Source: Spirogloea muscicola (Eukaryota). Taken from it: a stretch of DNA of 64,000 nucleotides. Both the position numbers and the translations under genes were made by a program. Positions 1 through 64,000 of this stretch are shown one piece after another. Location: NCBI GenBank assembly GCA_009602725.1, contig WELB01000016.1:869790-933789 (forward strand), written 5' to 3'. The notes under the pieces were generated by a model that did not search any database, was not told where the DNA came from, and was given only the letters and a program-made list of their open reading frames with translations. Numbering within the stretch: position 1 is the stretch's first letter; each line of letters starts with the position of its first letter.

Positions 1-1389
1 AAGAATGCCAAACAAGGTGCTTCAACGTCCTAGACTTGGGCCCATAATTTTCCTTCAAGTGCTTGCTCTAATTCTACAATACTGTATCTTTCTATTCATC
101 ACCATCTTGCAAATTTGCGGCTGTCACCAATACAGTAATGCCCGAATGCAGCAAGAGCGTCCGCTACCTCTCAGGTGATGTTTAGCTAATGTCCTCAAAT
201 ACACCATGATATGCAGGGGTAATAGCAGCCATCTTGCCCTCAATACTATTCAATAGACTATCAATGCAAGAGAATGTGCAACATATGGGGCTTAGCCCTG
301 GAGCCTATAAGTGCGTCTGCCGCTGAGCCGGGTTTCTGGCATCGTCGGGCAGCCCCCATCCTACCGCCCGAACTGCTCGAAAAGCCCGAACAGATAGCCG
401 AAAAAGCCCTGAAGGCCCGATCAATGGGTGTGACCCACGATGGCCTCTGCTGGAGGCGGCGCGCCTGCACGTCATACCGTCAGCAGGCGCGTCACACCGC
501 GCGACACCTTGCGCGGCGCCCTCGCGCGTCGCACGCGCGTCGCACTCGCGCGTCGCACGCGCGTCGCACTCATCAGTCGCGTGTGCGTCAGTGATCAGCG
601 CTTAACTCGAAGCTAAGCGTCCCATAACGGCGGGGACGTTACACTCAGGCAGCTCGCCCACCAAGTTTCTGTGTCATTGCTGGCCCACGTCCCGCGCTGC
701 TGCTGCTCACAACACGCAGCAGCTGCCTTCAGTGCAAGTGCGACACAGCATTGGCATGCAGTTGCAGAGGATTGATTTCGCCAAGCCGCAAGTTGGCCTA
801 ATCTGTTTGCTGACCCATAGCATACAGCCTGAATACCTGGATTGCAAAACCCCCAGATTGGCTGTCTTCCTCTTCAGGCCCTTTCTGGCCTTGTTGTTGA
901 ATACTTGACAAGTAGCAGGCTTGATCAGAAGCGTGTATGACAAAGCCCTGCCTAACTGCTGCTATTGTCGGGAATCTATCGACCACTTCTTCAATTACGT
1001 GCAATGGAGATTGTTGCAAGCTGTAGAGGCATCAAGCAATGACTACAGTTCTTAGGTCGACAGTTAACGGCCGTTGACAATATCATCTCAAGTGTTGTGC
1101 CTACTGGCCGGCATCTGTAGCATCAAGTGGCCAGAGTGGCTGTGATCATATTAACTGACCACATCTTGCTTCACCTTTGGAAGTCGTGATGTACACCTTA
1201 GGACACTTGGGATAGACTAGGCACATATATCTATCTTCAGAACGGCAAGCTTTGCTAAGCTCACGACTCCTTGAGCGCCAATGCAGTGCCACAGTGAGGA
1301 CAATTGGCAACACAGCAAGCTTGAGGCATTAGGTTCGCGCATAAGGAATGGTGATGGCACTTATTACGCAGCAGTGCTCCTACGGGCGT

Positions 1390-2465
1390 GGAGCCAGCAC
1401 CTCTTGTTCTGGTGAACTGGTGATCCAACAATCTTTTGTTGGTTCCACGGGTTCACTGGTTGAAAGGATTAGGGGTTGTAAGGGTTCTACAACATACGTT
1501 GCTCAAGAAGTAGGAGGTGGGCATCCACTTGGACTTTAGCCAAGTGCTTGCGCCAGCAAGGCCCGCACTGGTGGGTGTAATCGTCAAAGCATCTCATTGC
1601 AAAAGCCCTTAAAATCAAGCTATTGGTTGCAATAACGCTTTGCCGTGCACGTGCAGAAGCAGGCAAGCAAACTTGGAAACCTGCGCTACAGGGGCTACAA
1701 ACAAGTCACGCCAAACTGAGTTGCAAGTACAGTGTCCCTTGCTGCATGGGCCGCAGCACTCCCAGGCGGCTGCACTGGGAACCTCATGGCATGCTCGTTG
1801 CAAAAAACTCGACAACCTCAAGCAGCCCATGTATTCAAGAACCTAACTATAGATGCAAACAGCAAGTGCAAGCAGAGGGAGCACGGAATCAAGATGACCT
1901 GCATCTCTCTTGTTATCAAATGACTTTGAAAGCATTGCAAGACTGTAAAGCATCGCTGTAGTTAGCTGATTTTGAATGCATATACAGGTACTCACAAATA
2001 TCAGCAATACCAACAACCTCCAAATTATGGCGCTTTTGACATCATGCATGAGACATGATGCAACAAGGATTGTCTTGAGAAAAGATCAGCTGATACAGCA
2101 AGATATGCCACTTAGCAGATCACCACACTGATGTGGGCAGCATGCTTGAGGTCCAGAGGTGTTTTGATTGTTATAGCGGGCTAGGAGATGGAGCGACTAG
2201 ATAGCCAGAGCAATCGCTGTAAGGTCTTTGATCTGCTGGCATGTTATCCACTGTCACATTGATACATTGGAGCTGATGTCAACGATTTCCGCTGTTGCTC
2301 CTGCAGGGAAGCTAGTGAGGAAATTGCCACTCAAGTCCAGGACGGATAATGAGGTCAAGTTGCCAATGACAGCCGGGACAGGCCCGCTCAGCTTGTTGTC
2401 ATTGAGATAAAGATTATATAAGCTGACGCAGCCCACAAAAGACTCTGGGAGGGCCCCACTCAGGA
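1390..2465. repeat. Segmental duplication, paired with 62935-64000 (3' end and downstream flank of copies A and E)
   Basis: Near-identical coding and non-coding sequence, e.g. CAGCACCTCTTGTTC...GGGCCCCACTCAG at both loci. Confidence 0.92.
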
Positions 2466-5400
2466 GATTGCCACTGAGGTCCAGGTAGGATAGCATGTCC
2501 AGATTGCCTGTATCTGTTGGTAGAGGTCCGCTGAGCTTGTTGTTGTTAAGCCGAAGGTCGTCGAGGAGGAGCAATCTGGATGTGACAAATGCTGGGATGG
2601 ACCCGTTGAGGAAGTTGCCACTCAAGTCCAGGACGGATAATGAGGTCAAGTTGCCAATGACAGCCGGGACAGGCCCGCTTAGCTGGTTGTCATTGAGATA
2701 AAGACTTTCTAAGCTGACACAGCCCACAAAAGACTCCGGGAGGGCCCCACTCAGCAGATTGCCACTGAGGTCCAGGTAGGATAGCATGTCCAGATTACCT
2801 ACGTCTGCTGGTAGAGGTCCGCTGAGCTGGTTGTTGACGAGTTCGAGGCTTGTGAGGAGGAGCAATCTGGATGTGACAAATGCTGGGATGGACCCAAAGA
2901 GGCCGGCACTCTGAATCTGAAGCTCTTGTAGGGTTGTCAGATTTGTCAATGTCATTGGGAATGGGCGACCGCCGGCATTGGATAGGAAGTTCAGAAAAAG
3001 ACCCGTGACGTGCCCAAAGTAGTCACAATTAAGCTGGGCAAGGTAGCAGTCGTAGGGGCAGCCAGCGCAAGGGTCAATGGCGTTGCTTGAATCCCAATTT
3101 CAACTCAACTGGATTACCAAGCTCAACCTTGAGAGCGAGGAGGCTGGCTATGGGTGTTGGCGGGTGCGGTGCGAGCTCATAGAATGCAAGGCAATCTTGC
3201 CAATCGCGTTGTCCGGGAATGGACACGCCCTTGCTCACCCCGAAGCAATTGTTTGTGTCAGGGCCGAATTGAGTGGTGGCTGCACCCATAAAGTAATTAC
3301 TGTTGGTAATCAGCTGTCGTAGCCCCGGCTGGAGGCCCACAATGTCGCCAGAGAAAAAGTTATTACTGACGTTGAGCACCGTCAGCGATTGGAGACCGAG
3401 GACTACGTGGATGTTGCCAGATAATCCATTCACTGACAAGTCGAGGTTGTCAAGGAGCGGCAGCGTGCCCAGTGTCGTAGGAATGGGCCCCTGCAGCCTG
3501 TTTTGGTCCAGGGACATGGTTGTCAGCACCTTTGAATTCCCCAGAGATGCTGGGATCTCGCCTGTGAGATAGTTATACCCCAGGTCCCTAGCCACAGGCA
3601 AAGCTTGGCGAGCATCAGCAACTCTGAAGCGGCATTTATACACAGACTACTGGCTTGACATGGCCAACATTGGAACCAAACAAGTATGCCATGGCACTTC
3701 GACCAATGTCATCCCTTCATGACTTGGCTATGGCTATTATGAGAGGAAGTACTGGCCCAAGCCATACCTCGTTGGCTTTTGACTGAATGCCTTAGATGAA
3801 TCTGTGCGGAATTAACATGCAACAAAGCTGCCCAGGGATCCCCCTGCCTGGGATCCTCCTCATGTACCTGAACACTTAGACCTAAGCCCAAGCCCCTGAA
3901 TGCTGAGGTGAGAGGGAGGCGCAAAGCATGTGCAATCACTCATTCACATGCGTGTCATTGCATATGTTGGAGCCTCACAAGTATTGCAGATTGGTGAGAT
4001 TGCCAAGCTATGGTGGGATAGGGCCAAGTAAGCCTAGGGTTGGCAGCGATAGCTGCTGAAGGCTGGTGAAGCTGCCAAGGCTGGCCGGAATGCAGCCGAC
4101 GTCGTTGTTATAATAACTGGCTTCAAGATTGACCCCAATCACAGAGGCTTGGTCGTCGCAAGTTACTCCAGACCATGCACATGATGCTTCTGTGCCAGGG
4201 ACGCAGCCATCGCAGGGGTTGGACGTATTCCAGGTGGCGACTTGGACTGACGTACCGATGAGCACCGCCTTGAGCTCCAAGAGGATTGCCAGTTGGTCGA
4301 GCAAAGGGCCGGGTGTACTCGGCGGTGGGGGAGGCGCTGGCGGCGGTAAGACTGGTGGGGATGGCGGCGGCGGTGGTGGTGGCGGCGGCTGTGGTGGCGG
4401 CGGCGGCGGCAACGGAGGGGACGGTGGCGGTGGTGACGGCAGAGGGGGTGGCACCATGAATGGTGGTGGCAACGGTGGCTGCGGGGAAGGCTGTTGTGGT
4501 GGCGGTGATGGTGGGGGAGGCGTTGGAGGAGACAGCGCCATTGGGGGCGACGGCGGTGGTGGTGACGGCGGAGGGGGTGGCACCAGGAATGGTGGTGGCA
4601 ACGGTGGCTGCGGGGGAGGCTGTTGTGGTGGCGGTGATGGTTGGGGAGGCGTTGGCGGAGGAAGCACCACTGGGGGCGACGGCGGCAGTGGTGACGGCAG
4701 AGGGGGTGGCACCATGAATGGTGGTGGCAATGGTGGCTGCGGGGGAGGCTGTTGTGGTGGCAGTGATGGTGGGGGAGGCGTTGGAGGAGGAAGCACCACT
4801 GAGGGCGACGGCTGCGGAGGCGACGATTGGGCTAGCGGGGATGGTGGCGAGATTGACAATGGTGGCGGTGGCGGCAGGGGAGGAGATGGGGGAGGACGTG
4901 GTGACCGAGGGGCCAAAAGCGACGTTGGAACTGGGGTCGGTGTTGGGGATAACTGGGGCAGCGGAGGGGGCGGAGAAAGGGACTCCGGAGGCGGCACTTT
5001 TGGTGCCGGTGGAGACGGTGGGAAGGGTACCACAGGGGGCAACGGCTGGTTCAGTGGTGGCGGGGATAGTGGGAAGAATGGCAGCGGACGTGGCGTCGGC
5101 GGGAGCTCAGGTGGCGGCGGTGGCGGTGCCAATGGCGGCGGCAACGGCGGGCTGAGCTCCGGCGACGGCGACGGCGGCGGCGACAGTTGAGATGGGCTGT
5201 TGGAGGCGAAGGTGGAGAGGCCGGTGATGCTCCAGTAAGAGGCGGCAGTGGTGGAGGTAGGGCTGGTAGCGATGGCAGTGGCGGCGGACTGGACGGGGGC
5301 GGCAACAGTGGGGATGATGTTGTTGGCGAGGGTGATATTGATGGCACTTGTGGAGAGAGCAACGGAGGTGGAGGTGGGGATAGCAGCGGAACTGGGGTTG

Positions 5401-8260
5401 GCGGTTGCAGAACTGCACCCACTGTGGCAGCAAAATACAGCATTTGCGATGTCAATAGGTGGCCCCTAGTGATTAGCCACACTACAGAAGATTTGGCACA
5501 GATTGTTCTGACAATGTCTGACAGCGCTGACAGCCCGAAACCCCCGTCACTGTTTGAAGTAACACTTGAGCAGCTCTTGACCACCAACCTGTGAAATCAG
5601 CTTACTGTGAAAGCAAGAGAGAGGCCTAGACTGGATGCCAATTACCAGGAGGTGGTGGGCCAAATGCCTGGCAGTGACCGCTGCTGCAGTCCTCGCCAAT
5701 GACAATGTCAATTATTGTATTGGGTGGCGGCTTGCCCACAAAGAAATTGTCTTCGTAGTTGAATAGCTGCAAGAGCAGAGCAATTGTCTTAAGCTCAGCA
5801 CGCGACACGGGGAAGAAGCACCAAGGCAAGAAGCAGCAGCCGCACTGGGCATGCTCTTTGGCATACCAGCCGAGGAACATACAGTGATGACTAGCCCCAA
5901 GCAGCTCGCCCCATGTTGCTAGGTCCAAGGAGAGTTAGTGTTGGTGAACCTGCAACTTTGGCTTTCCTGGCAAAAGGGCAAAAAAGTGGGAGATGTACCT
6001 GCAGATTGGGTAAGGAGAACACCCCCGGTGATGTTGCCTGCAAAGCGGTTGCCCGAAATGTCCAGCTGGAGGCCACGCTGCGAGTCCCCGTCAGAGCTCT
6101 TCAGGGCAGAATAATAGCAATGAGGAACACAACAAGTTGGGCAGTCACCTGGACGAGGCTTGTGAGATTGCCAATGTTGAGGGGGAGGCCGCCGTTGAGA
6201 CGGTTGTCAGCGAAGTTGAGTACAAGCGTGGAGCGGAGCTGGGTGATGGCAGTGGGGAGGCCACCAATGAGGCCGTTGTCGAGCAGTACGAGCTCTGACA
6301 ACGTCGGCGCGAGCTGCCCAATGCTGGCGGGAATCAGCCCGCCGAGCGCGTTGTGGGCGAGAACGGCGAGCGAGACCGGGAGGGAGCCCAGATTGTTCGG
6401 AATTGGCTCCTTGAGGGCATTGTTGTTCACTGCGAGCACGTCCAACCGCGTGCTGAATAGCGATGGTGGAAGCACGCCTGTGCAGCTGTTGTGGCGCAGG
6501 TCCAGGAAACGCAGGGCAGGCAGTGCTGTGACCCACAGCGGCAGCGGGCCCGACAGCAGGTTGAGCGAGAAGTCAATCTCGGCGAGCAGACTCAGTACGC
6601 TTAGATCTGGCAGTGCGCCGACGAAGAAGTTCTGGCTTGCATGAATGAAGCCCAGGTCCTGCGCACAATGGTCAACCAGAGGAGCCATAAGACCCACATG
6701 GACATGTTCAGAGATTGATACAGCAGTCAATGTCCTTTTCTTGCATCCCCTCACCCCTCTCCCCTCCAGCCATCTTCTCTTTTTGTCCCTTCTGCCCTTT
6801 CTGCGCTGCCCTCATCCTCCGGTCGTTCTGATGGAGATTGAGGTCTTGCAAGCCGCCAGGTCACACCAACAAGCTCGACCTTGCCAGGCTGTGAAGTCTC
6901 TGCAAGGCACTGTTCATTCACGCAGCAGCAGAGTTGCGGTTTCGCATGCTGAGAGGAGAGCTCCCGGTGCTCACTGGGAGGTTGCGCAGGTACTGTGGAA
7001 CGTAGCCATGAAGGCCAAAGCCGTTGAGGTCCAGGCCAGTGACGACCATCTGAGGCTGCGCCGCCACAGCCCTGACTGCCAGCGTGGCCCCAAATGCTGA
7101 GGCCTCTTCTGGGAGGCTGGCGGCGGCCACAGCCTGGTCCTCACAGTAGACGCCATTCCAACTTGAGGAGGTGGTGGCAATGACTGCCGCTTGGGTGAAG
7201 GAGGCCTGCTCGATGGTGGAGGCGACTGCGGCTTCTTCGGTGGCGCCCTCCCTGTAGGGGGTGGCATCTGCGGCGGCTGCAGCGGCACCACGGTACTGAG
7301 CCGTATCAGTGTCGGCAATCTTCTGATATTTTTCACTGCAGCAGGCCCTATTAGGTGCAGGCCCAACTTCTGCAGACAAAGCCCAAGCTCTCAAAATGCT
7401 CACAGGGCTGCAGCAAGCAGAGCGGGCACCCCTCACCAAGCAGCGGATGTGGTGGTGGCCAGGGTGGTGATTGCAGCTGTGCCGCGGTCTGCCATCGTGC
7501 TTCGTGCTGCCCGGCTTTTTCTTCGACTTATTCTTAGATTTCTTTGTCTTCTGTTTTGTCTTTGACGTCTTCGCCTCCACTCTCAAGTGTCGCCGCTCAC
7601 CGCCATTACCGGCGCCGTGGGCTTGGTCGACGCCAAGCAGCACCTTAAAGAGGCCCTGAGAGGTGGCACTGACGGCGAATGACAGCGTGGCGCTGCAAGC
7701 CGACTGCGAGCAGATGGATGGCGCTGTCGAGGCGCACGCCACTGGGACCAGGCCGGCGTGGGCCTTACCGGCCTCTGGCACCACATGAGCACAGCGGCCC
7801 ATTGCCCTTGCTGCTGCTGCGGCTGCCTGCTGCAGCTCGTCCTGCTGCCACCATCTCAGTGGCCGCACTGCATGCCAACCACCACAGTCTTCAGCAGTGG
7901 GATCGTTCCTTTGCGGCGCAAGCCACAGCCCCAGGAGCGTTGCCAGCCGGCCACCACGTCGCTGTGCATGCAGACGAGGTAGGGCGTCAATGGTGGCACC
8001 AATGGTGCCGACGACGGCGGGGCAAGAGGTCTAGCGACAGCAGGTCGCGGCGGGAATAGGGAGACCTGGCACTCCGCCTCGGCCTGCTCGAAGGAGGCCT
8101 GGCCCAGTGCCGCCAGCAGACACGCCCCAGAGCGCTGCCCCGGCGCGAAACCCGGCAGGCAGGCGCCGTCGCCAGGCGAAGTTGCCGTCCGGGCGCCATC
8201 CGCCATTGCGGCCGACAGAGTCAAGAGCACCGCCGTTGCCGCCGCCGCCGTGACAGCCAT
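2171..8260 (-). pseudogene. Copy A: lectin-LRR-extensin multi-LRR gene, pseudogenised
   Basis: Colinear with copy D: signal peptide at ATG 8260, LRX-type LRR exon ~6150-6660, Pro block 4320-5420, distal LRR modules 2171-4300. Lesions versus D/E: ~355-nt deletion at ~7930 removing most of the lectin domain, 316-nt deletion at ~7168, 5-nt deletion ~6027, 1-nt deletions ~5185 and ~2265, GAG>TAG stop at 4008-4010. Confidence 0.85.
2320..2900 (-). repeat. 291-bp (4-LRR, 97-aa) tandem duplication inside the last LRR module of copy A
   Basis: CTCAAGTCCAGGACGGATAAT starts at 2330 and again at 2621. Peptide GSIPAFVTSRLLLL...LDLSGNFL occurs twice in ORF 2254..2955. Confidence 0.9.
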
Positions 8261-8465
8261 GGCCGCGCGCGCCGAAGAGGCGGCTCTTCAGTGGTCTCAG
8301 CTACAGTCTTCGCGATGCGGGAGAAGGGCACGAGCTGGCCAGTCTGTGCCGTCGGATCTGCCCCACCGACGAGTGAGTCGATCTCCGAGGGCGGCCAGGA
8401 GCCGCAGCAACCGTCGGATTTTTAATCGCACGATGGGCAGAGCTCCTCAGCAGGTCAACAGAAAG

Positions 8466-9915
8466 TCAGGGGCTTAACTCGTAAGGAAGAAAGTGCTCGC
8501 CCATTGAGAAGAGGGGCTGGCAAAGCCCCTCGTCGCAGGGAGCCCCGGAATTCTTTTCGGGCTGGCTTTTCACAGCACTTGCCCCCACGGGCGAGCCACT
8601 TCTTCTCCTCGCAGGGCAGCCCGCCCGCCTTCCAGCCTCGTGCATTTGACGCCGCGTGGAATCTGGTTCAACACTAATCCCGGAGGTCACAAGCCCGGGC
8701 CTCTGCGGTACTCGATGTCTTTTGGGTTACTGAGTGCTTCGTAGCTGCTTAGTTTCTCCATTTGCTGTTTTTTTAGTGCTTTCCCTGCCCCCTTCTCGTA
8801 CTTTGTTCATGCTTTTGCTTGGGCTGGCCTTTCCCAGCCCCTATCCTCAATGGGCGAGCCCTTCTTCTTCTCCTGCTCCGGCTCAACAGAGGTTACTGAG
8901 TGTTCCATTACTAAATGATTCCCTGTGTGCTTTAGCACTTTCCCTGCCCCTTCGAACTTTGTTAATTCTTTTTCCTGGGCTGGCCTCTCACAGCCACCGC
9001 ACTCTCATGGAAGCGTCCTTCTTTCCTGCTCTTGTTTGAATACTGTACTGGCTTAAATCTCTGGCTCACTCTTTCATCACATGCGCACAATGCGCCTTCC
9101 AGTAAAGAATGAGGATCGACAGAGGTTGGATCCGAAGCACTCATTGGGTCAAAGAGAAGTGGCACTCCCAGTGGGTTTTGAAAAGCCAGCCCGAAAAGAA
9201 TTGACAGAGGTTCGAAGGGCCAAATGACGGAGGAGCCTAAACTGCGCTAAGCAGCTACAAAGGGGCCTGAAGATGCTATGTCAGAACGGGGGAGGATGGA
9301 CCACTCAATAGCTACGAGTGAGGAGCCTCAAATGCGACAAACTAGCTGCCGGAGATTCATTCCCCCTGCTGAAAGCCTGAGGCCGCAGCGAGAGCACGGC
9401 CAGCACGCAGATGCAAGGCGTGGGCCATGGACCGCTGAAGGGAGACTGACAATCGCGTGTGGTATACCTGCGCCCACGATCCAGCGGCGTTGAAGTCAGC
9501 CGGCTCACCGCGCCCGCGGGACACAGCGCGCCGCGCAAGCCTGGCCAGCAGGTCGAGCCACTGGGACCCGAGAGCCCCGTGCAAAGAGAGCAACAAGCCA
9601 ACGGTTGAAAGTGCCAAGAGTTCAAAATGCAAGGGTCAGGGGTCCCAATCAGCCGGCTTCTCCCTACTGAGTGGTCCATCCTCCCCCCGTTCTGATATAG
9701 CATCTTCAGGCCCCTTCGTAGCTGCTAAGCGTTTTTGGCCCCTCCGTCATTTGGCCCCTTCGAACCTTTGCCTCTTCAGGCCCCGCAGTCGCTGCTTAGC
9801 TCGTAGTTTGGCCCCTTCGAACCTTGTCAATTCTTTTCGGGCTGGCTTCTCACAGCCCTTGCCCCCATTGGGAGAGCCACTTCTTCTTGCCCCCATTGAG
9901 AGAGCCACTTCTTCT
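8466..9915. mobile_element. Stack of CRE-clade non-LTR retrotransposon 3' ends on both strands
   Basis: RLE C-terminal peptide on minus 9305-9600 (WLDLLARLARR...RLSVSLQRSMAHALHLRAGRALAAA) and at least six copies of the GGGCTGGC...CAGCC 3' motif. Confidence 0.8.
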
Positions 9916-10269
9916 TTTCTGCTTCTCCCCCCTAATTAGTATCCATCGAGGTGTCGAGGAGCCCTGCCTCCCGCCTCATGGCGTCCGGCCACTCGCCAGA
10001 GGCCCTCACAGAATGTGCCCCCGTGGCCGCCGCCTCAGCCGCTGGAGCCGCCGCCGGTCGCGGGGACCGGTTCCTACTCAGGAAGGTTAGGGCATCCAGA
10101 GAAATTCCTTGAGAGGAACCCCCACGGCCTACCACTTATCAATCACCACTAATGATGGAAGTCATTATTCTCAGTTGTGCCTTCGTCGCCGTAGCGCGCT
10201 AAAATTCCCGTTTCTCTTCATCACGCGCCGCAGTTCAGGTTTGCACTTTGTCCAATGTCGCGCGTCGTC

Positions 10270-10975
10270 CTTCGCCCGACTGGTCATGCGGTTGTCGAAG
10301 CCGGTTACACTGTGGCGCTGGAGAACTCCAGCATCATGCCTCTGACTGCTGGGGCGGACGGCCGCCTCCACACCCGGCGCGCCGATCTCGTCGCTAGCGC
10401 GCTCGGCGGGGGGCCTCGGCTCATTGCCGACGTCGTCACAACTCTTCTTCGATTTTCAGGAGCGCTACACGCTCGGCGGAGGAGGCGGGCTACGCCGTCC
10501 GCCAAGCGGCCGGCGTAAGGGATCGCGACGTACTCGGATCACCCGGTAGGCGACGAGTTTGTCCCACTCGCCGTCTACGTACACGGCGCCTTTGGCGCCA
10601 AATGGCTTGACCTACTTCACCGCCTTGCGCGGCGAGCAGCGGCCCGCCGCCACGGGCAGCAGGGCGAGCAGCCTGGCTTCCATGTCGCCGGGTGCCTCGC
10701 CCTAGTCTTCCGGATGCGCCTGGCCGTCTCTTTGCAGCGGTCCCTAGCTGCTGCGGTCCACTTGCGCGCAGGCCGCGCTCTGGCGGCGGCCTCCGGCTTC
10801 CGTCAGGGCGACGTCTTTCCGCCTGCTAGCTATTCAGATTTGTATCTACTGACGAGAGGTTACTGAGGTCGCTTACTGCTGTCTCAGTCCTTAGCACTCC
10901 GACTCCTTCAGACCTTGTCCATTCTTTTGGGCTGGCCTCTCCCAGCCACCTGTTAATCTGGCCGCGCTTGCTTCC
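10270..10975 (+). mobile_element. 5'-truncated CRE-clade element (family B), RLE domain plus 3' UTR
   Basis: Peptides RRADLVASALGGGPRLIADVVTT, DEFVPLAVYVHGAFGAKWLDLL, RMRLAVSLQRS, SYSDLYLLTRGY*, then the terminal motif. Confidence 0.85.
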
Positions 10976-11734
10976 TCCAGCTATCATTCCCATGGTATTG
11001 ATGTTCCAGCCACATTACCTCTTTACACAGCTCCCCCCTAAAAGGCGTTGCGTCCTCGCACGCCCAATTTTCCCTTTGGCCTTAGCGACAGTAAGCGTTT
11101 ACTGAGTCCTTAGCGTTCTCGATTATATTGGCTGGTTCCCAGGAGTCATTGCTATCATCAAACCCTGTCCGCCGAACAAGGAATTTCCATGTGCCATTTG
11201 TCGACGTTTTGCCATGTATAACCTCGTATTCTTCGTTGCCACTAGGCCCAATCATGGGTGGTTCGTAGCTTGCCGTTCGGGAAAAGTCAAAGGGTCGCTT
11301 AGCCGGAATTCACGAAGTTGTTTACATGAATTTTATCATGTACTACCAATCACCAGGCAACTCCATTCATAAGTCGTCGGAGAGACAACTTTGACGACAT
11401 TGAACGGTCCGGTTTAATAAGGTCACAGCTTAGTCGAATAAGCGCCTTATATCGGATATTACTGGTTGCCAACAATACCGAGTCCCCGACGTTATAGGAA
11501 ACATCCCGCCTTTTCCTGTTTGCGTGCCGATTTTGGCTAGCTTGTGCATGGCGGATGTGGTGATTTGCTTTCCCTATATTATCCTTCAATGTCAGCAAGA
11601 ACGCCTGACCAATAGGCTTAAGAGAAGGTTTGCCGGTCAGTTGACAAAGCTCAGAGGGTCCTTCAGATTCTTTTCAAAGTTAGAAGGAAGAATGTAGTGA
11701 ACCAGCCCTTTGATTAAACCACATGGCTCTGTTG

Positions 11735-11965
11735 CAGGCAGAGCCCTCGCTGCTGCCTCTGGCTCTGGCCAGGGGACCCTCTTCCAGGAACCCAGTCTCT
11801 CTGACCTGAGGCTGCTTAGCAGGGGTTACTGAGTGCTTCGTAGCTGCTTCGTTTCTTATCTGTGCTTGTTGTTCTTCGTACTTCCCCTGGCCCCTTCTCG
11901 TCCTTTGTTCATTCTTTTCTGGGCTGGCTTTTTCCAGCCCCTATCCTCAATGGGCGAGCCCTTCT
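11735..11965 (+). mobile_element. CRE-clade 3' end (family A) inserted in the Gypsy-A integrase region
   Basis: AGRALAAASGSGQG...EPSLSDLRLLSRGY* followed by the terminal motif. Confidence 0.8.
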
Positions 11966-11968
11966 CTC

Positions 11969-12452
11969 TGTTGGCATTACATGACCGGCCCATTTGAGGC
12001 AATTGGCCCGCCAGGAGGCGGGCCCCGCCCGTCCTAAATTACCCCTCGCCAGGCTCCACACGTTTAAGGGAGGATCTTTGGCCCGCCTTGCGGCGGGCCA
12101 TGGGGCGGCCCGCTCACACCCTTGGAGGATTCTGGCCTTCGATTGTTTCAACTACACGAAAACTTTCCTGGAGGGGGGGCGGCACGGGGGGAAGCACAGG
12201 AGTTTGAGGGGCAGAGGCTCGACAGGACTTCAAGCTGGGGAAGCCCGAGAACAGCTTTGCCGCTGCTCGCCGCCGCAGCCGCCGCCTGATGCGGGGCTCG
12301 TTGCGGGAAGTCCGTGGCTGCGCCCGTCAAGGGCCAGTTGCTGGCTCGCGCCCAGGAGGTGGAATCGCCGCCGGACAGCGGCGCCACAGGGCTTATCTTC
12401 CGCTGCGCTAATGCGCTAATGCTTTGCCTGTGTGGTGGGTTGGTCCCTAACA
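11969..12452 (-). mobile_element. Probable LTR (~480 bp) nested in Gypsy-A
   Basis: Termini TGTTGG...CCTAACA, with a purine-rich PPT-like stretch adjacent on the minus strand. No clean TSD seen. Confidence 0.45.
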
Positions 12453-14098
12453 CCCCTACAACTCAAAAAGGACTACTCACCCTAATTGCGTGTGTAAGGC
12501 GAGGTTCCTTACAAAGAATGGCGTGAAGCTCGTCGATGCGCTGATCGAGTTGTTGCAAGCTAACTCCACTGCTGGGAGGAGATTGTCCCAGTCATTACTG
12601 CCTTTTGCTGCCGACCTTACCAATTCTTCAAGTGTTCTGTTGGCCCTTTCAGTCTGGCCATCCGTTTGGGAATACAACGTCGTTGACATGGCCAACCTGG
12701 TTCCCAAAGCCTCGAAAATTTCAATATCAAAGTCCAAAACCGGCTGGTAAAGCGTTGGTCTCTCTCCGACAATAATTTTTGTAAGACCGAAGATTCTGAA
12801 CACCAGACTGAGGAACACTTTGGCTAGGTCGACTGCAGAAATGGCAGATATGATCGGTTCAACTTTTACCAACTTAACTTATCAACCACTACAAACATCG
12901 CATCATTCCCTGCACTTGTCCTTGCCAATCCCGTGACCAAATACATGGTCACGACTTCCAAGGTATATTCGGGTACTGGGAGGGGTTGGAGGAGGCCTTT
13001 AGCCGCTTGAAATACGTGTTTGTTAGCTTGGCATGCCTCACATGCTAAGAGGGGTTTTTTGACCGTCTTGTCCATATATAGCCAATAGAATGACCTGTTC
13101 TTTTATTAAACTGTCTTAGCCTTGCCCATGTGTCCCGAGATTGCCATACCACGACTTTCTCTCATGAACTGAGTTTTCAGCCATTTGTGATCGGGCGCAC
13201 AGAGTCTTCGCCTCCCTTTGTCTGCGAGATACCACCAGGAGCTTCCGTGGACATATTTTTCGGGTCTCTCTCCGTCAAAGCGAGTGCCTGCCAGATCATG
13301 ACCCAATAGTTCTAGGAGGAAGGCCGGATTTGGCCCGATCGCGTTCATGACGTTGAGTTCTATTTGAGGCCTTCAGGAGAGGGCGTCAGCCACGATATTG
13401 TCTTTGCCTTGTAAGTAATTAATCTCACAGTCATACTCCTGCAGGGATTATACCCATCTGTCTTGCCTTCAGATCAGTTGCGATTGCATTTGAAGACTTT
13501 CATCGAGTGATGATCAGACTTGAGTTCTGTCTATTGACCTTGTAGGTAACACCTCCAAACCTTCAAGGCATGTACTATGGCCAGCGCTTCCTTCTCATAG
13601 GTTGGGTAAATGTCTTTATTAAGCTTCAGCTTCCTGTTTTCAAAGGCATTTGGTTGTGGACTATTCCCTTGCTTTTGTGACAGTCCTGCCCCAATGCCAT
13701 AATCTGAGGCGTCTGTGGTGACCTCAAAAGGTAACTCCGGGTCTGGACATGCCAGAATCGGTGCATGAGTCAGTATAGATTCGTTTACTCAAAGGCTTCC
13801 TCCTGAGCCATGCCCCATCCACTAGCAATCCCCTTCTGCAGAAGGTCCATCATGGACTTGCATACACTAGCCATCTTCTTCACAAACTTTCGGTATTAGT
13901 TGGCCAGACCGAGGAACGATCGCAGCTCCTTGACATTGGTGGTTGGGGCCATTGTACTACGGCCTCAATCTTAGAAATTTCAACCTCTATTTCGATTTCA
14001 GACAGGACGTGGCCTGGGATTTCGACCTCTTTTCAGGAAGTCGCATTTGGATAAATTAGCATACAGGTGATGCTCTTTAAGAGTTCCAGCGTGTTTCT

Positions 14099-14147
14099 TT
14101 AGAATGAAAGAAACTGCTCGCCTACCGAGGGTAGGGGCTGAGAAAGG
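14099..14147 (-). mobile_element. ~50-bp CRE terminal-motif insertion in the Gypsy-A RT
   Basis: Motif fragment flanked by an imperfect direct repeat, CCAGCGTGTTTC at 14086 and CCAGCGTCTTTC at 14148. Confidence 0.65.
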
Positions 14148-16639
14148 CCAGCGTCTTTCCACAGGTATTCCCGATATCCTTCCAAGATTTTGGAACAGGT
14201 GAGCATGTTATCAAGGATCACCACCACATGTTCATCCAAGTATGGCTTGAAAAGCTTGTTCACAAGGCCTTGAAAGGAAGCCGGAGCATTTGTGAGGCCG
14301 AATGGAAGCACGAAATATTCATAGTGCCCATACCGCGTTCGAAAGGGGGTCTTGAGGATGTCCTTCTCTGCAATGCGGAACTTGTTGTAGCCGCCCCGGA
14401 GGTCAATTTTGCTGTAATGCCGGGCCCCACGGAATCGGTCCAGCACTTCGTCCATACAGGGCAACAAATATCTCTTCTTCACCGTCTATTTGTCCAATGC
14501 CCGATAGTCCACACACATGCGTAGCGACCCGTCCTGTTTCTTCACGGATGAAACAGGAGCTCCATTTGGAAGATAAGACGGTTGGATGAAGCCCTTGTCC
14601 AAGAGGTCCCCTCTAAGAGGTCCTCGGGTTGCCGCTTCAATTGCTTGAGTTCCTCAAATGACGTTTTTTAGATGCTCCGGTATGCTGGATGGCTCCCATC
14701 TTCCAGATCGATCTCGTGATCCACCGCCCTCTAGGGTGAAAGGCCTTTTGGAAGGTCGTCGGGGAAGACGTCCTCAGAGTCCAAGATTAATTCTTCAATC
14801 CTTGGCGCTATATGGCCGAACTTCTCCTTAGGAGGAGTAACATCCTTCGTGCTCCTCCTTACTAGTGCCAGAAAGAGTGGATCCCCCTTTGCGCAAGCCT
14901 TCCTGAGCTGAATGGCAGTCAGACCGTTGTCCCTCTCAGCTGTGAAGTCGTCTGTTGGTAAGACCATCGACTGGCCACCCTAAGTCACCAAGGTAAAGTG
15001 GTCCTTTGACAAATCTAGTTTGGGGTTGGATTTGGCTAGCCACGGCTTCCCAAAACGACGTCATAGGTCGCCAACCTCGTCACGTCCAGCGAGACGTTCT
15101 CCTTGTGGTGGCCTATTATGAGCTTTACTGGCGGCGTTGCAAGGGAGTTGTCGTGGTGGGATCCATCGGCAAGAACCACTACGTGATCCCTTCCTTGACC
15201 TCCGTACATAATCCTTTGTCTTTCACAAAGGCTTCCGAAACGAAGTTGCCAGATGATCCATTATCCACCAAAGCCACTATAGGCTATCCCACTAAGACTC
15301 TCTTGAGCCTTATGGGGTTTTCCCTTCCACAATCAGCCCTTCGCACGAAGCGACACTCCACAGCGGAAGTCGACTGCTGGTCAATCACCAGCTGTCTTCG
15401 GAGATGCGCTTCTCAGTGCAGCCACGATGGCTCTTCCTTGCACCGTCGAGGAATGTCGTACGTCCTGTGACTCCACGCAGGGGGCCGTCTTGTTGAAGGA
15501 TAGTCTAGGTCCTCCAACACCAACGCCAACAGGGGCCCCGCCGCCTACTGACGTGGTCCAATTTCCGATTCCGCTCTCACGAACTCTTGCCCCTTGGGGC
15601 AATCTCTCGGGCGAGGTGCCCGACTTCCTTGCAATTGAAGCACCTGTTCTCGAAACGGAGTTTGGCAAACTCTTCACCACTGAACCTGGATCCCATCCAA
15701 TAGTTGGGCCTAACCCCTTGGGGTAGGACGCCTGCCTAGCCATTCCCTGTAATTCCTTGTAGCCTTGCTTGATCCAAGGTGGCTTAGGTATACTACCCTC
15801 AGTCTCTGCCGAGCGCTTCTGGTGCTGGAAGTAAAGGGCATCCACCCGAACAGCCATACGCACCATCTCGTCGAACGTCTCCGGTGCCCTGATGCCCATC
15901 TCCTTCTTGATGCTGCATTTGAGGCCCCGCACAAAGCGGTCCTTTCTTTCAACTTTGCTGACATCAGGAATGCCCGATACCAAAGCCTTGAATTTCTGGA
16001 CATACTCCTGTACTGTTCCAACAGGGCATTGAGTAAGCCCGCAGGCCCACCTATGTATAGGTGGCTGTCGGCTGTACTGACACTTTACATTTACGATTAT
16101 ATTATGGTTTGTCCTGACTCTTACCGGAGGGGCGTGCCCGCTACACTCCCCCCCCCTAAACAATACCGGAGCTTCAGTCGCTGTGGCCGTTGTCGCCGTA
16201 GTCGCCGCCGTCGTCGTCGTCGTCGTCGTCGTCATCGTCGTCGGAGTCGTCCCGTCGGCGTTGGGATGGTCGTCGTTTTCTGGAGCCGGACCCGCCCCCC
16301 CCCCTGTACGCAGGGACGAGAGCGGGGTCGCGCAGCCGTTGGGGCTTCATTCGACTCACATGGGCCGTTGTCGAGGTGGGGCGACGGGGGTCCAGTCGCC
16401 GGCAGCGGTAGGAGAAAGGCCCAAGCTGGGCTGTTACCTAGTAGGGGCCGTGCCAATGGGGCATGAGCTTGGCCGCCAGGCCCACCCGCCGGGTGGGAAT
16501 GGGCAGGAGGACTTGGTCCTCCCCGTGGAAGGCAAGGTCGGCGTTGCGCCGGTTGTACCCTCTGGCCTGCCGGGTCTGGGCGTGGCGCAGCCACTCAGCT
16601 ATGTCGTGCCACAGGGCGTCGATTGCCATATGACGTTGA

Positions 16640-19600
16640 GAAGTCAGATCAGTACGGAAGCAGGCAACAAATCAGACTCGTGTGGTGGGCACTCAATGAA
16701 ATGAGGTGGAAAGAAAGTCTGCAAGGAACTTAGGAACTACTTTGATATCGAATAAAACAACAGAACAGAAAATAACAGAATAGGAATAACCAACAGATGC
16801 TGTGGTTGGCAATTGAGAACTTGGAATGAAATGAACAACTTATTCCCCCCCCCAGCTGCAAGTCCTTGGACAGGCAAAGGAGTTGGGTTGGAACCCAGAC
16901 AAGTTCTGCAAAACCAGTCAGCTGGAGGTATGCTTGTGAGTGGGGGTGTCAAACAATGGATATGCAACCCTCGGTCTGTCCGAGTGCAGACTTCACACGA
17001 TAAGTGGACAGATACACACTGCTGTGTACGATTTATAGTAGGCTCGATATTAGTTAGATGACAGGGGGAAACATTCTGGATGTGATGGGAAAAGTTCTGG
17101 ATTCTTGAAGGCGAATAACGCCGGAGGAGTTGTTTCCAACAACCTTATATATTTACGGACCTGCAGTAACATCCAAACCATGTTGAGGGGTGAGCTTGAG
17201 ATAAACATAGTCACCGACCTGAATTACTGAAGGTTTGGGCTTGTAGCCTCCGCTACGAATGTTAGCTTAGCGCTGCGTATCACGATGCTGAGGAAATGAA
17301 CAGATTACCACGCTCCATACAAACATTGAGCCACCTGTTAAGATCATCGAGATCCACCACTTCTGTTTTCACAGCATTGAGACTGATAGGAATTGGTGGA
17401 TAGCGACCATATGACAATAAATATGGACTATAAGCAGATAAAGCTGTTTGTTTAGACAATCGATAACCTATGATAAGCCAGAGTAAGAACCTGTCCCATC
17501 GTTCCATACCTTTCTGAAGGACATATTTGGTGAGACCGCGTTTGATGGTCTGAACCATACGTTTGGCTAGGCCATCAGCCTGGGGATGGTCACGCGAAGT
17601 GAGCCGATGTTCAATGAAGGATTCATCTAGCAAAAGCTGAAAATCACCTCGAAATTTGGTACCTTGGTCAGTGAGGACCTCAGCGCAAGCTCCAAATCGA
17701 GATAACACCTGGTTCAAGAAAGCTTCTGTCACATAGGTACTGGGTTCGTTGAAAATGATGACCACCTCTAGCCATTTGGAGAAGTGCTCGCTCATTATTA
17801 GCACAGAAGGTCGCCCTTCACCTCTACGTAAAGGACCAGCCGAATCGAGACTCCATCTATCAAACAAACCTCGGATAGGTCAAGGATGGAGCTGAGGGGA
17901 TTTCGATCAGAAGGTGCTACGTGTGCGATCACACTCTTACGCATTGCGACAGAGCATATTTCACAACATCAGTAACACCTGGCCACCAATGACCAGTGGA
18001 TAACAAGCTGATGGTGCGCTTGACACCAAAATGACCGAGTTGAATACGAACATCTCGCACAAGTTGCATACGTAATGGGGGAGATGGAAACAACTCGGTT
18101 ACCATAATCCTCATGCGGCTTAAATAGCTGGTTATTCTGCTATATGTAGCAACGAGCACAATGTTTGATCCTGTCCTTCTGCATAGGAGTGAAGTCAGAT
18201 GGGTAAATCGCAGTCTGCAGATACTGTAAAACTGGGGCATCCAACCACACATCTTTTGAGAAAAAGTTGTCACATGGAACATCCAAAGAACATGCCAAAC
18301 GATAATTGAACGTTGACCGTGTGAGAGCATAAGCGAGTCGATACGGAAATCGGAGCATATGCGATACAGTCATACAAGCAAGGTCATCAGAAACTGAGTC
18401 AGGGATTGGACTGCGATCAAGAGCATCAGCGTCCATATTCTGAATCCCTGGTCGATGTGTTATCTTGAATGCGTATTCCTGCAGTTTGAATGCCCATCGC
18501 GCGAACTTTCCTTTCAGATCCTGTGAAGTCAACAATCATTGCAAGTGTCGATGATCAGTCATCAGTTCAAAAGAACGGCCGTGAAGGTAAGGCCGAAAAT
18601 GGGTGATGGCCCAAACTGCAGCTAAACATTCCCCGCCATATGCGGAGTAATTTGTCTCTGCAGGATTGTTGCTACTGCTGGCATAAGCAATAACTAGTGA
18701 TGTTGGTCATCATCTCATTGCGTAAGGACGGCGCCCATGCCGACTTTGCTCCAGTCTCCATGAAGGAAGGATTTTATATGTAATCAGGATGACGTGAAAC
18801 AGGAGCTTCGGTCAGAACATTTTTGAGTCGCTCAAATGCATCCTGCTGCGGTGTAGTCCATTTCCACAATTGACCCTTCTTCAAAAGATCATGGAGGGGA
18901 CGAGCAATGGAAGTAAAGTCCTGAATAAAGCGGCGATATAACTGGCGAGACCAAGAAGAGAGCGCGAAGACTTCAGGTCAATGGGTGATGGAATGGCTTG
19001 GACAGCTTGGACCTTGGCATCCTGAGGCGACACACCCTTGCCAGAGATCTGGGGACCCAGATATGCTGCCTCACTTAAAGCAAACCGACATTTGCCAGGG
19101 TGACAACGCAATCTAGCCTGTTGAATAGCTGAAAAGTACCACTGCAACATGAGTCAAGTGCTCTGTAGAATTCTTGGCTAAATATCAACACATCATCTAT
19201 GTAGCAGCGTGCAAATAGAATGCCCTGTAATACACATCCATGACATGTTGGAACACAACTGGAGCATTCTTTTAACCCAAAAGGCATCTTATCCATCGGT
19301 AAAGAACGTTACTACCACAATGCACTCCCTAGAACGCCGTCTTATGCCTGTCCGAAGGTTGAATATCAATCTGATTGAAGCCCTGTCGAAGGTCTAACAC
19401 TGAGAACATCTAACTAGAGCCAACCTGATTAAGGATTTCCTCGGGCATAGGCATAGGATACCTGTCAAGAGTTGTGGATGCATTTGATTGTGTGGATGCA
19501 GTGACACATCCCCTTGTCCGTGTAGTTGCCAAACTCATCCTTCTTGGCAGGTAAAATTGTAGGAGCTGCATAAGAACTGGTGGAAGATTCGATCAGTCTG

Positions 19601-19830
19601 ATTGCCGAAAAATTCTTGACATCGCTGTTTAATAAATTGTTTCTCAAAATGCTCTGCACGCGGAGGCACTGAGTGACCATGGCGGCGGAGGAGCCTACGC
19701 ACTGTCGATGGGCGAGGCGCTGGCGCCGGATCCGAATGATGCTCCGACGCCGAGCCGGATTGAAACGAATCTTTTCTGATCGAAGCGGGTTGGAGATGCC
19801 GCGCTCGCGACCCCACCTTCACACCAAATT
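16640..19830 (-). mobile_element. Gypsy-B: decayed Ty3/Gypsy pol (RT, RNase H, integrase) with a C-terminal PHD finger
   Basis: RT MPFGLK and CYIDDVLIFS; RNase H LKGKFARWAFKLQEY; integrase EVLTDQGTKF and HPQADGLAKRMVQ; PHD-like CEVC...HIHCLTPPLTSIPPADWFCRTC at ~16899-17003. Confidence 0.85.
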
Positions 19831-20116
19831 AAGAAGTGACGCACCCCCGGATGTCCACGTGAGCAGCCACCTCCGCATCCTTGTCAGCACCGACACCAAT
19901 GAGCACCGACGGGATATCGCACAACAGCTACTTCCGCCCTGATGATGGGGAGGCTGTGGCGCAGATTCTGCTCCCACTGCAGGGCCTCGGGCCGTGCTGC
20001 GGCAGCCCCAGGGACGCCGGGAGCACCGGGCGCCGCCCGTACGCGGAAGCGCGACGTTCCGGTACTCTCATGGTCGGCGCAGTTGTAGGCGGCCAGTAGC
20101 AGTCAGCAGTGGGAGG

Positions 20117-20525
20117 TGTAAGAAAGCCGCGCCTGCCATGGCGTGGCGACGGCGGCGGCTGCGACAGCGGCGGTGGCGACAGCCGCGGCGACGACTGGGA
20201 GGCGACCGGACTAGTAAGGCCCGAAGGTGTTGAGAATTGCTGGGGCTGCCTGTCCCCCAGTGTCTCATGACCCCGGCCCGACCCGCAGGGAAAGCGCGGG
20301 GAGGCTGAGCTGGTCGGCTAGCCCGGCAGATCAGCCGCTGACCTGGCGACCAGCGTGTGGGGCCATGCCATCGACCCACTCCTAGGTCAAAAATCCTAGA
20401 CCTCGTCTACCGCTGTCCGTGATGAGCATCTCAAGGCGCTACAGCGCAGCTCCAAACAAAACAGCTAGACCTAGACCATATGCAGCTAGCAGTTGAAGAG
20501 TTTACAAAGAACACTCTTTCCAACA
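20117..20525 (-). mobile_element. Copia-family solo LTR with a 5-bp TSD, inserted in the Gypsy-C integrase
   Basis: Minus strand TGTTGGAAAGAG...TTCTTACA; GGAGG at 20112-20116 and 20526-20530; matches the LTR at 25822-26231. Confidence 0.9.
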
Positions 20526-20680
20526 GGAGGTAGTCGTCCCAGTCGTTGTGCTGGGTGTTGACGTATTTCGCAATCATGTCATTTGACCGTTCGGTTAGGC
20601 GCTCCACAAGCCCGTCGGTTTGGGGGTGGTGGGGTGTGGTGAAGGTCTGCCAGACGCCCAGCTCGTTGCAGACCGTCCAT

Positions 20681-21979
20681 TGTCATGCGCGAGGGCGTCG
20701 ATGCGAGATGGCATCGATTGGTCTGATAGAGACAAATTCTGACGTATGCAGACTACGTGATACACAAATTGACTAAGAAGTTGGTTGCAGTGGCCAGGCT
20801 GACAAGGAAGGCAGTCCGATAAGTGGCCAGCGTCAACAATTGGTAATATCGCACAATGTCAGTGGAAAATCAGAGGTCCAAATCTGAACCTGGAATTTTA
20901 AGTAACGAAGGATAAAACGGACTCGGTCTTGTAAATCGATCAAGTGACTCCGCATTAGTAACCAATCGGAAGTGACTCGGCTTTAGTAACAAGTTGGTAT
21001 AGTCACACGGCTTTTGTAACCATGATCGGATAACGGCTCGATCGAGTAATTCGGCCTTCCGTATCCCAGCGCAAAGATGCAAGGATATGCAAGATGCATG
21101 TGTAAGGACTCCAACAACAGATGCAGTGTACTTGACCACAATGTCAGTGCTGCGCGTGACACCGCAGGCTCACAATGACATCAACCCTCAGGTCTAGACA
21201 GACAGACGATGGCAGCGCTGTATGCAAGGCTGCTCACCGCAAGTCTTCCAAGACTTCTCGCTGTCGTATGCGAGTCCAGGCTAAGGTCCACTAGCTGCCA
21301 TCTGCCGTATGCTCTACGCGCTTCTGGGCGCAGGCGCGGACGCAGGGGCGGGGCCGTCTGCCGTATGCTTTACGCGCTTCGCTCTTTGGGCGCAGGCGCG
21401 GGTGGGCGCAGACGTGGGCAAGAGGATGGAAGTTGCCGAGCGGACTGCTCGGCTTGGGCCGTTCGCTCCGGCTTGAGCCGGGCGCGCTGCGGTGGCCGCT
21501 GGCTTGGGCAGGACCGGGCACTGTAGAGATCCTAGCGCAGCCTAATAGGTCAGGTCTGGCCGTGGCTACGCTGGTTGGCCAAGCTGGATGGCGGACCCCT
21601 TCGTGGGCTAACCACCTGACCCAGGGGTCAATCAATCCCGGGTGGTGAGCTCCAGCCGTCCGTTTCAAAATCGGACGGTTGTCGTCGTGCATGGGCTTGG
21701 GCCCTTATAGTTGCGTCGTTGTTGTTGCTTGTCGTTGTCGTCGCTTCATCGCGTTGTTGTCGCTTTGTCGCTGTCGTCGTTTCATCGCTGTCGCTTCGTT
21801 GCGTCGTTGTGGTAGAGTTTGATGAGCGATTGCCTCGGCTTCGGGCTGGACGAGGTCTCCCATCCCCGGCTCGATTCACATCCGGAACTGAGTCTCAGCG
21901 TAGAGCACACGTGTCAAGCCAGGTGATCTGTCCTAGTCAAATTGACACAAATAGGCCGTTGACGGGATATCGCACGACA
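20681..21979. mobile_element. ~1.3-kb insertion (solo LTR or non-autonomous element) splitting the Gypsy-C integrase
   Basis: Termini TGTCATGCG...CGCACGACA form an imperfect inverted repeat (TG..CA). Flanks CCAT/GCAT. Integrase peptide resumes on both sides. Confidence 0.6.
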
Positions 21980-22879
21980 GCATGACGTGGCCGGTGAAGT
22001 TGGTTCCGAGGTAAGTCAGGAGTCTCCGAGGGCACATGTGGTGGCACCCCACATTCCTTCATAGAAACTTGGCCACGCTGTCGTCGGTGGCATCGGGCAG
22101 GGTCGCTCCGATCACCCAGCAAGTTAGGTAGTCGATGGCAAGCACACCACATACCTGTGGCCCCTTCCCGTCACTGGAAAGGGGCCCATTATGTCGCAGG
22201 CAACGAGTACGAACAAAGCGCGTTCGCTTGCGAGGCCGGCGCGTCTTTGCGCGTGGCGCACGCGCGGCATCTGGCGACGTAGTCGTGGACGTCCCAGCGC
22301 AGGCGCGGCTAGAAGCAGGCGGCGCGCAGCTTGTCCAGGGTTTTGTGAAATCCCAGGAGGCCGCCACCCAGTGGGTGGTCGTGGTGGGCGGCGAGATACA
22401 CCGCGCGTAGCGGCGCGGGGACGACCCACCGGAGCCCGCCGTCCGTTTCGCGGTCTTACAGGGTGTCGTCCACTAGCGTGAGGCGAGGAAGGATGGGTCG
22501 CAAGTCCGGGGTTGCACGGCGGGGTCGGCAAGCCCCCGACGGGCAGCCTGGACTCACGGGTCGGTCGCCTGGCCGGCGCGGACGGCCGCCGGGTCGGGAA
22601 GCTTGCACCGCCTGGAAGGCGCGGGACAGCGCGTCGGCGGTGACGTTGCTGGTGCTCAGGCGGTAGAGTATGTCGAACGCGTAGGGCGCCATCGCGAAGA
22701 TCCAGCGAGCGACGCGGCCCTTGGGTTCGGGGGTATCGAACACCCATTGCAGCGCCTCGTGGTCGGTGATCATGGTGGTGCGTGCCCCGTGTACGTAGGC
22801 GTGGCACTTTTGACGGTAGCCAGGCACTCGCGCTCCGTAGCCGAGCAGTTGCGCTCCGGCTGCGTCAGAGAGCGGGAGA

Positions 22880-22990
22880 AGAAGTGCGCGCCCATAGAGA
22901 AGAGGGACTGGCAAAGCCAGCCCAAAAAAGAATGGACAATGTCCAAAGCCAAAGAAAGAGGAGCCGGGAAAAGGACTACACTACAAAGGG
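22880..22990 (-). mobile_element. CRE 3'-tail insertion in the Gypsy-C RNase H
   Basis: Terminal motif interrupts LVAY / SRSLTQPERN; flanked by GGGAGAAG and GGGAGAGG. Confidence 0.65.
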
Positions 22991-23129
22991 AGAGGTACGC
23001 CACCAACCGGAGCTCGCGGTGTCATGCCCGGGCGCATAGCGTCGTTGTAGCGTCGGCTAGAGGGCAGTCGGGCGGGCCGGAGAGCCTTGGGGCGCCGGAC
23101 GCGAAGTGTCTGTACCTATTTATTGCCTA

Positions 23130-23905
23130 GACCCTTTGTCAATTCCTTTCGGGTTGGCTTTCCACAGCCCTTGCCCCCATTGGGAGTGCCACTTCTCTAC
23201 TGAGAGCCTCCTTGCTGACGTCTTAGTGCTTAGTATCTTGCTTTTTGCCTCAATGGGCGAGCCCTTCCTTCTCTTGCGCCATCCGGCCCTTTCAGACCAT
23301 GTCCATTTTTTGGGCTCGCTTCTCACAGCCACTGCCGTCAATCTGGAAGCGCTTTCTTTCTTTTCCCCACCAGCCGGCGGGCCACGTCTTCTCCTGGACG
23401 TGATGACCACTGACTCATATGACCGCTCACACCCAGCCCAGTATGCCACCAAGGCTTGGTATGCGGTAGCCTGCGCCGCTCGGGCCAAGGAGCTAAACTA
23501 CGCAGATCACCTGCGGGAAGACGAGTTCTTCCCGCTCGCCATCGATACGCACGGCGCGCTGGGCGCTCGGTGGCTCGAGCTGCTCAACAAGCTCTCACGC
23601 CACGCCATTGTCCGCCGCTTCCATGGGGAGCCGGTGAACTCCCATGCAGCAGGGTCGCTAGCGCAGGTGTACCGCATGCGCTTGGCCGTCTCGCTGCAGA
23701 GGTCTATGGCCCGCGCGCTGCACCTGCGTGCAGGCAGAGCCCTCGCTGCTGCCTCTAGCTCTGGCCAGGGGACCCGCTTCCAGGAACCCAGTCTCTCTGA
23801 CCTGAGGCTGCTTAGCAGGGCTTACTGAGTGCTTCGTAGCTGCTTCGTTTCTTTTCTGTGTAAAGGAATGGACAAGGTCTGAAGGAGCCGGAGTGCTAAG
23901 GACTT
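23130..23905 (+). mobile_element. CRE-clade tails plus a family-A RLE fragment
   Basis: ORF 23106..23828: RLLLDVMTTD...AKELNYADH...FFPLAIDTHGALG...RMRLAVSLQRS...LLSRAY*, preceded by three terminal-motif copies. Confidence 0.85.
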
Positions 23906-23924
23906 TCTTTTTCTTGACCCCCAT

Positions 23925-26900
23925 TGTGTTGAGCCGCGCCGGCCATGTCGTAGCGACGGCGTCGGCGACGGCGGCGGCGACCGACGCGGCGGCGACTGGG
24001 GAGCGACCGAACTAGGCGGGCCCGAAGGTGGAGGAGAAGAGCAAGGGCCAACTGCCCTCCAGTGTCTGATATACCCAGCCCGACGGCGCGCCCTAGCGCC
24101 CGACGGTCTGGATCTCACGGGTCGACCCCAAACCCTACGGTGGAGATCCAATCGATCTACCAACCGCTGGGATGAACCCTGGGCCCTCCTAAACCTCGCC
24201 TACCACTGTCCGTGATGAGCATCCCAAGGCGCTACAACGCAGCTCCACACAGGACAGCTAGACCTAGACCATATGAAGCTAGCAGCAAAGAGGTTACATG
24301 GAACACTCTTTCCAACACTCCCACTCTAGCTAGTATGGGTCTAGCGACTCAAGTCGATGCCCTCGACCTCACAATACTCCTTGGCAACAAGTTGAATTGT
24401 ACACCAGCTTGTATCCAAACGCCTTCTTGCGCTCCAGCTGATTCCTCAGCTCCCACTGCTCCGTAGAGTACTCGATCTTGTACGCCCAGCAGGAGCAAGA
24501 AAGTCAGCCAAGAATGCTGGCATTGCAGGCGCAGGCTGTTAGAAAGAAGGTGCAAGAGAGCCAGCCAAGGAAGCTGGTGCTGCAGGATCAGGCTGGGAGT
24601 AGTGGGATGACCAGAGGCAAGGTCATTTGTTAGTACTGCAGGAAGCCTGGGCATCGGAAGGCGCAGTGTCCTGTGCGCTTAACTGTGCAGCGGGAAGTGC
24701 AGACGCAGCAACAAGAGCAAGGGACGCAGGAGACAAGCAGTACTGCACTGGCGATCTACACCGACCCGCTGTAGTGCAGGACCGGCCAGAGTCGGTGGTC
24801 TCGTTGGGGTCCACTTGGATGTGCGGCGGCATTGAGCAGTTCCCTGGAGCACAGGTTTGCAGTATCGCGAGAAGGCGATTGGCTGCGGTTGCGGCTGCAA
24901 GTGGGTGTACCAGGTCAGGTGCCCTGCGGAGCAGTGGGAGCTTAAGAATTTGTAGTGCAGGACCGGCCAGAGTCGGTGGTCTCGTTGGGGTCCACTTGGA
25001 TGTGTGGCGGCATTGAGCAGTTCCCTGGAGCACAGGTTTGCAGTATCGCGTCAAGGCGATTGGCTGCGGTTGCGGCTGCAAGTGGGTGTACCAGGCCCTG
25101 CAGAGCAGTGGGAGCTTAAGAATTTGCAGTATCGCGAGAAGGCGATTGGCTGCGGCTGCAAGTGGGTGTGCCAGGTCAAGTACCCTGCGGAGCAGTGGTA
25201 GCTGAGGAATCAGCAGCGTCGCGAGAAGGCGATAGGCTGCAGTCCCGCTGCTTTGCCTCCTCCTGAAGAAGACGGCCGCACACGGTCCCCAGCGTCCTCT
25301 TCTCCTCATCCACACCATCCAGGAAGGTGATGACCATGTCAAACTTGCTGACATACTTGAGGCTGTTAAGCAGAATTGACACCTGGAACTTCGAGTCAAT
25401 GTGGATACCCAGAGCCTGAAGCTCGTCAACCACCCGCTTGAAGCTATTCAAGTGGTCAGCTAGCCTGCTCCCCTCCTCCTTCCTCAGATTGAGGGGTTGC
25501 CTTTGCGCAATGACCGCCCTCTGCGGACCAGCCGGCTCGCAGTAGTCCACCAACTTCCTCCAAGCCTTCGCAGCACTTGCAGCCGGCAAGACCTGCGTCA
25601 GATGGTGTTGGTCCAAACTATTCAAGAGAAACGCCAAGACGACAGCGTCCCGTTCATCCCACTCCTGGCGAATTTTGACGACTGCCTCCGGCCCGGGCAT
25701 CTCCTCCGAGATAACGCTCCACACGCGATACGCCCGCAGCGTCACCTCCACCTTGCTTCGCCATGTCCGCCAGTCCTGCCCCTCGAACTTCTCGGTGCCG
25801 CACTCCAGCCCTCTGATACCATGTAAGAATGCAGCGGCTGCCATGGCGTGGTGACGACAGCGGCTGCGACAGCGGCGGCGGCGGCAGCGGTGGCGGCGAC
25901 TGGGGAGCGACCGGACTAGGAGGGCCCAAAGGTGTTGAGAAGAGCCAAGGGCTGCCTGCCCTCCAGTGTCTTATGACCCCGGCCCGACCCGTTGAGTAAT
26001 CGCGGGGAGGCTGAGCTGGTCGGCCAGCCCGGCAGATAAGTCGCTGACCTGGCAACCAGCGTGTGGGGCCCATGCCATCCACCCACTCCTAGGTCAGAAA
26101 CCCTAGACCTCGTCTACCGCTGTCCGTGATGAGCATCCCAAGGTGCTACAGCGCAGCTCCACACAAGACAGCTAGACCTAGACCATATGCAGCTAGCAGT
26201 CAAGAGTTTACAAAGAACACTCTTTCCAACACTCCCACTCTAGCAAGTATGGGTCTAGCAAACCAAGTCGATCTTCTCGACCTGTCAGAACACCTTGACA
26301 ACAAGTTGACATTGTACACCAGCTTGTAGTCAATTGCCTTCTTCCGCTTCAGCTGATCCATCAGCTCCCACTGCTCCGCAGGATACTGGACTTTGTCCAC
26401 CCACTGGCAGTCGATCCTTCTGCACAACTGCTGATTCCTCAGCTCCCACTGCTCCGCAGAGTACCTGACCTGGTACACCCACTTGCAGCTGCAGTCAATC
26501 GCCTCTTCGGCAATACTGCTGATTCCTAAGCTCCCACCGCTCCGCAGGGCACTTGACCTGGTACACCCACTTGCAGCCGCAGCCAATCGCCTCTTCGGCG
26601 ATACTGCAAATTCCTAAGCTCCCACTGCTCCGCAGAGTACTTGACCTGGTACACCCACTTGCAGCCGCAGCCAATCGCCTCTTCGGCGATACTGCAAATT
26701 CCTAAGCTCCCACCGCTCCGCAGGGCACCTGACCTGGTACACCCACTTGCAGCCGCAGCCAATCGCCTCTTCGGCGATACTGCTGTCCTGTGCTCCCAGG
26801 GAATTGGTCAATGCCTCGACACATCTAAGTGGACCCTGTCGAGATTACCGACTCCGGCCGGTCCTGCACTACAGCGCTTCAGCATGGTAGATCGCCAGTG

Positions 26901-27452
26901 CAGTACTGCCTGACTCCTGCGTCCCTTGTTGCCGCTGCTTCCCTGACCGCTGCACCGCCAAACGCAGAGGACACTGCGCCTTCCGATGCCCAAGCTGTCT
27001 ACAGCAATGCCAGATGACCTTGTCCTTGGTCACCACACTGTTCTCAGCCTGCTTCTGCAGCACCAGCGTTTTGGGCTGGCTCTCCTGCTCCTGGCCCACC
27101 AGCTTCCTCCACTCCTGCGCACCGCTTGCAGTCGGCAAGACTTGCGTCAGGTGGTACTGGTCCAGGTACGCCAAGACCGCAACGTCCCGCTCCTCCCACT
27201 CCTGGCGAGCTTTGACGACTGCCTCCGGCCCGGGCATCTCCTCCGAGATGACGCTCCACAGACGATACGCCCGCAGCGATACGCCCACAGCCGGGGTCAT
27301 AAGACACTGGAGGGCAGGCAGCCCTTGGCTCTTCTCAACACCTTCGGGCCCTCCTAGTCCGGTCGCTCCCCAGTCGCCGCCGCCGCTGCCGCCGCCGCCG
27401 CTGTCGCAGCCGCTGTCGTCGCCACGTCATGGCAGCCGCTGCATTCTTACAC
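23925..27452 (-). mobile_element. Tandem non-autonomous Ty1/Copia derivative (LTR-internal-LTR-internal-partial inverted LTR)
   Basis: LTR 26231-25822 followed by tRNA-iMet PBS TGGTATCAGAG (25821-25811); PPT AGAGTGGGAG before the LTRs at ~24318 and 26231; Copia gag N-terminus FEGQDWRTWRSKVEVTL (25176-25844); Zn knuckles ~24630-24670 and ~26975-27010; no intact pol. Confidence 0.88.
26350..26785 (-). repeat. 88-bp tandem repeat (about 5 units) derived from the Copia RT N-terminus
   Basis: TTCCT(C/A)AGCTCCCAC starts at 26435, 26523, 26611 and 26699. Each unit reads AIGCGCKWVYQVK, similar to the Copia RT motif AIGCKWVFKIK. Confidence 0.88.
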
Positions 27453-30174
27453 ATTGCGGGGGTGGGCCTTGAGATCGGATAAGATCGGACGGCGGAGAGA
27501 GGCTCTCTCTCCGCAAGTCCCCCGTAGAGAGCGACCTAGCGCGGCCGCCGCCGCAGCCGCCGGCAAGGGTTCGGAAGGTTCGGCGCGCGTCCCGAGTAGG
27601 CCAGCGCTCCAGGCCAGGGTGGCCAGGGGGCCGAAGCGGGCGGTGAGAGATCCCCGGGCGCAGGTGACCACGCGGGAGTGAGGGAGACAGTCTTCACTTG
27701 CGCCTGATAGTTTAGTGTGTGGTAATGCTTCTTGCCATATCCTTTGCATGTCTGCCTTCTTGGTAGTGAGGCCATGCAGGGCAGGCTGCTGCTAGCCAAG
27801 CAGAGTCCTGGCCTGTAGGCGGAGCTTCAGGTGTGGCACTTCGACGCGTAGTGGGCGCTATACAGGCAGGCACGACAGCCGTCGTCGGTGGCCGCTCGGA
27901 GCAGGACGGCTCCGAGCTCAGTGTTGCTGGCGTCCGTCTGGAGCGTGAACGGCCGGCCGAAGTTGGGGTGCCGCAGGAGCGAAGGATGCGCCAGTGCTGC
28001 CTGCAGCGTTCGGAAGGCGCGCTCGCAAGCTGGCGACCAGCGGAACGGCGCATCCTTGCACAGGAGCGCGCGCAGTGGGGCGGACGTAGTCGCGAATCCT
28101 GGGAGGAAGCGGTGCTGGAACGCACACAACCCAAGGAAGCGTTGCACCGCCTTGGCAACTGCGGGGCACGGAAAGCTTCGCAGCGGGGCTCCCCGCGCCG
28201 GGTCGGGTCTGACGCCCTGATGGGAGACGACGTGCCCCAGCACCTTGACCTCGCGTTGCGCAAAGCGACGCTAGGTCGCCTTCAGACGAAGCCCCGCGTC
28301 CCGCAGCCGCTGGCCCACGACGCGGACATGGCTGACGTGGTCGCGAGCAGTCCTGGAGAGGACGACAATGTCGTCCAGATACACGAGGCAGAAGCCGCCG
28401 AAGTCGCCCAGCAGCTCGTCCATGAGGCGCTGGAAGGTGGCCGGGGCGTTGGTGAGCCCGAACGACATGACCACGAATTGATAGTGGCCCCCCGACGTGC
28501 GGAAGGCGGTCTTCTCCGCATCCCCGGCGGCGAGCTTGATCTGCCATAGCCCGCGGCGAGGTCAATCGTCGTGAAGTGGCGCGCACCGCCCAGTTTGTCG
28601 AGCAGGACGTCGATTTGCGGGAGCGTGTACGAGTCCTTTCTGGTGACGTCGTTCAGCTTCCTGTAGTCAACGTAGAACCGCCAGCTGCCGTCGGGCTTGG
28701 GGGCGAGCACCACGTTGGCGCCCCACGGGCTGCAGCTGCGGCGCACGACGCCCTTCCGAAGCATGTCGTCGACGTGCTGGCGGATGGTGTGGGCCTCCGC
28801 CAGGGAGCGTCGTCGCTCCGGTAGTTTCACCGGCAGCGCGTCGCCCGTGTCGATGTGGCGGCGCACTTTGGGCGTCCACGTCTGCGGGGCGCCGCCGCTG
28901 AGATCGGCGAACAGCGTGGCCAGCGCTTCCTTCACATTGTGTTGGAGGGCGGCGTCGTCTGCCGGCGCCTCTTCGGGAGCTGCGTTGTCGTCGCCCATGT
29001 CCTCCGCGGCGTCTGCCGGGCCTACGCTGACCACTAGCGGGGCCGTGAGTGCCACGGCCCGGTCCGACGACTGCATGCAGTGGAGACCAGCGCGCGCCCG
29101 TTGGCAACCGTCAGAGTCAGCCGCTGCGGAGCGGGACAACCTGATTGGGCCCTTGGCCTTGCAAGGACTCAAGGGCCGGCGGGTTTTGGCCGCTGGAGAT
29201 GTGTCCCGGCAGGCCCGGTGGGGCGAGGCGCCCACGGTTATGCGTTTGCTTCTGGCGTGGCAGAAGACGTCGTGCTCCACCATCCAGTCCATGCCCAGCA
29301 CCACGTCAAACAGGTGCTGGGGGACCTCTCTGGCCTTGACGAGTCCCAGGAATCCGTCCAGGGCCATCTCCAACGTCGCCGTCGATGTTGAGACGGTCGT
29401 GTTGTCCTCGTTGTCGAAGACGATGCACAGAGGCGCAGCAGGATCATGCGGCAGCCGCAACTGTCTAAGACACTGTTGGCGGATCGTGGTGAGGGTGGAG
29501 CCCGTTTCTATCAGGACAATCAATGGCCAATTCCCTGATGTGGCGGGCACCACGAATGTCCTACTCTGGTCCGCAGAATGAGACGACATTTGCCAAGCTA
29601 CCGGAATAGGGAAGGGAAGCACCTGCGCTTTGGCCCTCCATCTCTTAATACACACTCATTGCGCTACTCCCCTCCCGGGCCGTTTTTCCATTGGGGTCCT
29701 TCGTCAGCAATTGTGACGTATAGCCTATCTCTATCGCGACGGTTCTTGCTGCGTCGTGATCTTCTCCTAGGGCAGTACCGTCGGATGTGGCCTAGCCGCC
29801 CGCATCCCAGCACTCTGGCCGTCCGTCGCTGGAGCCGCTGCCGTCGGGGTGGCGTGGGCCGTTGTCCGGCCGTCGGTTGTCGAAGTGGTCGTTGTCGAGC
29901 CGGCGCCGGTTGTCGAAGCGCGGGCGCGTCCGCCGCTGTGTGACGCTCAGTTCCGGGGCCACGGGGGCGGGCTTTGAGGGTGCCAGCGCCGCCAGGGCTT
30001 GGAGTGCGTTCAGCGCCTCGTCCAGTGTTGCCGGTCGAGTCGCGACGGCCTGCTGCGCCAGGGTCGGCTGCAGGCGGGGGCACAGGAGCGCCAGCTTGGT
30101 CGACTCACTGAGCTTCGTGTCGGCCCGATGGAGCATGCGCCGGAAGTTGGCGCCGAAGGTGACGACGTCCTCTC

Positions 30175-30535
30175 TATAGCATGCAACGATGGCTTGCGGG
30201 ACGCTAGAATGGCCCAAGCTACCCGCCCGACTACGTCGGCGCGCATCGACATGCAGTGCCAGGCGATGGATCAGGGAAGACCACTTCGTTCTGTAGCCGC
30301 CGTAGATGTCCATGGCGCATGATAAGAAGTGGTCGCCCCGGGCGTGGTCATCATAGTGCCTCTCCTTCTTCCTCTCTGCATGATGTGTCGCCCAACCTGG
30401 CACAGTCGGTGTGGGTGCCCCTGGTTGGAATGCGTCGATGAGAACGAGGTCGAGGAGAAGACGAGGCCCACCACTCCGGGGGGTGGCCACCACATCCAGA
30501 CGCCTGACGTAAGGCCTGCCACGCTTCTGGAGCAC
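30175..30535 (-). mobile_element. Internal CRE RLE fragment (family D) inside the Gypsy-C gag
   Basis: Near-identical to ~47780-48140 (LQKRGRPYVRRLDVVATPRSGGPRLLLD). No 3' tail. Confidence 0.85.
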
Positions 30536-30799
30536 AGATCGCGAAGTGGTCCAACCAGGCGTGGACGTCGTCCTGGGGACCGCCAGCGAAGGGCATGGGC
30601 CTCACGCGGCGGTCCGAGGTCGCAGAGGAGGAGTCATCAACCTCCGGAGCGGGCAGCGGCTGGGCGCGTCCCAGCAGACTGGCCAGCTGATCGGCGAGTT
30701 GCCCGAGTGCCAGGCCGGTCGTCGTAGGGTCAGCTTGGACCAGTTCCGAAGCGAGTAGGGCGCCCGGCTCCCCAGGATTGGGCCCAGCGGCCCCCAGAG

Positions 30800-31007
30800 A
30801 AGGGCTCGCCCATTGAGGATAGGGGCTGGAAAAAGCCAGCCCAAAAAAGAATGAACAAAGGACGAGAAGGGGCCAGAGGAAGTACAAAGAACAACAAGCA
30901 CAAAAGAGAAACGAAGCAGCTACGAAGCACTCAGTAACCCCTGCTAAGCAACCTCAGGTCAGAGAGACTGGATTCCTGGAAGCGGGTCCCCTGGCCAGAG
31001 CCAGAGG
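30800..31007 (-). mobile_element. CRE 3' end (family A)
   Basis: Reverse complement of the 11760-11965 and 48470-48665 copies. Confidence 0.85.
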
Positions 31008-31676
31008 GTGGCCACCTCCGCTGTGCTCGTCAGCGGGTCGGAATTCTTGCCTTGCCCTCTAGATCGGAGAGGGCACCCCCAGATCGGGGGCGGCTAGCGG
31101 TGCCGCCTCCGGATCGGAGGCGACGAGCAGCGCGCCGGAGGCGCGCGTGGCAGGGGCCATGGTTCTCAGCTTGTCTCAGCTCTCAGGCTAACCCCCCACC
31201 CCGTGCTGCCGGCACGGTTCGGACCCGCGACCTCTCGGGCCCCGTTCTCCACCAATGCAACGGGAATCACCCCGCTAGCCTAAAAGCTACGTGCCCACTG
31301 TAACACCGCAGAGGATGGCACCATCGTTGGCGCACCACTCTGTTGGGACGAGGATGGGACCGCGATTGGCACACTACGTTGTTGAGACAAGGGCGGCTCT
31401 GCCATTGTGGCAACTCCAAATGCGGCAAGAATAGCAGCGGCGGCGGCGGCTGCAGCAGCGGCGAGCTGGACCTGGCGGGGATCGCTGGCGTACGCCCTAG
31501 TGAGTGCCGAGAGGCCAGTCCCTCCAGCCCCTCAAACCCTGAATCCGGCGGTTTGCCCTAGCGCTACCAGCCTGGATCTCAAGGGTCGGCGCCAACCCCA
31601 ACGGTGGTAATCCAATCGATCCACCAACCGCTGAGACCACCGGACTCCCTAGCTCATGCCCCTCAAACCCTAAACC

Positions 31677-34308
31677 CACGCAAGGCGGTGAAGCAGGTCA
31701 AGCCATTTTGTGCCAAAGGCTCCGTGTACGTCGACGGCGAGTGGGACAAACTCGTCGCCCAGGGGGTGATTCGAGTATTTCCGTTCCTTTGCGCCCGCCG
31801 CTTGGCGGACTGCGTAGCCCGCCTCCTCCGACGAGCGTTTGGCGTTCCTGGAATCAAAGAAGCAAGCGCGGCCAGATTGACTGGTGGCTGGGAGAGGCCA
31901 GCCCAAAAGAATGGACAAGGTCTGAAGGAGTCGGAGTGCTAAGGACAGAGACAGCAGAAAGCGAGCTCTCAGTAACCTCTCGTCAGTAGATGCAAATCTG
32001 AATAGCTAGCAGGCGGAAAGACGTCGGCCCCTGGAATCAAAGAAGAAGTGGCTCTCCCAATGGGGGCAAGGGCTGTGAGAAGCCAGCCCGAATATATTGA
32101 CAAGGTTCGAAGGGGCCAAATTACGAGCTAAGCAGCGACTGCAGGGCCTGTAGAGGCTATGGCAGAACGGGGGAGGATGGACCACTCAGTACTTACGAGT
32201 GAGCAGCCTCACATCCGACAGACTAGCTGCCGGAAAACTATCCCCCTGACGAAAGCCGGAGGCCGCAGCGAGAGCACGGCCAGCACGCAGATGCAAGGCG
32301 TGGGCCATGGACCGCTGGAGGGAGACGGACAAGCGCATACGATATTACCTGAGCCCACGAGCCAGCGGCATTGAAGTCAGCCGGCTCACCACCGCCTGCG
32401 GGACACAGCGCGCCGTGCAAGCTTGGGCGACAGGTCGAGCCAGTGGGATCCGAGAGCCCCGTGCACGTCCACAGCCAGGGGGACGAAATCGTCGGCAGCC
32501 GGGTGGTCGGCGTGTGTGGCCGCCTTGCTGCGAGCGGCCTTCGCCGCAGCGTGGCCAGCCCGCGAGGCAGAAAGCCCCGGGTTGGAGCGGTCGAATCAAA
32601 GCAGTCAGTTGTGACGACGTCGGCGATGAGCAGAGGCACCCCGCCGAGCGCGCTGGCGACAAGATCGGCGCGCCAGGTGTGGAGGCCGCCATCCGCCCCA
32701 GCGGTCAGAGGCATGATGCTGGATTTCTCGAGCGCCACATTCCCAAACTGCCCTCCAGTTTCCCCAACTTAGCTCGTCCGATTTGTTTGTGCTCTCCCGT
32801 GGGTACTAATGTCACCTTAGGCACCTTAGTTTAGGTCTCTATATTATGTAGCCTTGTTTAGTTTGCACTCGCCTCTGCTTGAACTGTGTATTGGCTTGAA
32901 TTGGCCTCCCTTTTCATTTCATGCGCCCCGCGCGCCTTTCTCCCAGTGACTGATGACCCCAGCCCGGCGGCGCGCCCGACGGTCTGGATCTCACGGATCG
33001 ACCCCAAACCCTACGGTGGAGATCCAACCGATCTACCAACCGCTTGGGATAAAGCAAGCGCGGCCAGATTAACTGGTGGCTGGGAGAGGCCAGCCCAAAA
33101 GAATGGACAAGGTCTGAAGGAGTCGGAGTGCTAAGGACTGGGACAGCAGTAAGCGAACTCTCAGTAAACTCTCGTCAGTAGATGCAAATCTGAGTAGCTA
33201 GCAGGCGGAAAGACGTCGCCCTGACGGAAGCCGGAGGCCGCCGCCAGAGCGCGGCCTGCGCGCAAGTGGACCGCAAAAGCTAGGGACCGCTGCAAAGAGA
33301 CGGCCAGGCGCATCCGGAAAACTTGGGCGAGGGACCCGGCGACATGGAAGCCAGGCTGCTCGCCCTGCTGCCCGTGGCGGCGGGCCGCTGCTCGCCGCGC
33401 AAGGCGGTGAAGTAGGTCCAGCCATTTGGCGCCAAAGGCGCCGTCTACGTCGACGGCGAGTGGGATAAACTCGTCGCCTACCGGGTGATCCGAGTACTTG
33501 CGCTCCTTTGCGTCGGCCGCTTGGCGGACGGCGTAGCCCGCCTCCTCCGCCGAGCGTGTTGCGCTCCTGGAATCCAAGGAGTCCGTTGTGACGACGTCGG
33601 CAATAAGCCGAGGCCCCCCGCCGAGCGCGCTAGCGACGAGATCGGCGCGCTCGGCGGTGGGATAAACCCTGAGCCCTCCTAAAACTCGCCTACCACAGAC
33701 CGTGATGAGCCTCCCAAGGCGCTACAACGCAGCTCCACACAGCACAGCTAGACTTAGACCATATGAAGCTAGCAGTAGAGATATACATAGTACACTCTTT
33801 CCAACAGGATGTTGGACCAGGGCCGCTGTGCTGGCCAGGACACCTGCATCAAAGGTTGCATAGGCGGTCTGCGCCGCCGGGGAGGGGGGGAGGGCTCGAG
33901 CCACGCACAGGGGACGTTGGGCAATGCTGCGGGTCAGCATGGCGAGCGCCAGCTGCATATCGTGCAGCTCAGGGAGGCGGGCCGCCGGCTTGAGGTGCTC
34001 CTGCAGCTTGCCGCGCAGCTGGTCGTCCACGAAGGCAGGTGAGCCCAATGGGACCCCGAGGAGTGTGAGGCCCCCGGCTGGTGTCTGACAGGCGGAGGAG
34101 GGCTGGCAAGCCCTGAGGGGACCAAGCGCTACACTACGACGCTTGGATGTCCAGGCCGATCTCCTGCAGTCCATTCCTTTGGGCTGGCCTCTCCCAGCCA
34201 CCACTTAATCTGGCCGCGCTTGCTGATCTCCTGCAGCTGCTCCTCGAGGGTGGCGAAGGCAGCCAGGACCTCACCTGGTTGCCCGACTAGAGTTGTGTCG
34301 TCCGCATA
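31677..34308 (-). mobile_element. CRE-clade element body (RT and RLE) carrying several nested insertions
   Basis: RT YADDTTLVG...GLTLLGVPLGSPAFV...QLALAMLTRS at 34308-33830; RLE 31850-31677. Nested CRE copies at 31863-32029, 32046-32740, 33054-33657 and 34170-34224; Copia LTR at 32955-33806. Confidence 0.8.
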
Positions 34309-34829
34309 CGTGGGCATGAGGACGCCCGGGTGAGAAAGCGCACACTGAGGTGGTACCGCGCGGCTCTATACACAGCACCTAGACCTAGATCATACGAGCT
34401 AGCACAAAGAGAGTTCCCGTCAGACTCTCTATACTCAACACCCACACAGGGCATGGAATACGCCCGCAGGCTCACCTATGTATAGGCTGTCGGCTGGACC
34501 GACGCTTTACATTTACAACTATGTCATGGTTTGTCCTGACTCTTACCGGATAATTTTCGTGTATTTGAAACAAACGAAGGCCAAATGGTCAAGTACAAAG
34601 GCAAGCACATCTTAAGACCTACATAACCTACGGTAGAGTGACCCGCTCAGTAACCACGGGTCAAAACATAAAGATTGCTAACCGGAGGGGCGTGCCCGCT
34701 ACAATAGCCAGTGTGGGAAGCAGCGGCCAGCTCGAGGGGGGGGAGGGGGGGCGCGCGGAGGCGAATCCAGGGACGATTGGCGTTGACCGCTTGCTACCGT
34801 ACGGAGGCCGTACGGCGGCCGAACGGCCC

Positions 34830-37800
34830 CCCCGGTCCGGCGGTNCTTGCCTGGCGGCGGTGCGCGGCCCGGCGACGTTCGCGCAGGCCGACGCCGAGTG
34901 CCAGGTCCGGCAGCGAGCTCGGAGTCTCGGCTTTGAGGGCTCGGGCTCGACTCCTGCCGGCGCCTGTCGAGGCGGCGGCCCGTCTCGGCGCGGCCGTCTC
35001 AGAGCTGTGGCCACCTTCCGGGGCTCATAGCTTCCGCCGCAATGCTGCCAAGGGCGTCGCCGCGCCGTGGCCGCCAATGCCGCCACTGGCGCAGCCGTCT
35101 CCGGCGTCGCCGCTGACGGTACGCCCTCGTCTGTGCGGCAGCGCCACGGCGGCCGCCTGGCGACGCTCCCGGGCCGGGCGGCGCTCGAGGACGCAGCGGC
35201 GCTGTGCCGGGCACGGTGACGGTGACGGTGGCGGCGCCGGCGGGTGCCTCCTGGGCGCCACTCGAGCTTCAGCTCCAGTTGCGCAGCTCTGCGCACCTCC
35301 ATGGTGTGGCGGCGGCCTGCAGAGCTCGCGCTGTTATCCCAAGCTTGTATTGCTGAGGACCCACAATGGCTCCTGCTTGAGCCACAGGGCCGCCATGGTT
35401 GTGGGCCGAGCGCTGCGCCGCCTTCTCGGCGGACCTGTGGCTGGCTGCGCCGCCGCCGTCGCCCGCCTTCGCAGCAGCCGGTGAGCTCTCTCTGTCCCCG
35501 ACCTGTGCCCCACCGGCCACGAGCTGGCCACTCTGTAGCTGGCCTCCACCGAGTGCTGCTGCCCTGGGCCGAAGTAGTAGTAAAAGTAAGAAGAAGCTGC
35601 AGAAATTGCAGCATGATTTCTGTGGTGCAACGGCACCAATAACATTTGTGTGCGACGGCATACGATTATGTAGTTTTGTGAGGGTGTTTGCCGAAGCCGC
35701 CGCTGCTACCGCGAAGGCCAGAATGGTGGTGGCTGACACGCAGCGGTGTCGCGGAGGTGGTGGCGGCAGGATGAGCTGCGGCTGGCAGCCGCCTCCATGG
35801 CAGCAGCAGCAAGCAGCTGCACTCGTGTGGTGCCACGGCCGGCGCGGGCCGCCCCGGCCTATCTCCAGCGGCATGCGACGCGGCGACGCTTTTCATCTGC
35901 TTGCAGGCAGCCTGCAGCGCTGCAGTGCCGACGTCACTCGTCGCCGCTTCTCAGGGGCTTCCTACAGAGCTGCCCGCCCGTGGCCACGCCCTCCGGGCCA
36001 GCCGTGCGAGTAAGCGATGGCAAATGGTGGAGTTCAAGAAGAAGAAGAAGAAAAAGTCAAGAAGAAGAAGAAGTCGAGCAGCTCAAAGCACGACGGAAGC
36101 CCGCAGCACAGCTGCAACCACCACCCCGGTCGTCACCACGTCCGCTGTTCGGTGAGGGGGCCCAACCTTGCTGCCAACTCCATGCCATGAAGTCACGAGC
36201 CCCCGGCCTGGCCAATGTGACCAGCTGCGGTGACTGAAATTGGACAAGATGCCAGGCACTGACATGGCTTGCCGCTTGGCGTGCTACTCCCAGCCGCTGC
36301 GGCCGCCACCGCCATCAAGGAGGCCGCCGTCACCCAAGTTGCGGATGCCGCCACCACCAAGGAGGTCACCGCCACCCAAGCGACAGCCGCCGCCCTCACC
36401 TCCCCGCCCGTCGCCTCCGCCCAAGCCACGCTCGCCGCCGAAACCACGCTCACCTCCGCCACCCAAGACACGCAGCCCCCCGCCGAGGGGGCGACGGCAA
36501 TCACCGCCGCCGAGGAGGCCGTCCCCCCCTCCACCAAGATGGACCTTCCCTCCTCCCCTGAAGAAAGCCTCCCCATCCCCTCCATGTATCAGCAAGCAGG
36601 CCCAGGCAGCGGGCTCGCTACTGGCCTTCAATGCCGCCGTGCGCGACCCCCGCGGCTACCTTGCCAACTGGGTTGGCGCCACACCATGCGCCTGCAGCTG
36701 GACTGGCGTCTTCTGTAAGGATCAGATGAGTGGCCGCTACAGGTGTCCCAGTGGAGGCCTTAGCATTTGGGGCCCACACCGGTGGTCAGAGCTGCGGTGG
36801 TGCGGACGCAGCTGGTCGTCACTGGCCTGGACCTCAACGGCTTTGGCCTGCGCGGCTACGTCCCGCGCTTCCTCCGCAATATCATGGTGTGAAATACTGA
36901 GAGCTACTTTCCGAGCAAGTGTAGTTCCCGGTCTGCAGAAGCCCCCAAAACCAATATCATTCGAGTGCTTGGTAGCCCGTCCAGCTATGATGTCTGCCAA
37001 AGTGGCCTAAGCTATCAGCACGATACAGCATTTGGAAAGGACAGACAGGAAGAGTGGAGGGAGGTTGAGGAGCAGGGAGAATTAGAGGCACCAAGCTAGG
37101 GGGGATGGGAGCAGAGGAGAGTAACAGAGGCTGGAGGGAGGGGGGAGAGAGATAGCTCGGCAGAAGAGGGAGGGAGAAAGACGAGGGAGAGAGGTTGGAG
37201 TGAGGCGTTCAAGCAGGGGTTGAGGTCGGAGGACAGGAAAACGGCAAAGTGAGTAGAGGGAGGGACGGTCCTGGTGATGTCAACCCGTGGTGCATGTTCA
37301 TGTGACCCTTACGCTGTCCATGCTGGCCGCCATGCGCAGGACTTCATCCATGCAAGCCAGAACTTCTTCATCGGCACGCTCCCAGACCTGAGCGCGCTCA
37401 CCTTGCTCACAGAGATCGACTTTTCGCTGAACATCCTCTCGGGTCCGCTGCCGCTGTGGGTGACCACGCTGCCGGCCCTGCGTTTTTTGGACCTACGATT
37501 CAACAGCTTCACTGGCACGCTGCCTCCGTCACTCTTTCGCACAAGCCAAGAAGTGCTCGCCGTCAATGACAACATCATGACGCAGCGGATCCCAGACAGC
37601 CTGTGACTGCTTCCTGTCTTGCTCACGGTCCTGGCCCGCAACATGCTCAGTGGCCCCATTTCTGCCAGCATCAGGCAACTTGCTCTGACGCTGTCGGAGC
37701 TCGTGCTGCTCAACAACGGCCTCGTTGGCGGTCTCCCCCTCCATTGGGCAGCTTCGTTTCACTGTGGTACTCAACATCGCTGGTAACCGCTTCGTCGGGA

Positions 37801-39310
37801 GTCTCCCCCCCAGCATCTCGAACCTCACAAGCCTTGTCCAGGTCAGACCAGTGGCTGACTGCCTGCAACCCATCTAGTAGTCACCCCCACCATGCACAGG
37901 TCTGATAGTAGTTCTGACAATACGTGTGGCGTTGGTTGTGTCTCGCCAGCTGGATATCTCGGACAACCGTTTTGCTGGCAACATCACCGCCTCAGCAGTA
38001 TTCTTCCTCCCCAATCTCCAGGTGCTGCTCTTGAATAGTGCAGTAAACCCAAGAAGTAGGAAGCCATCAGATGTGTGCATCTCACACAATTGCATACTGG
38101 CCTGGCCTGCTTCCGCTTAACTAGGGTCAACAAGTTGGGGAGCCTGACCTTTCTGTCATTGTTGAAGAGATGGGCCTGGTCAGTCGAGGTCAAGTGTAAT
38201 TGCTGCCTCCTTACAAGTGAAACTCGCGTGTCACGTAGTCAGCCCATATACTCTAAAAATCTTGCAGCTCTTCAACTACGCAGACAACTTCTTCGTCGGC
38301 AAGCCGCCGCCAAATACGACAGTGGATGTCATCATTGGCGAGTATTGCAGCAGTGGGCGCTTCCAGTCATTTGCCCCGCCGCCTCCTGGTGAGCAGTCTC
38401 GATCACAGGTCACAGAAGGTATGTTGGTGTGCAAGTGGCATAGGTGGCATTCTTGTGCTTGAATATTTCTGGGCGGGATCAGAGAACTTGATAGAGTTTG
38501 CTGAGCTGTTGCGTAAACCGCATGCGCCAGAGAATCAGGATGTATGTCGCACGGCAAGGAGTACCAGCTACAGCTCACTTTGCTGCCGTTTGGTGCCGCA
38601 GCAGGTGCGCTTCCGCCGCCACCGCCACCGTCGCCACCGCCTTCGCTACTGCCGTCACCGCGCAGTCAGCTCCAATACCATCGCCGCCTCCCACGGAATT
38701 GTTGCCGCCGCCAGCCCCAGCTTCACTGTCATCACCTCCTCCTGAATCGCCGCCGCTCACACTGCTGCCGCCAGGCCTACGTCCACCGCAGCCGCCGCCT
38801 ACGGCGGTGCCCACGCTCCTGCCGCCTCCCCCTTCGCCTCATTTGCCGGTCAGCGTCCCCTTGTCTCCACCGTCACTACCAGTCGCGAGCCCTCCGCCAC
38901 TGCTGCCGCCACCTCCATCGCCTCCACCCGGGGCTCCCGCCTTCCCGCCGCCGTCGCCACTGCCGCCGCCGCCGCCGCCGCCGCCAATTGTGGTGCCCAC
39001 GTTGCCACCACCTCCAGTGTCACTGCCACCTCCACCGCCTCCCCTGCTGCCGCCCTTACCACCGCCACCGCCGCCACCGCTGCCTGTTCTGCCACCACAA
39101 GTGCAGCCACCACTGCCACCGCCACCGCCATCGCCACCGCCTCTGCCGCCTTCACCACCTCCGCCACCACCGCTGCCCACTTACTTATAACTGCCACCGC
39201 CGCCACCACCAGCACCATCGCCGCCGCTTCCGTCACCACCGCCGCCCCCATTGTCCCCGCCGTCTCCTCCACCACCACCGTCGCCCCCACCATCCCCCCC
39301 GCCAGCGTCT
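34830..39310 (+). pseudogene. Copy B: divergent inverted lectin-LRR-extensin paralog, pseudogene
   Basis: Homologous exons: CLAAVRGPATFAQADAECQ, WLWAERCAAFSADLW, DFIHASQNFFIGTLPDLS, LFNYADNFFVGKPPP, Pro block 38600-39300. No signal peptide. Frameshifts at ~35835 and ~37740; stops at ~37605 and 39188. Confidence 0.82.
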
Positions 39311-42300
39311 GGAGGTGGCGGTGAAGGTGGCGGTGAGGGCGGCGGTGGTGAGGGCGGAGGCGGTGGTGAGGGCGGCGGTGGTGAGGGCGGCGGTGGTGAG
39401 GGCGGCGGTGGTGAGGGCGGCGGTGGTGAGGGTGGCGGTGGTGAGGGCGGCGGCGGTGGTGAGGGCGGCGGCGGTGAGGGCGGCGGTGGTGAGGGCGGCG
39501 GTGGTGAGGGCGGCGGTGGTGAGGGCGGCGGCGGTGGTGGCAGCGGCGGTGGTGGTGGCGGCGGTGGCGGTGATGGCGGCTGCGGTGGAGGCAGCGACGG
39601 TGGTGGTGGCGGCGGCGGCGGCAACGGAGGGGAGGGCGGCGGTGGTGAGGGCGGCGGCGGTGGTGGTGGCGGCGGTGGTGGTGGCGGCGGCGGCGGTGAT
39701 GGCGGCGGCGGTGGTGGCGGCGGAGGCGGCAACGGAGTGGAAGGAGGTGGTGGTGACGGTGGAGGGGGTGGCACCAAGAATGGTGGTGGCAACGGCGGCA
39801 GAGGAGGAGGCTGTGGTGGTGGCGGTGATGGTGGGGGAGGCGTTGGGGGAGGAAGCGCCACTGTGGGCGACGGCGGCGGAGGCGGCGATTGGGCCAGCGG
39901 GGGCGGGAATGGTGGTGAAAATGACGGAGGTGGCGGCGGCGGGAGCTCAGGCGGCGGCGGTGGTGGCGCCAATGATGGCAGCAAAGGCGGGCTGAGCTGC
40001 AACGGCGACGGCGACGGCGGCGGCGGCAGGAGAGATGGGGGTGGGGATAGCAGTGGAACTGGGGGTGGCGGTTGCAGAAGTGCACCCACTGTGGCAGCAA
40101 AGGACAGCATGTGAGATGTAAACAGGTTGCTCTAGTGGTCAGCCACGCTACGGCAGATTTGGCACAGTTTGATAATAACAACATATAAGAGCGTGACAGG
40201 CTTATCTCGAACCCCTTCAATCATCCGAAGTAACACTCTAGCAGCTCTTGACCGCCAATGTGTCATACTGTGGAAGCCATAGAGAGGCCTAGACTGGATG
40301 ACAATTACCAGGAGGTGGTGGTGGTGGTGGTGGTGGTGGTGGTGGTGGCGGTGGCGGCAGCAACGGAGGGGAAGACGGCGGAGGTGATGGTGGAGGGGTT
40401 GGCACCAAAGATTGAGGTGGCAGTGGTGGCTGCGGGGGAGACTGTTGTGGTGGTAGTGATTGTGGCGGTGATGGTGGGGGAGGCGTTGGAGGAGGAAGCA
40501 CGACTGGGGGCGACGGCGGCGGAGGTAACGATTGGGTTGGCGGGGGCGGGAATGGTGGCGAGAATGACAACGGTGGCGGCTGCGACAGAAGAGGTGGGGC
40601 TGTTGGAGGCGAAGGCGGAGAGGCCGGTGATGCTCCAATAAGAGGCGACGGAGGTGGAGGTAGGGCTGGTAGTGATGGCAGTGGCAGCAAAAGACAGCAT
40701 GTGAGAAGTCAACAGGTGGTCCGAGTGGTCAGCCACTCTACTGAAGATTTGGCACAGATTGCTTAACAACATCTATCAGCGCTTACAGCCTTATTTCATA
40801 TTTCAAAGCCCTGGAGAAAATTTCGAACAGCTCTTGAACACCAATGTGTACCTACTGTGAAAGCCATAGAGAGGCCTAGATGACAATTACCAGGAGGTGG
40901 TGGTGGCGGCGGCAGTGGTGGTGGTGGTGGTGGCGGCAACGGAGGGAAAGGTGGCGGTGGTGACGGAGGGGGTGGCACCAAGAATGGTGGTGGCAATGGT
41001 AGCTGCAGCGGAGGCTGTTGTGGTGGCGGCGATTGTGGCCCTGATGGTGGGGGAGGCGTTGGAGGAGGAAGCACCACTGGGGGCGACGGCGGCGGAGGCG
41101 ACAGTTGGGCTAGCGGGAGCGGGAATGGTGGCGTAAACGATGGTGGTGGCGGTGGCAGGGGAGGCGCTTGGGGAGGAGACGATGACGGAGGGGCCAGAAG
41201 TGGCGGTGAAGTTGATTGCGGCAGCGGGGATGACTGGGGCGGCGAACGGGGTGGAGAAAGCGACTCCGGAGGCAGCAATTCTGGTGCGGGTGGAGGCGGT
41301 GGGAAAGGTAGCACTGGGGGCGACGGCTGGGTCAGTGGTGGAGGGGATGGCGATGGACGTGGTGTCGGCGGGAGCTCAGGCGACGGCGGGAATGATGCCA
41401 ATGGCGGCAGCAAAGGCGGGCTGAGCTCCGGTGATGGCGACGGCGGCGGCGACAGTAGAGATGGGGCTGTCGGAGGCAAAGGCGGAGAGACAGGAGATCC
41501 TCTACTAAGGGGCGATGGTGGTGGAGGTAGGGCTGGTAGCGGTGGCAGTGGCGGCGGACTAGACGTAGGCGACAGTGGGGATGATGTTGTTGGCGTCAAC
41601 AATGGGGATGATGTTGTTGGCGAGGGTAATAGCAATGGCGCTCGTGGAGAGAACGATGGAGGTGGAGGTGGCAATAGCAGCGGCACTGGGGGTGGCGGTT
41701 GCAGTAGTCCACTCACTGTGGCAGCAAAAGACAGCATGTGAGATGTGGTCGGCCACTCCACTAAAAACTTGGAACAGACTATATTTACAACAACTTACAG
41801 AGCTGACAACCCTATTTGAAACCCCTTCAATCATCCGAAGTAACACTTCGAGCAGCTCTTGACCATCAACCTGTACCTACTGTGAAAGCAATAGAGAGGC
41901 CTAGACTGGATGCCAATTTACCAGGAGGTGGTGGGCCAAACGCCTTGCAGTGACCGCTGCTGCAATCCTGGCCAATGATAATGTCAATGGTTGAATTGGG
42001 CGGCGGCTTGCCCACAAAAAAGTTGTCCTTATAGTTGAATAGCTGCAAGATAGAAGATATTTCCTTAAGCTCAGCACGCGACATGAGGAAGGAGCACCAA
42101 GTCAGCAGCCGCACTTGGCATGATCTTTGGCCATACCAACCAAGGAACATAAATGACCAGCCCTAAGCAGCTCGCCTCATGTTGCTAGGTCTGGGGAGAG
42201 ATAGTGTTGGTCCATCTGCAAACTTGGAATTCTTGGCAGAAGGCAACATGAGTGGTAGCTGTACCTGCAGATTGGGCAAGAAGAACACCTCCGAGGTGCT

Positions 42301-45178
42301 GATGTTACCTGTAAAGCGGTTGCTCGAAATGTCCAGCTGCAGGCCACGCTGCGAGTCCCATCAGAGCTGTTCAGGGCAAGAATGATAGCAACAAGTGTCG
42401 CAACAAGTCGGCCATTAACCTGGACGAGGCTTGTGAGATTGCCAATGTTGAGGGGGAGGCCGCCGTTGAGGCGGTTGTCGGCAAAGTTGAGTACAAGCGT
42501 GGAGCGGAGCTGGGTGATGGCAGCGGGGAGGCCGCCGATGAGGCCGTTATCAAGCAGCACAAGCTCCGACAACGTCGGCGCGAGCTGCCCAATGCTGGCG
42601 GGAATCAGCCCGCCGAGCGCGTTGTGGGCGAGAACGGCGAGCGAGACCGGGAGGGACCCCAGATTGTTCGGGATTGGCTCCTTGAGGGCATTGTTGTTCA
42701 CCGCGAGCACGTCCAGCCTCGTGCTGAATAGCGACGGTGGAAGCACGCCTGTGAAGCTATTGTGGCGCAGGTCCAGGAAACGCAGGGCAGGCAGTGCCGT
42801 GACCCACAGCGGCAGCGGGCCCGACAGGAGGTTGAGCGAGAAGTCAATCTCAGCAAGCAGACTCAGTCCGCTTAGATCTGGCAGTGCGCCGACGAAGAAG
42901 TTCTGGCTTGCATGAATGAAGCCCAGGTCCTGCGCACATTGGTCAACCAGAGGAGCCATATGAGCCACATGGACATGTCCGGAGATGGACACAGCTGACA
43001 ATGTCCTTGTCTTGCATGCCCCCACCACTCTCCCCTCCAGCCGTCTTCAGTGTCTGTCCCTTCCTGCCCTGCCCTTATCCTCCGGTCGTTCTGGTAGCGA
43101 TTGAGGTCTTGCAAGCCGCCAAGTCACACCAACAAGCTCGAGCTTGCAGGCTGTCTCAAGGCAAGGCACTGCTCATCCACGCTGCAGCAGAGTTGTGGTT
43201 ATGCATGCTGAGAGGAGAGCTCCTGGTGCTCACCGGGAGGTTGCGCAGGAACTGCGGAACGTAGCCATGAAGGCCAAAGCCGTTGAGGTCCAGGCCAGTG
43301 ACGACCACCTGAGGCTGCACCGCCACAGCTCTGACTGCCAGTCTGGCCCCAAATGCTGAAGCCTCTGCCGGGAGGCTGGCGGCGGCCACAGCCTGGTCCT
43401 CACAGAAGACGCCTTTCCAATTTGAGGCGCATGGTGTGGTGCCGATCCAGTTGGTGAGGTGGTCGTGTGGGTCGCGCATAGCGGCCTTGAACGCCAGTAG
43501 CAACACCCCCACCTGGGCCTGCTTACTGATAGAGGGAGGAGGGGGGACGGCCGTTCTAGGAGGAGGTGTGGAGGCCTTCACTGGCAGAGGACGGAAAGGC
43601 TTCTTCGGTGATGGCGGTGGCGCCGTCGGCCTCCAAGGGGGCCTGTGCGTCTTGGGCCGAGGCGGTTGTAGCTTGAGCAATGGAGGCGAGTGTCGCTTTG
43701 GAGGAGGCGAGCGGCGAGGAGGTGGTGGCATTGACAAACGCTTGGGTGAAAGAGGCCTGCTTGATGGTGGAGGCGACTGCGGCTTCTTCGCCGACGCCAT
43801 ACCTGTAGGGGGTGGCATCTGCGGCGGCTGCAGCGGCACCACAGTATGGAGCAGTATCAGTGTCGGCAATCTTCTGATATTCATTCCTGCAGCAGGCCCT
43901 ATCGTGTGCAGGCCCAGACTCTACAGACAAAGCTCAAGTTCCCACAAGCTCCCGGGGCTGCAACAAGCAGAGCGGGCACCCCTCACCAGGCAGCGGACGT
44001 GGTGGTGGCCAGGGTGGTGATTGCAGCTGTGCCGCGGTCTTCCATCGTGCTTCGTGGCGCTCGGCTTTTTCTTCGACTTCTTCTTGGTTTTCTTGGTCTT
44101 TTTTTTTGTCTTTGATGTCTTTGACTCCACTCTCAAGTGCCGCCGCTCACCACCACCACCGGTTCCATGGGCGTGGCCAATGCCAAGCGGCACCTTAAAT
44201 AGGCCCTGAGAGGAGGCACTGACGGCCAATGACAGCGTGGCGCTGCAAGCCGACTGCGAGCAGATGAATGGCGCTGTCGAGGCACACGCCACTGGGACCA
44301 GGCCGGCGTGGGCCTTACCGGCCTCTGGCACCACATGAGCACAGCGGCCTACTGCCTTTGCTGCTGCTGCGGCTGCCTGCTGCAGCTCGTCCTGCCGCCA
44401 CCATCTCAATGGCCGCACTGCATGCCAAACACCACAGATTTCAGCTGTGGGATCGTTCCCCTGCGGCGCAAGCCAAAGCTCGGGAGCGAGTGGGCGCCAG
44501 GTTGGGTGCAGAGGAGCTCACCAGTCGCCGAGGGAGAGGCTGCCGACGGCGTCGTGGTGGCCAGCCACAGGTCCGTGGAGAAGGCCGCGCAGGGCTCCGT
44601 CCATTTCCATGGCGTCCCTCCTGCCGAAGGGAAACCGCGGAGGCGTGCGTCTTGACGCAAGCGGCAGGTACCGGATCGGACGACACTGCAGCACGAGCTG
44701 ACGGGAGTTGCATACTGGTATGCAGGGAGCTGCGCACCTGGCTCTGGCACACGCGTGGCACCCACGAAGCACCCGCCACTCCCACCATCGCCAGTGCCGC
44801 TGGGTAGTGCACGGCACAGCTCAACGGCGTCCTCGAGCGCCAAGCGCCCCAGGAGCGTTGCCAGCCGGCCGCCACGTCGCTGTGCATGCAGACGAGGCAG
44901 GGCGTCAACGGTGGCACCAATGGTGGCGACGACGGCAGGGCAAGAGCTCTAGCGACAGCAGGTCGCGGCGGGAATAGGGAGACCTGGCACTCCGCCTCGG
45001 CCTGGCCGAATGACGCCGGGCCGGGCGCCGCCAGCAGGCACGCCCCGGAGCGGGGCCCCGGCGCGAAGCCCGGCAGGCAGGCGCCATCCCCAGGCGAAGC
45101 CGCCTTCCGGGCGCCGTCCGCCATTGCGGCCGACAGAATCAAGAGCACAGCAGCCGCCGCGGCCACCGTGACCGCCAT
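39181..45178 (-). CDS. Copy C: secreted C-type-lectin/LRR/extensin protein lacking the distal LRR modules
   Basis: ATG 45178 with signal peptide; lectin, Lys-rich, LRRNT and LRX-type LRR exons are open with GT-AG introns; three Pro-rich exon copies. The first stop (39181) is reached only after reading into the antisense strand of copy B. Confidence 0.6.
39320..39530 (-). repeat. 15-bp repeat encoding (SPPPP)n extensin pentapeptides
   Basis: (GGCGGTGGTGAGGGC)n on the plus strand, roughly 13 units. Confidence 0.9.
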
Positions 45179-45441
45179 GGCCGCGCGCGCCAAGGAGGCG
45201 GCTCTCTCAGTGTCTCGGCCACAGTCTCCCGGAGATGCGCCCGAGCCGGCCAGCCTGTGTCGCCGGATCTGGCCCATCTACAGTACCGCGATCTCTGAGG
45301 GGGCGGCCAGGAGCCGCAGTGACCGTCGAATGTGATCCTCCGGCGCTGCGCGAAACTCTCACGTTTCTCCGGGTCAACCGAAAGTCCGGCACCCTCTCGC
45401 GGGGCAGCTCGCCCGCCTTCCCGCCACCTCGTGCACTTGAC

Positions 45442-45450
45442 GCCACGTGG
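45442..45450. promoter_or_regulatory. G-box/ABRE-like GCCACGTGG upstream of copy C
   Basis: About 264 bp upstream of the ATG; same position in copy D. Confidence 0.4.
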
Positions 45451-45499
45451 AAGCTTGTGGATCAATCAAAAGTCTGGAGGTCCCCAAGCCCGGGCCTCT

Positions 45500-48400
45500 T
45501 CTTCCTTCCGGCTGCTAATCTTTCGGGTATGCGGCTCCTCACTCGTGGTTACTAAGTGACCCAGCCTACCCAAGGAGACTGAAACAGAAGAAAGACCCCT
45601 CCGGGAAAGGGGCGGTGGCTGGGAGAGGCCAGCCCAGGAAATAAAGTGAATGCTCTGAGACAGCCCTTTTGGCCTCGTTGCCTCATTTCCCCCCCCCGCG
45701 AGTCCTCAGCGAGCTCAGGCTCATGCGTTGCATCAGAAAGCTGGTCGAGCCTTAGCTGGTAGCTCAAAGAGCTTGTCGATTGCCGTCCGGTATTCGGGCA
45801 TCAGTTAGCGACCTCTATGTGCTGACTCGTGGTTACTGAGCGAGTCAGCTTAGCAGCAGGTAACATACATTTGTCAATGTGCTTGCCTTGTACTTGGCCA
45901 CACAGGCCCTCCCTTTCTTATTACACACTCCACTGCTGCTGCCCCATCCGTCTAGCAGCTCCAGAAGCGGACGCAGGACAGGTCGACAAGGCCCCCATTA
46001 TTGAGTGGCTCATTCATACCAGTTCTGAGATAGCGCTTTAGGCTCGCAGCAAGGCGGCCAATCACTCTGACCACCCGGCTGGCGACGAGTTCGTACCCCT
46101 GGCCGTGGACGTGCACGGGGGTCTCGGGTCCCAGTGGCTTGATCTGCTGGCTAGGCTTGTGCAGCGCGCTGTGTCCCGCAGGCGTGGTGCGCCGGCTGAC
46201 TTCAACGCCGCTGGCTCGTGGGCTCAGGTATATCGTATGCGATTGTCCGTCTCCCTTCAGCGGTCCATGGCCCACGCCTTGTATCTGCGCCATGCGGCTC
46301 CTTCAGACCTTGTCCATTCCTTCGGGCTGGCCTCTCACAGCCACCAGTCAATTTGCATCTGCGTGCTGGCCGTGCTCTCGCTGCGGCCTTCGGCTACAGT
46401 CAGGGGGATAGTTTTCCGGCAGCTAGTCTGTCGAGTTTGAGGCTCCTCACTCGTAAGTACTGAGTGGTCCATCCTCCCCCGTTCTGACATAGCATCTTCA
46501 GGGCCCCTTCGTAGCTGCTTAGCGCTTTAGGCCCCTCCGTCATTTGGCCCCTTCGAACCTCCGTCAATTCTTTTCGGGCTGGCTTTTCACAGGTCTATGG
46601 CCTGCGCGCTGCACCTGCGTGCCGGCAGTGCCTCTGGCTCTGGCCAGGGGACCCACTTCCAGGAGCCTAGCTTCTCTGACCTGAGGCTGCTTAGCAGGGG
46701 TTACTGAGTAATACGTAGCTGCTTTATTTCTTGTTGTGCTTGTTTTTCTTAGCGCTTCCCTGGCCCCCTTCTCGTACTTTGTTATTCTTTTTCGGGCTGG
46801 CTTTTCCAGCCCCTATCCTCAATGGGCGAGCCCTTTCTTGTTTTCTACAGCCCTTGCCCCCATTGGGAGGGCCACTTCTTCTTTTAGGCCCCTCCGTTAC
46901 TTGGCCCCTTCGAAGCTTTGTAAATTCTCTTCGGGCTGGCTTTTCACATCCCTTGCGCCCATTGGGAGAGCCACTTTTCTGTTGGCCCGCCCTCCCATAA
47001 TTTGGCCCCTTCAAGCCTCGTCAATTGTTCTCGGGCTGGCTTCTCACAGCCGTTGGCCCGATTGGGGGTGCCACTTCTGTTTCCCAGCCCGTACCCTCTG
47101 TGGTACACTCCCCATAGGCAAGGGTGGCCTTGGCTGCCGCTCTCTGGCTCACCTGGCTAGCGCGGCGCACCTGGGGTGTTGGGCCCAAGTGGCCTCCACA
47201 GTTTCAACGCGCTTCATCAGGAGAAGTCAGCCAGTACTGGCACCAGCAATAGCTGGCGTGGCAAATGGGACCCTGCCCTTTCAGACCTCCCTCTCTGACG
47301 TTCGCAGAGACCTTCTCCGTTCCTTCCCATCACATGCGGCAGATCAGGTCGACTTTGCGGCGTGGGCAAGATGCTCTGACCTGAAGGCTCCAGCTTCTCA
47401 CGCGCAGCCAATGAGCGAGCCATGAGCCACCTCAAAGCTTTGCTCAAGGAGGATGGGCGTGGGCTCTCTCGTCTCCACTCCATCAGCTCTCCAGGGGCGT
47501 CGGAGTGGCTCAACGCTTTGCCGATTTATGAATCCCTCCGGCTCTCCGACGACCTCTTCCGGACGGCTGTCCACCACCATCTCGGCCTCCCTCCACTTTG
47601 TTTGGCTGGCATTCGACAGTGTGAATGTGGCCATCGTTCGGAGGATGAGATATCTTTGGCAGCCCACATGCTTCAATGTTTTGAGGGAAGTGAATGTAAT
47701 GCTCCCACAATCTTCTCAGAGACGCTATGTATGGCTTGGTGCGCGAGGCATGCGGCCATGGAGGTGCCGGGCATCATGCCGGTGCTCCAGAAGCGTGGCA
47801 GGCCTTACGTCAGGCGTCTGGATGTGGTGGCCACCCCCCGGAGTGGTGGGCCTCGTCTTCTCCTCGACGTCATTCTTATCGACGCATTCCAACCAGGGGC
47901 ACCCACACCGACTGTGCCAGGTGGGGCGACACATCATGCAGAGAGAAAGGAGAGGAACTACAATGACCACCCCCGGGGCGACCACCTCTTCCCATGCGCC
48001 ATGGACATCTACGGCGACTACGGAACGAAGTGGTCTTCCCTCCTCCATCACCTGGCACTGCATGTCGATGCCCGCCGACGTAGTCGGGCGGGTAGCTTGT
48101 GGCATTCTAGCGTCCCGCAAGCCATCGTTGCATGCTATAGAATGCGGCTATCATCGAGTCTCCAGCGCTCCCAGGCACTCGCGATACACCAGCGTGCTGG
48201 TCGTGCATTAGCCCAGGCTAATGGCTTCCGTGGTGGTGGGTTGGCGCCTCAGTCTAGCTTGTCAGATATGCATGTGCTCACTCGGGGATATTCGTGTCCC
48301 CCTTAGCCAGCTCATTACCCAGTTAACAGGACATTTGTAAGGCTAGAATTGGCCTCCCTTGCAATTTCATGCGCACCGCGCGCCTTCTCTCCGTGGGCGA

Positions 48401-48665
48401 GCAAATTTCCGTCCGACCCGCCGCGACCCGCAAGCGACGGCGGGCCCAATAGGCCGAAAGCGAGCCCGCAGCCAGGGGACCCGCTTCCAGGAACCCAGTC
48501 TCTCTGACCTGAGGCTGCTTAGCAGGGGTTACTGAGTGCTTCTTAGCTGCTTCGCTTCTTTCCTGTGCTTGTTGTTCTTCGTACTTCCCCTGGCCCCTTC
48601 TCGTCCTTTGTACATTCTTTTCTGGGCTGGCTTTTTCCAGCCCCTATCCTCAATGGGCGAGCCAT
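45500..48665 (+). mobile_element. Dense stack of CRE-clade elements including the longest body (family D, ~47090-48306)
   Basis: TLPIGKGGLGCRSL, ASEWLNALP, CECGH...HMLQC zinc motif, RLDVVA...LLLDV and RMRLSSSLQRS. Family C RLE at 46040-46463. Eight or more terminal motifs. Confidence 0.88.
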
Positions 48666-48731
48666 TTGGCCGCAGCGCCGGCCAGCCGGCCCCCGGCTGC
48701 AGCCGCGCGCCGCACGCCACGCCCGGCGCCC

Positions 48732-48856
48732 NNNNNNNNNNNNNNNNNNNNNNNNNNNNNNNNNNNNNNNNNNNNNNNNNNNNNNNNNNNNNNNNNNNNN
48801 NNNNNNNNNNNNNNNNNNNNNNNNNNNNNNNNNNNNNNNNNNNNNNNNNNNNNNNN
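48732..48856. other. Assembly gap (125 N)
   Basis: Run of N; a further single N at 34845. Confidence 1.
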
Positions 48857-51800
48857 GTCCGCCGCGCCGGCCCGCTCGGCGCGCCGGTACGCCCGCCAAG
48901 CCACTCCACCTCCTCGGCCCCCCCGCCCTGCGCGCCCGGGAGGCAAGCAGCGGGCGCGGCGCCGGTGCTCTCGATCGCCTCGTCGCCGCGAGCCTGCACC
49001 GTGCCCTCGTCTCCGGCGCGCTGCCGCGGGCGATCAGACGTCGGCACTGGCGACCGGACCCCCCCCAGCACCTCGCCCAGTTGAGGGCGGGCCCGTCGTG
49101 GACGCCTGCGCCCGCCTCCCTAACCCGTGTGCTGAAGCAGCAGCTGCCCTGCCGCAACCACCCGCCGGCGCCCCGCAGAGCACAGACTCCGCCGCAGACT
49201 GCGGCCGAGGAGGCGGAGAATGGGAGACCGCCGGCGCCGGCGGCGGCGATGCTGTTGGCGGGGAGCTCGGTCAGGGTGATGAGGAGGGGCTGCACAGCAG
49301 GCACGCCTTGGCTGGCGTCCAGCGCGTTCCCTTCAGCACGCGCAAGCGCAGCGGAGGCGCCCTGCAAGTATATGTGCACGTCGGCGCGTACAGGACAGGC
49401 CCAGACGAGTTCAATGTCACTGGGAGTCACGCGCCCAGCCTCACAGTGAGTGGACTGGACCAACTTCCTGGGTTCCAATATGATGTCATGGTCCTGTGGA
49501 CAGGCAGCCCTGGACCGAAAGCAGATGATGAGCATGCCGTCGGAGGCTAAGAGTCCAGCTGCGACCTGGCTGCTGCTCGCCGAGCTGGCCGCCGGGGCAC
49601 CCCCTCTCGCCAGCTCACAGACCTCGGCTCCTGCTTGAGTGACCTCTGCTGGCTTGGCGGACGCAAGCAGGACGCGTTTGGGGATCCAGCCCACTTCTGC
49701 ATCTGGGCGCCGTACTTCAGGGAGCCGGTTTGTGTCTAGCGATCCACGTTGCCTCAGCAAGATGCAGCAAGCAGCGTGTTGCATGTTAGGCAGATACGTA
49801 GGCAGCGTGGCTGAGCACACGCCTCATCTCCGACTGAAAGAACTGGCCGATGCCCGAGAGCGGATGGCTCCTACTTTACTTTCTCATTGAGCCGCGCCAG
49901 GCATCTCATCAAGCAGGACCAGCAGGGCATTCATCTTTGTGAATCATCCAACGTGCCTCTGCAGGCAGCTCTTGCCATGAAGTGCTACTTGAGCGAGCGC
50001 GCTGATGTATTCAGTAACTTCTGCAGGTAGACAAAGTGTACCTGCGCAAGCTTGGCGTCAGGGGAACTCCGGTCCGTTTGCTGCCAGGCAAGTGGCCAGC
50101 TCCTCTCACCGATTGCTGGGTTGCTGAGTGTCATCCAGGCTTGATCCGCTCAGGCTCAATCTGGCCAAGCGAATGGCAGTGTGCAAGTCAATTCCCGAGG
50201 GAACATGCCGTGCCAGCCAATTGCCACCTACTGCAGCCTCTTTGTCGTCCATGTTGTACCCTTTCTGTCATTTATTGCATGACACACCTCCAGTGCACAG
50301 GCTCGCAGCCGCCCCTCTCACTGTCTTGATGTGGCGCACTCAGCAGGCGATGGTATGCAAATGCCATATGAGGCGCTGATTATAGGATGCAAGTTCTCAG
50401 CGAATAACACTGACGACTCGCAAGGAGGGCAGCTGTACCTCGCACTTCATGACCTTAATGTGACCTCCCTGCTCTAGCCCTCGCGGTCGCTGAGGCATGG
50501 ACATGTGAGCCGGCTTGTGAGCTGACATTACTGCCCAGCAGGTTAAGCAGAGGCAATTTGCTTGCTCGTACTTCTCATGATGCATCGAAGCTTTTGAGCC
50601 CAGTTGACTTTTGCGGAGGACTGGCAGCCGCTGCTCATAGTGAGGCCCTGCAGTATGAGGCAAATGCATGCTCTGGAATCTGTGTTCCCTGACGCCTGTG
50701 CTTGCTTTGCTCCACAGCTACGCGTGAAGGAGGAAAATCAAGAAGTGGAGCACATGCTGGTCAAAGCAGAAGAATCTTCTGATGCGTCGCAAACCCCGAC
50801 AACGGCGGGCACCAGCAGGCACGCTCCGGAGCAATTGCGACCGTGCACATTGTGGTGGCAGAGGCGGGCACCTCTTTTGCTGTGGATGAGGCCTGCCTAG
50901 CAAGAGCTGTAGTCTCACCAGGTTGCTGAGCCCGTCTCTCACCTGTCGCTTGTGGTCGCAGGGCTCCTCCAGCCTTCAAATACTCATACTGCGGACCTCC
51001 CATGACAGACGCCATCCATGCCTCAAGGGTGGCGGACTGGCTTCGGTATCACGATCACCTGATGCACAACAGCGTTCACTATATGTTTTACCTGGCAGAG
51101 GGCAGCATGACAACAGACCTCCTGAAGTTGTAACAGGCAAGTACCATGCTCTTGATGATGCCCCACGGAGTAGACACTGGCGTGGATGCAGGAGGCACAC
51201 AGTATCCATGGCCACCAGTAGCGGCATGTGGTTAGCTGCGGCTAGGCTGACTTGGTGGCATTCAAGGGTGCCAACTAGCAAATCTGAGGGCCTGGAAGTG
51301 CCCTGCGCTCGCACAGTCAGGCTTTGCGTGGTCACCATCGCATCGTGCAAACAAGTCAGTTGCCAGCACCGCGGTAAGAGATGGGCTGTGCTGCTCCACA
51401 AGTCCAGAGATATGTTGAGGATGGCCGCATGACATTGTTGGATGTGAGGGAGGAGCGCAAGTATCAGGCATACTATCATGGCCAGCAAGTGTACTTGGAT
51501 GATTGCATACACAGGACCAGGGGATTGTCGGAGTGGACTCTCTTCTGCGACCTCGACGAGTACCTCTACCACAGTGCCCCCCACGACTCTTGGCAAGGGC
51601 CTCGAACCCCTCCAGGCGGCTTGGCGGCTGCAGACACAATCGTGGAGCAATTCAAGGACCACAAGTACTTCAGAATGTACGACTACATGTTCAGCGTGCG
51701 CCGTTGCCTACCTGAGAATGCCACCTCGCACATAGCCAACCCCATCTCGGCACAGCACATACCCTACCGAGCAATCAAGGCGACGGTGGCCGGTGAGAAG

Positions 51801-52061
51801 TGGATGGCCAGGACTGGGGAGGTGGTGCTGGCAGGGATACATATGGCTGTCGAGCTTGCAGGCGGCCTGCGCAAGCGTGCTGTATACATCGATGCCCATG
51901 TCAGCCCCGACGTGCTACACATCAAGCATATGCGCGGCCTCATCTCCAGGAATGGTACCTGTGACACAATTGTGACAGACCTACGGACAACGGCCCGGTC
52001 TGTGCTGGATACTGACATGCTCGTATATACCCAGCTTCCGAGCCCCATTATCAAAGTGTAA
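48857..52061 (+). CDS. Glycosyltransferase family 92 (DUF23), GALS-like galactosyltransferase; multi-exon, start uncertain, possible premature stop
   Basis: Exon peptides VHVGAYRTGPDEFNVTG (~49370-49445), YEALIIGCKF...GGQLYL (~50365-50460), YSYCGPP...RVADWLRYH (~50980-51136) and YYHGQQVYLDDCIHR...WTLFCDLDEYLY (~51407-52061) follow the motif order of plant GALS proteins as recalled. Confidence 0.78.
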
Positions 52062-52349
52062 GGCTAGGAGGGTATCTTTTGCATCTCAAGTCGAGCATGC
52101 CCAGTCCTGAATCTTGTAAGGGCTCAAGAGAGGCGGCAGATTGGTTGATGAGGTCAGCTGGGTGCTTGGTGACCTCTCAGAACGGCATGACGAAGGCCTG
52201 CCTGCCAAACAGAAAGCAGTGCCACAGAGCCTGTCAGGTATTTTGGGCTCTTCAAGATTTTCGAACTCTTCAATGCCAATTAAACATATCTTGTTGTTCT
52301 CATTATATCTTTCTCTACGGAATAGAATAGTAGGAGTTTGTAAGCCCGT

Positions 52350-52690
52350 ATCCACCATTGCCGCCGTGAGCGCTCTGGCCGCGCGCGCCGAGGTGGCGGC
52401 TCTCGTGTGACTCGGCTACAGTCTCCAGGACGTGGGAGCTGCGCACTAGCCGGTCAGCCTGCGCCGTCCGACCTGCCGCAGCGACGAGAAGGTCGATCTC
52501 CGAGGGCAGCCAGGAGCCGCAGCAACCGTCGGATTTGATTTGTGCGATGATGCGTGGACCCCTCGGGGTCAACAAAAAGTCTGGGCCCACCTCGCAGGGC
52601 AGCCCGCCCGCCTTCGCGCCAAGTCGTGCACTGAACGCCGCGTGGAACTCCCCGGGTCAACCGAAAGTCTCGAGGTCTCAAGCCCTGGCC
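52350..52690 (-). pseudogene. Orphan 5' fragment (promoter, 5' UTR, signal-peptide start) of a further paralog
   Basis: Aligns with 8235-8705, 45160-45500 and 62360-62700. The ATG is lost. Confidence 0.75.
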
Positions 52691-52719
52691 TCTGCATAAT
52701 TTTTGAGGGTCCTCAGCGG

Positions 52720-54760
52720 GTGTTACCCGTCCGTTTCGGTCTCGTTCCAGCGCTCCCCGGCTCACGCAGACCACTCGAGAGCTGGCCGCGCTATGGCTGC
52801 TGCATCTGGGTCGAAGGCCGAGTGCCTCTTTCCCAGCTGCAAGTTACTTGGACTTGCTGCTGCTCACTCGTTGGTACTGAGCTTCCGTCTATGTCGTCTT
52901 GTGTCTAGCTGTGTTGTTTTCCTTTTGGGCACCTTTCACTTGGCTCTTTGGATTCTGTTGTATGTTGGGCTGGCATTTGCCAGCCCTCTTCTCTGTGGGC
53001 GAGCACTTCTTTCCTCAGGGCCACCTGCTCCTTGTAAACGCTTGGATTGGCCACCCTATCAGTTCATGCGCACCGCTTGCCATCTCTCTTTGAATAGTGC
53101 ATGGAACTCTCAATTATCACGAGCCGCGTCGCCTGCAGCAGCTGCTGGCTGACGCCGGAACACATGCTCCCTTTGCCAGGAGTGGATAGTCGCTGGTCAA
53201 GATGGGTACAGGTATGCACACTTCTGAAAAGGCCAACGATGGAAGGAGAGGTCCAGCATGGCTGAAAGAGAATAAACGAAAAAGCAGGGGAGGCAAAGCG
53301 TGTACGCAACGATACAGGAGGGCTTAAGTAGCATAGTACACACGCAAGCACCTTCACAGGTGTACATCACCTGCTGCTAAGCCGACCCGCCCAGACAACA
53401 CGTAAACCAGTAAAAGTGGCTGATCAATGCCTGAATAAGGGATGGCTATTTCTAAGTACATCTGCCACCAACCAGAAGCTCGACAAGCTTTCTTGTGCAG
53501 AGTCGGATGCTTTGGTCCTGCAAAGAGGCTCCCGTTCGACGGCGCAGCAACGACAGATATGCCTACACAAAATCGACCAAGGCACATTGTCCTCCGCCAG
53601 CTTTTACATCTACAGCGTCTAGGGAGAAATTTTTGAAGGTGTCTCTGTCTCTCTCTCTCTGGGCGTCCGTGGTGATTGATATGATGTTGTTCACCTCCAA
53701 CGTCGTGCGGTAGAAGGCGTCACGCACCAAGCCCACCAAGCCAACCTGGAGGTCGTTTTGGATGTCGCCCACTTCGTTTTGGTGGGCATTCAAAGGCCAG
53801 TGGGCCATTGCCATGTGCGCGGCGAGGTCTCCACCAGCCGTGTGAGGCGACGAGATTGGCGCGACGCGTGTGAAGACGGCCATTTGCCCCAGGGTTTAGG
53901 GGCATGATGCTGAGGTACCCATGGCCACGGTACCCGCCTCCAGTAAGACGCCATATATGGCGTTCACGGAGGAGGTCGTGCGTGCCGATCGCTCCCCTCC
54001 CCGTGTAGCGACCTCTATGTGCTGACTATTGATTACTGAGCAGGTAAGCTTAGCAGCAGGTGATGTACATCTGTCAATGTGCTTGCCTTTGTATATGGCC
54101 ACTTAGGCCCTCCATCACTCAATACACAGTCCATTTCTTCCGTGTAGGGGAATCCTGGGTTGGAAGGGCGGTGGCGTCTTTCAAGATGGGAAGGGTGGCT
54201 GGCTCCCATTTGCTGGAGTCTCTTGCATAGATGTGTGGTTTCCTCCCCCTCTTTAGCGCCTTTCGCCCCTTTGGACCTTGTCCATGTTTTTGGGGCTGGC
54301 TATTCACAGCCCTCGCCACCTTTGGAACAGCTCACTTTTCACTTGCCCCCAGACATTGCTCTGCAGTAGCGATTGCTATTTTGCTGTTTGCAGCCCCCAA
54401 CTCAATGCCTCTACCTCTTTATTTCCCAGCCGCTCTTTAAACATAAGCAGCCGCATCCTTCTATTTATCTTGCTCCGCTGGCAGGCCTGGCTTCGCAAAC
54501 CGCAGCATTCCTTACACCTTGCATCCGCGTCCTGATTGTGCCTTAGCTACAGACTACAGGCAAGCCGACTAATGTTGGCTTCTTATCCACATGCGGCTGA
54601 CCCTTACTACGGGTTACTGTGCAGCCGTCCTTAGTGGTCTCGTGCTTTCCTGCTTGGCATATTGTTTCCGGCTTCTTGGACGTTGTTCACTCATTTGTGG
54701 GCTGGCCTTTCACAGCCCTCGCTCCCTTTGGAAGGGCCGCTTCCTCAGCCACTTGCAGAG
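52720..54760. mobile_element. Old diverged CRE-clade fragments and tails
   Basis: SVSFQRS...LLLLTRWY* at 52730-52880; MPLNPGANGRLHTRRANLVAS on minus ~53850-53905; terminal motifs at ~52965, 54290 and 54698. Confidence 0.65.
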
Positions 54761-55335
54761 ATGTGTGGTAAAAATCTCTTCGGCCGTTCGGACCTAGTGA
54801 AAACTTTCACAGCCATTTCGCCCTGTTCACAAAGACCTCCTCTCAGTTGGCAGATCTCTGCCATGCCCAAGCGAAAAGTCCCCAGTAGTGCTTCTCGGCA
54901 AAGGGGTAGTGAATGGTCATCTTGAACTGCCGATCGTGCTATGTAATCTGTCCTTTCTTTCTTCATTTTCCAGTGCGGCTTGCCTGCAAACTTTTGAGAT
55001 GGCCCTCTGCAGCTAGTGGACTTGTTGAAGAACTCTTCCTCTCATGACCACATTATGGTGCAAGTGCCTACAGCCTCTTTAATGACTCTGGTACCACAAG
55101 CACTCAGGGTGACCATCCCCCCAAGATGGTTGTATTGGTGGCTTCACATGTGCATTGAGAGGGGGAAGAAGCAGGCAGGCAAAGGGCCAAACTGGTGACA
55201 ACAATAGTACATTCACGCAACAGGCAGAGCTTGTCCCGATGCTAGACCAGCTAGGGATCGTGAGTGGGAGGTCTCTGTTGCAACATTGCATACAGAGCGC
55301 TATGCTTGAGTTGCGCAGGTACTGGTAGATTGCAA

Positions 55336-58300
55336 CTACGCCGGGCCGGGAGGTGGGGTGTTGAAATAACTGAAGCATTCACTGTACGACCTCTGGTCTG
55401 CTGGCATGTTGTCCACCGTCACATTGATGCAGTTGGAATAGATGTAGGCGACGCTCCTCGTTCTGGCTCCGGATGGGAAGCTGGTAAAGTAGTTGTTTTC
55501 CAGGCCAAGGAAAGTCACGTTGGGCAGAGATGCAAAGCCCAGAGGCACATCACCTGTCAGCTCGTTCGCAGCTAGGTCCACAGTCACCAGGCTGATGAGC
55601 TGCCCATACGAGGGGGGAATGACGCCCGTCAGGACGTTGCCATCCACTGAGATATACTGCAGGAGTGGCAGGGTTGCCCAACCGTCGGGCAGTGATCCTG
55701 ACAGTTGGTTGTTGGAGAGGTCCAAGACTGTCAAGAGTGTCATATTAGTGATCGAGGCTGGCATCGCACCCTCAAGCAGATTGTTGCTCAGAGTGAGGGT
55801 GGTGAGGAGAGATAGGCTGCCAATGTCAGCTGGGATGGCCCCGCCAAACTCGTTGAAGTACAGGTTGAGCCCTCCGAGGGAGGTGAGTGATGTCAAGGAC
55901 GATGGGAGGGTAGGGAATACGCCCGTTGGAGGCGATCCTACTGAGATGCTGAGAAACGTGACACGGTCGTGCTTGTCACACAGGACACCAGCCCAACTGC
56001 AGGTGCCAGTGAGACAGCCATCACAAGGTGCGGTGGAATTCCAGCTATCCAGGAGAGTTGGGTTGCCCAGCGTGGCCTTGAGGTCGAGCAGCGGCGTAGC
56101 CGAGCTTGCCGGCAGTGTGGCGCGTGCAAAGAATTGTATGCACTCTGCGTATGACCGCTGGTTAGACCGATCTGCAAATGCAGTCAAATCTCCCAGGCAA
56201 TTGTCGTAGATCAAAGGGTACGTCGTGGATATGAGGAGGGGACCAGTCAAGTAGTTACTGTCGAGATTTATGTAAATGGGGAAGTCCGGGGCTAAGAGGG
56301 CGTCTGGAATTTGGCCCGTGAATTCGTTGTCATTCATATAGACATAGGTGTAATTGCCAAAGGCGGCAACGAATGCGGGCACCGGCCCACTGAGGACGTT
56401 GCTGGCAACACTGAGCGATGACAAGCTGATGCAGCCCGTCAGCGTGGCAGGAAGGGCCCCGGTAAGCAGGTTGTCACTCACGTCCAGGTTGCTGAGCAAG
56501 TCGAGGTTGCCAACGTCTGCCGGGATAGGCCCTGTCAGCTGGTTGCTGTTGAGATAGAGGCTGGTGAGGAGGAGCAGCGTGGATGTGACAAATGCTGGAA
56601 TGGGGCCTTGAAGGCTGCTGTCCTCCAGATAGAGCTGCTGCAGGGTCGTGAAATTCGCCAACGTCATTGGAAATGGGCGACCACCGGCATTGTATAGAGA
56701 GGACAGATCAAGAGTTGTGACGTGCCCAAAGCTGTCACAACCAAGCCCTGTGAGGATGCAGCCATAGGGGCAGCCAGCGCAGGGGTCAACGGCGTTGCTT
56801 GAATACCAATTCAATTGAAATGGATTACCAAGCTCAACCTTGAGTTCGAGGAGGCTGACTGTGGATGTCGGCGGGAGCGCTGCGAGCTCATAGAAGGCAA
56901 AGCAATCTTGCCAATCGCGTTGTCCGGGAATAGACACGCCCTTGCTCACCCCGAAGCAGTTGTATGTGTCAGGGCTGAATTGAGTGGCTGCACCCGTAAA
57001 GTAATTTGAGTAGATATTCAGCTCTCGTAGCCCCGGCTGGAGGACAACAAGGTCGCCAGAGAAAAGGTTCTCGCTGACGTCGAGCTCAATCAGCGATTGG
57101 AGACCGAGGACGACTTGGATGTCGCCAGATAACCAGTTACGGGATAAGTCGAGGTTGCTAAGGAGCGGCAGTGAGCCCAATGTTGTAGGAATGGGCCCCT
57201 GCAGCGGGCCCTCGTATGCCAATGACAGGGTTGTCAGCTCCTTCAAATTCCCCAGAGACGCTGGGATCTCGCCTGTGAAATCGTTCCATCCCAGGTCCCT
57301 AGCCACAGGCAAAGCTTGGCAGGTATCAGCAACTCTGAAGCGGCTTCTAATCACAGACAACTGACTTGACATGGCAACCATTTGCACCAATTAAGTATAT
57401 GCCATGGCCCGTCGACCAATGTCATCCCTTCATGACTCGACTATGGTGAGAGGAAGTACCGGCCCAAGCCATACCTCGTTGGCTTTTGACTGAATGCCTT
57501 AACTGAATCTATGCTGAATCAACATGCAACAATGCTGCCCACAGCCCTAAGCCTGGGACCCTCCTCACGAACCTGAACACTCAATCCTATGATCAAGCCC
57601 TGAGTGCTGAGGTGCGAGGAAGGATCGAAAGATCGGCAATTCCTCAGCCGTATGCCCGCCCGTTGACTAAGGTGAGAGCCTCACAAGATTTGCAGATTGG
57701 TGAGATTGCCGAGCTCCGAAGGGATGGGGCCAAACAAGCCGATGAAGGGCAGCGTTAGCTGCTGAAGGCTGGCGAGGCTGCCAAGGCTGGCCGGCATGTT
57801 CCCAAGGTAACGATAACCAGTATTCTCAAGGTTGATCCTGATCACAGAGCCTTGGTCATCGCAAGTCACTCCAGACCATGCACATGATGCCTCCGTGCCA
57901 GGAATGCAGCCGTCGCAGGGGTTGGACGTATTCCAGGTGGCGACTTGCTCTGACGTACCGATGAGCACCGCCTTGAGCTCCAGAAGGATTGCCAGTTGGT
58001 CGAGCAAAGGGCCGGGTGTACTCGGCGGTGGGGGAGGCGCTGGCGGCGGTAAGACTGGTGGGGATGGCGGCGGCGGTGGTGGTGGTGGCGGGGGCTGTGG
58101 TGGCGGCGGCAGCAGCAACGGAGGGGACGGCGGCGGTGGTGACGTTGGAGGGGGTGGCACCATGAATGGCGGTGGCAATGGTGGCTGCGGAGGAGGCTCT
58201 TGTGGTGGCGGTGATAGGGGGGGAGGCGTTGGAGGAGCAAGCATCGCTGGGGGCGACGGCGGCGGAGGCGACGACTGGGCTAGCGGGGGTGGGAACGGTG

Positions 58301-61300
58301 GCGAGATTGACGATGGTGGCGGTGGCGGCAGGGGAGGAGATGGGGGAGGAGGTGGTGACCGAGGGGCCAAAAGCGAGGTTGGAACTGGGGGCGGTGTTGG
58401 GGATAAATGGGGCGGCGGAGAGGGCGGAGAAAGCGACTCTGCAGGCGGCACTTTTGGTGCCGGTGGAGACGGTGGGAAAGGTATCACTGGGGGCGACGGC
58501 TGGTTCAGTGGTGGCGGGGATAGTGGGGAGAGTGGCGGCGGATGTAGCGTCGGCGGGAGCTCAGGTGGCGGTAGTGGCGGTGCCAATGGCGGCAGCAATG
58601 GCGGGCTGAGCTTCAGCGACGGCGACGGCGGCGGCGACAGTTGAGATGGGGCTGTTGGAGGCAAAGGTGGAGAGGCCGGTGATGCTCCAGTAAGAGGCGG
58701 CGGTGGTGGAGGTAGGGCTGGTAGCGATGGCAGTGGCGGCGGACTGGACGGGGGCGGCAACAGTGGGGATGATGTTGTTGGCGAGGGTGGTATCGATGGC
58801 ACTTGTGGAGAGAGCAACGGAGGTGGAGGTGGGGATAGCAGCGGAACTGGGGTTGGCGGTTGCAGAACTGCACCCACTGTGGCAGCAAAATACGCATTTG
58901 CGATGTCAACAGGTGGGCCCTAGTGATTAGCCACACTACTGAAGATATGGCACAGATTGTTCTGACAATATCTGACAGCGCTGACAGCCCGTACCCCCGT
59001 CACTATTTGAAGTAACACTTGAGCAGCTCTTGACCACCAACCTGTGAAGTCAGCTTACTGTGAAAGCAAGAGAGAGGCCTAGACTGGATGCCAATTACCA
59101 GGAGGTGGTGGGCCAAATGCCTGGCAGTGACCGCTGCTGCAATCCTCGCCAATGACAATGTCGATTGTTGTATTGGGTGGCGGCTTGCCCACAAAGAAAT
59201 TGTCTTCATAGCTGAATAGCTGCAAGAGCAGAGCAATTGCCTTGAGCACGCGACACGAGGAAGAAGCACCAAGGCAAGAAGCAGCAGCCGCACTGGGCAT
59301 GCTCTTTGGCATACCAGCCGAGGAACATACACTGATGACTAGCCCCAAGCAGCTCGCCCCATGTTGCTAGGTCCAAGGAGAGTTAGTGTTGGTCAACCTG
59401 CAACTTTGTCTTTCTTGGCAGAAGGGCACATAAGTGGGAGATGTACCTGCAGATTGGGTAAGAAGAACACCCCCGAGGTGGTGATGTTGCCTGCGAAGCG
59501 GTTGCCCGCAATGTCCAGCTGGAGGCCACGCTGCGAGTCCCCGTCAGCTCTGTTCAGGGCAGAATAACAGCAACGAGGAAAACAACAAGTTGGCCAGTCA
59601 CCTGGACGAGGCTTGTGAGATTGCCGATGTTGAGGGGGAGGCCGCCGTTGAGACGGTTGTCAGCGAAGTTGAGTACAAGCGTGGAGCGGAGCTGGGTGAT
59701 GGTTTCGGGGAGGCCACCAATGAGGCCGTTGTCGAGCAGCACAAGCTCCGACAACGTTGACGCGAGCTGCCCAATGCTGGCGGGAATCAGCCCGCCGAGC
59801 GCGTTGTGGGCGAGAACGGCGAGGGAGACGGGGAGGGAGCCCAGATTCATCGGAATTGGCTCCTTGAGGGCATTGTTGTTCACTGCAAGCACGTCCAACC
59901 GCGTGCTGAATAGCGATGGTGGAAGCACACCTGTGAAGCTGTTGTGGCGCAGGTCCAGGAAACGCAGGGCAGGCAGTGCTGTGACCCACAGCGGCAGCGG
60001 GCCCGACAGGAGGTTGAGCGAGAAGTCAATCTCAGCGAGCAGACTCAGTCCGCTTAGATCTGGCAGTGCGCCGACGAAGAAGTTCTGGCTTGCATGAATG
60101 AAGCCCAGGTCCTGCTCACAATGGTCGACCAGAGGAGCCATAAGACCCACATGGACATGTTCAGAGATTGATACAGCTGTCAATGTCCTTTTCTTGCATG
60201 CCCTCACCCCTCTCCCCTCCATCCATCTTCACTTTTTGTCCCTTCTGCCCTTTCTGCGCTGCCCTCATCCTCCGGTCGTTCTGATGGAGGTCTTGCAAGC
60301 CGCCAGGTCACACCAACAAGCTCGACCTTGCCAGGCTGTGAAGTCTCTGCAAGGCACTGCTCATTCACGCAGCAGCAGAGTTGCGGTTTTGCATGCTGAG
60401 AGGAGAGCTCCCGGTGCTCACCGGGAGGTTGCGCAGGAACTGCGGAACGTAGCCATGAAGGCCAAAGCCGTTGAGGTCCAGGCCAGTGACGACCATCTGA
60501 GGCTGTGCCGCCACAGCCCTGACTGCCAGTGTGGCCCCAAATGCTGAGGCCTCTGCTGGGAGGCTGGCGGCGGCCACAGCCTGGTCCTCACAGTAGACGC
60601 CATTCCAACTTGAGGCGCATGGTGTGGTGCCAATCCAGTTGGTGAGGTAGCCGTGGGGGTCGCGCATAGCGGCTTTGAAGGCCAGTAGCGACACCCCCGC
60701 CTGGGCCTGCTTACTCACAGAGGGAGGAGGGGGGTTGGCCTTTCTAGGAGGGGGTGTGGAGGGCTTCAGTGGCAGAGGACGGAAAGGCTTCTTCGGTGAT
60801 GGCGGTGGCGCCGGCGCCCTCGGTGGGGACCTGTGCGTCTTGGGCGGAGGCGAGTGTGGCTTGAGCAATGGAGGCGGTTGTAGCTTGAGCCATGGAGGCG
60901 AGTGTCGTTTGGGAGGAGGCGAGCGGCGAGGAGGTGGTGGCAATGACTGCCGCTTGGGTGAAGGAGGCCTGCTTGATGGTGGAGGCGCCTGCGGCTTCTT
61001 CGGTGGCGCCCTCCCTGTAGGGGGTGGCATCTGCGGCGGCTGCAGCGGCACCACGGGATTGAGCCGTATCAGTGTCGGCAATCTTCTGATATTATTTCCT
61101 GCAGCAGGCCCTATTGTGTGCAGGCCCAACTTCTGCAGACAAAGCCCAAGCTCTCAAAATGCTCGCAGGGCTGCAGCAAGCAGAGCGGGCACCCCTCACC
61201 AAGCAGCGGATGTGGTGGTGGCCAGGGTGGTGATTGCAGCTGTGCCGCGGTCTGCCATCGTGCTTCGTGCCGCCCAGCTTTTTCTTCGACTTCTTCTTAG

Positions 61301-62378
61301 TTTTCTTTGTCTTCTTCTTTGTCTTTGTCGTCTTCGCCTCCACTCTCAAGTGCCGCCGCTCACCGCCACTACTGGCGCCGTGGGCTTGGCCGACGCCAAG
61401 CAGCACCTTCAAGAGGCCCTGAGAGGTGGCACTGACGGCGAATGACAGCGTGGCGCTGCAAGCCGACTGCGAGCAGATGGATGGCGCTGTCGAGGCGCAC
61501 GCCACTGGGACCAGGCCGGCGTGGGCCTTACCGGCCTCTGGCACCACATGAGCACAACGTCCCATTGCCTTTGCTGCTGCTGCGGCTGCCTGCTGCAGCT
61601 CGTCCTGCTGCCACCATCTCAGTGGCCGCACTGCATGCCAGCCACCACAGTTTTCAGCAGTGGGATCGTTCCTTTGCGGCGCAAGCCACAGCGCGGGAGC
61701 GAGTGGGCGCCAGGTTGGGTGCAGTGGAGCTCACCAGCTGCCGAGGGAGAGGCTGCCGACGGCGTCGTAGTTGCCAGCCACAGGTCCGTGGAGAAGGCCG
61801 CGCAGGGCTCCGTCCACCTCCATGGCGGGCCTGCGCAGGGGGCGCCCGTCTTGACGAAAGCGGTACATAACCACTTGGGCCTTTCTGCAGCACGAGCTGA
61901 TGGGAGTTGCTCTGGTATACCGAGAGCTGCGCACCTGGCTCTGGCCCACGGGTGGCGCCCACAAGGCAGCCGCTGCTGCTCCCACCATCGCCAGCGCCGC
62001 CGGGTAACGCTCGACACAGCTCCGCCGCGTCCGCGAGCGCCGAGCGCCCCAGGAGCGTCGCCAGCCGGCCACCACGTCGCTGTGCATGCAGACGAGGCTG
62101 GGCGTCAATGGTGGCACCAATGGTGGCGACGACGGCGAGGCAGGAGCTCGAGCGACAGCAGGTCGCGGCGGGAATAGGGAGACCTGGCACTCCGCCTCGG
62201 CCTGGCCGAATGACGCCGGGCCGGGCGCCGCCAGCAGGCACGCCCCGGAGCGGGGCCCCGGCGCGAAGCCCGGCAGGCAGGCGCCGCCCCCAGGCGAAGC
62301 CGCGTCCCGGGCGCCGTCCGCCATTGCGGCCGACAGAGTCAAGAGCACAGCAGCCGCCGCCGCCGCCGTGACCGCCAT
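55336..62378 (-). CDS. Copy D: apparently intact ~1,800-aa secreted protein (signal peptide, C-type lectin-like domain, Lys/Pro-rich linker, LRX-type LRR, extensin-like block, three further LRRNT-LRR-Cys-cap modules)
   Basis: About 10 exons with GT-AG introns: 62378-62184, 62079-~61935, ~61830-61734, ~61629-61200, ~61130-60422, ~60110-59603, ~59519-59448, ~59219-59099, 58877-~57685, ~57298-55336. No stop seen in the exons; no C-terminal TM helix. Confidence 0.82.
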
Positions 62379-62644
62379 GGCCGCGCGCGCCCAGGAGGCG
62401 GCTCTCTCAGTGTCTCGGCCACAGTCAGTCTCCCCGAGATGCGCCCGAGCGGGCCAGCCTGTGCCGCCGGATCTGGCCCATCCACAGTACCGCGATCTCT
62501 GAGAGGGCGGCCAAGCCGCAGTGACCGTCGGATTTGATCCTACGACGCTGCGCGAAGCTCCCACTTTTCTCCGGGTCAATCGAAAGTCCGGCACTTTCTC
62601 GCGGGGCTAGCTCGCCCGCCTTCCCGCCACCTCGTGCAATTGAC

Positions 62645-62653
62645 GCCACGTGG
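62645..62653. promoter_or_regulatory. G-box/ABRE-like GCCACGTGG upstream of copy D
   Basis: About 267 bp upstream of the ATG; shared with copy C. Confidence 0.4.
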
Positions 62654-62714
62654 AAGCTTGTGGATCGATGAAAAGTCCGGAGGTCCCCAAGCCCGGGCCT
62701 CTCCTTTTTTTCCC

Positions 62715-62900
62715 TTCCGGCTGCTAGTCTTCCGGATGTGCGGCTCCTCACTCGTGGTTACTAAGTGACCCATCCTACCCAAGGACACTGAGACAGAAGA
62801 AAGACGCTTCCAGGAAACGGGCGGTGGCTCGCAGAGGCCAGCCCAGGAAAAAAAGTAATGCTCTGCGACAGCCCTTTTGGCCTCATTGCCTCATTTCCCC
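62715..62900. mobile_element. CRE 3' remnants upstream of copy D, shared with copy C (45505-45700)
   Basis: RLLTRGY* on the plus strand, then an inverted terminal motif at 62810-62850. Confidence 0.7.
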
Positions 62901-63706
62901 CCCCACGATCAGCATCAATGCTCCTAAGGGTGGGAGTCAGCACCTCTTGTTCGGGTGACTTGGTGATCCAACAATCTTTTGTTGATTTCAAGGGTTCACT
63001 GGTTGAAAGGATCAGGGGTTGTAAAGGTTCTACAACATACGTTGCTCAAGAAGTAGGAGGTAGGCATCCACTTGGACTTTAGCTAGGTGCTTGCGCCAGC
63101 AAGGCCCGCACTGGTGGGTGTAATCATCAAAGCATCTCATTGCAAAAGCCCTTAAAATCAAGCGATTGATTGCAATGACGCTTTGCCGTGCGCGTGCAGA
63201 AGCAGGCAAGCAAACTTGGAAACCTGCGCTACAGGGGCTACAAACAAGTCACGCCAAACTGAGCTGCAAGTACAGTGTCCCTTGCTGCATGTGCGGCAGC
63301 ACTCCCAGGCAGCTGCACTGAGAACCTCATGGCATGCTCATTGCAAATAACTCGACAACCTCAATCAGCCCATGTAGTCAAGAACCTGACTACAGATGCA
63401 AACAGCAAGTGCAAGCAGAGGAAGCAAGGAATCCAAATGACCTGCATCTCTCTTATTATCAAATGACTTTGAAAGCATTGCAAGATCGTAAAGCATTGCT
63501 GTAGTTAGCTGATTTTGAATGCATATACAGGTACTCACAAATGTCAACAGTACCAACAACCTCCATTTAGGGCGCTTTTGACATCATGCATGAGACATGA
63601 TGCAACAAGGATTGTCTTGAGAGCTGATAGAGCAAGATATGCCACTTAGCAGATCACCACACTGATGTGGGCAGCATGCTTGAGGTCCAGAGGTGTTTTA
63701 GTTATA

Positions 63707-64000
63707 TTATAGCCGGCTAGGAGATGGAGCGACTACATAGCCAGAGCAATCGCTATACGGTCTTTGATCTGCTGGCATGTTATCCACTGTCACATTGATA
63801 TAATTGAAGCTGATGTCAACGATTACCGCTGTTGCTACTGCAGGGAAGCTGGTGAGGAAGTTGTCACTCAATTCCAGGATGTATAATGAGGTCAAGTAGG
63901 CAATGACAGCCGGGACAGGCCCGCTCAGCTGGTTGTCATCGAGATAAAGATAATTTAAGCTGACGCAGCCCACAAAAGAGTCTGGGAGGGCCCCACTCAG
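63707..64000 (-). CDS. Copy E: 3' end of another paralog continuing beyond the window
   Basis: Open frame ...CVSLNYLYLDDNQLSG...DQRPYSDCSGYVVAPSPSRL*, homologous to the end of copy A. Confidence 0.8.
   Translation of the reverse strand: MSGALPDSFVGCVSLNYLYLDDNQLSGPVPAVIAYLTSLYILELSDNFLTSFPAVATAVIVDISFNYINVTVDNMPADQRPYSDCSGYVVAPSPSRL

What the first reader, a model, noticed from the sequence alone, without database searches (positions are those of the whole stretch)
55336..62378. Secreted lectin-LRX-extensin-multi-LRR mega-protein with an architecture outside the canonical LRX family
Seen: after splicing, the N-terminus reads CLPGF..SGACLL..SFGQAEAECQRRGGRLATL..GCLVGATR..WRWTEP..CAHV..VACASTAPSIC, the Cys/Trp pattern of a C-type lectin-like domain. 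It is followed by a Lys-rich and SPPPK linker, an LRX/PEX-type LRR, a ~285-aa Pro block and three more LRRNT-LRR modules, with no TM helix. Known: land-plant LRX proteins have one LRR module and a terminal extensin domain, bind RALF peptides and work with CrRLK1L kinases; C-type lectin domains are rare in plants. Inference: a wall-anchored multivalent sensor joining a lectin-fold domain, a conserved LRX module and extra binding modules on an extensin stalk. The lectin domain is split across four short exons and is invisible in the ORF track.
Basis: partly seen in the sequence, partly recalled or inferred. Interest (0 to 1): 0.85.

Follow-up and report, generated by a model that had tools for sequence, protein, structure and literature searches.

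The report
Algal lectin-LRX protein with variable LRRs
A predicted ten-exon gene from one of the algae closest to land plants likely encodes a secreted wall protein that joins a degenerate lectin-like head and an LRX-type core (a pairing already reported in moss) to three extra leucine-rich-repeat modules whose predicted binding faces differ sharply between gene copies.

Summary
[quoted passage not shown] Neighbouring copies match Spirogloea muscicola gene models; nine loci of the family were seen, and one on another scaffold has the same full layout. No RNA evidence was available.

The CTLD call rests on several weak but concordant tests. Pfam misses it, and the Ca/sugar motifs are absent. 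The core is closest to LRX2 but lacks the dimer cysteine and the disulfide ladder.

The lectin+LRX+Tyr-free-extensin pairing is not new: four of five moss LRX-like proteins carry a C-terminal CTLD (PMC4738400). New here are the N-terminal position, a +40 polybasic linker, and extra LRR modules whose concave-face residues are only 23 of 70 identical between paralogs, against 42 of 45 in the LRX core. Best reading: a wall-held scaffold with one conserved and several diversified binding surfaces. Verdict: new variant of a known kind.

The parts
62319..62378 (-). ATG and predicted signal peptide (about aa 1-20), exon 1
   Evidence: Most hydrophobic 19-mer of the protein, 1.98; same start in paralog models P0002-P0006. 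No SignalP run.
61473..62279 (-). C-type-lectin-like domain, aa 34-198, over exons 1-4 (introns 1-3 are each 104 nt)
   Evidence: Paralog domain (87% identical): Atlas 28 of 30 hits Lectin_C; 3 of 5 non-family phmmer hits are Lectin_C proteins; only PDB hit is REG4, E 0.055. dN/dS 0.23 vs copy C.
61347..61358 (-). RRHL, the only R[RK]xL in the protein; candidate site-1-protease site
   Evidence: 2.8% (RRxL) to 12% (R[RK]xL) of shuffles of aa 201-290 contain such a motif. RRxL as S1P site: PMC13082318. Untested.
61203..61334 (-). Lys tract (aa 245-263) and His-rich two-Cys loop (aa 269-288)
   Evidence: Sequence; loop kept in 5 of 7 database models examined and in diverged copy B.
60716..61039 (-). 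Basic Pro-rich linker (aa 290-397; 44% Pro, 21 K+R, two SPPPK)
   Evidence: net +40 over aa 237-400.
59100..60715 (-). LRX-type LRR core with N-cap and short two-Cys C-cap (aa 398-729; exons 5-8)
   Evidence: Best single-domain PDB match LRX2, 181.8 bits, vs at most 80.9 for the four receptor kinases displayed (paralog P0003); dN/dS 0.20-0.25 vs copies A, B, C.
58020..58876 (-). Tyr-free Pro block (aa 730-1015), exon 9
   Evidence: 53% Pro, 9 SP3+, 4 SP4+, 0 Tyr, 2 Lys.
56881..58019 (-). LRR module 2 (aa 1016-1266); its N-cap is in the same exon and frame as the Pro block
   Evidence: LRRNT_2 21.9 bits vs cut-off 20.7; single ORF 57681-58919.
56119..56880 (-). LRR module 3 (aa 1267-1520)
   Evidence: 30-32% identical to modules 2 and 4, same cap pattern.
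55336..56118 (-). LRR module 4 (aa 1521-1780) and stop
   Evidence: LRRNT_2 24.7 bits; 35% identical to module 2.
2118..8260 (-). Copy A, broken paralog (355-nt and 316-nt deletions through the CTLD and the LRX N-cap, plus 5-nt and 1-nt deletions)
   Evidence: matches database model P0001.
34700..39300 (+). Copy B, diverged broken paralog (frameshifts, intron-2 donor TT); ends in a Pro block tail-to-tail with copy C
   Evidence: database model P0008.
39178..45178 (-). Copy C, open frame SP-CTLD-basic-LRX-terminal Pro (about 1,297 aa), no extra LRR modules
   Evidence: matches P0002. Splicing inferred.
63707..64000 (-). 3' end of copy E, the upstream tandem paralog, with its own stop 1,328 nt before this gene's ATG
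   Evidence: first half of P0124.

Best explanation
This is one predicted gene of a recently amplified Spirogloea family, likely encoding a secreted, probably monomeric LRX-type wall protein that would be held in the pectic wall by charge and would display one conserved and three diversified LRR binding surfaces. Shown: the open ten-exon frame, the domain order, LRX-type sequence of module 1, absence of TM, GPI tail and Tyr in the Pro blocks, purifying selection on the CTLD and the core, and face-biased divergence of modules 2-4. Inferred steps: (1) the signal peptide sends it to the wall; (2) the Ser-Pro blocks are hydroxylated and arabinosylated into extended rods, as in chimeric extensins; (3) the +40 Lys/Arg segment binds de-esterified homogalacturonan or acidic mucilage, a job done in land plants by the cationic RALF peptide bound to LRX; (4) the invariant concave face of the core binds a conserved endogenous partner that is probably not RALF; (5) the stalk holds out modules 2-4, whose variable faces bind ligands that differ from copy to copy, most likely foreign (microbial) or self/non-self molecules; (6) the CTLD is a Ca-independent binding domain. 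With no membrane part, any signal would need a partner receptor.
For: Gene unity: all 9 introns GT-AG, open frame; intron 8 is only 222 nt and exon 9 has no in-frame Met before aa 941 and no signal-like start; the Pro block and module-2 cap share one ORF; independent models P0004 (66% identical over 1,803 aa, another scaffold), P0001 and both halves of P0124 make the same joins. CTLD; a profile of the three foreign CTLD proteins scores this gene's domain 42.0 bits vs best shuffle 8.5 of 1,000 (these proteins were found by the paralog, so partly circular); VIA top 50 rows all CTLD-fold, best Z 8.5, rmsd 2.7 over 86 residues (model built with three CTLD rows, pLDDT 43). LRX core. Selection: dN/dS CTLD 0.23 and core 0.21 vs copy C. 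Face residues in modules 2-4: 23 of 70 identical vs 233 of 349 elsewhere against P0004, p 2e-7; modules 2-3 21 of 41 vs 141 of 194 against copy E, p 0.009. Core face: 42 of 45 in both comparisons, and no face excess even against copy B at dS 0.80 (pN 0.123 face vs 0.140 rest). Literature: RALF-pectin binding is charge-dependent and RALF is reported absent in charophytes (PMC13516882); an LRX1-like protein was found in the Penium secretome (PMC6027541).
Against: No transcript supports the splicing. Pfam finds no Lectin_C at E<=5 on P0001-P0005 or E<=0.1 on P0124, P0006, P0008. A family-only profile found 0 PDB hits at E<=10. Single-sequence AlphaFold2 gave pLDDT 36, and sequence similarity to CTLDs covers only aa 34-121; the second half rests on cysteine spacing. 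Face codons of modules 2-3 against copy A give pN 0.36 vs pS 0.45 (38 codons): elevated but not above 1, so relaxed constraint fits too, and copy A is a pseudogene. Two of the five copies in the window are broken. Repeats were picked by a regular expression that missed some, and the pairwise comparisons are not independent. RALF absence was not checked in this genome. Pectin binding, hydroxylation and ligands are untested.
Confidence: 0.55

Rival explanations
1. It is a structural or adhesive wall/mucilage glycoprotein. Modules 2-4 are spacer or self-assembly units whose exposed residues drift because they are unconstrained, not because they track ligands.
For: Face pN/pS is near but under 1; long chimeric extensins are common in green algae (PMC4769139); copies differ in module number (three here and in P0004, two in A and E, none in C).
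Against: The LRX core face stays invariant at equal or greater divergence, and the structural LRR positions of modules 2-4 are kept (48 of 56 vs P0004), so the change is confined to the surface that binds ligands in solved plant LRR proteins (established knowledge).
Confidence: 0.25
2. It works as a canonical LRX: a dimer that binds a RALF-like peptide and reports wall state to a CrRLK1L kinase, with the other domains as accessories.
For: Four of six named RALF-contact positions are kept or conservatively changed (LRX2 F90 to Y, H131, E248, Q296). CrRLK1L kinases occur in charophytes.
Against: F202 is A and E295 is V; the dimer cysteine C138 is V; A114, where a bulky substitution helps break the LRX8 dimer, is H; three LRX2 cysteines in the later repeats are missing. 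RALF is reported absent from charophytes.
Confidence: 0.1
3. Exons 1-8 and exons 9-10 are two transcription units, or the long form is rarely made; the 'mega-protein' is a prediction artefact.
For: Models P0002, P0003 and P0006 stop at or soon after exon 8; retention of intron 8 gives a stop after 6 codons; the annotation itself wrongly merges copies E and D.
Against: Intron 8 is 222 nt with no AATAAA/ATTAAA/TGTAA, exon 9 has no usable start, donor and acceptor phases match, and both sites are kept in copies A, B and C.
Confidence: 0.1

Closest known systems
Physcomitrella (Physcomitrium patens) LRX-like extensin chimeras with a C-type lectin domain (MacAlister et al., PMC4738400; e.g. Pp1s35_242, Pp1s96_30)
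   Same: LRX-type LRR domain, Tyr-free Ser-Pro region and a C-type lectin domain in one protein (passages and supplement rows).
   Different: In moss the lectin is C-terminal, passes Pfam PF00059, the proteins are 642-688 aa and share the LRX1 Cys-rich region. Here the CTLD is N-terminal and below Pfam detection, the Cys-rich tail is reduced, and a polybasic linker and three further LRR modules are added. Whether the two lectin domains are orthologous was not tested; no moss protein appeared at E<=0.001.
Arabidopsis LRX2 / LRX8 (PDB 6qxp, 6qwn, 6tme; Moussu et al., PMC7132299)
   Same: Colinear LRR core, best single-domain match; followed by a Ser-Pro block; several RALF-pocket residues kept.
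   Different: No dimer cysteine or disulfide ladder, a 22-residue insertion in the N-cap, about 400 residues in front of the core, an internal rather than terminal Pro block, no Tyr.
Long and other chimeric extensins of green algae (Liu et al., PMC4769139)
   Same: Large secreted protein with SP3-5 blocks joined to globular domains.
   Different: 1,780 aa, under the usual >2,000 aa; that survey found long chimeras only in three chlorophytes and no LRX in the four algae examined, none a zygnematophyte.
Plant C-type lectin receptor kinase (C-LecRLK; At1g52310, cucumber CsTs)
   Same: A rare plant C-type-lectin-like ectodomain. A similar cysteine layout is recalled from memory, not tested.
   Different: No TM or kinase here. 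C-Lec RLKs are reported absent from Zygnematophyceae but present in Klebsormidium (PMC10868138).
LRR receptor-like proteins / PGIP-type secreted LRRs
   Same: Plant-type LRRs with variable concave faces (recalled general knowledge); modules 2-4 match LRR-RK ectodomains at 32-41%.
   Different: Three short, separately capped modules in series on a Pro stalk, with no membrane anchor.

Membership tests
LRX (leucine-rich repeat extensin) | N-terminal signal peptide | tested here: met
   Hydropathy 1.98 at aa 1-19; SignalP not available.
LRX (leucine-rich repeat extensin) | LRR core of the LRX type | tested here: met
   One colinear domain of 181.8 bits against LRX2; only LRX2 and LRX8 chains give a single stretch passing E 1e-40, 3 of 30 rows (paralog P0003).
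LRX (leucine-rich repeat extensin) | Placement inside the LRX clade on a tree | not testable with these tools
   No LRX sequences could be fetched: the homolog list (120 of 217 shown) was filled by long receptor kinases; the Atlas did not answer.
LRX (leucine-rich repeat extensin) | LRR directly after the signal peptide and extensin domain at the C-terminus | tested here: not met
   CTLD and basic linker precede the core; 765 aa of LRR modules follow the Pro block. Copy C does end in Pro.
LRX (leucine-rich repeat extensin) | Dimer cysteine (C138 of LRX2) and Cys-rich tail with disulfide ladder | tested here: not met
   C138 aligns to V; three later LRX2 cysteines align to non-Cys; only two Cys in the C-cap.
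LRX (leucine-rich repeat extensin) | RALF-binding pocket residues | tested here: inconclusive
   H131, E248, Q296 kept, F90 to Y; F202 to A, E295 to V. Binding not testable.
Extensin domain (chimeric EXT) | Two or more Ser-Pro3-5 motifs in a Pro-rich region | tested here: met
   9 SP3+ in the Pro block, 2 in the linker; criterion from PMC4769139.
Extensin domain (chimeric EXT) | [quoted passage not shown] | tested here: not met
   0 Tyr in both Pro regions, as in moss LRXs.
[quoted passage not shown] | Sequence or language-model similarity to Lectin_C members | tested here: met
   Atlas 28 of 30 hits, top 0.94 but 157 shared features, under the 170 typical of same-family hits; phmmer E 1.7e-5 to 9e-4 to three PF00059 proteins. 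Pfam itself gives no hit.
[quoted passage not shown] | Complete CTLD fold | tested here: inconclusive
   Model pLDDT 43; VIA Z 8.5, rmsd 2.7, 86 aligned; Foldseek best E 0.045; alignment contained three CTLD rows.
Ca-dependent C-type lectin (sugar-binding CRD) | EPN or QPD and WND motifs of Ca site 2 (motif names recalled) | tested here: not met
   None present in aa 34-200.
Receptor-like protein / receptor kinase | TM helix, GPI signal or kinase domain | tested here: not met
   Maximum internal hydropathy 1.53, polar C-terminus, no kinase Pfam hit.

The most novel reading that the evidence does not exclude
This family preserves a pre-RALF form of the LRX wall module in the sister lineage of land plants: the polybasic, Cys-looped segment behind an RRxL site is a built-in, possibly protease-released counterpart of the RALF peptide that ties the LRX core to pectin; the LRX-CTLD pairing shared with moss is ancestral; and the stalk displays a diversifying array of secreted LRR modules that acts as a wall-bound recognition repertoire without a membrane anchor.
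Probability: 0.15. Interest if true: 0.8.

Novelty: new variant of a known kind. Interest (0 to 1): 0.5.

Why it matters
LRX proteins are thought to work with RALF peptides, yet RALF is reported absent from charophyte algae, so what an algal LRX core binds is an open question. This gene gives a direct test: a core under purifying selection, with part of the RALF pocket kept, the dimer cysteine lost and a cationic segment in the same chain. Together with the moss proteins it raises the question whether LRX plus C-type lectin is ancestral to Zygnematophyceae and land plants or arose twice. The contrast between an invariant face and hypervariable faces within one protein points to ligand diversification in an anchor-less wall protein. 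The lectin-like domain is missed by Pfam in every family model scanned, so Pfam-based surveys of domain combinations in these algae would overlook it.

Tried and rejected
No genome is held for the window, so copy number and RALF absence could not be checked. No RNA holder was listed; this says nothing on expression. First splice choices (acceptors 61884 and 61132; alternative donor 61364 with acceptor 61098) were dropped in favour of 61830 and 61039; 61830 matches P0004 and P0124, 61039 matches P0002-P0004 and P0006. Word-based homolog searches with the CTLD found only Spirogloea family members (5 and 6 proteins). The full-library phmmer gave 10 hits: 5 family, 3 Lectin_C proteins, 2 repeat proteins that I treat as artefacts (P0125, P0128). 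The LRR-core search was swamped by long kinases, so it says nothing on LRX relatives in other algae. A metagenome scan with exon 6 found no relative among 361 pattern matches. Single-sequence fold was unusable. The idea that the C-caps of modules 2-4 are LRX-type got weak support (LRX2 was the only one of 60 listed rows aligned through the cap) but the cap alone did not retrieve LRX among 32 rows; left open. A complex prediction of the LRX core with the basic/His-Cys segment gave 'no answer', score 0.01; not evidence either way. The Atlas search for the LRX core did not complete. Earlier findings of this scan: none returned. The 3,113-aa annotation that fuses copies E and D was rejected: copy E has its own stop and copy D its own ATG and signal peptide 1,328 nt downstream.
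Full report
Observation. The gene lies on the minus strand from ATG 62378 to stop 55336. Ten exons with nine GT-AG introns give one open frame of 1,780 aa. The order is: signal peptide; Cys/Trp domain (aa 34-198, exons 1-4); RRHL, Lys tract and His-rich two-Cys loop; basic Pro linker; LRR core (aa 398-729); Pro block (aa 730-1015); three capped LRR modules (aa 1016-1780). There is no TM helix or GPI-like tail. The splicing is inferred from DNA. It agrees with an independent annotation, P0124, which is identical to my model at aa 65-289, 400-665, 666-730 and 1009-1780 but fuses this gene to the upstream copy.

Source and family. Two neighbouring copies match database models P0001 and P0002 at 99-100% over most aligned segments; these are named as Spirogloea muscicola models. 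The window holds five copies: A (broken by deletions), B (inverted, frameshifted), C (open, ends in Pro, about 1,297 aa), D (this finding) and the 3' end of E. Four more loci lie on other scaffolds (P0003-P0006), nine in all. P0004 has the same full layout and is 66% identical over aa 1-1803 of my first model. A and E carry two extra LRR modules, D and P0004 three.

One gene or two. The weak point is intron 8. It is 222 nt, has no common polyadenylation hexamer, and exon 9 has no in-frame Met before aa 941 and no signal-like start. The Pro block runs into the cap of module 2 within one ORF. P0001, P0004 and both halves of P0124 make the same join. Three models (P0002, P0003, P0006) stop near exon 8, so a short form is possible. 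I put the long form at about 0.85.

The lectin-like domain. Tests used the paralog P0004 domain (87% identical to this gene's), because the spliced domain is not a contiguous stretch of the window. For: 28 of 30 Atlas hits are Lectin_C, top score 0.94 with 157 shared features; of 10 hits in 1.84 billion proteins, 5 are family, 3 are PF00059 proteins (E 1.7e-5 to 9e-4) and 2 are repeat proteins; the only PDB sequence hit is REG4, E 0.055; a profile of the three foreign proteins scores this gene's domain at 42.0 bits against a best of 8.5 in 1,000 shuffles; an 8-row model (pLDDT 43) returns only CTLD folds in the top 50 VIA rows, best Z 8.5, rmsd 2.7 over 86 residues. The last two are partly circular. 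Against: no Pfam hit, no PDB hit for a family-only profile, no usable single-sequence model, no Foldseek hit at E<=0.001, and alignable similarity only over aa 34-121. EPN/QPD and WND are absent. I read it as a degenerate CTLD (about 0.9) that is unlikely to bind sugar through calcium. dN/dS of 0.23 against copy C (14.5 non-synonymous, 22.5 synonymous differences) shows it has been kept as coding sequence.

The LRX core. With paralog P0003, LRX2 gives one colinear domain of 181.8 bits, while the four receptor kinases displayed reach at most 80.9 bits per domain. Using the residue numbers of Moussu et al. (PMC7132299; passages and part 2 of Results read), chain position + 28 fits all eight named positions inside the alignment. 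RALF-contact H131, E248 and Q296 are kept, F90 is Y in this gene, F202 is A, E295 is V. The dimer cysteine C138 is V and A114 is H. Three LRX2 cysteines in the later repeats are absent and the C-cap has only two Cys. The module is LRX-type in sequence but fails two defining features, so I do not file the protein as a canonical LRX. No tree could be built.

Pro and basic regions. The Pro block has 9 SP3+ motifs and no Tyr, so peroxidase cross-linking through Tyr (PMC8012813, passages) is not available. Residues 237-400 carry a net charge of +40, while all four LRR modules are acidic, -10 to -17. In land plants, RALF binds de-esterified pectin by charge and LRX-RALF-pectin complexes pattern the wall; RALF is reported absent from charophytes (PMC13516882, passages and section 5.2). 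A cationic segment in the same chain as an LRX core could do that job; this is inference. The segment begins at the only R[RK]xL of the protein, the motif cut by site-1 protease in RALF23 (PMC13082318, passages), but 3-12% of shuffles give such a motif.

Modules 2-4. They are 30-35% identical to each other and share an N-cap and a two-Cys C-cap. Between paralogs their concave-face positions are far more variable than the rest: 23 of 70 vs 233 of 349 identical against P0004 (p 2e-7), and 21 of 41 vs 141 of 194 for modules 2-3 against copy E (p 0.009). The LRX core shows no such bias: 42 of 45 face positions are identical in both comparisons, and against copy B (dS 0.80) face pN is 0.123 vs 0.140 elsewhere. 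At codon level against copy A, face pN is 0.36 with pS 0.45, and the rest 0.15 with 0.34. This shows released or diversifying constraint on the faces; it does not prove positive selection. 24 repeats were picked by pattern and some were missed.

Mechanism. Most likely a secreted protein held in the wall by its basic segment and glycosylated Pro rods, with a conserved core that binds a fixed endogenous partner and distal modules that bind variable ligands (0.55). Rivals: a structural or adhesive chimera with drifting surfaces (0.25), a canonical RALF-binding LRX (0.1), two transcription units (0.1).

Prior art. MacAlister et al. (PMC4738400; passages and supplement rows) report that four of five Physcomitrella LRX-like proteins have a C-terminal C-type lectin domain and Tyr-free extensin-like regions; two rows of their Table S2 list PF00560, PF08263 and PF00059 together. 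Their Figure S10 is an image and was seen only as a legend. Liu et al. (PMC4769139, passages) found no LRX in four algae, none a zygnematophyte, and many chimeric extensins in chlorophytes. An LRX1-like protein was detected in the Penium secretome (PMC6027541, passages). C-Lec receptor kinases are reported absent from Zygnematophyceae (PMC10868138, passages). Passages of PMC6362431, PMC10762512, PMC11096116, PMC11489597 and PMC12069490 did not mention this architecture. Ten full-text searches turned up no description of an N-terminal CTLD on an LRX or of extra LRR modules behind the Pro block; most listed papers were seen only as titles and abstract starts. The Spirogloea genome paper and its supplements, and the SI of Moussu et al., were not read and could bear on this.

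Verdict. Real, and a new variant of a known kind. The lectin-LRX-extensin pairing is in print for moss; the order, the polybasic linker, the variable LRR array and its presence in a zygnematophyte appear new within the searches made. So far the full layout is seen in one species only, and the searches for relatives in other algae were not sensitive enough to show absence. Interest 0.5.

Noticed in passing
window 63707-64000 and 55336-62378; P0124: The database annotation fuses copy E and this gene into one 3,113-aa model, drops this gene's first exon and reads parts of the Pro segments in the wrong frame.
   Followed up: yes
window 62080-62183, 61831-61934, 61631-61734: Introns 1, 2 and 3 are each exactly 104 nt but are unrelated in sequence.
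   Followed up: partly
window about 39300: Copies B (+) and C (-) meet tail-to-tail inside their Pro blocks, which looks like an inversion junction or an assembly join; both lack the extra LRR modules.
   Followed up: partly
window 39178-41715: Copy C has its Pro exon and the preceding intron repeated three times; the middle repeat has lost its acceptor AG.
   Followed up: partly
window 52360-52539: A 183-nt piece 75% identical to this gene's upstream region and first codons, with the ATG changed; a likely remnant of another copy.
   Followed up: partly
window 51378-52058 (+): ORF with a glycosyltransferase family 92 domain, E 7.6e-11, next to this wall-protein cluster.
   Followed up: partly
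window 15384-29655: LTR-retrotransposon debris between copies A and B: Ty3-like gag, integrase, copia gag, protease and RT pieces.
   Followed up: partly
P0127: An unnamed 152-aa Lectin_C protein shares the extra cysteine pair around the second helix and strand seen in this domain.
   Followed up: no

Follow-up and report, generated by a model that had tools for sequence, protein, structure and literature searches.

Lamprey VLRs combine capped LRR modules and a variable concave face with somatic assembly from cassettes, unlike the algal family described here, in which each copy is a germline gene. LRX proteins (e.g., LRX2, LRX8) carry a dimer cysteine (C138 in LRX2) and a disulfide ladder joining LRR7-11 to a Cys-rich tail, as described in the available part of bioRxiv 10.1101/695874. 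LRXs were not found in four algae, including Klebsormidium, according to the accessible text of PMC4769139, and the portions available of PMC8462819 and PMC12069490 hold nothing further on algal LRXs. PGIP clusters contain pseudogenes, evolve by birth and death and vary at xxLxLxx (partial text of PMC4115169), while hvNLRs and RLPs vary on the concave beta-sheet, with recombination and conversion among clustered paralogs (partial text of PMC8226289). In Closterium, the accessible sections of PMC5736609 describe CpRLP1 as having 10 LRRs and a TM segment; set by description only against copy D of the present family, it is likewise a zygnematophyte extracellular LRR protein, but D has no TM segment.

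Self-comparison of the window, by which we mean the whole 64,000-nt stretch of DNA analysed, revealed five related copies, A, B, C, D and the 3' end of E (Table 1). Gene models of these loci are already public: copies A and C correspond to P0125 and P0123, and P0126 is a fusion of E and D, its N-terminal half representing the remainder of E. The accessions P0121, P0001, P0122 and P0124 are from Spirogloea muscicola, and the family is therefore zygnematophyte. P0001 (70% identity) is the sole close relative of the last exon of copy D among 7984 scored candidates, and the LRRNT exon matched five proteins among 1172 candidates. A search of 50% clusters gave P0126, P0001 and P0125 as the close matches among those listed; the remaining 147 in the list are long proteins with many LRRs (33-53% identity, mainly over short stretches), and the three of these that were fetched have bacterial-looking content. 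The cap-linker search returned two relatives among 261 candidates, both from Spirogloea, which hints weakly that the family may be confined to this lineage. Between copies A and B lie Ty3/gypsy-like gag and protease/RT fragments (15384-16346 and 28285-29655, both minus strand), and between C and D a plus-strand ORF (51378-52058) matches glycosyltransferase family 92 (E=7.6e-11). A long SPPPP-repeat ORF (39184-40131) past the stalk of copy C, overlapping the 3' end of copy B on the opposite strand, is possibly an additional Pro exon of copy C.

Table 1. Positions of the five copies and of the parts of copy D within the 64,000-nt window.
Feature	Position	Strand	Description
Copy A	2173..8260	-	Broken paralog: M2, partial M3 with 291-nt tandem duplication, M4-type terminal cap
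Copy B	~34700..39190	+	Older, inverted, degenerate lectin-like + LRX copy, stops present
Copy C	40893..45178	-	Lectin-like + LRX + Pro stalk, without distal cassettes
Copy D, whole gene	55336..62378	-	Predicted 10 exons, 1780 aa, no internal stop
Copy D, exons 1-5	62378-62184, 62079-61935, 61830-61735, 61630-61200, 61039-60422	-	
Copy D, exons 6-10	60111-59602, 59518-59447, 59219-59099, 58876-57685, 57298-55336	-	
D: N-terminal part	61200..62378	-	Signal-peptide-like N terminus, putative C-type-lectin-like domain (4 exons), Lys/His-rich segment
D: LRX-type part	59099..61039	-	Basic Pro-rich segment, LRRNT, LRX-type LRR M1 (~10 repeats), short Cys segment
D: stalk	58020..58876	-	Proline-rich; 285 aa, 53% Pro, 9 SP3+ motifs, no Tyr
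D: distal cassette M2	56886..58019	-	LRRNT, 7 LRRs, NC..QR...C cap; phase-2 intron 57684-57299 inside
D: distal cassette M3	56119..56885	-	LRRNT-like cap, 7 LRRs, Cys cap
D: distal cassette M4	55336..56118	-	LRRNT, 8 strands, Cys cap, then short Pro tail and stop
A-D similar tract	57900..62190 of D	-	~4.3 kb, 94-98% identical; older divergence on both sides
Copy E	62912..64000	-	Final 97 codons (63710-64000) and 3' flank, A-like

Copy D provides the reference model, in which each of nine introns predicted from the DNA is GT-AG and phase-consistent. P0126 agrees with it on lectin-like exons 2-4, on the exons of the LRX part and on the M2 intron; its reading of the proline-rich parts is different. 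In each of the three distal cassettes an N-cap and an NC..QR...C cap enclose the 7-8 strands. P0121, from another scaffold, has the identical domain order, although M3 of D has two repeats fewer, and P0001 spans M2-M4 and ends at the same residue as copy D. The stalk frame continues into the M2 cap (ORF 57684-58919), and the M1 region matches Pfam LRRNT_2 and LRR_1. The exon preceding the LRRNT (60422-61057) has two open frames for ~115 codons, one Pro/basic and one Ala/Thr-rich, and P0125 and P0126 read it in a frame other than that of the copy D model. By hydropathy alone, the N-terminal 19-mer of copy D is the top hydrophobic window (1.98); no membrane anchor was detected, internal 19-mers reaching at most 1.53 with the highest lying within LRR or helical segments, and the product is predicted to be secreted without a TM segment. 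A membrane receptor with an overlooked TM exon was also considered and ruled out, four copies stopping at the same cap.

The domain at the N terminus is less certain. Its cysteine pattern offers only a lead towards a C-type lectin-like domain: the ESM Atlas model scored 0.91 with the Lectin_C set in 27 of 30 matches, and REG4 was hit in PDB at E=0.06, but the Pfam search, PF00059 included, gave no match, and a single-sequence AF2 model of this part (pLDDT 38) was too low for use. Every copy joins this putative four-exon lectin-like domain, set behind a signal-peptide-like N terminus, to an LRX-type module (61200-62378, 43975-45178, 7437-8260 and ~34700-36000).

An LRX-type LRR core (59099-61039, P0122) occurs in a zygnematophyte alga. 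P0122 aligns with Arabidopsis LRX2 (6qxp) in one collinear stretch of 181.8 bits, the stretches of the four RLKs among the matches listed reaching at most 81 bits, and by a by-eye count 20 of 50 exposed residues are identical to LRX2. Like the LRXs (LRX2, LRX8), M1, which is collinear with the LRX2 core, keeps a conserved concave face and leads into a Cys segment and then an SP3+ proline-rich domain. In LRXs the core comes straight after the N terminus, whereas that of D begins ~400 aa in, behind lectin-like, Lys/His and basic segments, and the stalk of D has three further LRR cassettes beyond it. The nine SP3+ motifs are internal in D, A and E, terminal in copy C and without Tyr, unlike the C-terminal extensin domain of LRX. 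The dimer and ladder cysteines are also absent: V, L, G and F stand in P0122 where LRX2 has the four cysteines of the aligned repeats, the first of which was read from the alignment as C138, and the 170-aa LRR exon of copy D contains no Cys. By architecture as by cysteines, the protein falls outside the LRX family.

The distal half invites comparison with other systems. Like PGIPs, the family consists of capped plant LRR proteins that are secreted (here by prediction), lack TM and kinase, lie in a cluster that includes pseudogenes and vary at xxLxLxx; unlike the single 10-LRR domain of PGIPs, three cassettes of 7-8 strands are carried on an LRX module and stalk in a 1780-aa model. PGIP was absent from the 42 PDB matches at E<=1e-30 for the last exon of copy D. 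A variable concave face and recombination and conversion among clustered paralogs are shared with RLPs (Cf-9 type) and hvNLRs, but here there is no TM, island domain, NB-ARC or kinase, and the omega evidence is far weaker. Judged against the available portions of PMC4115169, PMC8226289 and PMC3138743, the family evolves like PGIP and hvNLR clusters and is a member of neither. With an alignment of three sequences as input, AF2 (pLDDT 73) puts beta-strands at the xLxL positions that define our site classes, and the M2-M4 model, when compared by Foldseek, matched generic plant LRR ectodomains (TM-score <=0.27) with no whole-domain match.

The preliminary description of this DNA contrasted a nearly frozen LRX module with hypervariable distal modules, and the counts behind it were reproduced: between A and D the LRX-type exon has 6 differing residues out of 170 aa and the next module (taken as codons 1-116 of the last exon) has 29 out of 113 aligned aa, and the motif pairs it quoted are present in the sequence. 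Changes between A and D are enriched, as claimed, at the exposed positions x2, x3, x5, x7 and x8 (28/53 vs 64/282-283 elsewhere; Fisher p=1.8e-5). The same pattern had been described between A and E with near-identical flanks; the pattern stands (9/15 exposed vs 6/78 other positions), but the flank is 94% identical (48 differences in 787) rather than near-identical. The synonymous distance of the A-E coding tail (0.078) is similar to that of the flank, so that the contrast is limited to exposed codons. Beyond these pairs, exposed sites of M2-M4 differ at 50-72% against 13-33% elsewhere in six of six comparisons involving P0121 and P0001, making the distal concave faces 2-5x more variable than the framework (p 1e-9 to 4e-4). 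Differences at exposed sites number 15/30 (P0121) and 21/30 (P0001) in M2, 25/35 and 21/35, respectively, in M3, and 24/40 in M4 of P0001, against 28/214 at its other positions (p=1.3e-9). Five variants of M2-M3 carry 2.55 residues per exposed site against 1.61 elsewhere (p=1.6e-9).

The LRX concave face, on the other hand, is conserved at every age tested, as the preliminary description had anticipated: 0/35 exposed sites differ from A, 0/35 differ from C at a distance of 0.19, and 9/34 differ from B at a neutral distance of 1.4, giving an omega of 0.11 (0.13 at other sites). The first seven M1 strands hold two substitutions across six proteins (one row was omitted, where the E model skips sequence), and the last two strands vary more. 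These substitution patterns demonstrate purifying selection on the M1 concave face, with an exposed-site omega of 0-0.11 across the comparisons. The class-by-module interaction (odds ratio 3.8 distal vs 0.97 LRX; p=0.01), taken with the conserved M1, indicates that the modules are under different regimes irrespective of age.

Age nevertheless accounts for part of the contrast. The preliminary description had named raised synonymous divergence in the distal modules as evidence against its reading, and for A and D this is largely what was found: synonymous distance rises ~4-fold, from 0.09 in the LRX exons to ~0.39 in the distal part (Fisher p=8e-10). Introns agree, with 0.19 distally against 0.03-0.09 for introns 1-4 in the LRX half. 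Exon by exon, neutral distances run 0.44, 0.04, 0.09, 0.05 and 0.39 for A-D and 0.04, 0.21, 0.12 and 0.19 for D-C; the LRX part of copy B lies ~1.1-1.4 from D. The similar tract shared by A and D probably reflects conversion or double crossover, and the distances mark the two copies as old duplicates whose middle appears to have been recently homogenised. Since A and D share this ~4.3-kb tract, their module contrast is in part one of age, and much of what was described as frozen versus variable is a mosaic of different ages.

Whether the exposed distal sites evolve faster than neutrality was assessed with a pairwise GY94 model, using 15-53 codons per test and nominal p values. For A-D, distal omega was 1.66 at exposed sites and 0.36 elsewhere (LRT against 1, p=0.029). 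For the A-E tail, which was singled out post hoc, it was 3.7 and 0.47 (p=0.021) from coding sequence alone and 5.1 at exposed sites with the flank as clock (p=4e-4), and 9/9 exposed differences were non-synonymous. The signal persists after removal of any one repeat (p 0.007-0.047), and framework omega is 0.09-0.36. The internal duplicate of copy A gave omega 1.8 (p=0.21, not significant). In a rough test on protein comparisons only, which assumes a framework omega of 0.25-0.36, nine of ten fit omega=1 at exposed sites, including A-E across M2-M3 (20/48 exposed; p=0.48-0.92); the lone excess over the rough neutral expectation was the D-P0001 comparison of M4 (p 3e-4 to 0.017). Intron 5 as a clock for A-D (omega ~2.2, p=3e-4) was set aside because introns here accumulate divergence at roughly half the synonymous rate. 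It should be noted that fourfold-degenerate sites within exposed codons differ at 6/9 against 29/137 elsewhere (p=0.006; 56452-57880 vs 2740-4180). Micro-conversion or multiple hits may lie behind this excess, which breaks the single-clock assumption and weakens the omega tests. Of the earlier proposal of diversifying selection there remain two pairs with omega>1 (p 0.02-0.03) and one of ten rough protein-only comparisons. A fair reading is that exposed distal sites evolve at the neutral rate or somewhat above, and the tests argue modestly for an excess over neutrality. Gene conversion and relaxed constraint, together with modest selection for new partners to bind, probably all contribute to the variation in the outer modules.

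With a probability of about 0.5, we suggest that the D-type protein is a wall-tethered binder, in which a conserved LRX-type module would be joined to three outer cassettes that, much like PGIPs, bind a changing set of foreign proteins. The secreted protein would be held in the wall through its hydroxyproline-glycosylated stalk, which may serve as both anchor and spacer between domains. M1 would retain one unchanging endogenous ligand, comparable to RALF for LRX, and wall-degrading enzymes or elicitors from microbes would be bound by M2-M4 and then neutralised or presented, signalling of their own not being proposed because there is no membrane anchor or kinase. Conversion would keep the constant half uniform, and the outer half would be diversified by point mutation, repeat duplication and cassette loss in a process of birth and death. 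Turnover would be supplied by tandem duplication, conversion, the 291-nt unit of A, the two missing repeats of D and pseudogenisation, with cassette loss proposed for copies C, A and E. The 291-nt unit is a tandem duplication of four LRRs (2316-2895; 92% identical), found in E too according to P0126. The secreted constant-plus-variable repertoire of the preliminary description is retained in so far as the product is predicted to be secreted, its LRX face is constant and its distal faces are variable; copies A and B, however, are broken.

Exposed LRR positions are the structurally least constrained class, and the distal variation might accordingly reflect relaxed constraint combined with a mosaic of ages: the outer cassettes would need only to fold, as a spacer or wall scaffold, with buried and capping residues retained, exposed residues drifting neutrally and conversion giving the LRX half its frozen look. 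The ~4-fold older distal dS and intron, the patchwork of distances among copies and the agreement of nine of ten protein-only tests with neutrality all fit this explanation, which stays a live rival since just one of the ten exceeds neutrality. Against it stand omega >1 in both DNA-level pairs and in M4 of P0001, and the conservation of LRX exposed sites at equal or greater age, which implies that the module contrast does not come from age alone; on balance we hold this explanation to be possible, if rather unlikely. Variable exposed faces are likewise predicted if the cassettes are mating or self/non-self surfaces in conjugation, kept diverse by frequency-dependent selection, and CpRLP1, an LRR receptor-like protein, acts in Closterium conjugation (available text of PMC5736609). 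CpRLP1, however, is a single 589-aa protein with a TM segment that D does not have, and the diversity here lies among paralogs of one genome, many of them broken, a pattern more in keeping with birth and death than with a mating locus; we therefore regard a mating role as improbable.

The broken copies number at least two. In copy A the frame is interrupted by a stop (4010-4008) and shifted near 6025, 3093 and 2262, and two stretches (~355 and 312-316 nt) are deleted. Exact contigs bridge its stop in DNA runs X1, X2 and X4 and the 3093 frameshift in all four runs, so that assembly error was rejected for both, and joints matching both deletions are present in the DNA runs, which are perhaps from the source sample; the 2262 break was left out of the count, having only 27 letters on one side. 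Copy E may be broken too, as the public model skips parts of it; its 3' flank passes straight into the upstream region of D. Copy C has no frameshift in its first eight exons. That the copies are decaying duplicated fragments in a retrotransposon-rich region, with the LRX-to-M2 fusion not one protein and the variation now functionless, would suit the broken A and B, the suspect E, the Ty3/gypsy gag and pol fragments between copies and the inconsistent reading of Pro regions by public models, but is very unlikely given that D is open across 1780 codons with nine canonical phase-matched introns, that a framework omega of 0.09-0.36 denotes purifying selection, and that P0121 has the same layout and P0001 the same end residue.

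A literature search of titles and abstracts, with most subscription journals outside its coverage, returned no description of this architecture. The domain combination and the LRX-type core in this alga appear to be undescribed, while the evolutionary pattern itself is already known, being textbook for PGIP and NLR clusters. If relaxed constraint is the true explanation, the locus represents a domain shuffle specific to this lineage and serves as a warning that gene conversion can inflate constant-versus-variable contrasts in tandem paralogs. In its broadest form, which we consider doubtful, the repertoire reading has the algal sister lineage of land plants building, on an LRX wall-sensing module, an extracellular constant-plus-variable recognition repertoire encoded in the germline. 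In this picture conversion keeps the lectin-like head and frozen LRX core uniform, and these carry interchangeable cassettes under arms-race selection. If it is true, microbial recognition and wall-integrity sensing would be coupled with no receptor kinase involved, and the LRX fold would predate both land plants and its own disulfide dimer. The presence in this alga of an LRX-type module whose concave face is conserved but whose dimer Cys is missing bears on the timing of LRX wall sensing. Extracellular immunity in zygnematophytes is little known, and LRX-anchored diversifying cassettes would, if the repertoire reading holds, be a concrete candidate for pathogen recognition that predates land plants.
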